From Trichoplax adhaerens (lineage: Eukaryota > Animalia > Placozoa), in contig NW_002060944.1 in NCBI RefSeq assembly GCF_000150275.1, positions 6,547,102 to 6,611,101 of the forward strand: a DNA stretch of 64,000 bases, in the 5' to 3' direction. The notes under the pieces are model-generated. The model made no database searches, had not been told where the DNA came from, and worked only from the letters and a program-made list of their open reading frames with translations. The position numbers were made by a program, and so were the translations under genes. Numbering within the stretch: the stretch's first letter is position 1; every line of letters starts with the position of its first letter. Positions 1-64,000 of the stretch are shown piece after piece.

Positions 1-159
1 ATAATTGAATCTTCTTAGAATAAAAGTAATTTGATTGCATTGGCATTGTTGGTAAAGTTCATCATCAAACTATTTCTACTGGAAATGTTGAGGACTACAA
101 GGCTCATACAGTAGCAGAGGAAGAAGGGCGATAAAGTGCCATTGGAAATTAATTCTCTA

Positions 160-870
160 TATTGTAAGTGAAGGTAAAATTTGAAAGCAAACTGTTCTTC
201 CAATAAGAATTGTAAAACATTTTTGAATAGTTCAAGGTGTAAAAGAGGAGACAGGATTAATGAAGGAAAGAGTTGTTAGAATATTTTTAGATTAAATTGT
301 AACCAACAACTGGAAAGTTTGCAATAGAAACGCTTCCTTAAATAGAAATTTTGAATATTGCTGTAAAACTTGTAAGCAAGATATTCCTTCAGTGAAAATT
401 ATCAAGGTGTGAAAGAGGATACAAGATTAATGAAGGAAACAGTTTAAGATGAAATGGTAACCAACAACCGTAAAGTTTGCAATGCAAACATTCCTAAAAT
501 AGAATTTTTCAAGCTAGCGTTCTATTTGTAAGCAAGATTCCTCGATGGAAATTATGAAGGTGTGAAAGGGGATGCAAGATTAATGAGGGAATAAAGTTTA
601 AGATAAAATGGTAACCAACAACCGTCAAGTATGCAATGGAAACTTTCCTAAAATAGAAATTTTCAAGCTAACTGCAAAATTTGTGAGCAAAGTATTTCTC
701 CAATAGAGAATGGTGAAAAACTCCTTCGAATGTTGAGAGGGGTGGAAAAATTATAACTAACTACTGTAAAGCTTGTAATGGAACATTTCTAGAATAGAAA
801 TTTTCGATATAGACGTAAAATTTGTAAGCAGTATGTTCCTCCAATGAAAATTATAAAAACTCTTTCGAGT
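160..870. repeat. Degenerate tandem array, ~4-5 copies of a ~140-170 bp unit
   Basis: Anchors GATTAATGA at ~255, ~425, ~578 and AATAGAA(A)TTT at ~341, ~498, ~652, ~793, with TAACCAACAAC and TTGTAAGCAAG recurring in the same order. Confidence 0.85.
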
Positions 871-3800
871 AATTAAGGACAGAGTTGTTACAACTACTAT
901 CTGTATGAAAACTCTCCGCCTATACGAAATTGGTTATTTATTATCTAAAATTCTTAAGGGGCTACAAGATTAATTAAAGATCTAACGGGAGTGGAATAAA
1001 GCTGTTAAAAGAAAGCGTTGCTAAATTGTGGCTAACGTTGTAACCAAGATCCGTAAACTCGAATTTTTCTAAGATTGAATGATAACTTTCTGTTGTGGCT
1101 GTTATTATTTTGGTGCAGAAAGCATGGCTATAAATTGAAATATCTGTAATGGCTGCTGACAAAGACCAGCTACATCATTCTTATGATGTAATACTAGCAA
1201 AATACAGCATGGACAGATAGATGTTGCAGTGCTAAATTGATTCATTTCTGTGGAGGATAGAGCTCAAAGTCATGAAGTTTACGCATATATGCAAGTTAAG
1301 CCTGATTTTCTTTCAGACTCTATGATGTTGGGACAAAAAAACAGCCCTTTACCCTTAATAAGAAGGATTAGTCATACAATATATAGAGCACCTAATTCAC
1401 GTAGAGAGTAAAATTTCCAGTGTCGACAAAATACAAACTAAGCTTAATTAGTAGGAGCTCTCCCGTTATAGTGGAGAAAAAGTCTGCAAATGAACAAAAA
1501 AACCCCTTGAGTCGTGTCTGTTTTTTCTTAAAACTGTCTAATCGCAGAATCACTTCTACACTCTTGTATAACTGTTTATCTTGTGGTAATCGATTAATTA
1601 TCAACATAGAAAGTAAAGTTCTTCGGTCCAGAAAAAACCTAGCGACTGAATTTTAGAAAAGATGCTGTTATCCATTAAAAAAGCTTGTTTACAAACGATA
1701 ATTTAGAACAATTTTAACGATATGGATAATAGTGGAATGGTTATCCATGACATACGCGTGTTAGTTCAGTATAGTAAACAAGGAATCAATTGGTTATTTT
1801 AGCTTAGACAGTTCTACATTTTTAGCTAGCATAATGATAATACTAAGTTTCAAAATGAGAAAGAGGTACGTTCAACGTTAGCGAAAATTTTAAAGATATT
1901 CTAACCGATCGACCACAGTTGTAGTCCAAAAATGGCAGAGATGTAAATAATTTCAATTAAATAATTTCATGCATAGTACAGCATCGTCAACAATTAACCA
2001 TATTGCCAACAAACTATTGACTATTAATATACAAATTTCTGAATTTTGGCTCCCAATTAGATTTCCACGTGATCTTAAAAAAACCACGCTTAATAGAAGA
2101 CCAGCCAAAAATGTTATTGCTTACTTATGATCATAAATTAATATTGGAAAAGAAATTCAGGATGAAATTCGATCATAAGATGAGCTCAATCACACAAGCG
2201 TTGATATTCTTGAGAATGGATTGCAGTATCATTTTACATCCAATTTAGGATGTAATAATTAGGAATGAGGTAATGGTTACCGCAATCAGATTATAGCTCT
2301 AAGATTTGGACGTTTAATTGACTTAATTGCAATACAATCTAATATCTATAAGTCCATATGACCTGATGAAAAGACAAAGACTAGTGAAAATAGGATTGCT
2401 TATTTTAGGATAGTTCAAATATAAGCCTATACTCGTCTTCTACAGGACAATTTACAAAATATGGATAAATGATTAGAAGTAGAGAGAATTTTATAGTAAC
2501 ATCTGTGTTTGGAATCAATAAATATTTCTATTGGGCATGGTAAATCATTGCTACCAGGGTGAAAGCCAAGGTACAACACAAAGTCCAATTCTGACGTCTA
2601 TAAAATGGCGATTGATAGTGAATTGCTGTCCTATTTATCTTTTATGCTACGTACTATTTCTATTAGTGTCTCTAACTAAAATCATAGATCTTTCAACAAT
2701 TTTTACTATCGTAAAATAAAAGCTAAAAATTTTTCAATTATATCTAAGTCATGAAGTTTTAGAGCCAGGATAACAAACGTGTAGCCATCAGAACGGAAGT
2801 TATATAGAGCAAAGGTGTATGTTTTATCGTAGTATTAGATATATCAATGACTAACGTAAAGAAGTAGGAAGGTTTCTCTGTCAATATATTTCTATACATT
2901 CTACCACGCAGAATGAATAAAATCTCGCAAAACTACCCGTATATCCAAATATTGCTTATGCTCATACTCTATGAGCTGATAATATAGATTCCCCAAATCA
3001 TGTCAAAATGTGAAATTAAAGTATCAATAATCCGATAAACATACAAAAAAATCATTTGAAGATCCAGTTGAAACATTGCAGTGAATAATGGAAGATCAAG
3101 ATATTTTTACCGGGATTGGTTCCACGAAATGAAGATAATAAATTTTAGTAAACTACCTCATGCTTTTAAACAGTAGACTACTTTCTGTCTACGATAATTG
3201 AAACATGAGCAATAAGTAGCACAACTTATGGCAAGCCAAATCTGGCCATATAATTCAATGAGAGAAGAGGGAGAGAAAAGAAATCAATGATAAAATTTTA
3301 ACTAAAATAAACAATATAACTTATGGCTAACCTGGATTGGCTTGAGAAAATCTCGACCGAGATTAAGCATTATACATCTTGAACAAGAATGGTATCAAAT
3401 GTTGCTATAACATTAAGTATGGACTTTTTTACCGCTATTGATCACGCTTATATATACGTATGCTTAAGGAACGAGAGAAAGGTGGAAGAAAGAAAAGATT
3501 TAATCTTAGATAGAATAGATTTTAAATTATGTTGATCGTGGAAATAAATCAGTTGCATCACCATTGATGCAGACGTGAAATAAAGCATATAGGAATAAGG
3601 TGATTTTCGGAAGAAGCTTTATTTTGCCAACATTCAATTCCAGGTTAAGCTGTCGTATGTTTGATGTACAGTAAGGAATACTAATTTTCTAATATTTCCA
3701 TATAGCGGTTAATTTAAGGGATAAGGAGTAAGATCTATACTAGTGATGGGTTATAATATAGGCCAATCAATAATAAATGGGTAGTCTAGGTTTGCTTTAT

Positions 3801-6800
3801 TCATTTTTATTCAAATTAATTAGTGGGTTATTAAAATTTTCTCTCATTCTCTTACCCCACCCTATCACTCACTTTTAGTGATTAGCCTGATTAAATACAG
3901 GAAAATATTCAGCATGCCCATTTCAGTAGATTTGCGTAGGACGAAGAAATAGATCATTTCATAGTATATCATTATTAAAGAAAATATTAACAGATGGTTT
4001 AACTTGAGTATTAATTAAATTGATGTCGCAGGCCATACGGTTACAGAATATAGTCAAAATTGCTTACTTTATCAAGAAATAGCAGAGATAGACTTATATA
4101 TGTATATACATATACAGCTCATGATGGCAATAATTAAAAATTCCTTATATGAAACATGCTGGTAACACCTTTATTGATATTAGGAAATGCGATAGGAGGG
4201 GTATGTGGGGATAATATGCATGTAAAATCAGGCTGATTAGAATTTATATGAAAGATTCGGTTTTAATTTAGAAATTTCAATCCTGGACTTTAGAGTAATC
4301 GAGCAGAATCAAATTATGGTAAGATTAAGATCTGACATCTAACCTCGATGGGAAAATCCTCTTTAATTTTCCAACGCAGACTGATTTCGTAAAATAGTCC
4401 TTGATACTATTTCTATTTTAATAAGGATTATTGCAAAAAATTTCGTATTGTAAGTCGGATATGTACAAATTTTAAAGATACTAAAGAATAAGTGAGTAAA
4501 TTATTGCAAGTAGTTATGATATATATTTTATAAAATTACGACAGCATTTAAATTTAAAAATTTACTTGAAATTAATTATGATTATGTTACTTATAAATCT
4601 TTATAAAAATTTATTCATTTTTTAATTATGAGTAGATGATGCTTAGAGCTAGTTTTAAAATTTATGGTATCAATAATATTCTGAAGTCCTCTTTAAATCA
4701 ATACGTTTAGTAGTATAAAACAATTTATCATTTTATAGTAAAGCCTAGATGATAATTAAGAGACTTAATGAGCTATAAGTCTACGCCAGCATTGATATGC
4801 AGGTATTAAAAAAATCATTAGAAATTAGTCACAAAATCTAAATTTTATAAAAGTTATTTAAACGTAACTGGTATGTTGATGATTGCAAAGTATTTAAGGT
4901 AATTATTAACCTAATCATCATTATCTTGAAGTTTCCTATAATTATTTTGTTTTAATATAGACGTCAGTTATAATTAAACAGCTAGAATTAGTTGTAGATT
5001 TGGAATAACATTCCCATTCAGAAATCCTCTAGAGTCTGCAATGGCAATTTCTAATTGGTATGAAATTAATATTTAAGCGTCTAAATCATTTCGAATTATT
5101 TAGTAGATTCTTATCAAAGGCTATAGCTCAATATTGTAACTTTGTGAGATAGTGATTCATTTTAAATGTTTATAGAATCAATCATTGATAATGAAAGGGC
5201 TCTATAATATGATACGGCAGTCATTTAGAAATTATACTCGCATGTCAAATCCGTGTGAGGCTTTTTTATTTTTTACGGGTTATCAAACCTAGATATTACC
5301 TTACATCATGATTTAATGATCTTAAGCAGTTATGCAAAGCACTATCATGATTTACGATAGTTCTAAAAGTATATTTAGTAGTATCATTTTAAACTGTCAT
5401 TAAATATTGATGAACGTTTAAGAAACATCGTAAGAGCTTCTGTTGATAACATAATATCTAAAGTCTGTAGGTTAATGATCTGTGCAAATGTTACATTAAT
5501 ACTAGAAGATCATTTGACGACACAAGTAAAATCTTCCGTCTTTAATTTATATAAATTATAATGGAAATACTTTTGTATGAATAATTTTAGATTCCACATC
5601 ATCAGCCAGTTTTAATCTGAATATCCTTAAGCTTATCTTTGATTCTTTTATTCATCAGACATAGAAACAATTAACGTCTCATACAGATATCAAAAAATTA
5701 AATGGTCTAGCGGAAGTATTCTTAATTACAGTCTGGATTCGATATTATTACTGAATTTCAATTTCACAATTAATTTTTGAATTTGTCCTATAGCAGTTAT
5801 CAAATAACACACCAGAGAATACGTCAGATTTTGAAGTATAACGTAGTTTCCTATCATTGAGATAACTTAGATACTATAAGTTTGATCCATTTAACGAAAT
5901 TAATTTTCTACCGATATTATGATACTAGATCTTGGTATAAAAATGATCCAGTTTCAAGTGTCAAGTTCCTTTTAGTTATAGCAACTGATCCGCATTATCT
6001 TGTAAATTCTGTTAATATTTCATTAGTCAAGGATTTATAGTGTGAGTCCTGATTTTTGACATTTTCGTTGCTGATAAAGCAAAACAAGATGACTTTGAGA
6101 AGTATATAAAATTTACCCCCGCCTAATACTTAAATTCTTTACATTAGCTTTATGATAGTTTGCCGTAGTTCGATGTTTACTCACTTTGTTTTGCAATCCT
6201 AGAATCAAGCTATGCCAGATATACTATAAGTAGATCTAACTCTTCTTATTTCAAATTTAAAGAAGAAGATATTGGGCTTTTAAAATATTCTGCCATCAAT
6301 TACATTGTACCACTGATATGAATATGTGCTAGCTTGATAGTTTAGTTTTGGCTCGCAAGATCTTACTTAACTTATAGGAATATCACTTTGATTTTGAATG
6401 TTAGTAAATATCAATGTGTCATGATTTTAAAGAATTTCATTTGATTAGCAATTAAGAGTAAAGAGAAAGAGGGTTCACGGTTGAAAATATTGTTTGATAG
6501 TGCTAAAATTAATGAAATGTTATTATTTCTAAGATTTGATGAAATTTAATTTCATATTCAGTTTTAAAAGTTTAAACACAGTTAGTTTTGTCACTTGAAC
6601 CATCAACCATGATAACTTCCAAGATAACACGATCAGAGCTATACTTTGAAAGATTCTATGGCTATAGTTTTACGTAATTTCGTCAAGAATGATATTATTT
6701 CTTAATTAAATCTTGCGAGAGGATACACAGTATTTGGATTACTGTAGTAGATAATCGTTTCGACAACTAATTTAATTTTTATATCTAGTCAACACGAGTA

Positions 6801-9800
6801 TGATGACTATAACTAAATATGGCAGGCAAAAATTAAAATTAAATAAACTTTTTGATACAGATATAAAGGAAGGTAAATCCAATTACGATAGTAAACCGAG
6901 CAAATTAATAGTGAAACGTAGTTTTTATGGTAAATTTTATGCTTTGTTGTTTAAGTGTGTGTCGTTAATGAAGGAAAGTATTTCATCTACTGAAGGAAAA
7001 GATTTCTTTCACTGAATTTTTAGAGGAAATTTTTGATAACTAATTTTCATTCTAAATGAGAATTTGATCAATGCAACCGCATTCATGGGTTTTAAGCAGT
7101 GTTTCTATCCACGATACGGTTGAACTTGTAATACTGTAGAGAGGAAAGATTATGTTTATATTTTCTATATGATCGCCGCTGCATTGTTGTCTAGCCGTTG
7201 AAAATTTATATTTCGTACGATCTTGAAAATAAAGTCATAAATGTAATAAATGCTCTATCATCTCTGGATATGTCCGGATATTAAAATAAAGTTGGACTTA
7301 AAATAAATAAAATTAAACGTTCTTTTCAGGTCACTAATCAGCCTGTCCATACTTATAAGTATTAGTACAAAGTGTTATTAGATTAATTTCAGTATCGATT
7401 AGAAATAAATAGTAAAGAAATCTGAAAAATAGTCTAGAGATTGAATTTGGTAAACTGATGTAGATATCAATTAAAGATTAAAGCAACATTGGAAGTATAA
7501 ATTGATAGTCTTGACAGGATGATAAATATCGCGTTAAAATATTTCAATTTCTATACCAATCGAAATATTAAGTAATTCATTTTTACCTTGACAACGCTCA
7601 ATAAGGAAGAATCTGATGGGCGTTAAAATGTTTGAAAGATCCGATGTTGCTAGCCGATTGATGGTCAATTTTACGTAAGTCAGCCAGCAAAATGTGGAAT
7701 GAAGATTATCCTAAATTCAAGAATGAATTCTTCGGTCTGATCAGGATGATGACGTCTAAATAAAATAGAATATTATAAATGATAGAAGAGTTTAGAAAGA
7801 TATTAAAACTGCCTCTATCTTTCTTGAAAATTATGGATTGTGTTTTTAAAGTCAATAACAAACAATATCAATGGCGTCTCGAAGATTGACATCACTTTCC
7901 AAAGTATTGATAATTTAAAAATAAATAAAGTGTTTACAATGCTAATCAAATTTATAAGTAGAAAATATAATATTGGTTAACGCTGACCATGATGATCGAT
8001 CTACGGATATTTGAACTGTCCTACACGAGTTAACGTCTAATTAATGGCAGAATATCTTACTGGAATGGATCAATGTTCAACTAATTTTCTTCCTTAAACT
8101 GATGTCTAAACATGGCAATACCTAAATCAAAATGAGAATAGATATAGTTGGTGATCAATCCATTCGCCCATTTAAGAGAATAAAAAGAAGGGAAAAGTCT
8201 TTCATTCATCTCCAGTTATTTATTTTAAATAATGATTGAAAATCGATAGATAATACAATAGTAGATATTGAGATTTCACGTTCAATAAGGGTGAATTAAA
8301 GGCCGGACAAATATATATAAATCATCAATAGCTAAAGAATAGAATTATTGTTTTCATTCTTTTCTAACCTCAATTGCATTCTTGATAGTCCAGTCTTATT
8401 AATTGATGGTAGAAATAGTCATTTTTAGGATTTTTTCACTAAATAAAAGAAATAGAGAAAAGATAATTAAAAATATTTTACACGTGGCAAACTGACCATC
8501 TCTAAAATGATGAATACATTCATCTCTAATATCTCTTCTATAGTAAATGTAATAGTTGAGATTATTCGAGTATCAAATCGAGATAATTTTGAAGATGGTC
8601 TTTTATACTTATTATAAATTCGCTTTTTACGTTGCTTTAAAATTCTATGTGAAAACTATTGTAGATCGAAGATTATCTTGTAGTTTTAATCGATGATGCC
8701 ATAGTCAAGCACAGATGTAGACACTTTTATAATCAATTACATAAGATATTTTGAAAAATTGCATCGGGAAATTACTATTTCGTTATTAAATGAATTAGTA
8801 TTGCAATAAGATCTGGGTATCATTAACACGGTAACGGTAGTAACTCATTTAAGATTTTCGCGAGAAAATTAGAGAGCTATAAAATTATTAACATTAAAGT
8901 TATTGATAGCAATTAGTGAATAGCATAACAGTAATAACAGGATTTGGACGTTATTAGAATTAATTAGCTTGAAATATTTTGTAATAGCTATATCAGGAAT
9001 TTATTATCCTGTTATTTTTAATGATCTTTAAGCAATGTGAAAATTTAAAACACCCTTAATAGCAATTAAAAATTTCATACAGAAATTATCAAGCTCTGTT
9101 ATTGCTGTCATTTAAGCTTTTGAAATCGAAATTTGAATTTCAGCACAGCATGTAAATTAACGGACAGTATCGCACCGCTATTGAGATTTAGATAGTACAG
9201 TATTAAAACTTATTTGCTTAAAATACTGTCCGATAACTCGTATTAAGAATTTGTTGGACTTTTATTTTTTAAATTAATGAATTTTCAGAATGTAGAGAGG
9301 TTTAGCATGTTACTGGTAATAGTTAATTTGAAGTTTCATGTAAAAATAAGAATTAATGTAAATTATAAACTTTAAATTTAAATTAGCGGCGATTTCCTTT
9401 CTGAGTGATTTGTATAACGAATTTAAGATCATAATATTGTTACAAGTTTCATAAAGTGGCAATAAAATGAAGACACCGTTAATGCAAATTAGGTTAAATT
9501 TAAAATAAAATTAAAGAAATCATAGCCATCAAGTAGGTAACTGCAGGCGTCTAAATCATATTTGCAGTACGGCCATTAAAATTTTAAATAATTCGTAATA
9601 AATATTTTTTTAACGTTAGTTCTTTGATTATTGCATACGTGAATATATTTCCATTCCAATTAAAGAAGAGATTTTGTTGTTCGCATTTTCATATTATGTC
9701 AAATGATCCGGTTTGATTTGGTATAAGCTAAATTCGAAGTAGCTGTTATAAAGATTTACTATTGGCTCTGTACTCATTAACAGGTTATTTTAGACGGAGT

Positions 9801-12800
9801 TAAAGTAGAAATTTTGTACTAATACACTTTATAACTATATCAGGTTGGGTCTGATTAATGTAAACTATAATATTTCGTACTTTATTGCTATTTTAACTGA
9901 GAGAAAATTACATATATATTAACACGCATTCTAACTGTATCACTTGCCATGGAAAATAATTATACCTATACTTCTTATTTAATGGTCATGTTATTTTAAC
10001 TAATTATTATATAATGTTATCATTAAGATCTATATGATTTGGAAGTATCATTTTTTTAGACGTAATAAAAATTGCAATAATCGTAGAATGATCAATACCT
10101 AACCAAAATGAAACTTAAATACAAGAGACTGGTCTTTAAGCGCACTCATACACTATAATTACATTCTATATATCAAAACCTTTCTTTTTAGTAAAAATTG
10201 GATCATGAAATCCAATTGGATGTAAAGTGATTCTATATCATCGATGATATTTTACTAAAAAGAAACTTGTATTTTTGCATACACTATTGGAAAGTATTTG
10301 GAGTTTCTTGGGTTTTTGTGCTCGTACTTTGCCATTATATAATTACTGCTTATTTATCTGAATAACTTGATCCATTCCGTACATTTACGAGAAAGACTAG
10401 ATTTACTTACCGTGACAGGTTTTGCTATTTCTATGTTGTATTATTGTAATAATATTAACTTATATTAATTTAAGCGATAGAAACTTTGATATTTAAAAGT
10501 TTTCTGCATAATAATAGCTGGAAATTCTAAAAATGTATTTCATGATTGAAATAGATGATAGAACCCTTTAATTCACTCTGCTACGTCATTTTTTAATCTA
10601 GAGTGATAAATAATTACATATAAATTTGGCATTACTAATTTTAAAAACTTTGGATATGATACGTAAATGCGGTAATCCTGTACAACCAATTGCGTACACT
10701 ACTTTCGGATTAGTAGACTAGACTTGAATATATAATTGCTAATAAGTTGAGTTTTACTAATATTAGAATTCTAGATATGACGATATAAATCAGAAATACT
10801 ACTATTATATCGCTTGTTAACAAGTTGGGTTCGAAATATTTATGCTGTAGTTTAATTATGTACAATCTGAAATCTGATTATCGCATTAAATGATAAAACG
10901 AAGGACTAATATTTTGTGGTAAACTTACAATGAATAATTTTCGTTAAAAAATGACCGATATGTAATAATTCATATGAAATCTTTCTATGCAGTTTTGTAT
11001 CATCAATTTACTTGATCAATTCAATTTAGCATCTCGTTATATCACAAGTTTCATTAAATTACTTAGTATATGAATATTAAACTATTTTAAATTCGACTAA
11101 TGTTATCATAAATTGAAAGCGAAAAGCATCATGTTTGAGAATCTGACTCTACCTGCATAATCCTTTGACTAACCAGTTAATAGAAATTCTAATTGATGGA
11201 ATTGGACGTTTGATTACACCGTATAACGTTCTTCTAAAGGATTTGAAATTAATATATAAGAGATAATTCTGTCTGGCGAATAGAACGCCTTTTTTTAGGA
11301 CAGGAACTTACGTGATTTGTCTAATTAATTTGAGTAGGTTTGAATTATAAAATTTCGAAGATATTTCTATTATTTACTGATAGATTCAAGAGTCGGATAG
11401 AATATTTGTAATGGAGAAATACTATTACAGTAAATAGGTTAATGTCAAGTTGTTAACTATAGTATGGATGTCTTAACTTAGCTGTATTAAAGTTAATGAT
11501 ATCTTTCATTTATGTATCGTTTGATAATGAAATAAATTTTAGTAATTTAATGTCAATGAATGAATTAAGATATTGTCCTGATTGACGCAATACTACTACT
11601 AAGATATTAATAGAGAGTAATAAAATAAGTTTAGCTCAATTAAATTATATTATAGGAAGTGCTAAGAAATGGGTTTTCTTATATAAATTATCAAATGTTC
11701 GTAAGTGCAGATACATAGGCGGTTATGCGAGTTTTGAAGATAAAAAGAAAATCGAATTTAACCTTACAATTTTGTTCAATTTTACCAATGACTAACACAG
11801 CTTCCACCATTAAATTCGTAGCAAATAGTAATACGAAGGCGATGATGGTATACTGGTAGAGAGATTATGATAAGGAATCAAAACCGAAAAATGATTTAAG
11901 CTAGTCTTTATATGGTGTTGAAATAAGTACTACAATGCATGAATGAGTAAATAAATGAAAAATTAACATCAAATTTCGGTCCCTTGTATTCATATAATGA
12001 CATAAGGAGATTGAAGAGATAGGATAAAATTTAAAATCAGGCGCTATTTTGATCAAGTAAGAAATAAACGAACATTTATATAGTACGGTATATTAGTATA
12101 TGGGTAGAATCAAGGTTAAAGGGAAAGTAATCAGTTTCGATAGAATTTTCGAAACAAAATTTTGCTAAATGATAGGTAAATCAAAATCAAAATTGAATCG
12201 CGGGCAGTATCAAGGGTATTAACACTAAATGGATTTGCTTAGAAAATTATAGAAAATACAAAATTATTAAATTACTAACATGATCGATTGATATGATGAA
12301 ACTGGACCCGGATTATCGTTATAAAATCATAGTAAGAACAAGGAAATGAAAAATTATAGTAAATAACTATGATTACTATAGAAGGTATTGACCTTGCCTT
12401 GAATGCAGTTGACTGTGTTGTTTTCTTTATTTAGTAAATGTGTCAGAGATTTAAAAATATCCTTCGGATATTACCGCCATCTTGGAGACACACAACAATG
12501 ATTGATTCTTCAATTGAGGAAATTACATAAGAGATTGAAGGTAAATTAAATTACCGTATCCTCCTCCCACTAACTTTCATAAAACATAAAAATAGTAGCT
12601 GAGACTATTGTTTTCTAAATCAATATCATCCGTTTACTTTGCTATTAATATCTCGGTATCCGTCAAGACTACTTTAAATAGGAAGTCCAGCCTAATCCTA
12701 TCATCTTGATATAGAGTCAAGAGAATATTGGTACGTATATCTATCCATATTATTTATCATCTGTTACAAGCGCTATCTATTTTTCTTTCTATAGTTATCT

Positions 12801-12984
12801 ATTCTAATTTTAGTAAACTGAAGATGATGAAAAGATAGCTTTATTTTACCAAGTGCTATGTATGTCCTTTATTACAGCCAAGCAGGTAGCTTGTTAACTA
12901 GGGAAAAATGCCTTTACACTTAACGTAATATTTTCCTGTATCAATTTAATAAACATTGGCGAACATATCTGTTATCTGTTACAC

Positions 12985-13660
12985 ACGCTAAACATTTTTT
13001 ATTTCTTTTAACATGCACGCTAATTTCAGTAAACTAAAAATGTTGGTATGATGATTTTATATACTAAGATTGAAACTTTATTCAGTCTACGTTTTAATTT
13101 AATCATAATAATGGTGTGATTATTCGTGGAGTAAAACTGCAATCAATGAGTCTTTCACATGTTTTTGTCTCGGAAGAGGAAAATATCGTAGATTAAGACA
13201 GAGGAGACGATTTAAAGTTATTAAAATTTTCTTTATATAGATTTATTGGAAATTGGGAATATGTCTATCATCTGCTACAAACGGTAAACAGCTTTTTTCT
13301 TTTGACATACATGCTAATTTCAGTAAACTAAAAATAGTGGAATGATGATTCTATATACTAAGATTGTCACTTCATTCAGTCTACTATATGTTTTTATTAT
13401 AATAATGACGCAATTATTCGTGGAGTAAAACTGAAATCAGTGAGATGTTTCACCTGTTTTTATCTCATGATGCAGACAAGAATATTGTACATTAGATAGA
13501 GTAGACTATTTAAATTATTATCGTTACTCGATTCAATCTTGTCTTAAACCATAGTAATTACTCGTAGAATAGAATTAAAGTTAATGAGTTATTTCACATG
13601 TTTTGTCCAGTGATATAGAGTAGAAGAAAAAATGTTTTAGATAAAGATGGAGTAGACAAT
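12985..13660. repeat. Direct duplication, ~297 bp unit (2 copies plus partial third)
   Basis: GCTAATTTCAGTAAACTAAAAAT...TATATACTAAGATTG...TTATTCGTGGAGTAAAACTG at ~13019 and ~13312; partial copy (TTTCACATGTTTTGTC, AGTAGAC) near 13590-13660. Confidence 0.85.
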
Positions 13661-14947
13661 TGATTAATATTGCCTATTAATTGATAAATATTATTATAGT
13701 CTACATAAATTGTATTATAATTAAAATAACTTTAAGTAATTAAGTAGCTGCATGGGTACAATACTGTCAGGATGATGACGAACGGTCGATTTCTTCATGC
13801 AAATAGAGGTTAAAGATGTCGCATAAATGGTGCGGAAAGTGACACTTCCATGCTGAGATGATGGAATAATTGTAGATATTTTTTCTATCTTGTCTAATTG
13901 ATGATAATACGAGTATATTGGTAATTCTTGGCTATAATGCTGTCGTAAAATAGATTAGCTTGTACAGTATAATATTTTCGATTGTGAGGTTATGAGTAAG
14001 TAACTGTTCATAGGGGACATATTATCGCTTTAGACATGTATAGGTATTCGCTTGTAGAGAACTGATGTAAGTGATCAAGTAAAGTTAACAAAAAATCGAA
14101 GCACTTTTTTAGATACTTAATGTGGCTCCACAGTAGCCATTTAGGTAGTCTAGAGTGCACATGCCTTGGGCATGGTAAAATATTCATAGGAAGTAATGGA
14201 TGAAAAATAGCGTAAGGATATTGAAAGTGCGACAGTAGTTTCCACGAGGTGCTCAAGAAAACCATATTCTCATTGATAGGTATACCAGTAGGCTGTAGGA
14301 TTCTGGAAATACGTGTAGTCTCATTTCAAAGGCAATAAAGTTGATTTTACCAATGTCTGATTAGTAGTAAGTAGCTGAATGATCATAATAATGCAGATAT
14401 TAATAATTTAATAGAAGCTCTAACTCACATATCTATGCTCTTGACTGTCGACTGTCTTCTGCAGTAACAGCTAAACAGAATCGATGGGTAAGATATGATC
14501 AGAATTTCCATTAGCCTTGTGAATTAATTCTTTGCTAAAAAAGGTGCTTACTAAGCGCAATACAGTAGAGTGCAATATGGCGCATTAGCAGTAATTTAGT
14601 CAAAACCAAGAAGACAGTTGTAGAGGCTATTCCCAGTCAATTACCTTTTTACGCGTATACACTAAAATTGTTAGGGAAGTCATTGGGCCAATTTTAGGCA
14701 ACATGCAAATTCATGTCTATTCTAGAGTATTTTGTCAGGTTAGATTGGGAGTACTGTAATAAGGATTAAGCAGTTGAAACAGTTCTAATTTCATACCGTT
14801 CTGTACAATCATTGCAATGATAATAGCATAAGGATAGTGTTTAATATGTAGGTACTTATAGCAGCTAAGAAGTTAGTGTGTTAATTAAATAACTTAAGCA
14901 GAGAGTCCTAAAAGGGAAAATGCTTTTCTCTTTGGAGTCCTTGACTT

Positions 14948-15215
14948 CTGACTATTATTATATAAGCTATCCACAAATATCCCACTGTTACAGATGCTTC
15001 TGTTGTAGCTCCTTAATGTTCTTATGCGTGATCTGTAGATGGATGCTATCTCTATCTGTTAATCACTTAGTTTGTTTGACTATTTATAAGCTATCGATAA
15101 CTATCCTACAACTACAGATAGCTTCTGTTGTAGCTCCTCGACATTATTATACCTGATCAGTCGATGAATGCTATCTATATCGGTTCGTCACTTAGTTATT
15201 AATTTGACTATTTCT
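14948..15215. repeat. Tandem duplication, ~124 bp unit x2
   Basis: ATAAGCTATC...GCTTCTGTTGTAGCTCCT...ATGCTATCT...TCACTTAGTT...TTTGACTATTT at ~14962 and ~15086. Confidence 0.85.
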
Positions 15216-15717
15216 ATCAGAAGTCGCTGTGACGGTAGAGAACATGCAGATACTGTTGACATACCACCTGCTTAAGCAATACAGTTTAGAATACTGTCAG
15301 ATTAAATTAGAAGTAATGAGGGTTTACTTCTTTGACAAGTGTCAGCCTGCAAAGCATAGCAGGTATTGCATTGCATAATCATAGAATGATTCGTTGATAG
15401 AACGGGTAGCGTATAACTACAGTTGAGAAAATGAATCCACCACAGAATTGAGCATCGGCATATTGGCGTAATGAAGTGTTTAGAATAAGGTGATATGAGG
15501 CGGAACACATTCTAATCCGACTGTCATGTCTATTTCTTCTTCTTATGGTACTGTTTACTCTTCAGATCACATGCTAGTTTGCACTATGGTAATCTGCGAT
15601 TTACAAACTTGAAACATCGGGTATTCATTTGCCTCAACTTGGGTACTTCTGGTAACTGCCACTAAGTTGTCATGGTACGCAGTACTAAACAGTAACATGG
15701 TCTGCTAAATCTTACCG

Positions 15718-16290
15718 GTAAAATCAAATCAAAGCAAGCCGGTGAAATCTGAAAATTCAATCCAAATCAATTCATGAAACCTTAGTGTAGTGCCGCGTCA
15801 ATTTTAAGATTCCTCAAGTATTAACTAGCTAAGTAACACTCTAGTTATAAGTACAGTACTATAGAAAGTAATAGTAATCTTGTGAGCTAAGATAGTGCTT
15901 TGTTAATTCTAGTTAATTGATGAAGTAGAAGTGAAGTGAAGTAAGAGAGATCTTACACCCAGCTTTAAGGCATGATTCAAAGTGATGAAATCATGAAAGC
16001 CTAGTGTAATGCAATTTTAAGATTCCTCAAGTATTAACTAGCTAAGTAACACTCTAGTTATAAGTCCTAAGTACTATGTAGAAAGTAATAGTAATCTTGT
16101 GAGCTAAGATAGTGTTTTGCTAATTCTAGCAATTGATGAAATATAAGTGAAGTAAGAGAGATATTACATCCAGCTTTAAGGCATGATTCATCTGATCACA
16201 TCAAATCAAGCCGGCAAAATCTAAAAATTCAATCCAAATCAAATCATGAGACCCTAGCTTTAAGGTATGATTCAACTTGATCAAATCAAG
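15718..16290. repeat. Recent ~215 bp tandem duplication with duplicated flanks
   Basis: CAATTTTAAGATTCCTCAAGTATTAACTAGCTAAGTAACACTCTAGTTATAAGT is identical at ~15798 and ~16012, and both copies end CCAGCTTTAAGGCATGATTCA. CAAGCCGG...AAAATTCAATCCAAATCAA occurs at ~15735 and ~16207. Confidence 0.9.
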
Positions 16291-17074
16291 GGTTGGACGA
16301 TACTTGATTTTACTAGGATAGCTATTGACATTGATTTGACACCAGTTCTTTTGCCGACAAACATTAACTGTATACCGTGCAGTGGACAGTGGAATCAATA
16401 TACTGCACTCTTTGTGGCGTGAGTGAGTGATGACGTATGGCTTTTTTTTACAGAATTGTACTGTATTTCTTCTCATAAATCCTTAATATGTACCATGATG
16501 TGGACCCTGGATTACTGGCACTTTGGACAGCACCATCCCACGGTATGATAGGATACTGTCAAAACTGCTCAAAAGACATCTCAGGATAGGAAACATATTT
16601 TCGATTTCTATCTGTGGTTCACAGAAGAGAAAAGGAAATAGTGATAGAACTGTCTACGACGGCATCGCATCCATAAGATCAGTAGATACAGGCGATACTG
16701 ACTTGACTAACTCAGGAAAGAAGAAAGAATAAAATGGAATAACTAAATCCTCCTGCTTAAGCCAATAAAACAAACAAGCAAAACAAATAGAGTCCACAGT
16801 AGACCATGTTGGTGACGAAAGCATGGACAACGTGCTATCTTCATACTGAAACAGCCCCGATATCCAGTACTGTTACCTACTACACTCAGTGCATTGCATC
16901 GGGCGTATAGTCGTTTTGAAAGTTGTTTTCGCTTGCCTATATCGCTTCGCACTCGGTCCACTTCAATATTGCTGACCCAGTAATGTGTAAAATATATGTC
17001 GTAAAAAATACTTGTACTATACTTGAAATAGACTTTAAATGAGTGACATCTATTTTACATCGGTTCGTTTCGTA

Positions 17075-17190
17075 TTGCACAGTACGGTACAGTACTCCAG
17101 CAGTCTGCAGACCATAGATTGTACTGTAGTCTACAGTACTACACACTGTCTACAAGGACCACCGTAACGGTACAGTACAGTACAATGTCA
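17075..17190. promoter_or_regulatory. Cluster of ACAGTAC/GTACTGT motifs in the putative NDUFAB1 promoter
   Basis: gcACAGTACggtACAGTACtcc...ttGTACTGTagtctACAGTACt...gtACAGTACAGTACaat, 100-220 bp upstream of the ATG. Function is inferred only. Confidence 0.5.
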
Positions 17191-17294
17191 AGCGCTGATC
17201 GTGGTACTGGTCGCCACGTTCGTCCACGCTCACTTCACCCCCATCCAGCGGGTCACTAGTCGATTTGAAAAGACAGTCCAGCAAGCTCAACAAC

Positions 17295-19417
<2,123 letters not shown>

Positions 19418-20595
19418 GCATCAAAAGGCTGATTTGCTAACAAGGTATGTAGAAATGTCGGTAAATTTGCTACAGTATTGATGAAAATCATTATGATAAA
19501 AGTAGAAAATGATTTAGGTAGTATGCCATATTTTACGCTTTCAGTAGTATACCTGTTTCCATTGCACACTGTCATGTCGACGTTGTATGTAATTTTACCC
19601 GTTTGAATTTTCATTACATTTTGCAAAAATTATTTGTAAAAGCTGTCTCTAAATTTACTAATAAGTTAACTATATCTCATGAATTAGCTATTGTTGCCTG
19701 TTAATAGAGCTCTTATATATACTCTTGGATTATTTTTCAGTTGATCAATGTCTGCATAGAGATGTATTTAAGTTCGAGCATATGGGTTAATATTGGTAGC
19801 CTAGCTCATCTCTTAGAATGGCTAGGAAGCACGCAAATGCGCATGGATCCAGTCATGATTTTGTAATTCTATTCCTAACAGATGTATTCCTTGTCATAGT
19901 GATTTAAGGCTCATTTTTCTAATATAAAGTAATATAGAAGGAAAGAAGATAAATGAAAGGCCAGTTTCTAGTTACTTTTTTAATTGTCATGCCTAAAGCT
20001 TTCCTGATTGCGTGGAAATTGTTGGTTATAGTTTAGTACAATGTTTATATTTCTTAACAAATTGCGCTTTGAGCTACTTTGTATTGGAATGCCTTAAATT
20101 TGGTTTATCGACATATCATAATAAATATTACTGTTAACTATAAAAATGCCATATGTTGGTTGTAAACTTGATTGATATTTAGAGATAGTAAAGCATTTTT
20201 AGCATCTAGCACCATCTTAAATACACGTAACGCCTATTTTAGCGTCAAAAAAATGTTCAATTAAAAAGCAATTTTAAGCACTTGGAAAAATATTACATCC
20301 AATTACTGTAATCGCAAAAATATATTACACCGCAAATCCGGAATGAAGGATTGACACAAATTATTCTATCATATGGCGATAAAAGCAATATTTAAAATGA
20401 TAGCAACATTAGTGACTTATGATAACAACATTGTATAGACAGTTTTGAAGGTGAATATGTTTATAATTTAATTATAAACATTTAATAGAAAACTTGAAAT
20501 TAGCGTAAAACCTGTAACAGCTACTCAGGTAATTTTAATGTACAACGTGTAATCTGTACTAGATATATCTCACTCGATATTTATAATTACAGCAT

Positions 20596-23500
20596 TTATT
20601 CTTGAACTTCATCCAAGTTAATAGCTTCTAATGCAGCACGAAGTACCGATGATGAATGCTTGCCATAACCAATATAATCTCGTTGCTAAATTAAAAGTCA
20701 TCAAATGAAGTTAGTAACAATGATGGTATGTTTGCTTAGTCAAATTGAAAAATCAATTATCTTACCGCGGCTTCTAATTTCAATACATCGCTAAGCCTTT
20801 TAATTTCACGAGGCTGTTCTAAGAGTATTTCTTGTCGTCTAGGTGATTGAATAACAATCTTGAGTTATGATTATCCTTCTATCACATCATTTAAGACTTG
20901 TTGATTTATACTCGTATACTTTAGTATATACTGTATGGTAAAGATAGAATAAGAATTATTCAGGAATGTATAGCTAAAAAAGTGACATTACTTTCTATAA
21001 TTGAGATATTCATGGTGCTGTTCCAGAGCGAAAGTAGTCTGATCTTGTTCAATTGATTTTGTAAATCTACACAGATAGTAAAAATATCAAAGTTTAGTAC
21101 GGATAAATCAATAAAATAGCAAAAAATGAATCTCAAAATGACATCACGTAATACTTGCTACTGTACTAAGCTTTTAACTTCATGCAGTAGTATTAATAAG
21201 AACAGTATTCTATCAAAACGATGTCTGCTATTCAAGAATCGATAAATACGTAACAAAAATTAATGTCTTTAAATGTGTAATACATGATATGAAAATCTTC
21301 TTTTTACGCGTCGTCATAAAGTAATTTTAAATTATAAGGTTCAACTCTGATAGTAGTATATTCTAAATACTATAACGATATCAACCTGTGATTTACTTAC
21401 TTTTCGAAATGTTTCTCGATGGCATGTGCCGTATTTCTGGAGTCTTTAATTACGTCTTGGTAAGTTAATGCATCGACGGGTGGCAATTTATTAATATCAG
21501 TTCGATGGATATAAACTACAGGATGATTGGATTTTCGTAATTGTTTCATTCTCATATATTGTTCTACTAAGGGGCTATGGCCATGAATATTAAAGATCGA
21601 TTTTTCGAATTCAGGGCCTTTCGTTGCTGGATGTGACTAACAGAAATTATAACGTAGCTCCTTAATCTAATTTCAAGTAAAACCGAACCGTATCATTATC
21701 TTACTTGGCTTCGGTGTCTTCTAAAATTAGGATTTAATTTGATAATTTTCTTAGGGTTATTTTTAGTTCCAACAATAATTCTTGTACCATCGTTCCGTAG
21801 TCGACGATTTGATGGTAAAGGAGTTATATTACCAGGAAAAGATGACATGCTACCTTGTCGGCTTCGTTTTCCATCTATTAATTTGTTTTAAAGATAGAAT
21901 AATTGTAAATACTATTACATAAACGAACTTAAACATGTTAATCGATTAATGAAGTCTATATATTAATCAAGCAACAAAACTAGGTATTAGTAATTAAAAT
22001 TCACCTTGTGAGTTTTGCTCAGATGATTCTTTGCTACTTTCTTGATTGCTATTCGTACCATTCGATTGCGATATTTTATGAATAATGTTAAAGTTTAAGG
22101 CTGGGACTAGATTAAATATAGTGCAATAGGGATTAGAATAGTACCGTAAAAAATACGGATTAAAGAAGTAGTAAAGGAAAACTATTTTTCGTAAAAATTG
22201 TAACTTTACGATATACCTTTTTCTTGTTTCGCTTGAGCTTCTCTTTTCTGAACAATGGCTGGCTCTAATCTACTATAAGGCCATTTACTCCATGATCGAG
22301 GGTAGGGTTTATTTCCTATTAGGAAACAAAAAACAGCCAATTAGCTATAGAAAATTCAATGGCAATCAATACTTAACATTGCAAGCTCAGGTATAGTTGA
22401 AACCTATTAAAATATAACTGTTGATATTATAGTAATAGATTATAAAAATTTCTACCTTTGCAATTAATTTACTGGTAATTACGTAATCTTTTAGTAACAG
22501 TTGATAATAATACTAAAATATCTTTTATATTGAAAACGCACGTAATAGTAATTAATTCGCAATAGGAAATAGCATAAGGCAGGCTTGCCTTATTCTGTAA
22601 TATATTATTACCTGTCATCCACAGTGTTACTAGATTTGTTAATTCTGTTTTAAAGTTTTCGTTGTATTGACGCCAAGACGTTGGAAAGGCTTCACAAAAT
22701 GTACTATAAATAGTTTGGCATACTAAATCTGGATAGGACTAGAAAGAAAAAGTAACAAAGTAACTTAGCGCTAATGGTAACTCCCAAGATATATCATCAA
22801 GTTTATAAACTAATGATAATCATGAAACAAGTATGAACAACATTGATCCAGTATATAATGTGAACGTTAAAAGGCTTGGCCAGTAAACCCTTTACGTTTA
22901 ATGTGCATATTGACTATAAATTTTTAAGTTAGCACTATTCTAAAAGCAAAATTGTCTCCAAAGTTATTTTGGCACAAATAAACGGCCATTGTATTCATAC
23001 ACCTTGTTCAATTAAAACTGTAGGATAAATGTTGTAGTAAATTTTTATACAAAATCTTTTTAAAACAAAGACGTGGTATACCTGAAGGAAAACATCTCTA
23101 TATAGAGGATTTCTGGCAAAGGTTAATAATTTGACGTAATTATAAGCAATTCGGTTAAAAATTTTGTCCTGTGTGTATTTACTAGGCTATAATAAAGATA
23201 TCGAAAAAATGAAATGAATACGCAGTCAGCACTGTCATAGTTTATCCAAAGTAAACATGAAAATTAACTCCAAAATTTGTTTATATGGATTACAACTGGT
23301 AGGATGATAAATTATCTTAAAGTACCTGATATCGATAAAGAAAAAACCACCAGAATGTATCCTATGATAAATAAGAAATAGTGAAAAATGTTATCATTTT
23401 GTGCTACATTATTATAATCAGAGCAGAAAAGGCAATATTGAGTCACGTTTAGCACTTTGTATTGATACAAAAAAGATTAATGTGGAAGAAATCTTTATAT

Positions 23501-26500
23501 ACGCTATATACTACCTGCATAATAGCTTCTGATATTTCGGAATGAAAACATTTTACGAATTCAGCTCTATAACGGGGCTAGATACCGAATAATTAAATAA
23601 AAAAATAATATTTGAATGTACATATTTGACAACTTGTTAATAGCTTTATAGATGGTATTATTATGATGGTGTCTATCTCAAGTATGCGCCGTCTAGATTA
23701 CCTTCTTTTTTAAATCATCCTGAGCTTCTGATATTCGTCTTAGCTGACTTGATACAGAAATATTTTCTGGTAAACGAGTTACATGATGAGAATCATATCC
23801 TGGATAAGATTGAAGCTATATACAAAAATTAAAAATTATTATTTCAGAGCGGTTCGCCTTTCAGATCTCTGAGGTTCTAATAAAATACGAAAATTTTTTA
23901 TATTACAGCAGTTCCTAATTTTATATAGTTGTTACCTCGACTAATTTAGGCTTTTCGGGTCGCTCTTCTCTATTATATGCTCTCTGTTATTGTAAAATTA
24001 TGAAATAGGACATAAATAGCTTATATGCAAAAAAATTTACATTAGTCCTAAAAGTAATATAATACGTAGTTTCCAGTTCTAATTGCTTACTTGTCTGACG
24101 GTTTCTCGCAGTTGCTCATATCTCATTTGTTTATCGTAGAATTTTAATTTTAAAGGTTTCTTATCTTGCATTAGTACTTTTATATTGTAGAGATAGATTG
24201 ACAGTGGTTAGTACATTGCATATATTTATCGCCGATTCGATGTTAGTCTATTATTTCGGACTAGAATCATACAACAAATGAGAAAATTATGATATATACA
24301 GTTACCAATTTTCGATGAGAATACGCCGGCAAATCGGTTCATTTCCTTGGCTTCTTTTTCTAAACAATTTATTTAAATTATATGTACATAACAGATATTA
24401 ATAAGTTTAACTGCTAAAATTCATACGAAGGTTGTTGCTACTGCTAATTACGACATAAATTGTACAGAGCTTATTCCTAGCATATAAGTAAATATCTACA
24501 TAGTTAAATGCTGTAAATAGCATCAGATATCGCTTTGCTATTGACTATAATAAAAATTTACGCCTTAAATAAATATACTCTTGGTAACTACTATCATACC
24601 TTTATTAATAACTGGTCTTTTCTGTAACTCTACTTCACGATATGCATAGTCATCACTTTCATCCTCATTATCTGACATATCAATTGTCATTTTAGTGAAG
24701 CTTTGTAGTTCACTATTTAAATTTCCGATACGACCTTGCAGCTTTTTAATTTGATTAACGCTTTCCACTGTTTTATATAAGGTCAAGAAGATAACTAACG
24801 AATACGAAATTTTTAATACCCTAAATAATCTCTTTTAAAACATTAAAGGTTGACAATAACGGGAATTATAGTCAACTAATCATGAATTATATCCATATAT
24901 ATAGTATGTACTGTATACATATATTTGTCTGTGCCTTATTCTTAAAAACAAGAGATTATTCAAGCTGAGCAGAGAAATGATCTCATATAGCAATAATTAG
25001 CTGTGATTTGAAAATGCAGCGAGCGTGATTAATTGTGATTTAATGTATTTAAATATCTGATAAAAAAGATTGAAATTATCCCTGAGGCTAGAGCTATATC
25101 ATGTACGCATTGCGTCGTGCGTTACGAAATAGTACTACAAAAGGAAGACGCAATAAGTTTTGCTTTAATTCTGATATAGGTAATCTCTTCTTGATGTTTA
25201 TTATGACAATTTATATCGATCAATAAGATATGAAAGTTAAGAATATTGGTGTTGCTAATAAATTATAAAACTAATTTTACCTGAGATTACAAATTGATAA
25301 TAAAAGTACCCTTGGGTAGATTAAATAAAACGATAAGATTATTATCAGTTAAGATATTTAAGTTTGTCCAGTCGTATATCTACCTCTAGCTTATATATTT
25401 TTGTAATCATAGACATAAATGAATATTATGCTTATGTTTTAGGTTGTGCTTGATTAAAATGTCTCACATGTACAGGTAAAAAATAACAGTAAATTTTCCC
25501 CTAAATTATTACTATTTCGGATTGTAATTGGTTCGAGAACTGTTTTGTGGATGCTGCTAAAAATATTGTTAAAATTCGAAAGGAAATGATCATCTATCTC
25601 AAAGGTTATAGTACATATCTTGAATGGAGATGAAACTCGTGATAATTCTTAGATTGATTAAATAAAATGATAAGATAATTATCAACAACAACATAAATTT
25701 GCTAGATAAGATCAGTAGATTAAGCTTCTGGCTTTTCTTTATCATAAACTAAGGAATAAATCTCAATATTATGATTGGCTAAAGAAATAGCTTTAAAAAA
25801 AGGAAATTGCTACAAAAAGTAGTACTAAATTTAAAATAGTATTTTTATCTGCTATGAAGGAACTATTGAGTTCAAGTTGTATTTTGGTTATCTTGGATGG
25901 GGGAAGAGCTTGATGATTTATTTCTATTACGAATACAGAGCCTGTTATGCCTTTACTGAAGGACGATAATACATGCAAAGGTAAATTATAGAGAAAAGAA
26001 GGTAAAAAAAATTAGTGGTAGATAAGATATTTGTTATGATATGATAAGTGGGGCAAATTGAGCAAGCAGATCCAATATTGTAGCGCATGATTTAATCTGA
26101 TCGGTCTACAGTTAATTTCACTTTTCGGTCATTAATTGATAATTATCCTTGATAGATTAACAGGACAGAAAAATGGAATTATCTAGTAGATGATATTTTA
26201 ATATAGGGATTGTCTTATGATGAGGAAAGATAAAGCCATTAATAACAATTACAGTATTGATGGCCTTTGTCGTGTCAGCTTAATAGGCCATAGAAGGAAC
26301 AGATGGCTAATGAAGTGTTATATATCTTAACCGGATATACTTTCTACCTCTACAATCCTCGCTATCATATAATACTCTAAACATGATTTTCATTAAAAAC
26401 AAATTACCAACATTCACAATACTACCATAATAGTTCATATTTTGTAATACTTAATTTTAGATATGTAAACTATTGGATAGAGATTAAAAATAAAAAAAAT

Positions 26501-26541
26501 GAAATAACAGCTTGGTAGACGTAGTTACCCTTAGCAACCAT
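20596..26541 (-). CDS. FAM227: FAM227 family (FWWh-domain) protein, ~20 short exons; 5'-most exons tentative
   Basis: Hand-spliced minus-strand exons: DTFWWFFLYRYQ (23326-23361); PSKYTQDKIFNRIAYNYVKLL; SYPDLVCQTIYSTFCEAFPTSWRQYNENFKTELTNLVTLWMTG (22612-22738); NKPYPRSWSKWPYSRLEP; SHPATKGPEFEKSIFNIHGHSPLVEQYM (21401-21636); last exon 20596-20685 ending LDEVQE*. These match FAM227A/B blocks as I recall them. Tentative start MVAK|ELSRVSSPF (26529-26541, 25615-25647). Confidence 0.85.
26524..26538. promoter_or_regulatory. RFX X-box-like motif GTTACCCTTAGCAAC overlapping the putative first coding exon and donor of FAM227
   Basis: Fits GTNRCC-N(0-3)-RGYAAC. The minus strand reads ATG GTT GCT AAG G|GTAAC. 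Confidence 0.5.
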
Positions 26542-26907
26542 ACACTATTCTAGTATCATTTTAGCTTGAATCACGGATTATATTGATGAACGATGATTCA
26601 TTTTAGTAAGTAAGGATACAATTATATCTTGGCTGATGATTTTGATATGTTGCAATTTGTTTGCCATGATTATCTTGACTTTCCATGATTGCTATCTTTG
26701 ATGACAATGAGTATATTAACTATTGAGCGAGGAAGGCAGCATCCTAATTCATGTTATGATATCCCTAAGCCAGCTGGACTGCAGCTCTTCTTACACTATC
26801 CTCTATAGTGTGTCCTGTTATAGGTGTGGTTTAGTATTGATTGTACTTAAATGGTAAAAGCCAGTGGCATCAGACAGTAAACTAGCACACTCAAAGCACA
26901 GTATGGA

Positions 26908-26921
26908 GTTTCCATGGTAAC
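26908..26921. promoter_or_regulatory. Canonical RFX X-box GTTTCCATGGTAAC in the FAM227/PGS1 divergent promoter
   Basis: 14-bp near-palindromic match to the ciliary X-box consensus, ~370 bp upstream of the putative FAM227 ATG; a CRE-like TGACGTAA follows immediately. Confidence 0.7.
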
Positions 26922-26936
26922 ATTGTGACGTAACAT

Positions 26937-26969
26937 GGACCACTAGAAGAGAACTAGTTCTAGTGGTCC
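26937..26969. repeat. 12-bp perfect inverted repeat GGACCACTAGAA-N9-TTCTAGTGGTCC
   Basis: Arms are exact reverse complements; internal AGAACTAGTTCT is itself palindromic. Confidence 0.85.
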
Positions 26970-27404
26970 TAGTACCCCTATACTGAGCGCAGTACAGTGC
27001 ACAGTTTTAGTAATACCGTACAGTAAAATGACCAGAACAGTGACAAGTCTACTTCGATCTCTATGCGAAACGGCCGCTTTCCGTCCGTCCCGCCCTTTCT
27101 TTCTTTTACTCGTCCCTAACTATGTTCTGAAACCATGGATTGCTACTTTAAATTCTTAATAAATTGCCATTAGGCAATTGTGAACTTATAAATGAATACC
27201 ATAGAGCTGCTTACGACTAGATATTAGTAGAGTAGTGATTTCGCCAAGTGGAGAAACAGAGGTGTTTCGTTGTCTCATATAAAAATCACTAGCGCAAGCA
27301 TGTAGCTATACACTATACCGAATACAGTATGAAAGTTCATAATAAAGGCTATATTGTAATTGCTAAGTAGTATACAATCCTTATTCTGAGTCTATACATA
27401 CTTC

Positions 27405-27532
27405 ACAAGAGTACTGTTGAGAACTGTATACTGAGTTCAGTATGGAATCTATACAGTCAAAAGAGTACAGTACATTGTTACAGTACATCATCACAGTACT
27501 GAGTACTGTAAGGACAATGAGTACTGTAAGCT
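27405..27532. promoter_or_regulatory. Cluster of ACAGTAC/GTACTGT motifs in the putative PGS1 promoter
   Basis: gaGTACTGTtg...gtACAGTACattgttACAGTACatcatcACAGTACtgaGTACTGTaaggacaatgaGTACTGTaag, 45-170 bp upstream of the ATG. Confidence 0.5.
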
Positions 27533-27574
27533 CCATCAGCTCCTGCTCCACCAATCCAGGCATCCATTTCCAAT

Positions 27575-30500
27575 ATGGCTCTGCTAAGGCCATGTCTAAG
27601 CAACGTCTTAAATCGGTATAAAATAATAACTAATCGACATGTAACCTGCTTGAACCTATTGAGAAAACGCCATCATTATAGCGGTCAGGCTATCACAGCA
27701 ATTAGTGATCTATTACAAGATTTAGGACCTCAATTTTATGCTGATGGTGATAAAATTCGATTTCTACACCAGCCCACAGATTTCTATCAAGAATTACTGG
27801 TACGTAAGCAAATTGTGTAAAACGTACTGTTAAACATATTTTACTTTATAATAATAATGTAATCGTCAGCATACGGTATTGGGCATTGCTTGACATAGCT
27901 AAAATCTACCAGCAAGAGCTGTATTGAATGGCCTACGTTCTTATCATGTACTCACGGATAAAGATCTTGAACTTTCATCATCCTAATATTCATACATATT
28001 ATCAGCTAGCTAATTCGCAATCAGCAATTTACAAGTTGCATAGTTAGGATGATGGATTGAAGTAGTACTTGTACGATCTGCAACCTGCTTTCTTTTATAA
28101 AAGACTACACTATTGATTTACTCACCTTAAACCATCAATGTACTTGGATAAGAGCGATGTAAATCTTATGCATATACACAATATCGTTTCGTGTACGAGG
28201 ATAGTATCGAAGCATATTGCCAGCGAATCGCAAGCACCAAATTAAGACCAGTTGATCAATGAAATGCATTTACTTAATACTTGGACAGTAGGCTAGCATT
28301 CGAAGTTTTCTTTTTACCTCTATGTGTCAGCTAATTGCATACCCTAAATTTAGACCAATTGGCAATTGATATGTATGTCATCAATACATAGATACAATCT
28401 CTAATTTAGGGTCCTTTCCTAACGTACAAAGTTTCCCACACCAAATCATGAAGTATGGTTTACATCAAATGGCTTACTCAGCTTTGCATACACATAATTA
28501 TATAATTAATTAATCATTAATCCACGGCATACCTGTAGAGTACACTGTTTTACTACACTCTATTTGGCATAACTGGCCATATCATTTTTTATTATCCTGA
28601 TAATGTGATACATAAATTGTTGCAACATGATGCAATAGGATAAATGTCATTCTGAAGCAATGCAGACTTGAATGGATAGTATTAAAAGCAGACAGATTTT
28701 CATCGTTACCAAACTACTGTATTAGATTAAATCATGATTTATAATACCATCAATTTTATTACAATAGATGCCTCGATGTTGCATAATTCGTTAGGATTAG
28801 TACCGTTATATATTGGAAATATAGATAGAACAGATGTTAATAAAATCAGTCAAATTTTCATCATCATTTAAACTACTATGTTGAATGAAATAGTAATTTA
28901 TTATCACATCAAACACAGTTATAATGGATACCTTTCTTATATGTATTACAGTCCAAAATAAAAACGGCCAAAAAGAGAATTACGTTAGCTTCGTTGTACA
29001 TTGGAAATGGATCTTTGGAACAACGAATGGTATGGATATTATCGTTTGCTTTTTAAGAATAAAAGAGTGAATAATAGCATTTTATTATACACTACTAACA
29101 ACCGTGAGCTAATCCTATAGTAAATCTTATTGTTATTGGTTAAAATTTATTTAGGTTGACGAATTACAGCAAGTTTCAAGATCTAGTATACAACTTAATA
29201 AACCATTAGATATTAACATTCTACTCGATTATACTAGAGGATCGCGTGGAAAACAGAATTCTCGCAAGATGCTATTACCATTAATAAATGAGTCGCATAG
29301 CAGTGTTAATGTGGCCTTATTCCATACTCCGCACTTACGTGGTCCTTTAAAAGCTATTGTACCGGAAAGATTTAATGAAACCATTGGTTTATCTCATTTG
29401 AAAGTCTATCTTTTCGATAATGATGTCATCATCAGCGGGTAATTAGTAATCATTCGTATTGCAATAATTAATATAAGTATAATAGAAACATGTTAAAACG
29501 TTGGATTATAGCAGTAAAATGTTTGCTAACCAATTCTAATTTCATGATATTTTTCCATTCTCTTAGGGCCAATCTGAGTGATTCTTATTTTGTAAATCGT
29601 CAAGATCGATATATAGTTATTGAAGATAATCCAGAATTTGCAAATTTTTTTCAAGATTTAATAACGGTTGTCAGTAAATATTCTTTACAGTTACAACCAG
29701 ATGATACAACAAAAATGTTAGAAGATATAAACGTTCATCCATACGAAAATAACGATAGTAGTCAAGAATTTATTAATGCTATGAGAAGCGATATTCATCA
29801 ACTGTTACACAAATATAAAGATTCTATAAAGAATAATAATTTATCGAAATCAAATACTGTTATATTCCCTCTGATTCAAATGGGGCCGTTTGAAGTAAGG
29901 TTTGATGAGGAGGCCACTCAAAGGTTATTTGGATCACTACGGAAAGACTCTACATTGCTCTTAGCATCTGGATACTTTAACCTAATAGAAAAATATTTAG
30001 CAACAATACTTACTAAATCTAAAGGCGACTATAAGATTTTAACGGCTGCACCTGAGGTAGGATAGACCATCATTTATAAAAAATACTATTTGTAGGCTAA
30101 AGCAGTTGATAAATTCCAGAATATTTTTGGGGCACTTTGTTAGGCTAATGGATTCTATGGTGCAAGTGGTATTGCAGGCTATATTCCGGATTCATATACG
30201 TATATTGCTAAACAATTCTATCAACGTATCGTGAGCGAAAATCAAGATCAGCGTATAAAATTGTTAGAATACGAACGTCAAGGTTGGACCTTTCATGTCA
30301 AAGGTAAAATATTATAATGCTGTATACTACGGCAACATGTCCCATCGCTGAGATTTGCGTATGGGTATTTTATTTATAATATAATTAGCTATTAAAATGA
30401 CATAATTGTGCTATACAGCGCGCCAGAAATAGTAAACTTAATCATTTATCAGTACATAAATCTATCATTTTAGGTTTGTGGTATTATTATCAACAAGAAC

Positions 30501-30998
30501 AACTGCCTTCAATGACTTTGATTGGTTCCTCAAATTTTGGTAAATATGCAAGGATTAATGAGGTCTTTGTATTATACATGGTAAGCATTCGTAATTTTAA
30601 TTCATAGGTTATCGATCCACCTACCGCGATTTGGAAGCTCAAATAGCAGTTGTAACAAGTGAATCTAACTTACAAGAGCTTATGAAAGCCGTAAGTTCCA
30701 GTGCTTGATATTCATAATTTTAGCTGAGAGCGATATATGATTGATTTGAATAAAATAATTAGATTTCGATCTACCAACGTTTATACTCTCCCATACTGTG
30801 ATGCTATTTATGATGCTATACATTGGATTAAGCATAATGGTCATGTAGTATTGTAATTATCATTTGCTTTTCTAGGAACAAGAGAGTATTTTCTCTTATG
30901 GAAAAGCTGTTAACCAAGATGTATTTCGTTCCGATCGAAGGCAGGTAGCTTTTTGGGCTCAGATGGTAACCAAGTACATATTGTGGAAGTTTTTATAA
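27575..30998 (+). CDS. PGS1: Mitochondrial phosphatidylglycerophosphate synthase (PLD/HKD fold); 8 exons: 27575-27799, 28952-29029, 29155-29438, 29567-30056, 30144-30303, 30474-30539, 30608-30690, 30876-30998
   Basis: Motifs PTDFYQELL, AKKRITLASLYIG, ILLDYTRGSRG, ERFNETIGLSHLKVYLFDNDVIISGANLSDSYFVNRQDRY (HKD), LASGYFN, ANGFYGA, GWTFHVKGLW, TLIGSSNFGYRSTYRDLEAQ. All junctions GT-AG and in phase; basic N-terminal presequence. Confidence 0.96.
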
Positions 30999-31197
30999 TA
31001 TGGAAATATAAAGTCATTAGCACGTATCTATTCGCAGAAAAAATTGAAATCTAGCTTTTAAAATTTAAAATTTAAATATTTATTATCATCATACTGAGAC
31101 ACAATTATATAATAATGCATCTAACATGACTTATTAAAAAAGTTTATAATTATTTTTATACGAATTTATAATAAATGAATGATTTTATCGAGAATTT

Positions 31198-31210
31198 TTT
31201 ATTTAATAAA
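31198..31210. terminator. Adjacent opposite-strand poly(A) signals (TTTATT-T-AATAAA) between convergent PGS1 and dynein
   Basis: AATAAA on + at 31205-31210 and on - at 31198-31203. Context is very AT-rich, so chance occurrence is plausible. Confidence 0.3.
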
Positions 31211-31702
31211 CTAAGTAGCAATATTTGCCTATATGATATCGAGAATTTTATGTGGTATTCAAAGATGCGTGTAATGCAACGGATACCGATGCATTGCATT
31301 GCAAGTTTCGAATTCGTCAAGTTACATGAGTGATAATTTGATATCAAATCTTCCAAATAAATGTTCGTTTACCGAACTGTCATAAAATATATGCAAGCAG
31401 AAAAAGACTCAAACAACCTTAATAGCCTAGACAAAAGCATAGTAGTCTAGCTAATTATCCACTAGATTGTATTGTTGTATAAATATAATTGTATCATTGA
31501 TATACTTGTAGATTAATTAGTATATTACAGTTAGGGGAACTCAGTACAGTAGATACGAGTTGGCTATTAGGAAAATGACAAGAACGAAAAGTTGTTGTTC
31601 GAATGACTTACATGATGATTATATGCAAACATGTAATAAATCATACGCGTACATAGTATTAAATGTAGTTCGAACCAACTTCATGAGTCATGCAATTATA
31701 TT

Positions 31703-34700
31703 TTAAGTGCTCAACAGTAAAGCAACTCCTGCTAATATCCATTTCGATGAATTTTCTTTCGTCTTAAGATTAAATGTCCAGACAAATGTTGGGCCACGTT
31801 GTCGAGTTTTATATACTGGACACTCATAGATATTTCTTGTTTCTTGACGATCAACAGTAATAGCACGCAAAAATATTACTGGCATTGATGGAGTTAATTC
31901 CTTTAGTTTAGAATCTTGTATAACACCAGATTGTACATCCCAGCGGGCACCTTCCATGAATAAACCATGAATATAGGCACCTTCACGAGGCGGACTATTG
32001 AAATCTTCTTTGCTTTTCTTTGTAACATCACACTGAATACACATTTTATCAAGTGGCCATTCATTTTTCCTAGCCATAGATTGCATAATAGCGGTTAAAA
32101 ATGATTGAGGATTGAAAAAACCAGCCAACCAGACAACATTTGGTAATGCAAAATCAGTTGTCCAATTTTCCAATTCTTTAATACGCAATAACAAATTACT
32201 ATACCAAGCAGCTAATCCTGACAGTGATGGATATGCACGCTTAGTCCAGCTATCAGGTACTTTATCCAGGAAGAGTGAATTTTGTAAATTCTCCATATCA
32301 GCTGATATTGTTAATTCACCCTTTAAGCCAAGATCTAATTCTTTTAATGATCGTCGTATTTCTGATGTTAATATATTCATTCTTTCACATTCTTGGAAGG
32401 CTACAACAGTATATGGTGAACGATCTTCTATACGTGCCATCATTTCAGATACATTAAATTCTTCAGGTAACTTCTCGATAATTTCATCTAATGTTTGCTT
32501 GACTTTCTCTTCGCGTGTAGACGCTGCACCGCCACCAGCACCAGCATCGCGTGGTTGCATTTCCAAGACAGTTCGGAAAAGACTATTTGATGTTGTTGTT
32601 AAGAAACCAATTTCAGCATTTGGATGGAGACCATATAGATATGGGCTTTCAGGTGGTAACATTTCAGAAATGTACAAATGATAGCCTTTATAATCGCTAT
32701 TTGGTGGTACAGGGAAACCTGGTGCAAACTGTAATTCACCATCTAATAAGTCGGCTCTCATAAACTCTTCAAGATAGGTCTTACATAGACGTCGATCCCA
32801 ATCGTCAGTAATATGGCCACCATACATAATTTCACCGAATAAATAGCGCAAATCAGTCCATGGAACTTTAGTATTTGCTTCTAAGTAATTATACAAGACG
32901 TTGACACTGATAGTTAAGTCACCAGTATTGAATGGATATGGCCGATTCCATCCTTGTGGTCCAAATTTACGTCGTTCAGCTACAACAGCATGGAAATAAC
33001 AGAGTGCAAATAAGATTGATTTAAATTCACTCTCACGTGTACATATTTCCAGGGTATCTTGATTAAAGTTGTCCAATGCTTTGTATAAGTTGGCTTGCAT
33101 TCCAGTCGGTGGTTCATTGGTAATTTTAATCGATGCTTGCAATAGACCTTGTGGTATAATATGAGATTCTGGTGTTGGAGCAGGCTCAGCTGACATAAAG
33201 ACACGATAATTTTCATGACTTCCTTCACTATAAGTTTCAATTTTCTTCTCTAATGTTGGCAACCATTTAGCTACTAAATGGATATTTTGCAAAATAACCC
33301 AATGACCTTCACGTGCAGCTAAATCAAGACTTTGTTCAGCGACAATTTCTTGACCTTGTCCAAGTGATATATTATGCAAGGAGCCAGCACTAATAGTATA
33401 GCCTAATTTTTTACCTAATGCTTCGACATCTTTTAATGGATCAACACCAGGTGATAAGATGAAAAAGATTGGTGTTGCTGGGCTACTTTCTTCAAATGAT
33501 CTAGAGAATTCAATTTGTCTATTTTCAACATATTTATGGCCTAATTTTTCTTCCACAAAATTGCTAATAGCATAAGTCATACGATCCGGTCGCAATGCAC
33601 GTAACATGCACAACTTTTGTAATGATGATTTTGTTTTCCATTCTTGTGGGAATTTCTCCTTTTCAGGGCATTCACTTTCAACAAATTTTTTCCATCGTTT
33701 TGCAGAACCTTCGATATCACGATCTAAATTTCTAAATTCATCCATGGATGCCAATGCTTTAATACCACCCCAAGCATGATGAGATAGAAAATCGACTGGG
33801 CTGATAATATTTTGCACCACTGGGAAACGTAATAGGAAATCTAATTCATTAGCCCATATTTCTTTATTCATGAGTAATACTTGGAAGGTAACTTGAGCTG
33901 CAAAGATCAACTTATCACTTTCGAATAATCCACGACTTGTATAAGCATACACCGAGTAAGTAATAATATCGATTAAATTAGCTACTCTAACTTTAACATC
34001 GTCCGCGACTTCAGCACGATCAATGGCCTTATTAAAGACAGCATTGAATGCTTTTAATGAGAATTGATAGATAGGATTGATCTTATGTAGATCGTTGAGG
34101 ATGAAATAGAGTAATGATGCACGTGCAGCTGCTGGACGATAATGTTCACGAGCTTGATTGATTTCAATTTCAGTTGCTTTGGATTCTGTCACTTTGACTT
34201 CAATTTCTGATGCAGTTCGTTTAGTTACTTCTAAGTTCTCCACTAATGAATAATCACCTAAGAAATTGCCTTCAGCAGCTGATAAACGTGATAATAATGA
34301 ATCTTCTAATTCTTTCAAACGTATCTTGAAATCATTTTGTAATTTCGTTAAATCAGCTTTTGATTTTTCTAAATCAGGCCTTTCTTTACTGACAACTTCA
34401 GCTAGTAATTGATCTTCTAAGCCATCGCGTGTAACGGTGAAATTAATTAATGTTGCTTGTGCTTGTAATTCAGGCTTATAATGTGGATTGGCTAATTTAG
34501 TTTGTAAGATTAAGCGGAAATCTGGATGATATTCCACTTCTTTATCACCAATCTTGATAAATTTACCTTTCTTGATGGTATTTCGACCGAGTAATGGATC
34601 AAGAACAGGATCGATAATTTCATCCAGATTTTCAATCAAGACGATATCACCATTGGAGACAGCACGTTCAATAATATCTAAATAATTACGTTGTCCAAGG

Positions 34701-37700
34701 CGTACAACACGCAATTCTTCACCATAACGATTTTTAATCCATTTAATACCTTGTAATTGTGGATCAATCATTAATGGCCAGCGTTCAGCATTGGCTAAGA
34801 TGGTTGCATTCTCAGTTGACATACGATCACTTGGTAAGCCTTCATTATTCCAACCAGCAACAGTGGCATCATCGGTTAATAATGTTAGCGGATCTAAGTC
34901 TTCCGTAATTGGTATGGGCACTTTTTGCTGTTGTAGAAATGGTATCCATTTATGGCCAGTTAAATCAGCACGATAATTGCGTGTAAAGCAACCAACATAA
35001 GATATAAATGCAGCGGTTAAGAGGACATCGCCAGGCAAAGTTATTTCTTGATGTTTTAAATTAACAACCGATTCATTCCAACGTATTTTCTCCGATGATA
35101 AACCTCCAACTAAGCGATTGGCTAGTGTAATAGTTTTAGCTGTTGTATCTGCTTCTTGTTGACATTTTAATTTTTCAGAAGTAGCTTTCTCAAATTCAGC
35201 TGTTAAACGTGATAAATTATCATCTAAGATGTTAATTTTAACCTTGATATTGGCTAATTTCTCTTGTGCAGCTGCTAATTCAGCATTAGCTTGCTCTAAT
35301 GCAATACGTTTTGGCTCGACTTCACAATAAACGTTATAAAATACGACGGTATTTTTAACCCATGAGCATAAGCCACCAGCAGCTAACGATTTATTGCGTA
35401 TAAAATCAGGATTAAATTCGGGATTATTTAAGTAGGGTTGTAATGCTTTCAAGTTGGAATCATCGATATGTTCTTTATCGAAATTAATTAATGTCTCTAA
35501 GAATGTATCCACACGACTCATCATTAATTTAGCTTGTCGCCAACTTCGATCTTTTGGTATTTTATTGGGTGTTGCTAATAAGACCATAACAGCAGCAGTG
35601 ACATTTTTAACTGCTTCAGGTGGCTGACCAAATGATTTCAATTCGGTTAAATTGGCTTTATTTAATGTATTTAATGCTTCTTTTGCAGCGACTAAAGCAG
35701 GCTCTGCTTTAAGAAGATCTTCTTCACATGATTTTTGCTTTTCGGCAACTTCTTGTGCAATTAAAGCAACTTTCTTTTCTTCTTCATCAGCAATTTCTTT
35801 CTCTTTACTGACTTTTTCAGTTTCAATACCGACTTTTTGGATTAATTTATCAGCATCTTCATTTTTCTGCTTTAATTCAACTTCTTGTGATGCTAATTTG
35901 GCTTTTAAATCATCGACTTGTGATGAAGTGCTTTCTAATTTTAATAAACCATTTTCCAGACGTTCCATTTTACTGGTTAATTCTTTACTTTTTTTCTTGA
36001 GTAAATTGCGATATAGCTTAATTTGTTCCAAGAAACTTTTTGGTGTAGTATAATTATAGCGGCGTTCATTCGTCAAGTAAACTTTACTCATTTCGTTAAC
36101 ACTTGTATGGACATAGGCCATAAATTGACTAATGGAATCTTTGATATCAGTATCTAAGATGTCCACTTCATCTAAGAAGCGCTTGCTAACACGGATTAAT
36201 GCTTCTTCTGGCCATTCATGGAACCAATCGATGGAGGTACAATTGACAACAGCGGGGAATTTTCTAGCTCGGACACGTAATGTTGAACCCACTGGTGAAA
36301 AGCATAAGACTACTTTCAGATTTTGCCTTACACGATCAATAAAGAATTTCCAACAATTTTCTTTGGTATCTTGCATACCACTACCGCGTACTTCAGCGCG
36401 TAAACTACCAATAATGTTATCCACTTCATCATCAGGATAAAGCTCAGGAATTTCACCCGAGGCTAAAAGATCGTTAATTAAGACTAAAAATTGCTCATCT
36501 GGTATTTGTGCATCAGTCAAGAGGAAGACTGTACCAATATTTTTCAAGCCTGCTTTAGTACATAGACTAGCTAAATCTAACTTGAGATCAGCAATAGCAT
36601 AACCTTTTCGTAATGTAATTTGGAAGACATCTAAACTACTTATAAAGGATGCTAATCTTGCTAAACTTTGCTTACCACTACCACCAACACCAACTAAGAG
36701 TGCATTACCGCGTGGCGATTCGAGGATACGATTAATACGACAGACATGTTGCATAGCATCTTCAAATAAGACAAGATTCATAACAGCATTCATTTCGTTA
36801 TAACTATCTAATGCTTCTTCTAATATCTTATTGATAGAATGCCAATCTTGGATAGGCATATACTTGAGATCGCCAATACCACCTGAGAAATGGCTATAGA
36901 GTAATGGTCGAACTGCTAAGGGTTCTTCATCGATATCATCGAAATTTTTCCTCACCATATCCGCAACTAATCGATCGAAATATTCTAAATCTTTATCATC
37001 GACTAATTTATCACTATAGACACGATAACTTTCATGCATCCATATGCGTACTAGATCCGTTTGGACACGGATACAGTCTGGTGTTGAAAATAAGATACCT
37101 TGGAAGATATTGGATAAGTCGCGTAAATTGAAGGTATAATGAAATTTTATAGCTGTTGGTAAGAAATGGCTTGTCACTTTATGATGGAGTGAAATAGCAG
37201 CATTGACCAGATTTTGTGAAATTTTATAGATACTCGATGGGAAGGTAAAAGAATCAAGATGAGCTTGCATGATACTATTATAGATGGTATGCAATGCATC
37301 GGAGCCAGGGAAACTTAATGCAAAGACACAGAAATGGCGTTGTAAGCGTGGATTAACAGTAAAGCTACCAGCAGTTGGATTCATACAAGCAATATATTGG
37401 CAATTATGGATATCTTTCAGCAATAACTTATTGCGATCATACCAATGTTTATAATCTAAATGTTGTCGTATTAAAGTATGCGGTGAAACAGTGCCATAAG
37501 TATCAACTTCGGGCATATTTAAATCATCCACATAGTAGACCATTTTTTTCGTGCCAGGTGGGCCATAATTACGTCCAGCTTTCTTTTCTAATGGTTTCTC
37601 CAAGATACCTTGTAACATGGCTGAGGTAGTATAATGATTAAAGGGGATAAATGTCAATTGGTAATCATCACCAAGACTTTGTAGGACATTATTGACCAAG

Positions 37701-40700
37701 ACAGATTTCCCTGTGCCAGCATTACCTACGAGTAAAACTGGACGACCACGTTGCATTAATAATCGAGTAAAATGGCGAACACGAATCGTTTCAGCAGTAT
37801 GGACTAAAGCCGATTGCAATGGCAATTCAGGATCAAATTCAAATTTAGGTACTTTTTCAGCCCATGGTACAAATTTTTTCGTTTCACGATCGACTTGATA
37901 ATCAAATACCGTGGCAGCCGATGGAAATTTAATGGTTTTAAATTCACTTACCCACCATTTACTAAATTCAACACGATAATCGACCAATTGATCTTGGAAC
38001 ATAGCACCACCAAATGCCCACACAGCAGCAAATACAAAATAGATTTCATAATGTTCTTTGGGACTATCTGGAGGGACATTATCTTCCGTTAATAAAACTT
38101 CTAACAGATAGCATAGTGTTTGCACCATACTAATATCGGCCACAGGGGTAATCTTCTTGAAACGATTTCTTAATGTATCCAAACAAGTTGGAACATATTT
38201 ATCAAATAAGATGATTAAATTCGCTTTTTCCGATTGAACTTCACGTGTATCAATCCAACTTGTAACATAAGGACTCCATCCTAAATCTGTTGGATTAACA
38301 TATAAGATTCCAGCACGTGAAACGGTGGCTGGTGTTGCATATTTCAAGTGTCCAATTTCAAATAATAATCGCATAGAAGGTGTTAACGGGATTCTTTCAT
38401 TACTAGCTAATGTTAATACTTTATTATCGTCCATAACTGTATTTAACGATTCGATCCACATTGGATCAATATCACCATCTAAGACAATCCATTTGGGTCC
38501 GTCACCGGATAGATTGGCTAAATCACGCATAGAAACTGAAAATAAGCCATCTTTCCATTCCCGTGTTGCTGAATTAATACAGCCGAATAATTCATCGGTA
38601 GTGACTGCTTTCGGATTCATATCATGCCAGACTGGTTTACGCTTTTGATTTTGATAGGTTTTATGCAAAGTGCGTAAAATTTGTGTTTTTCCTGTGCCAG
38701 CAGCACCAATAACAAAAACAGAATGGCGTACAGCTAATAATTCATCTAATTGGACTACTTTCAAGATGAAACTATCTTCAGGTTGTAAATTAAGTTGTTG
38801 TGTTGATGTCTTGACGATAGCTTCTAATTCAAGATCGCGCTTACGTGGGACATCCAGAGATGGGAAGAGATCGCTAATTAAGCCAAGGAAAACCGGTAAA
38901 TCATCGGTGACAATTTTAGGTGTGTTAAAATCACGTAAAGCACGCATTAAAACTTGATCTTCAGGTCGTTGGCGATCACTACGTTTTAATGATCCAGCCA
39001 CTACTAAGACCGATTTAATAGCACGTAAACCCCAATCGTAATGATCTTGCTTAGATAATAATTCACGACATAGGGTATATAAAGTAATAAATTTACGTGC
39101 TAATAATCGTGCATCTAAGAAACCTTCTGCTACCAACATAATTTCACAAATTAATTCAAAATCAGGTACTACCATAGCACATGGACGGAATAATGCTTTC
39201 AAATTTTCTGGTAATTCAGTACGACCAGCATAGCCTGGATTCATGGTGATAAAGATGCCCACAGTAGGTGTTAAGGAGATTTCTTCACCTTGGAATACAA
39301 AGCGTTCTTTTCTATCACGGATAGCATCTTGGATCGATTTCACTTGGACTGCTACTACCGATAATACTTCAATAGAGATACGATTAAATTCATCGAAGCA
39401 ACCCCATGCACCTGTTTGCGCTAAACCTTTATAAATATTGCCTATGGATTTATAATCCATTTGCTCCGAGCAATTAAAGACATAAACCATACAACCTAAT
39501 GCACGACCAAGATCTTTGGTAGTTTCTGTTTTACCAGTACCTGCTGGCCCAGCTGGAGCGCCACTCATAGTTAAATGCAAAGATTGCGTTAATGTAATAT
39601 AGCAACGATCTGTTAATGGCGTAATGACTAGACGTGGTTGATTGCCAAGGTATTCATAGGAATAACAAAATTGGGCATCGCAAATATTAGCGAAACAATC
39701 TTTCTTATCATCATCCCAACGATGTCTTAATTGGCATAACCAAACGAAAGCTTGAGCATTTTCTACTTTTTGCTGGATTAATTTCCCGACTACATCACGA
39801 GCATGGACATCAATGGTACAAATAGTCATAATTTTTTGTCGCTCTCCTTTGGATAAATCACCTAATAACATGGTAATGAGTGAATTTAATTGAGCAATTT
39901 GTTTCTTATTATAATCTTTTAAAGCATTTTCGTAGCCTTCTTCCAAACGACTAAAGGCAATATTGACTTCTGTTGTCCACCATACTTGTGTACCAGTTAA
40001 GGCAACTTGAGCTGGATAATCAAAGATCCATTGATCACGAGCTTTCTCTTCATATGTGACAACAGCTTCAGTTAATTGATGTTTAATTGTGGAGCGCATA
40101 GTATCCAATAATCGATTTAACCATGTTTCAACTTGGCCAGTACATGAGCATGAGGTATTAAAATCGACATATTCACCATCTTTACTAAACATACCGATAG
40201 CAACTTTAGTTAATTCACCATTTTCATCTTCTTCAAATTTCAGCCTTGCAATACTGTCGAATAATTTGGATAAATGGCGTGCCACTTCCGATGGACGATT
40301 ACCATTAGAGAGAATATCCAACAAATCAGCCGATGAGACAAAGTAAAAACGTGGAAACGCTAATCGTTTCGTTTCTAAATATTCTGCTAATGCTTTCTCA
40401 CATAAGGATAATCTGCCTTGGATATCTTCTAATAGGTTGAAGAGACCAGGTTTATTGGTTGCTTCAACAACATTAGGTGTTTTTTGTGCATCAGCCATTA
40501 AATCTTTAAAATCAGCATCAATTCCATCAAAACGTTTAGAATCTTCAGGTAATTGCTTACGAATATCTTCTGTCCCAATAAAAATACTCTCTAAATGCGA
40601 CCAAGTACGTTGGACTTCAAACCAAATGGATATAACACCATCGGCTGTTGATAATTTCTTTTGCCATGATGAAACCTCTTCTAAAAAGTGTGAGATATGC

Positions 40701-43700
40701 TTGGAAGTAATTAAATTTTGCAATTGGACTTGATTATCTTCTAATGTCTCAATTAATTCTTCACTCGAACGTAATAAGGGTGTTTGTGTACGTGCATGTT
40801 GTTCATATTCAAATTCCATAGTTGACCATGTTACATCCAATTCTTTGAGGATCTTTTCCATGCTTAATTCTTTAATAGCTTTATCCACAATATTGCGAAC
40901 TTCATCTTCATATTTATGCAAATTTAAGGCTAACAAATCAGCTAATGTAGTACTATTATCCATGACAAATTTAACTTGTGTTGCAGCCATAAGTTGTTGC
41001 CAATGGCGTTCACGTATTGCTGAATTTTGCAATTCACTAACTGCACGTAAAGAGGTCATCATATTTTTCACTGTTGAACTTAAACCATTATAAGCATCCC
41101 ATGAACGAATTTCACGATCTAATTCACGTATTTCTTTAGCAAATTTCTTACAATCTGCATCCATACTTTCAACATTAATCTCCGACCAATACGTGGTTTT
41201 CCAATCATCAATATCACTCATAACCATACTAATCATATCCCATAGCGTCTTTAATAAGCGAATTTCACGTCGGCATGCTTTCAATTGCTTATAATCTGGT
41301 ACATTAACTTCAAATAAGCTTGCTGATTGAGCTAATTGATTCATTTCTTCTTCTAGTGTATGGGTTTCTAGATGAGCGGAATCTAAACGATCATAAGGAT
41401 CTTCACAATCGAAACGGAATGGAGCATAAGCTCTGAACCATTCACGGAATTCATGTTGTTTAACTTCAAATTGGCCACATTTGCGGCGTATAATGGCTAC
41501 TTCAGCTGCCTGTAATGGTGCAACACTTTGTTTAACAGTAACTGAAATCTTTTTAGTATTATTCCACTTTTCCGGTAATTCACGGAGTTGATTATGGACT
41601 TCTTCCGACATTTCTTGCTCATAAGTTTTCAATAAATCAATGGTTGCTTTCAAGGGCTCAAATAATTCATCTGTTGCTGATGTACGATCACGTACAGCTA
41701 ATAAATGGCCCATAACAGCGACAAGACCATCATAATCACCTTCTTCAATTTGAAGGGTTAATCCAGTATCGGTTGATTTAATGAAGTTCTCTAATTCAGC
41801 TAAACTGTTGGTAACATGATCAATTAAATGTTGCTTGAACATATAACTCCAACGTTTCACCGTATTTAATAAAGATTGCTTAAATGGGCGAATATCGACA
41901 CGGAACCAAGTATCAAAAATGGATGTACCGTCGACATCATCGACTTCGTTATAAATACGCTCATAGGTATCAATTTGTTCTTTAAATTGTTCTAATGTCG
42001 GTGGACATTCTGGTACACCATCTTCAGCGTGTTGTTCAATTTCTTCCGGAGTTAAGACATGATTATATAATAGGAATTGTCGCATAAATTCATGGCGATC
42101 ATCCACCCATAAGTAGGAATAAGTATCAAATGAATTGCGATACTCGCAAGCTTTATTCATGATATTTTGAATTCGATCCATTAATTCTTGTCGCATTTCT
42201 GATAATTCCAACATATCTTCTAGATCGCTTTGGTAGTGATCCATACCATTATGCTTAGCTAAGCGTGATACAAGAGATGCTTGTCGATAAACATCACTAA
42301 GTAAACTTTCAACAAGATCGTAGAAACTGTTATGTGCACCAATATCCAATGGTGGTGTAAAAATCATATCAGGAGCACTAAGATCTAATCGAGCTTCTAG
42401 TAATGGAGCTGTATTGATTTTAGGATCAGTATTGTCTAGCATATAGGATAGTGAGCAATGGATAGCATTAAAGAATCCATCTACAATCATGTCATCTAAG
42501 TAGTCGACATAAGCTCGCCAAATATCTGAATCTTCATTGGCTTCGAATAATTCATAATTTTCCTGAAATCAATATAAAAATGAAAGAAATGAATTTATTA
42601 TTGCTGGACCACCAGTTCTATTAATCCCTAAGATATATTGGATTCAGTTTTTTCATGGTAGAGCAGTAATTTCAAATAGAAATTATAATATTCGAACTGG
42701 ATAGTCTAAATGCTATTAAAGGATAGCAATGGAATAAGCTTCTAGCGTAAATTGACCGTCATGAACTAGGAATAAAGATATATATATATAGTATGTATTA
42801 CAATTTCTTCGATCGAATAATACCTTAAGAAGGTTATGCAATCGTTCTCCGGATTGCTTGATGAGATTATAGCGATTATTAAGTTGCATTTCACGATCCT
42901 AGACGTTGTAGGTAATAAAAAATATGACATATTAATTGTTTTATTTGATACATGCCCTCATATGTATGATCCAATATCAAGTAATTAATGCGCGTTTTTA
43001 TCTAATGGAATATTACCTCGACATTTAATAAGGCGTCTTTCTTGTCATCTTTCCTTTCATATAAAGGCGATACGGCCCATTTAGCCATATCTTTAGACAT
43101 AGCTTCCACGTTATCTTTAGCTTTCTGCACTCTTTTCTCTAAATCGTGAACTTTCTCCCGTGTTGATTTAATATACTCCCAAATACCTAAAAAAATACCG
43201 AGAATTGATTATCGCTGATGTCATTATTTACTGTTAATTAATTAATTAAAGCTTAAAATTTATTCATATATTATACTCGTATATAAATTAAGCAACCAAA
43301 ACAAAACTGAATTGAACTATCGACTAATAACAAAGAATATTAACAAATATCAGTAATTGCTCATGTAGATCATAAAACTACATCTAACTCTGGTAGAGAT
43401 CTGCTACCATCATACTAGCATGAAGTTTGTAAAGTTCTGTTTTGTACCTTCGCTATTCCAGTTTAATTCGGTTTCAGCCTTTAATAACTGCTCATCAATT
43501 TCTTTCAATCGATCTTCAATTAGTGGGAATTCAACTTCAAGTACAGTTTCTCGTACTTTATTGTACCACATAACGATTAAATCTAAACTGCCCAAGTACT
43601 GACGGAAAGTTTCATTTTTAGAGTAGATTTCTGCAGCACTGCCTGGTATTGTTTCTTTATCTCTCATCTCCAGGTATTTAACTTCACGTAGGACAGCTAC

Positions 43701-46700
43701 CAACTAATTAATTGGTAATTAAATAAATATATTAATTATACTGATTTCTCGCTTATTGCTTAGCTTAGATTATTTCCTGATCGAAAAGCCTAATTGGATA
43801 ACATCAAATGTTGACATTTTGATACCTGAGGGTCAAAATTGACAGCAATAAGATTTGTTGCTTCGTTGCGAACGATTAGAGAACGTTCAAGGTTATATTT
43901 GGCTTCATCGCCGACAACTTCTGACCAAGCTTCAAATTTTTTACCCTCATACCTAGTCCACATAAATCATAGTTTTAGGTATTAAGTTATAGCAGTAGTT
44001 TATATGTAAATATATGATTTTAGAGTTAGCTGGAAACTGTTAATAGTGCAATATTGAAGCCTGCTTAGTATAGAAGTTTAATAATACTTTCATAAAGTTT
44101 TATATGTTGCACGAGATTGAAATGGCCAGTTCTAACTTACTTTTGAAGTAGTTCGATCATTTCTTCGTATTTCCTGAATATTTCTTGTGCTTCTGGAGTA
44201 TCTTGAATATTTCTAAAAGGGATGGCAGTAATTTGAGCAATGATGATACAGAGGCAATAGAGATGTAGCGTAAAACATGCCTGTAAGTTACATAGGCGCC
44301 TAGTAAAACGCAATAAAGATATGCAATTCTTGCATAACTTACTGATGATCTAGTTGTTTTAAACTTGCCATAGGTACTGAAATACGGTGACGAATTTCAC
44401 GAGCCCATTGCAAATTTCCGGCTACATTTGGCATATTTTTATTTATCGGTGCTGAACCCTCTTTATTTTTCTCAGATGCAATTTGTATATCATATATTTT
44501 TTTAGCGTTATCCAGCTCCTTATTGAAAAGGGTTAGAAGAATGGCGTATTTATGCTCGAAATCAGTTTTAATAACTGGCCGATTGAGCAGAGAACCAAAG
44601 CAATTGATCAGCTACAATATGGGTAAAAAGGATATCAATTAGGAATATAGGTAAGCTACGTTAGCTCTATTATCGCAGTAGATTTAAGTTATTTTACAAG
44701 GCCAATCCTTCTGGTCTACAGTTATTTAACATTCTATAATGATCTTAGGCTATTGTGAAATAGAGTATACCTTAAAAATAGCTTCAACACCAGAGCAATC
44801 TTCAAAACCTTGGCACACGATAGAACCAAGTCGTCGATCTAAATCGTAGACTTTTCTCTTGAATGACTCGTAATCGTTAACAAAATCCTGCCATTGATAG
44901 TAGCATTAAAATAATAATTTTTAGTATAATGGCCAGATATAATCGGCTGATAACGAATTTGGAATCAGTCTACGTTTGACTTTAGCTGTTAATTTTTACA
45001 AACCTCATTATTGATATCTAATGTATCATATGTGGTATTGGTAAAAACTTGCATGTATTCAGAAAATTCATTGAATATTTGTACTACTTGTTGACTTAGA
45101 GTTTTTCCTTTAATTCCGCCAAGTTCAACTTTTTCGAGCTTATAAAAGTCTAAAGCTGTTTCCATAATTTCCTATTGTCAGTTCATAGTAAAAGTTCATT
45201 AAATTTTGATGCAATATACTCAATTTACTCATATTATAACGGGATTATCACATTAGAAATTTACAAGTTTCTCTCCCTAAAATTATAGCGTAATAAAATT
45301 ACCTGGACATGTTGTAGTCGTTCAACAAATTTTTGGTATCGAGTAAAAATCAGAGTAGGTGAGAATTCCCATTCCCGAACGTTGGTTCCAACTCCTTTAA
45401 AAAATTTGGAGATATTTGCTTTGGTTTCATCGAAGTGCTGCCTATAATAGCGGCAGATATTGATCGTTTTCGTCACGCGGCCGATAGTTTCTTCAATTTC
45501 TCCCTTAAATAGCTCAGAAGCATCCAAGAAATTGCGAGCCTAGAATAAATTTACAAGAGAAAATTATATTAGAATGATAAGCGAAGATCGGTATGATTGA
45601 TAGTATCGAAAACCTATTATAATGATAAAGTTATTTATTATTTACCAGTTCGATAATCATGTTGGATAATTCTTGTAACAATACAATAATTCTTGCAGGT
45701 GTACTGTAATATTTTGAATTGGCCCAAATTAATCCAATAGTATGGAAAAGTGGTGGAATTGATTTCTTAATAGCATCAAATTCTGTTTGTTCCAGGTCTT
45801 CTAGTAATGGCTTTAGGGGCTTTAAATGAATAGAAATATCTCTTGCCTCATTTAAACCTATTTTATGTATAAATTAATTTCATTTCAGTTTAAGTAAGTA
45901 AATTAAAGAATTTTCATCAATAGAATTACCTGTTACGACATCTTGAAATGTTTTCTTAAATGAAGGGAAATAGCTACTTTGTGTTTTCTCGAGCAATTCA
46001 GCCATTTTACGAACTTTTGGATCTCGTAGCTATCGTAGAAATTAAAATATTTCAAATTCATATCTATTTGTGTCAGGTGTACGAAATGTTTCATATAGAT
46101 TCACATTAATGACAATACCTGCTCGTAGATACATTCTAAATTTGCACATTTTGCTTTCCAAAAGACAATTTCAGTAAATGGTAAAGGATTTAAACCTTCC
46201 AACAGCGGTTGTGCAGAATCTCTTTTCAAGACATCTCGAATTTGATGCGACCATTCAATAACTGCTGATTCAATGGCATGGACTAGGCCACGGCTCCATG
46301 TTTCCTCTCTATTTATCCATAAAAATAAATTTGTATTTTTTGCTATTACCATTGGTTTTTAAATTGGTAATAATTTCAAGTTTACCACAACAATATTGAA
46401 TCAGTGTTCATAATCATAAATAAATTAATAGTAATTAAATTTAGAAATTGTTGAAATTCATTAAATGAGTTTTACTTGTCATCTGATTCTTCAATCATGC
46501 GTTCAGATCCAACTGGAAGTGGTAAAAGCGTTTTACCTTTAACTTGACCAGCAATAACATAGACATTACTCTTTAATGAATGGACATGCCTAAGTACATC
46601 TTGGGAGACAACACTTGGCCATTGTTCATGATTTTTAGAATTGGTCAAGATGGGCACAAGAACCTGTTATTATAAAGTACATATATGATGCTGTTAAGGG

Positions 46701-47592
46701 TCATTACATCGAATAGTTTATGTTCTTTTAATTGTTAAATACGGATGGATGTAGTTTTGAAAGCTAACACCGTAATATCTATAGAAAATTTAAAGTTACC
46801 ATAGAGCCTAATAATTAATATTTGAAATAATCAACCATTTAATGATTATCTATTGATTAATGAGTTATTATAACTATTTTAATAAAAGATAAATAATTTC
46901 GCTATTACAAACAGTAAAAATTTGTCTAATTTTCTAAATATTGAAATAATTATTTTCTAATTTTAAGGTTATGCGGCATTGCCACTTTGCATCGTAATAT
47001 TGACGTATTATTTGCGATAATAATTTAACAAAGTTGGAAACGAAATGATTTTAATCTATACTGTACAGGTATAACACTATTCTATATCCGTTAATTTTTG
47101 CGTAAGCTTATGTCAAAATTAATTAATCATATAATATAGAACTAATTTTCTCTATACGAATAAAAAAATATCGTGAAGTTTACATTGTGGTGTTCAAAAT
47201 GATCGACTAAAATTTAAATGTCTACTTGAACAATATACCTCATCGACAAGCGCTGACAATTGTTCCAAAGGCGAATTTGATAGATCACCATAGTTTAAAG
47301 CAGCCTTGAAATTTTCTTTTGGTATAGGCTCGCGAGCTTTTTTGATGAAATAAACCGCTTTTTGCTTCAAGGTACTAGGAAACTCCAAAGAGACACACAG
47401 TGCTCCAGCTGAATTGCTATAAAAAACTAAAATCATCTGATCGGATTTGTCCAAAACTTGCTGTATTATATTCTTATTTTCATCGATAGTATACATTTTC
47501 TGCCATTTTTCGTATTTAACTTTGAGAGTACGTAGGACGTACTCGGATATCCATTCCAAGCGAACATCGACGTTATCGTTGTCGTTCGACAT
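31703..47592 (-). CDS. DNAH9: Axonemal outer-arm dynein beta-type heavy chain (DNAH9/DNAH11/DNAH17 co-ortholog), ~4464 aa, 15 exons: 47239-47592, 46476-46663, 46119-46308, 45930-46029, 45646-45857, 45303-45539, 45004-45171, 44771-44887, 44343-44611, 44141-44212, 43826-43952, 43448-43703, 43017-43186, 42824-42898, 31703-42562
   Basis: P-loops [24 protein letters not shown] and GVGGSGKQ; WGCFDEFNR; HYDWGLR; stalk; C-terminus [36 protein letters not shown] typical of beta-type outer-arm chains. The 14 upstream exons sum to 2535 nt (845 codons) with consistent phase. The symbol denotes the class; a single vertebrate paralogue cannot be assigned. Confidence 0.96.
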
Positions 47593-47929
47593 GACTATAT
47601 ATGTTCGTCGATTTCTGACTTTATTCTACTTGTCAAAAGCTGTAACCTAATACGACTTGTAGTAGTTTTCGTATGTGTAATAACAAAAATTGAATCCAAA
47701 TTTTTTGCTACTATTAACAATTGTAACGTTGATATATAAAATAATTCTTTAGTTCTTGTCCTCTTAGTTGCTACAGCATATCACGCTCGTTAATGTTGCA
47801 TAGTTTAATAGGCGTATACTGGTTTGGTATCTCTATATCTACTCGTATATATGCCTGTAATATTCGATCCTGTAATCAATAGTAGATGAAATAACGGCAT
47901 TTATCGATTTCTGCTAGGAAACTTCGAGT

Positions 47930-47943
47930 GTAACTATGGCGAC
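47930..47943. promoter_or_regulatory. RFX X-box-like GTAACTATGGCGAC upstream of dynein
   Basis: Reverse complement GTCGCCATAGTTAC is close to the X-box consensus; ~340 bp upstream of the ATG. Confidence 0.6.
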
Positions 47944-48025
47944 GAAGCTAAAAACAGTGCTATAGAGATTGCGCGTTGCCTTCGTTTGAACCACGTGATC
48001 ACATTGAGACTGCCATTGTCGGTTA

Positions 48026-48038
48026 GTTGCTTAGCAAC
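48026..48038. promoter_or_regulatory. RFX X-box GTTGCTTAGCAAC upstream of dynein
   Basis: Near-perfect palindrome with two GTTGC/GCAAC half-sites, ~435 bp upstream of the ATG of a motile-cilium gene. Confidence 0.75.
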
Positions 48039-48089
48039 AGTTGATAATAGTTTTCATCGTTGATGGATTATTATATCTAAGTAAAGAGT

Positions 48090-48790
48090 TAATAAATATT
48101 CAATGCTAGGACTGGTAGAAATTGTAAGCTTTCCAAGGATGTTGGGAAGAGTCTGTCAATAACAACGTTTGGGTAGTACCGTTATAGTAGGGTCCTAGTG
48201 CAGAAATTATGTTTGAGCTCTATATTTTCTCTTCGTTATATTATGCAGGATACATTTGTATGTAATTAATAGATAATATTCAATGCTAGGACTAGTAGAA
48301 ATTGTAAGCTTTCTAAGAATGTTACGAAGAGTCAATCGATAGCAAGGATCAGGTAGTACTCGTCAGTAGAGTCCTAGCACAGGAATTATACTGGAGCTGT
48401 ACATTTTCTCTTCGTTAGATTATGCAGTGTGAATTGGTATACAATAAATAGATGATATTAAACACTAAGATTAGTAGAAATTACTAGCTATCGAAGGATG
48501 TTGGGAAGAATCAACTGATAGCATGGTTTGGGTAGAACTTTTACAGTAGAGTCCATGTGCAGAAATTATGCTGGGCTCTACATCCACTAGTAGTTCGTTA
48601 GATTGTGCGGCCTGCATTGGCATACAATAAATAAATAACATTAAATGCTTGTACTAGTAGATATTACAAGCTTTCGAAGAATGTTGAGAGGAGTGGAGTT
48701 AGATAGTAATTGCACAGTAAAGTCCTAATGTAGAAGTTGTTCTGAAGATCTACATTTTCTTTTCGGTATATTCTATAGCCTGAATTGGCT
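48090..48790. repeat. Tandem array, 4 copies of a ~180 bp unit
   Basis: AATATTCAATGCTAGGACT.GTAGAAATTGTAAGCTT at ~48095 and ~48275, with diverged copies at ~48454 and ~48637; each has GTCCTAG...GAAATTAT...ATTTTCTCTTCGTTA-like blocks. Confidence 0.9.
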
Positions 48791-49788
48791 TGCGCGATAT
48801 TTTGCACATCTTTTAATCGACTGCAGATGTAGTCGATAGCAACATACTTAACTCATTGATATCCTCAAGATTACTATAGTATAACGGGAGCAAACATAAT
48901 TAGAGTACGATTTACATGCATGTTGCATACTAAGCTCACTATTTACTATGACAATCGAAATAAGAGTCCTAGTACAGCATAAATGGCTAAAATCGTACAT
49001 CTGCAGTTACATCCATCTCACTTCTTACTACACCAGCTTAGCCCTACCTAAAAGGTATTAATTATGTAGCGAATTTTTCATGATAAGTACTGTAGATCAC
49101 ACTAGTTTCGATATAGCTATTCTCCAAATGCGAATATGTGTAGATTACTGCATTGTATAATATGCTTATATTTTGTGATATAACATTAAATAAATTAATT
49201 CTTCGAGATATCCTTTTCACACTCATTTTAGAAACTAGCTTAATTGCAAATGTAGCATATTTCTTACAGTATGAACTATGGAGAATACAATATGCTTAAT
49301 CTTTATCTTTATATAGTAGATAGCAGTCTAATGCCAATCAAGAAAATTAAAATTGATGAGTTGCAGACATTATATCCAATTTATAAAGTTACGATAACTG
49401 GAAATTTCTCATGTTAACATGATTGCCTGTATTTTAGTCCAGCTGGCAGCTTATTTTGTTTGAATATGTTTCACAAGGAGAATTTATAGAATCTTCTACT
49501 AATATCTGTTATTTCTAAATTTGAATTTTCGTGACTGTAGTGCTATAATCTATCAAATTTTCTTGCCTTCCTCTGCTGATATGATAGTTATATTTATTTA
49601 CTTAATAATACCATCATGCTTATTGCTATTGCAACATGCGCACTTGTAATATCTTCACCATGATTACTGAAGGCTTTATCATTATAACTCTAGCTCTGGA
49701 AACGATCACTAATAAACTTAGATTTTATTCTACATTGCGCCAAGATTGATTAATAGAGGAGCCATCTGTTTCGCTTCAGATATTAAAA

Positions 49789-50798
49789 ATGGATGGTCGA
49801 TTTATCAAATCTCTACACGAAAAGGATAGACAAAGTTATCAATCCGCCAAATTTAATGATGCGATGTCTTATTGTACCCAAGTATTGGATAAAATTAAAA
49901 CGATAGTAGAAAAGACTATTGATCTCGAAAATTATTAGTTTTGATCATAATCATCTTTGTGTATTCTAGTCAAAGTAAACGTGAGAAGGCAATTTTTATG
50001 TATAAAAAATCACTTAAGATTCAATTGATAATTCTTGGCTACAATATGTTGCTACATCATATTATATATAATATTGGTTTGATTTATTGTGATCAGAGTA
50101 ATTATATAGAGGCTCTTTGTATGTTTGAGAAGTCACTCCAAATTCGATTATCCATTTTTGATCACAATTATCCTAATATAGCCGCATTATATCATAAAAT
50201 TGGCTTAATCTATTATCATCAGGGTAATCATAAAGAGGCTCTTTCCATGGTTAACAAGTCACTCCAAATTCAATTACCGATTTTTGATCATAATCATGTA
50301 GATGTTGCTAAATCATATCATAGCATTGATTTAATCTATTATCATCAGGGTAATCATAAAGAGGCTCTTTCTATGTTTGAGAAGTCACTCCAAATTAGAT
50401 TATCAATTCTTGATCATAATCATCCTGATGTTGCTAAATCATATCATAGCATTGGTTTGATCTATTATCATCAGGGTAATCATAAGGGAGCTCTTTCTAT
50501 GTTTAACAAGTCACTCAAAATTTGGTTACTTCTTTTTGGTTGTAATCATCGTCATGTTACTATATTATATCGTAACATGGGAGATGTGTATAAGAGTCAA
50601 AATAAGCTCAAGGAAGCTATTTGTATGTATAATAAGTCACAGAAAATGAAATCATTGGTCCTTGACGACAATTATTTCTATAACATAAAGTCGTATAATA
50701 AGATAGGAAAGGCATGAAATGATGAAGGTAAACATCAAATAGTTCATTCGACTTGTGAGAAGGCATATTTAAACTGCAGAAAAGGATTCTACAAATAA
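49789..50798 (+). pseudogene. Intronless 42-aa TPR-repeat gene (kinesin light chain/NPHP3-like), probably disrupted
   Basis: 126-bp repeats encoding IGLIYYHQGNHKEALSMFEKSLQIRLSILDHNHPDVAKSYHS. The ATG at 49789 (MDGRFIKSLHEK..) stops at ~49938. Out-of-frame repeat remnants FDHNH (~49940) and VATSY (~50048). TGA at 50715-50717 interrupts IGKA*NDEGKH, where the repeat has Y. Confidence 0.75.
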
Positions 50799-51379
50799 TT
50801 ATAGGCTATCAATATCTGATAATCACGAATTACTTCGTAAATAATTAATAACGAGCTAATATCCCGTACGAGTAGATATTCTTTACGATAGCCGTTACTA
50901 TTTAAAGTTATACAGTCATTCTAGCATATTTTAAAATTTTAGGTATTCTAGGGATAATGTCCTTAAGTAAAGACACTATTCACAGTCTTTCTTACTAGAT
51001 ACAAATATAGGTTATCGTATTTAGATGATGATAGTATCTACGACTTTTACGATTGGTTATCATCATATGCTATGACATAGATCTCTATAACTGCTCAATT
51101 TACTCATTCTGAATCATCAAACTCTCGATGGTATTCTATATAAAGGTGCACTGACAAGCAGTAGAGAAATATTGCAGTTATGCTGTAGAGTTATCAACAG
51201 TAAAGTAAAGTAACCTTTAAAGCTTGCATAACAAACTAAGTTATTTTGTAATTGCCATCTCGATTATGACGAGATAGATATGCCTGAACGTGAATAAAGA
51301 GTTGCTCAATTTTAAATCCTGCCTGGAACGCATCTGAGAATTAAGTCATCTGCTCCTTAACTAATTATATACTCGTATA

Positions 51380-51650
51380 GCGCATTTTTACACTTCATTA
51401 TAATAATGGAACGTAGACTAAAGTCCATTTGCGTGAAGGATATTTTCGACTGCAGAATGATTTTTACTTTGTCAGCTAAAATATAAAGAGCATATTTTAC
51501 TTATTTGTCCATGCACTTAATATACACTTTTTACACTCTCCATCACAATAATGTAACGTAGATTACAGTTCATATGTGTGAAGACATTTCAATATCGATT
51601 GCAGAATGATCTTTTCGTGGTCAACCAAAATATCTAGAGTACATTTTATT
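51380..51650. repeat. Tandem duplication, ~145 bp x2
   Basis: TTTTTACACT...AATAATG.AACGTAGA.TA.AGT.CAT.TG.GTGAAG...TCGA.TGCAGAATGAT...AAAATAT..AGAG at ~51385 and ~51528. Confidence 0.75.
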
Positions 51651-52136
51651 GGTAAATGCATTTCAAACAAATTATCTTCTTGATAATAAAATGTTTATTG
51701 AACTGCTACTTTAATATGGATGCTTCAAATGATTTTTAGAGATGTAATCTTACTCATTATTAATATCATAGAGTTCTAGATCTCCTAGAAATCCATATTA
51801 ATAATGACGATTGGCTATTGGTTATATAATATACGAGTATGCCCGTAATACTTCATAATTTTATTATCACTAGTTTTAATGATAAACTACAGGAATATTA
51901 ATTCCAATACGATAAAATTTCAGGATAGCATATCCTATGCTTGATGCAGAAATGCATTCAATTCTGTATTATAGGAGCTGAAATGACTGCCATTCCTATG
52001 ACTATGTACAGTTTTTATTGGATATTAATTATATATAACTTCTGCAAATCAATAGGCAACGATAAATCTATTGCTGCCATTGGTTATGTGATAATTAATC
52101 ATTTGAATGGTAAATTATGATGCTCGTACGAGTAGG

Positions 52137-54135
52137 TTATGATTTTCGCGATTTTCCACTACAATTTTTTAAATTCTGAGCAGCAATTTCTTTACTGCAC
52201 CTTGGCTCTAATCGTGTATCTTTATAGCATGTATCAGCTGCAGCTAGACTAGGATCTGTCTTTGGATGGCGTGTCAGTAACTGCCAGCAAACAACATGAT
52301 GACGAACATTCCAATCTTTATGTTGGCAACTTACGCTGCAATATCGAGCAATCTTGCAACCACCGCATGTTTCACTAGCTTTTTTTCCACAATGCCAGCA
52401 TCCAGATTGATTTTTAACTTGAGAAAATGCTGAACTTCGATCTTGATCATCCTGAAATTGTATAAAGAATAAAAGCTCTGATGAGAAATTTAGCATGACA
52501 ATAAATTCTGGTTTTAAAACGTTGGTATAGTCTTTGCTGTAAGTTGCTATGTCGAAATTTTATTTGTATACTAATTTAAGAGTTTAATGTATAACAAGAT
52601 TTGAAAATTAATATATTGCAATTCATTTAGCTAACACAATACCCAATATGTCGGCACTAACCTTATTATTACCATTTTTCTCGCTATTCCGAGAATTTAA
52701 ATGTGATCGCTCTAACTCTTCTTTTTGCTGCACTTCTTCCTCATATTTGTCAGAATCTTGCTTGTTTTTCGCTTTACCTTCTATCTGATCATTTTTATTC
52801 GATTGTTGATTTAATTTTGTTAGAAGTCCTTCGGCTTTCCTCACAACACCTTTCATCGATTGTAAGAAATCTCCTAATTCGCTGACTTCAGCTCCTATAA
52901 TTATTGTAATGTTGCAAAGATTTTAACAATCTAACTTGAGTTACGCTTGTAATGTATTATCGTAGCGTTGAACTTATACCTTTAACATTTTTATTCGCAG
53001 CAGCAGCTAATATTTGTATTTCTTGTTTATCGCTATTAGTTCGGTTAATCGATTTTTGTGGCTCATAAAGGATGGCTGCTGATGCTGGATTAATTTTGCT
53101 ATTCTCATGAAAATAGGGCGCCATAGGAGTAATTTTCTCCAAAACTTGATCAAGCATTAAATTATTTTCTGAATCATTTTTCCCTTTTTTCCGATAATTC
53201 TCACTATCCAATCTTTCCGCTAGAGATTCATTATATTCTGCAACAGATATAAAACCTTTGAAATTAAAGTTATAGCAAGACAGATGTGTAGCATAAGTAC
53301 GGATAGCTATCAAGGACGATAAAAGCATAACTTAATCCTGACCTTTTCGTTTAAGATCTACACGAGCTGGAGTAGGAATATTTTGACCATACATCATTAA
53401 CTTACAGTCAGCGTGTCCGCTTGGCCAATTTCTATTATAGAAATCTAAAGGGGACGATGGGTGACGGTGATGATAGTAAGGAGTAGTTGGAGGAGTTGGA
53501 TAAATCGAATTTAGCGAAGGTAGTGAAGGTCGGATGCTTAATTGAGCACATTCTGATAATTCTTGACGAAGTAATGGTATAGTAGATCGAAGGAATTGTG
53601 CAACAAATTGACGGATTGGAAAATTGGTGATATCCTGTAATTTATGCTGAAATTCGTCTACACTAAGAGCAGCATTAACTAAATCGAGAATAATACCACG
53701 TACTTTTTCGCCAACTTCAGGTGAAATATCCGATCCAAATTGCCGTAAAGTGGTTAGAAATCGTTTGAGCTTACTTAACTGTTTTGCGGAATATATGGCA
53801 ATATTTTTGACCACATTATCGTGGCTATTAGTAGGAGAATTATTACAATTACCAACGCTAAGACCATGATGATTATTGTTTAAGATGGTTTCTTGTTGAT
53901 GAGGCTGAGATCCGATTGCATTAGTCGATGATGGCAGTGAAGTTAGCGATGTCGGCGGTAACGTTGAAAGTTGATGGGCTGGTGTTATAGTATTACGTAA
54001 AGAATTTGTTAATTGTAATGGGCCTAGGTTGTTAGTTGGTTGTGTTGGTGCAAGTAATGGTGGATTACTAGGAGTGAATATCGGTACCGGTAGATAACTT
54101 AATGACGATTTAAATGCGGATGGTAATGCTGCCAT
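52137..54135 (-). CDS. CBFA2T: MTG/ETO/nervy-family co-repressor (RUNX1T1/CBFA2T2/CBFA2T3 co-ortholog); exons 53343-54135, 52980-53255, 52662-52894, 52137-52451 (~538 aa; further 5' exons possible)
   Basis: TAFH/NHR1: [81 protein letters not shown] finger: [42 protein letters not shown] junctions in phase; an acceptor (TTAACCAG) lies just 5' of the ATG. Confidence 0.92.
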
Positions 54136-57099
54136 TAGATCGTCGATAGCTGGTTAATAATTATGATAATAGAAAGGGTAAAAGGTAATTTATTAGACCG
54201 GTAGTTTACTGGATATCAATCAATGTTAGCAATGAATGGGACAAAATAAATTAAAATATTGTGATGGTTTATATCGATGAGAAGTTTTCGGTCTGGATTG
54301 ATGTAGTAAGGTAATTAAATTGATTCAAATGGAAGATGTTGAGGCAACAACAGAGGTGTTCAAGTTTTACGGGATATTTATACTTTATGATCGGGATTGC
54401 CTGGCAGGAAAGAAGGGAATCATCATTGTGGATTTAAAGTTCAATATTGACTTAAGATCAACGTAATTCATTTTAATATTATTCTCTCCAATACAGATAA
54501 GTGTTGAATTTATGGATGGTGTTGGAAATTTTTCCACATGGCTGTTGACAAGTTGCATTTCTTGCTATTATGTTATCTAAAGTGGTTAAATAACTAATGT
54601 AATAAATAATTAGGCATGATCTATTTGGAAGGATGTTGACGATCGTTCTTAGGAATTGTAAATGAGTTCTATCGTTTTGAGTCGTAAATTGCGTTATATT
54701 GCCTATATTAAATTGAAAAAAATGACGGTGTAACATCTGCTTAATTTCTGGCAGGTGTATAGAAATAAAATAAGCTAAAATATAAGCTACATATAATACG
54801 ATGATGTTAACGCAATTATTTTAAGACGATAATCGATTCACTTAAAATGTTAAGGTAAGATATTGGTTATCATTGCTGATTTTTAACTAAGAACATATAA
54901 AATAATTGGCAGATATTATTAAAATCAAGGATATTCGATGTACTTGATTTCATGTTGTTATTGTTAAATCTATTAATTAATATACCGCTATAATTTTTAA
55001 AGTTAATCGTTATTTTATATTTATTTTCTCTTCAGGAGCTTTCCTTATTTTGATTGAATCGTGGACAATTATCGTCATTACTCTGTATAGCATCGTAGTC
55101 ATGAATAATATAAGGAATTGAGAGATAGATAGATATATTCTAAAGTCTTGATCATTTATAATTGATTCGTCTTTATGGATAGTATAACGTGTCGCTCTAA
55201 TTCATAATAATATACAATAAATAAAAGCTCTATATTCTAAAGTTGATTATCGATATTTGCATTAACTGTAATTCGACATCATACTATCCATTTTAATCGT
55301 CAAGTATAAAATTTTCTATTTTGTTTTTGTCTGATTGCATAATATATTCTATCTGAAACTATAAGGCAATTTTTTAATTACTATAATGGAATAGAGGCGT
55401 AGGTAGAATTAAATAAATATTCCAAAATATCGATGGCCGTTTTCCCACATAACGGATTGTTTTCATAAGCATTCTTTTGGATAATTTTAATTACAATTCA
55501 TAATAAAAATTCCTGAACTTTGTTATTCATTTTAAGAAACAGAATTTTATTGTAGTGTTGCCATTGGATTCAGACTCTTTCTTTATTGCTTAATTAAGTC
55601 TTGCGGTATAGTGTATCAAATGCCTTATTCTGTATCATTTTTGGAGATAATGGGCATGAGAATAAAGCATTTTAGATATGTTTTATATTTTAAGCTGTTA
55701 ATTTTCTTCTGAGTTAGATAACATCGCATTATGAGTTATTGCATTACCAATGTTGGTAGCTAAATTCTTACCTTTTAATATATAAAATATTTTACAAGTT
55801 TTAAAAATTGTTCCTATTATCATTATTTGCGGTTGCTATTTTTTTGAATGGAAAGGATTGATAAATAGAAGCAAATTGAACGTAGTTGATTTATCAATTT
55901 GAAGAGGCTTTCAGTCACATCTAATTTATGTCGATACTTACTGTATTCTAGATGTTCATAGTTCATGATAAGTTAATTACGGCGGAGCTTCTTTTGTTAA
56001 ATTAGCATCAGAAAATTTAGCATACACTGCCTGTAAAGTGCGAAAATGATAGTATGAAATTTGTTTAGGGTTAGAGAGGATACTCTCTTATATACAGTAT
56101 GCTCATTGATTAACTTTTTATATGAAAATATTAACGTTAAAGTTTGAGATTGATGTTTATAATTTCATTATCGTTCTAAAATTTTTGTCATTATCGTGTA
56201 TTATTTTAGTTCATTGATTAGGATATATGTATATAATTCGAATTTATTATTTAACGAGGCTGTCGCAAAGTTGGAAGAAAATATCGTGCATGTTCTATCA
56301 TCGATTGACTTTTTTAGGTCAAAAAGTCTAGAATTGATTTTATCGCTTTTAAGATATATTTTCAGTCATCACTATGTAGTCTTCTGGTCAAACAATTAAA
56401 ATATTTATAATTAATTTATATACAATAAGACATTTGATCATTATATTGCATAATTGAAGCTTTTAATCTAATATCTTTATAACAATGAATTGTTATTTTA
56501 AGACGTTTAAGCCTGAGGACAATATTTGAATAGTACTTCTTTTTTTAGATCGAGAGTGTGATATCATGATTTAATAAGGTTGACCGGTGCAATTTAGAGT
56601 AGAAAATGCGTGTCGCTATTTCAAACTATATGGTTATATCATGGTCATAGTATGGTAAGATATAAGAACGTAAATTCGGCTATCCTTTACGAGTTAGTAA
56701 TAGAAAAAGGTGTAAATTTATTGGCAGATAGATAATATGGATCGTAAATATAAATTTAGCTCGTTCAGATCGGTAATTATCCAGATCATTTTTATATGAT
56801 ATGCTACGTCTATTATTAACGTATTAAGGGATACTTTTGTAATTTAATAAGTTAAAAATGAAGAAAAAATTGTTCAATCATGAATGTAAAATGTTAGCAA
56901 AACAGTTGTTATTGGATGATCTCATTATAATTTTAATAAAGGTGTATTGATTCTCAGTATTGATGACTCTATCATTTAGTATATCTTACTAGTATAATAT
57001 TGATATCATAACTTAGTTTATCACCTGGCAATTTCCTTCTACTTTATTGATGTTTAATGACGAATTGTCTAGGTTAATGAAATGTCCGTCTATAAATTC

Positions 57100-58380
57100 A
57101 TTTCTAGCGGATGAATAGGGTTGCGGCTGTTATTGACCTTTTACCGGTTGTAAGCTATTGCTTTTCTTTTTACATCTCAGCCATAGTTATTCACATTTCT
57201 AGTAAGACATGGCGTATGGGTTAATAAATTCGTTTTTAACGCTTGAATAAGATCGAGACGGCTATTAATCTTTAATTGGTTATAATGTATGTATTTTTAC
57301 ATCTTAGCCAGCGGCATTCACATCTTTTATTAAGACATCGTATCTCAGTCAATAAGTTCATTTCTAACGCTTGAATCAGATCTAAGTTGACATTAATCTT
57401 TTAGAATGTAATAAGAAGATATCTATCTGCAAAGGCTAATCACTTTTACGCCAGTATTAACGCAATAACTTGAGCTTAGATAAACCTTTCTTACGAATTT
57501 AGTTATAGTAATAGTACTAGTCTCACAGTCTAGTATGATCGTTTGTTCGACGACAGGATACACTACTTTTACATGTTCTAAAGTATCATTTCTTTAAATT
57601 GGGGCGCAGATATTCACCTTTCCAGCAATGGATACTATAGCAGTCGATAAAATTCATTTGCAAAGCTTCAATAAGATCTAGACTGTTATTGGCATGTTAC
57701 CGGCTATGAATATATTATTATTTTTATATCTTAAGCGTTGCTATTCACCTTTCAAGTAAGACATGATCTAGCAGTTAATCAATTGTAGAGGATCATTGTG
57801 ATCTAGGCTATTCTTGATCTTTTACCGACTATAAATATGCAGTATTCCTTTTTTATATCTTGGATATAATTATTTACCTTTCAGGTAAGACATGACCTAA
57901 GCATAAATAAGATTTAGGCTAGTATTATTGACCTTTTCCGACTGTAAATATATTCTATTTTTTATAGCTTGGCCATAATTACTCATCTTTCAAGTAAGAC
58001 ATGATATAGCAGTCGATCCATTCTACCGTATCATTAAGATCTAGATTGCCATTGATCTTTTACCGGTTCTAGAGTGTTCCTTTTTTATACATTGGCTATA
58101 AATATTCACCTTTCAAGCAAGATGTGATATTGTAGTCTATGAATTCAATTGTAAAGCATCAACAAGATTTAGGCCATTCTTGGTCTTTCACCGGTTATGA
58201 ATGTATCCTATTTTTAAACCTTGGCTATAAGTATTTACCTTTCAAGTACGATATGGTATAGCCCTTCAATTAATTTATTTCTCACATAAGAATAAGTTCT
58301 TGACCTATTAACGATTGCAATGTATTTTCCTTAGGCTTCGATCTTGGCCACTAAGTATGCACCTTTCTAGTAGGCTATAG
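57100..58380. repeat. Degenerate tandem array, ~10 copies of a ~110-130 bp unit
   Basis: Anchor TATTCACCTTTCAAGTAAGACATG and variants at ~57188, 57315, 57611, 57742, 57871, 57980, 58103, 58233 and 58356, with ATTGA(T/C)CTTTTACCG and AGATCTAG between. Confidence 0.88.
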
Positions 58381-58466
58381 CATACCTGCCTATATCACCT
58401 GTCCCTTTCCTTCTACATGTTTGAAATCAATCAACTATCATAATGGGCAGTGCCAAACTGTCCATA

Positions 58467-58521
58467 AATGGAATCCAATAACTGCTGATCATGAATGGAA
58501 TAGCAGTTATTGGATTCCATT
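58467..58521. other. Perfect 20-bp inverted repeat with 15-nt loop
   Basis: AATGGAATCCAATAACTGCT-gatcatgaatggaat-AGCAGTTATTGGATTCCATT; arms are exact reverse complements. Confidence 0.9.
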
Positions 58522-59706
58522 CATATCTTTCTACCAATGATGGAATTAGCCTGTTGTGAGCTTTCATCGCTTACAATTCGTGGATATTTTGTGAATTTGA
58601 AACGATTCAGTTAATGCTTGACCACACACACTGATTCATTTGGATCAATTATTGATCATGAATGAAATTATTTCTCAATCTCCTTGAAGGATAAGATGAA
58701 GGAGGAAAGAGAACAATTTTACGATTATAACAAGCCATTCCATATCTTCTTGGCATTTTTTTCCCCCTCTATAGCTCCATACTCCATTTTCCCATGTTAT
58801 GTCAATATTGAATTATTACCCAGGACAAAGTGCCTGAATAGTTCTGTAGGGAATATTCGGAAACAAGTCAAAGTGTGCATACAAATCCACTATAGTCTAT
58901 CCAAATGGGTGGACCGTATGAAGAGAGTTCATTGTCGTCCACTTCTCAGTTCCGTCCGATATAACGATGATATAGCGCATACCAATGAAAATTGCCATAC
59001 AAATTCATTAGAATTGAATCCCAATCGACGTACAGTATGAGAGTACCATCAACACTCGATTTGCGATTAGGAACAACGAACAGACTGTTATGTAGCGCAT
59101 GCTAGTGATACTGTCCATACAAATTCAGTAAAGTAGATCGAAATTGATATATTGTATAAGCAGTTTATAGAACTACGATGTTATAGCGATGTCGAAAGAA
59201 TGAAAAACTGACTCTTCATTAAACTTGATCGTAAATAAAATCTAGCGAAATTGGACATAAGGTATACACAACACTGTTCTCTCCAGGACTGTTAAATTTT
59301 GATTTCAACTGAGCTAAAACGAAGGTAATTCTATCCAACTTGGTTACTGTGCAAAATAATTGTCATACAAAGAGTGGTAGCTTTCTTCAGTATTAGACAC
59401 TCTATTTGGACAGAAAAGAAGACAATAATAGGACACTAATTTTACACAGTCTTATCCACTCATTCATACTTTGCCAAGTACTCGCAGACTAAGCTCATAG
59501 ATAGTATACTGTATCAAATAGCTCTGCCAGGCTATACTGTACTATCAGAATATAAGCACATACTCCTATAGGTAAAAGTGAGACGGAGTATTTATCACTT
59601 GCTTAAAAGAAGTATCTAGGCAACTGCCAGCCATTTATTCTCATGATGGAAATGGAACTAAATTAGTCAATTTGCTCAAGGTGCAACCTATTGGACCACG
59701 ATAATC

Positions 59707-62103
59707 ATGTTTACAAATGCAAAACGAATTGAAGAAAAAACTGGCCGATTTGGCCGAGGTAGATTCGAATACTTACAAGCTCTTGTGACTGAATTTCAAG
59801 ATACACATAAAGATGGTATGTGAAAATAGTCGTATACAAGCGAACAAATTATAAGTATACAATTCGTCTAGGAAATCTTCTCTAGCTAATGCTTTTGAAA
59901 GTATTGATAAAAGTAAATTGCATAGAACTGGTCGTATTGGATGATTTGATTGGACAGTTTTTATCAATTAAAATGAAAAATCACAACATAGAAGCTATCC
60001 AATTGTTTTCAACGTCTCTGCTGCAATAGAAGCTCTAGGCAACTTTCCTTCTCTTGCTATTATTTTGGAAGTAATTGTACAATAGTTTTAGTAAAACTCC
60101 TCGTATTGGATCATTCGATAAAATAGATTCTATTAATGAACGAAGAATTGTAATATAGATGCTATCTAATGTTTTTAAAACACCTTCTCTATTGTGAAAT
60201 AACCTCTATGAAACTTCTATAGCTGATACACTTAAAGTGGGTTGCAAAGTAATTATAATACAACTCATCGTAGTGGATAGTTGGATAGAATAGATTCTAG
60301 TAATCACAGAAGAATCGTAATAGAGAAACTATGGAATGCTTTCGTCTTCTCTACTGCAAAGAAAAAGCTCTATAGAACCTCTATAGCCGATATGTTGAAA
60401 GTGGTTGCAAAATAATCTTAATATAACTCATCGTATTGGATAATTCGATAGAGTAGATTCTACTAATATAATTAAAGAAAAATCGTAATATAAAAGCTAT
60501 CTAATTTATTTGATCTCTCTGTCTAATGCTTGTTCAAGCATTTGCAAAACAACTTTAAAGGAACTTCTCCTATCGGATAGTTTCAAATCGAATATTGTCC
60601 ATTAATTTGATGAAGGGTCGTAATGATGACATTATTTTACTTTGTTTATGATTAATATAGAATCCAGGGAACAAATCCTAGCTAACCTAGCTAATTTTGC
60701 ATATGATCCAATCAATTATGACTACTTAAGGCAACTCAATGTAACTGATTTATTTATAGGTAAGTACTGAAGTACGCAATAGCGACTACTTTACATGTTC
60801 CTACGTATATGGAGCTATAAATATAACATCTCCTTTACGGTCATAATACATCATCATTTGACTATTCAGATCGAAAACCTGCTCAACGTGTTGATAATGT
60901 AATTACAATATTTACTTACGTATGAATGTATGGTGGACGTAATTTAGAAATTACATTTAAAATTTGTAGCTCTTGTAAATGTACTTCCTATCTTGTTAAT
61001 ATTTGACCTTAACTCTATCATACTGAATGTCGTAAGTCCTGTAAACCATTCACTATCTAAGCATCAGTTATGTATATGCTACTATATACTTGAATAGCTG
61101 GTTGCGAAATACCTATGTAGAATGCATGTATCCTTACAAACGAGATAACTACCCTGCTAATTATCATTTTTCTCTTGATTAATTCAGACATGCTAACAGA
61201 ATCGAATGACAAACTTATTCAATTTGGTATTGGCGGACTTTGTAATCTTTGCTTAGGTAACGTTAAATCTTTAATACCCAAGACTTGTTGATAAAATTTG
61301 AAGTACTTGCAAGTCTTATGCATTTACATTACCAGATGGTAGATATCGAAATAATCTCAGATGTAGACTTGTTATCCATAATCTAATAAATTAGTAAATT
61401 CTTGGATAATCTCCTGGTTACAGCCGCTGAAGCTGTTCTATTGTAACTAAATTGTAAATGTAATACTGAATATGCTTATACTTTGATCAGATAAAGAAAA
61501 TCGCGATATTATAATAGCCAACGATGGACTATCCTTAATAACTAATTGCTTATCAAGGTAAAGTAAACTAAACCTATACTATATATATCGTCAACAGACG
61601 TAGTTCTACTGTAATACTACAATTCCGTCTTGAATCCTGTCTATTTTTATTTCTAGTGAAAACGAAGAAACAGTTATCAATGCAATTTCAACTTTATATT
61701 ATCTAGTATGTCCAGAAACCAAGAGCAGTAAGTCTATTGAAACCGTAGGTGATAATACTTATGGTATCCTTTTCATATCAAATAGATAGAGCACTTAAGC
61801 ACTAAATTGATCACTCAGTATTAGCTAATTATTGCAATTTATATTTCACTTTTATCGGTATAAAGAAATAGTAATAGAATCTATTATAGGATATATGGAG
61901 AGTTATGCTTCATCGAGTAATCCTCGAATTGCAAATCTAGCCCAGATATTTCTACAGGTACATGTATGCAAAATATGCTAAACTCAAAGTAGAGGTAATT
62001 TTTGATAACATGCATGTAGTGCAAATTGCTCATGTGTATCGCTAAACTTGACGTAAATTTTGTACTCGGACAGGACCATTGCAATAAAACTTCTTCAAGA
62101 TAG
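59707..62103 (+). CDS. ARMC7: Armadillo repeat-containing protein 7 (~178 aa); 7 exons: 59707-59815, 60661-60759, 61188-61256, 61491-61557, 61657-61727, 61866-61957, 62074-62103
   Basis: [76 protein letters not shown]...[18 protein letters not shown]...[16 protein letters not shown]; GT-AG junctions in phase. Absent from the ORF track because the exons are short. Confidence 0.94.
59920..60570. repeat. Degenerate ~165 bp tandem repeat (3-4 copies) in ARMC7 intron 1
   Basis: ACT..TCGTA.TGGAT..TT.GAT...TAGATTCTA.TAAT at ~59928 (diverged), ~60096, ~60263, ~60426. Confidence 0.8.
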
Positions 62104-62881
62104 CAAAAATCTCAGTAAATCAGAGTTTTCGGAAGGCAATATTTTGGTATACGAGTATATATGTACTTTATTGTTTTATTATTGTTAAGATTAACATAAA
62201 TCTCTGAACAACTATCCGATAATGATAAATTCGATTTAATAATATCGCTGTAATATAAACATTGACATTTTCTTTGGAGCATTCTAATATAGCAATTTAA
62301 AATAAGCTTTCATCTGTGTACAGTATTTCAAAGAAATCTTCAAAAATACTTTAACGATTTTGTTATCTCGAAACTTAACTAAATTTACTATAATCGATAC
62401 TCTATTCTGAGTAGCGTTACGTTGATATACTGTCTATTTAATTCGATATTTAAATAAATATAAACCTTATCATATAGTATAATATGCCTAAATTCTACGT
62501 AAATTTGTCTAGAATTTCATTTTATATGTATTTCAAGCAATCCAACGATTGCATCATTGTACAAGCTGTTTTAATAACATTGTACAGACATATCGTGTCA
62601 AATATATAACCGGCCAGCAAAATATAGGCCTTTGGTTAATGCCTACCAATATTCATATTTGTATATTAAAACAGCCGTAGTAGTCATGTATGGTTGACAT
62701 CAAGTAGCTACATGACGTCGTCCTTTATCGTGTAAACTGTATACTAATCTTCAAATTTTTTACTTACTGCATATTTGTTTCCTTGAATAATGTTGCTCAT
62801 ATGTTATGAGCGTATAAGAAAAAAATAATTAAATTCAGATTTAGTTTAGCAAAGCGTAAAGAAAATGAGGTAACCAAGAAT

Positions 62882-63991
62882 TTACAAATCCCAGCTAAAA
62901 AGGTGATGTTTTAACAACATATCGCAGAGATTCTGTTTCATTGGAACATTAGTCTAGAATAAAGAAGAATATGCTAAGGAACAGTGATAAAAGAGTGGTA
63001 CAGTATTTCCATTAACTGATTAAGGTCAAAAAGTTAGGTGTACATAACAATTAATATTTACATCTTTCGAAACTTCGTAATCTGCGGATAAGTTGAAAGA
63101 GAAATTCGATAAAACTCTACAAAACAAGATGAAACTTTGTTAAAAAGATTACGTCATAGAATAAAACAAATAGCTTCCTTAGATTTAGTAATACTGTTTG
63201 GAACAAAATTGACGTACCTTAATTCACACTTAATTTGTATCCATCCAGGACTACGTAGAAATGATGCGGCTTCGTACCTTTGTCGTGATAATACAACAGC
63301 AAGTAATAGATGAATATTATTTATTGTAATATTCTATAGATTATGCTAGTAAAGTAATATTTTTGTATACCATTTCGCTACTACTTCTTCACAAGAACAA
63401 AGAATTTCTAGCCATAGATGCAAAACTTGCTCGCTACATTCAAATTATTATATTAAAATTAGCTGACATATTTTACGGAAATGAACAGTAAAGTAATATC
63501 AAACATTTCTTACTTTAGTCCGATGCAGATGAGAGATCGAAACTAAGATTTGTCCCCAAAAATAAACAAATTATAATCACTCAACATTGTAAGGAACTTT
63601 TATATTGTCCTATAATGATATACGTAATATCCACATCTAGTAGTACTACAGTAGACGATACCTTCATATCCATACTCGCGTGCAATTGATCGTGTGTTAT
63701 ATTTACGGAATGTACAGCCTATAAAGCATGAAATTGACATAATATCAACAAATATTGAATCTATCATGTGTATTTCTAATAACAACTAGAGAATTACAGT
63801 AAAATAGTCGAATCTTTATTTAAAAATTCTTGAAACATGATGTGCGTGATATGAATAACTTCTCACAATGACTCCTCGAATAGATTGCAAGAATGAAGAA
63901 AGTTAATGTTTCTATTAAATGTAATAATTCGGAACTATTTACCCGGTATAATATCTCTTCAGGAGTTAATACTCTGCCGTCTTCATCTAGC
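62882..63991 (-). CDS. SGSM3: Small G protein signalling modulator 3 (RUTBC3), C-terminal RUN domain; partial, last 7 exons: 63943-63991, 63662-63718, 63514-63542, 63371-63433, 63218-63277, 63062-63116, 62882-62953
   Basis: LDEDGRVLTPEEILYR|AVHSVNITHDQLHASMDMK|FRSLICIGLN|EQVLHLWLEILCSCEEVVAKW|YEAASFLRSPGWIQIKCELR|VLSNFSFNLSADYEVSKD|TNVPMKQNLCDMLLKHHLFSWDL*, matching the SGSM3 C-terminus. The gene continues beyond the window. Confidence 0.93.
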
Positions 63992-64000
63992 CTGAATAAT

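Follow-up and report, generated by a model that had tools for sequence, protein, structure and literature searches.

Trichoplax adhaerens (Placozoa) has a genome often taken as a textbook case of the preservation of ancestral introns in an animal. One described route of intron loss runs through mRNA, and this reverse-transcriptase model is reportedly also treated in Fink 1987 and in Mourier and Jeffares 2003. The concerted loss of adjacent introns, leaving extraordinarily large exons, is a recognised signature of mRNA-mediated loss (Niu et al. 2005, cited in PMC2614967). In Cryptococcus, internal introns have been lost by recombination, involving one or a few introns of small fungal genes (PMC2395259). 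In human cells, RNA-templated repair of double-strand breaks, which depends on Pol zeta, yields consecutive and precise deletions of whole introns; these observations come from cultured cells and tumours and concern few introns near a break, and the evolutionary role is explicitly described there as untested (PMC12065846). For the dynein genes of placozoans, our searches of the literature turned up no publication that deals with giant exons or with the loss of introns.

The gene described here is a dynein heavy-chain gene within a 64-kb window, by which we mean the whole stretch of DNA that was analysed. It resembles known cases of mRNA-mediated loss in that adjacent introns appear to have disappeared together and precisely, so that an outsized exon remains while the 5' introns are spared. 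It differs from them in scale, as a single gene would have lost at least 47 introns over 10.9 kb, in belonging to a genome otherwise noted for ancestral-intron retention, in recurring across nearly the whole paralogous family and in other giant genes, and in that some of the intron-free blocks are internal, without 3' anchoring. The Cryptococcus losses share this last feature, as their tracts need not reach the 3' end, which fits three of the Trichoplax paralogues (A, D and G, below), although the tracts in Trichoplax measure 5-11 kb. With RNA-templated repair the case shares precise consecutive deletions that would derive from the gene's own spliced transcript, with no need for retroelement activity; a part played by breaks or by Pol zeta in Trichoplax would be hypothetical.

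The exon model was obtained by exact spliced mapping of the public Trichoplax sp. H2 protein P0001 onto the window, whose own protein differs from P0001 at 3 residues. The gene lies on the minus strand, and its first 14 exons (47592-42824) measure 72-354 nt, with a combined length of 2,535 nt (845 codons). Exon 1 (47239..47592, 354 nt) begins with the ATG at 47592 and is also recovered by tblastn at 100% identity. Spliced mapping to P0001 places exon 2 at 46476..46663 (188 nt), exon 3 at 46119..46308 (190 nt), exon 4 at 45930..46029 (100 nt), exon 5 at 45646..45857 (212 nt), exon 6 at 45303..45539 (237 nt), and exon 7 at 45004..45171 (168 nt). Exon 8 (44771..44887, 117 nt) was mapped likewise and is joined in RNA contigs to exon 9 (44343..44611, 269 nt), from which point mapping and RNA contigs together support exon 10 (44141..44212, 72 nt), exon 11 (43826..43952, 127 nt), exon 12 (43448..43703, 256 nt), exon 13 (43017..43186, 170 nt), and exon 14 (42824..42898, 75 nt). 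The 14 introns are 72-575 nt long, and no ancestral intron is retained beyond the one that follows exon 14 (42563-42823; phase 0, codon 845).

Exon 15, the giant exon (31703..42562, minus strand), comprises 10,860 nt with the stop, corresponding to 3,619 codons (846-4464), and encodes the end of the tail, the linker, AAA1-6, the stalk, and the C-terminal domain. The listed open frame (31703-42490, minus strand) holds 3,595 aa when counted from its first ATG, and we placed the start of the exon at 42562 because the frame stays open up to a canonical acceptor, tttcag/G. The Pfam matches, the spliced mapping, and the RNA contigs support the same exon, and all remaining ORFs in the 64-kb window are of 267 aa or fewer. 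It is followed by an approximate 3' UTR of ~510 nt (31190..31702, minus strand), with an AATAAA near 31.2 kb and an end estimated from the length of RNA contig X16; that length also implies that there is no splicing down to ~31.19 kb. RNA contigs from two studies have exactly introns 8-14 spliced out and are unspliced over 39000-42561, direct RNA coverage of the giant exon being 3.56 kb only. The gene is expressed.

The giant exon carries profile matches to DHC_N2, AAA_6, AAA_5, AAA_7, AAA_8, the MT stalk, AAA_9, AAA_lid_11, and Dynein_C, while DHC_N1 is annotated on the full-length protein P0001 of Trichoplax sp. H2. The dynein heavy-chain architecture is complete, with tail, linker, six AAA modules, stalk, and C-terminal domain, and the ATP site of AAA1 is intact (GPAGTGKT at residue 1850, with DEFNR further downstream). 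Bit scores against the human classes are 6,109 for DNAH17 and 6,031 for DNAH9, the remaining classes scoring 2,461 or less, and DNAH17 and DNAH9 are also the best solved relatives. The best database relatives (72-78% identity) are entries for 'dynein beta chain, ciliary', the top matches being named dynein beta chain, DNAH9, or DNAH17. Judged by similarity scores rather than a tree, the gene is the Trichoplax orthologue of the outer-arm beta dynein heavy chain (DNAH9/11/17 type), and its sequence is closer to the beta-type outer-arm chains than to the gamma, inner-arm, or cytoplasmic classes.

This dynein gene occupies its ancestral locus, and its transcription and splicing follow the exon model. 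Its PLD-type neighbour is also kept in H2, and Haliotis has a similar one. A processed retrogene or retrocopy would likewise carry a stretch of coding sequence that lacks introns because it stems from spliced RNA. The Trichoplax gene, however, has 14 introns and its PLD-type neighbour, and inspection of the sequence after the 3' UTR found no genomic A-run that could be a retroposed poly(A) remnant. We therefore rejected a processed retrocopy, the definition of which does not cover this gene, in agreement with the preliminary description.

To place the introns in a phylogenetic frame, we used six orthologous gene models mapped exactly, from three cnidarians and three bilaterians, with corals, jellyfish, snails, and amphioxus among the groups covered. 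Protein-database searches with the whole giant exon, with its first 900 residues (to pick up fragmentary models), and with the tail region of P0001 gave no usable sequence from a sponge, ctenophore, choanoflagellate, or second placozoan genus. A fragment from Ephydatia (P0202) is a chimeric, tail-only model and was left out of the map. The six orthologues have 45-85 introns each, and their largest exon measures 1,461 nt. All 14 Trichoplax introns match introns of other phyla in position and phase, as the preliminary description had anticipated for a shared 5' set; the position at codon 845 is common to Nematostella, Pocillopora, Saccoglossus, Branchiostoma, and Haliotis. There are 60 intron positions shared between cnidarians and bilaterians, and Trichoplax has every one of the 13 that fall within the first 845 codons and none of the 47 that lie beyond (p = 2.5e-13, Fisher's exact test on a five-species map). 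The precise absence of ancestral 3' introns proposed earlier thus holds at 47 of 47 shared positions. The absent positions run consecutively from codon 956 to codon 4259, so that the 5' edge of the giant exon lies between the retained intron at codon 845 and the first lost one at codon 956. The six other species keep 30-44 of these 47 positions each, with a longest missing run of 5. In the five-species map, which contains 46 lost positions, no alignment gap occurs within 6 columns of any of them, and protein length is unchanged despite the missing introns. With 13 of 13 positions kept against 0 of 47 and no indel at the lost sites, there is strong support for a precise and contiguous loss, in which the placozoan lineage would have shed at least 47 ancestral introns and so acquired the giant exon; this direction of change is inferred from the positions common to cnidarians and bilaterians. 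The ~60 introns expected in the preliminary description are an extrapolation, and the measured ancestral absences number at least 47.

The giant exon is not peculiar to this gene, contrary to what had been implied earlier; multi-kilobase intron-free blocks are found in nearly all dynein heavy-chain genes of the genome. Of the 13 further dynein heavy-chain loci, 12 contain an open frame of 1,650-3,316 codons (exons of 5-10 kb), and open frames of 3,675 and 1,559 codons occur in the ryanodine receptor (RyR) gene and a midasin-like gene, respectively; for the paralogues, RyR, and the midasin-like gene, the evidence consists of these giant open frames themselves. Where PIKK, HECT, and BEACH domains are encoded, the open frames mostly span 50-350 codons. 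Searches for Tektin, as a ciliary control, and for BIRC6 returned no matches (for Tektin, at the threshold used) and were uninformative. The preliminary description had suggested surveying other long genes for 3'-polar giant exons; such exons do recur, but 3' polarity is present only in part. Paralogues B, C, F, and J have a 3'-anchored block, as the outer-arm beta gene does. In paralogues A (DNAH2 type), D, and G, this polarity is absent, the giant exon being internal and followed by 3-5 small 3' exons. Paralogues E, H, K, and L have large exons with single surviving introns between them and look like intermediate stages.

Could the intron-free stretch have been made by cDNA contamination or mis-assembly? 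We found no point in favour of such an artefact. The H2 assembly, which is independent, is colinear with the window at locus L031, with 99.46% identity over 21.9 kb, flanks included. DNA contigs from two further studies span 39000-44999 without joints, contain the introns, and cross the junction between the giant exon and the intron-bearing 5' part. An artefact therefore has next to no probability, and the giant exon after 14 short exons, as first described, is borne out by two independent assemblies and by DNA and RNA contigs. A very slim chance attaches to the proposal that the 3' four-fifths of the gene is primitively intron-poor and that the 47 introns arose on the stem of cnidarians and bilaterians after the placozoan split. 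This is formally possible if Placozoa are sister to Cnidaria plus Bilateria, given that the comparison is between cnidarians and bilaterians only, and on that branching order the polarity is a matter of parsimony and of the retention of 13 of 13 positions in the 5' fifth. Gain would, however, have had to be confined to the 3' 81% of the gene, at 1 intron per 77 codons, much like the 1 per 65 of the 5' fifth, with zero gains in that 5' fifth, where the 13 shared positions all predate the split; the same coincidence would be required in a dozen paralogues and in RyR. Moreover, the Trichoplax genome itself contains a dynein motor rich in introns (locus M, assigned to its class by a single 66-residue exon), and its introns match orthologue introns exactly (codon 2183, phase 1; codon 2666, phase 0). 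If Placozoa are instead the sister of Cnidaria, the gain proposal fails outright.

Given loss, each intron might have gone in a separate genomic deletion, for instance through microhomology-mediated end joining, with contiguity produced by selection. Microhomology-mediated loss of single introns is documented in nematodes and flies (PMC3698931). Here, 47 consecutive exact deletions, with zero residues gained or lost, would have had to occur beside 13 of 13 retentions, where missing runs in other lineages reach 5 at most, and a series of precise junctions is regarded as the mark of a spliced template (PMC12065846); we consider such piecemeal deletion quite improbable. With a spliced template, the preliminary description had pictured recombination with a poly(A)-primed partial cDNA, possibly in one sweep. 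In that one-sweep version, a single cDNA of at least 10.8 kb would have recombined once and erased every intron from the 3' end up to a point between codons 846 and 956. The strict 3' anchoring of the block in the outer-arm beta dynein gene, its 5' edge between the retained and the first lost intron, and the 3'-anchored blocks of B, C, F, and J are all in keeping with this. A strictly 3'-primed model does not, however, predict the 3' introns that A, D, and G keep behind an internal giant exon; single introns survive in E, H, K, and L, a poly(A) remnant is absent, and after long divergence one event and several would be indistinguishable. The internal and intermediate blocks of the paralogues thus lend no specific support to a single 3'-anchored sweep, which we regard as unlikely.

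The internal blocks in A, D, and G are better fitted by repeated or internal transcript-templated conversion than by one 3' sweep, and because intron-free blocks recur, some of them internal and some intermediate, several events or internal tracts are the more probable history. As a whole, we regard it as probable that at least 47 introns were lost precisely and in place, with a spliced transcript as the template, and probably through several or internal-tract events. The most likely mechanism would be overwriting of the genomic copy from the gene's own spliced transcript. A cDNA made by reverse transcription could have taken part in homologous recombination or gene conversion; alternatively, the RNA could have templated the repair of a double-strand break. 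The giant exon would more probably have grown by several conversion events or internal tracts than by one poly(A)-primed sweep. With short introns and splicing by intron definition, exons of this size could be tolerated. According to a published survey (PMC2871265), the transposable elements of Trichoplax are few and apparently inactive. This counts against the proposed mechanism as a whole, but RNA-templated repair, which calls for no retroelement activity, would suit such a genome. We infer the RNA template from the pattern itself, as its most likely explanation, and likewise the number of events and the reason why the longest genes are affected.

The Trichoplax dynein gene illustrates a known process clearly and is no one-off. 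Because Trichoplax preserves ancestral introns, 47 consecutive precise losses beside 13 of 13 retentions make it one of the sharper examples in nature of intron loss through a spliced template. The context is more useful than the single gene, as 3'-anchored, internal, and intermediate forms occur side by side in about a dozen paralogues and other giant genes. This recurrence turns an anecdote into a comparative system, for which several placozoan genera have already been sequenced, and which could separate a one-sweep origin of the blocks from accretion, retroelement cDNA from RNA-templated repair, and gene length from expression as the factor setting the rate. In practice, the case also calls for caution in predicting placozoan genes and in using the presence or absence of their introns for phylogeny.

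In placozoans, body cells found the next generation by fission. We tentatively consider it possible that the longest placozoan genes as a class (nearly all dynein heavy chains, RyR, and midasin) each independently lost most of their internal introns in a genome that is otherwise conservative. If true, class-wide erasure would point to a length-linked process, perhaps transcript-templated repair favoured in long, heavily transcribed genes, or alternatively selection that is stronger the more introns a single event removes.

The dynein gene (minus strand; genome position of the window G000:C1413:6547102-6611101, in an assembly totaling 105.6 Mb) encodes a protein of 4,464 residues that differs at three of them from P0001, the public "Dynein beta chain, ciliary" of Trichoplax sp. 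H2; its gene model is likewise already public. The solved structures closest to this protein are DNAH17 and DNAH9, with all other dynein classes far below, and by this sequence match, the best by far, the gene is identified as an outer-arm beta heavy chain. When P0001 is mapped exactly, the first 845 codons fall in 14 upstream exons of 72-354 nt (2,535 nt in total), separated by introns of 72-575 nt. The giant exon (window 31703-42562, minus strand; 10,860 nt, 3,619 codons) is an open frame running from a canonical acceptor (tttcag, with a G at 42562 beginning the exon) to the stop at 31703, and it encodes the linker (DHC_N2), AAA1-AAA6, the microtubule-binding stalk and the C-terminal domain. 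The preliminary description of these exons was right to the base. Apart from this exon, the 64-kb window contains no ORF longer than 267 residues. About 500 nt upstream of the start codon, in what is presumed to be the promoter region, is a tandem repeat (48095-48694; 179-nt unit, 3.3 copies, 76% match). Literature searches found no published description of the giant exon or its intron loss; the gene is an unusually clean case of a known process.

The exon is real. The independent Trichoplax sp. H2 assembly (GCA_003344405.1) runs colinear with 21.9 kb of the window (28703-50592), to which it is 99.46% identical. When public sequencing runs were aligned to window 39000-44999, DNA contigs of two additional studies, one of them 13,058 nt long, covered the interval with introns present and joints absent. 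RNA contigs from two studies (10,595 and 11,614 nt) have exactly introns 8-14 removed, with CT..AC ends on the plus strand, which are GT..AG for the dynein gene, and neither shows splicing across 39000-42561. The longer one extends another 7.8 kb beyond this stretch, matching unspliced exon and a roughly 510-nt 3' UTR whose end lies close to an AATAAA at about 31.2 kb. These data effectively rule out an assembly artefact or contaminating cDNA as the cause of the intron-free stretch.

To place the missing introns, we mapped the annotated orthologous proteins of Nematostella, Pocillopora, Clytia, Saccoglossus, Branchiostoma and Haliotis exactly onto their own DNA with canonical splice sites. Each of these six genes contains 45-85 introns, distributed over its entire length, and the largest exon is 1,461 nt. 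When the proteins of all seven species are aligned, 60 intron positions are shared, in the same column and phase, by at least one cnidarian and at least one bilaterian. Of these, 13 fall within codons 1-845, and Trichoplax has every one; its remaining intron, at codon 820, is common to all three cnidarians. By contrast, it has none of the 47 in codons 956-4259 (Fisher p = 2.5e-13 for the contrast in a five-species map). The other six species keep 30-44 of these 47 downstream positions, with a longest missing run of at most five. In the five-species map, none of 46 lost positions has an alignment gap within six columns; therefore, the excisions were exact. Because the last kept intron, at codon 845 in phase 0, also belongs to the ancestral set, the 5' limit of the erased block falls no more than 333 nt into the giant exon. 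As the preliminary description had anticipated, the 5' introns are common to other phyla and the 47 downstream positions are precisely absent, a comparison with three cnidarians and three bilaterians that supports their probable erasure in Trichoplax. No sponge, ctenophore, choanoflagellate or other placozoan orthologue suitable for the comparison came up in protein-database searches. Small concerted losses are also seen in other species: Haliotis (which has the 1,461-nt exon) and Nematostella each have stretches where five successive ancestral introns are missing, against which the exceptional run of 47 can be gauged. In the Branchiostoma lanceolatum orthologue, several introns contain extended arrays of 69-154-nt tandem repeats whose units each bear splice-site-like GT...AG ends, from which a naive exact mapper yields chains of zero-length exons.

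Conversely, the 47 introns could have been gained on the cnidarian-bilaterian stem, but such gains would have had to be confined to the 3' 81% of the gene and to reach there the density of the 5' fifth, while that fifth gained none, and an equivalent pattern would be needed in many other Trichoplax genes; we consider this highly improbable. At another dynein locus of the same genome, locus M, two of 17 resolvable junctions coincide exactly with introns of outer-arm beta orthologues (codon 2183, phase 1; codon 2666, phase 0), which tips the balance slightly further toward loss.

The gene is not a retrocopy, in agreement with the preliminary description: it keeps 14 introns and its PLD-type neighbour, and there is no genomic poly(A) remnant at its 3' end. 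A PLDc_2 gene of about 500-553 residues adjoins the dynein in Trichoplax sp. H2 (L031:19594-21891) and in Haliotis (L037:1-70), and its sequence is consistent with PGS1. It lies on the opposite strand in both, just beyond the dynein 3' end in Trichoplax and on the 5' side in Haliotis (553 residues); the adjacency suggests old microsynteny. Elsewhere in the window, the gene upstream of the dynein includes a TPR_12-rich exon of 126-nt (42-residue) tandem units (49941-50714, plus strand; 81% match), and a 267-residue ORF (53335-54135, minus strand) has a TAFH/NHR1 domain of TAF4 or ETO type.

Searching the genome with the dynein motor domain and reading 20 kb around every match, we found stop-free frames of 1,650-3,316 codons at 12 of 13 other heavy-chain loci, as judged by open frames rather than ancestral intron maps. 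The giant frame is 3'-anchored in loci B, C, F and J, as in the window gene; in loci E and H a single intron separates two giant exons, K and L have several large exons, and in A (DNAH2 type), D and G the giant exon is internal, with three to five small exons on its 3' side. Locus M (G000:C1402, about 1,000,400-1,020,000), which best matches the single-headed inner-arm class (DNAH3/12/7) and has an intact AAA1 Walker B, alone among the loci found retains the usual intron-dense motor, with at least 40 introns. The 5' block edges vary from 845 to about 2247 in the codon numbering of the window dynein; therefore, the block events were independent.

When 47 introns in a row are excised exactly next to a stretch of full retention, the pattern is the one accepted as marking a spliced-RNA template. 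PMC2614967, which cites Niu et al. 2005 and Roy & Gilbert 2005, discusses how adjacent introns lost in concert leave extraordinarily large exons. The template could be a retroelement-made cDNA recombining with the gene, or the transcript itself, acting in double-strand-break repair, which in human cells produces consecutive whole-intron deletions without retroelements (PMC12065846). Trichoplax transposable elements, reported in PMC2871265 to be few and apparently inactive, fit the transcript-templated route. The preliminary description proposed erasure, which is supported, by recombination with a poly(A)-primed partial cDNA in one sweep or several. A single sweep in this gene we regard as unlikely: the paralogues, with their internal blocks and single surviving introns, speak more for repeated events or for events whose tracts are internal. 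Internal tracts have a precedent in Cryptococcus (PMC2395259).

Other long genes, again judged by open frames, extend the pattern. A ryanodine receptor frame of 3,675 codons (G000:C1414:12,009,133-12,015,270, minus strand), with all four RyR domains, exceeds the dynein exon, and a midasin-like gene (G000:C1408:64,384-66,834, plus strand) has a 1,559-codon frame with three AAA_5 domains. In other long proteins, most domains sit in frames of 50-350 codons, and a few frames are large (PIKK, 1,115; HECT, 1,618 and 1,171; UBR4, 966; BEACH, 812 codons); giant intron-free blocks thus typify the very longest genes of this genome. The short introns of the window dynein imply splicing by intron definition, which lifts the limit on exon size (discussed in PMC2614967). 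One possible reason why the longest genes are affected is that a single event would remove more introns from them, so that any per-intron cost would bring a bigger benefit; another is that breaks may be more frequent in long, transcribed genes.
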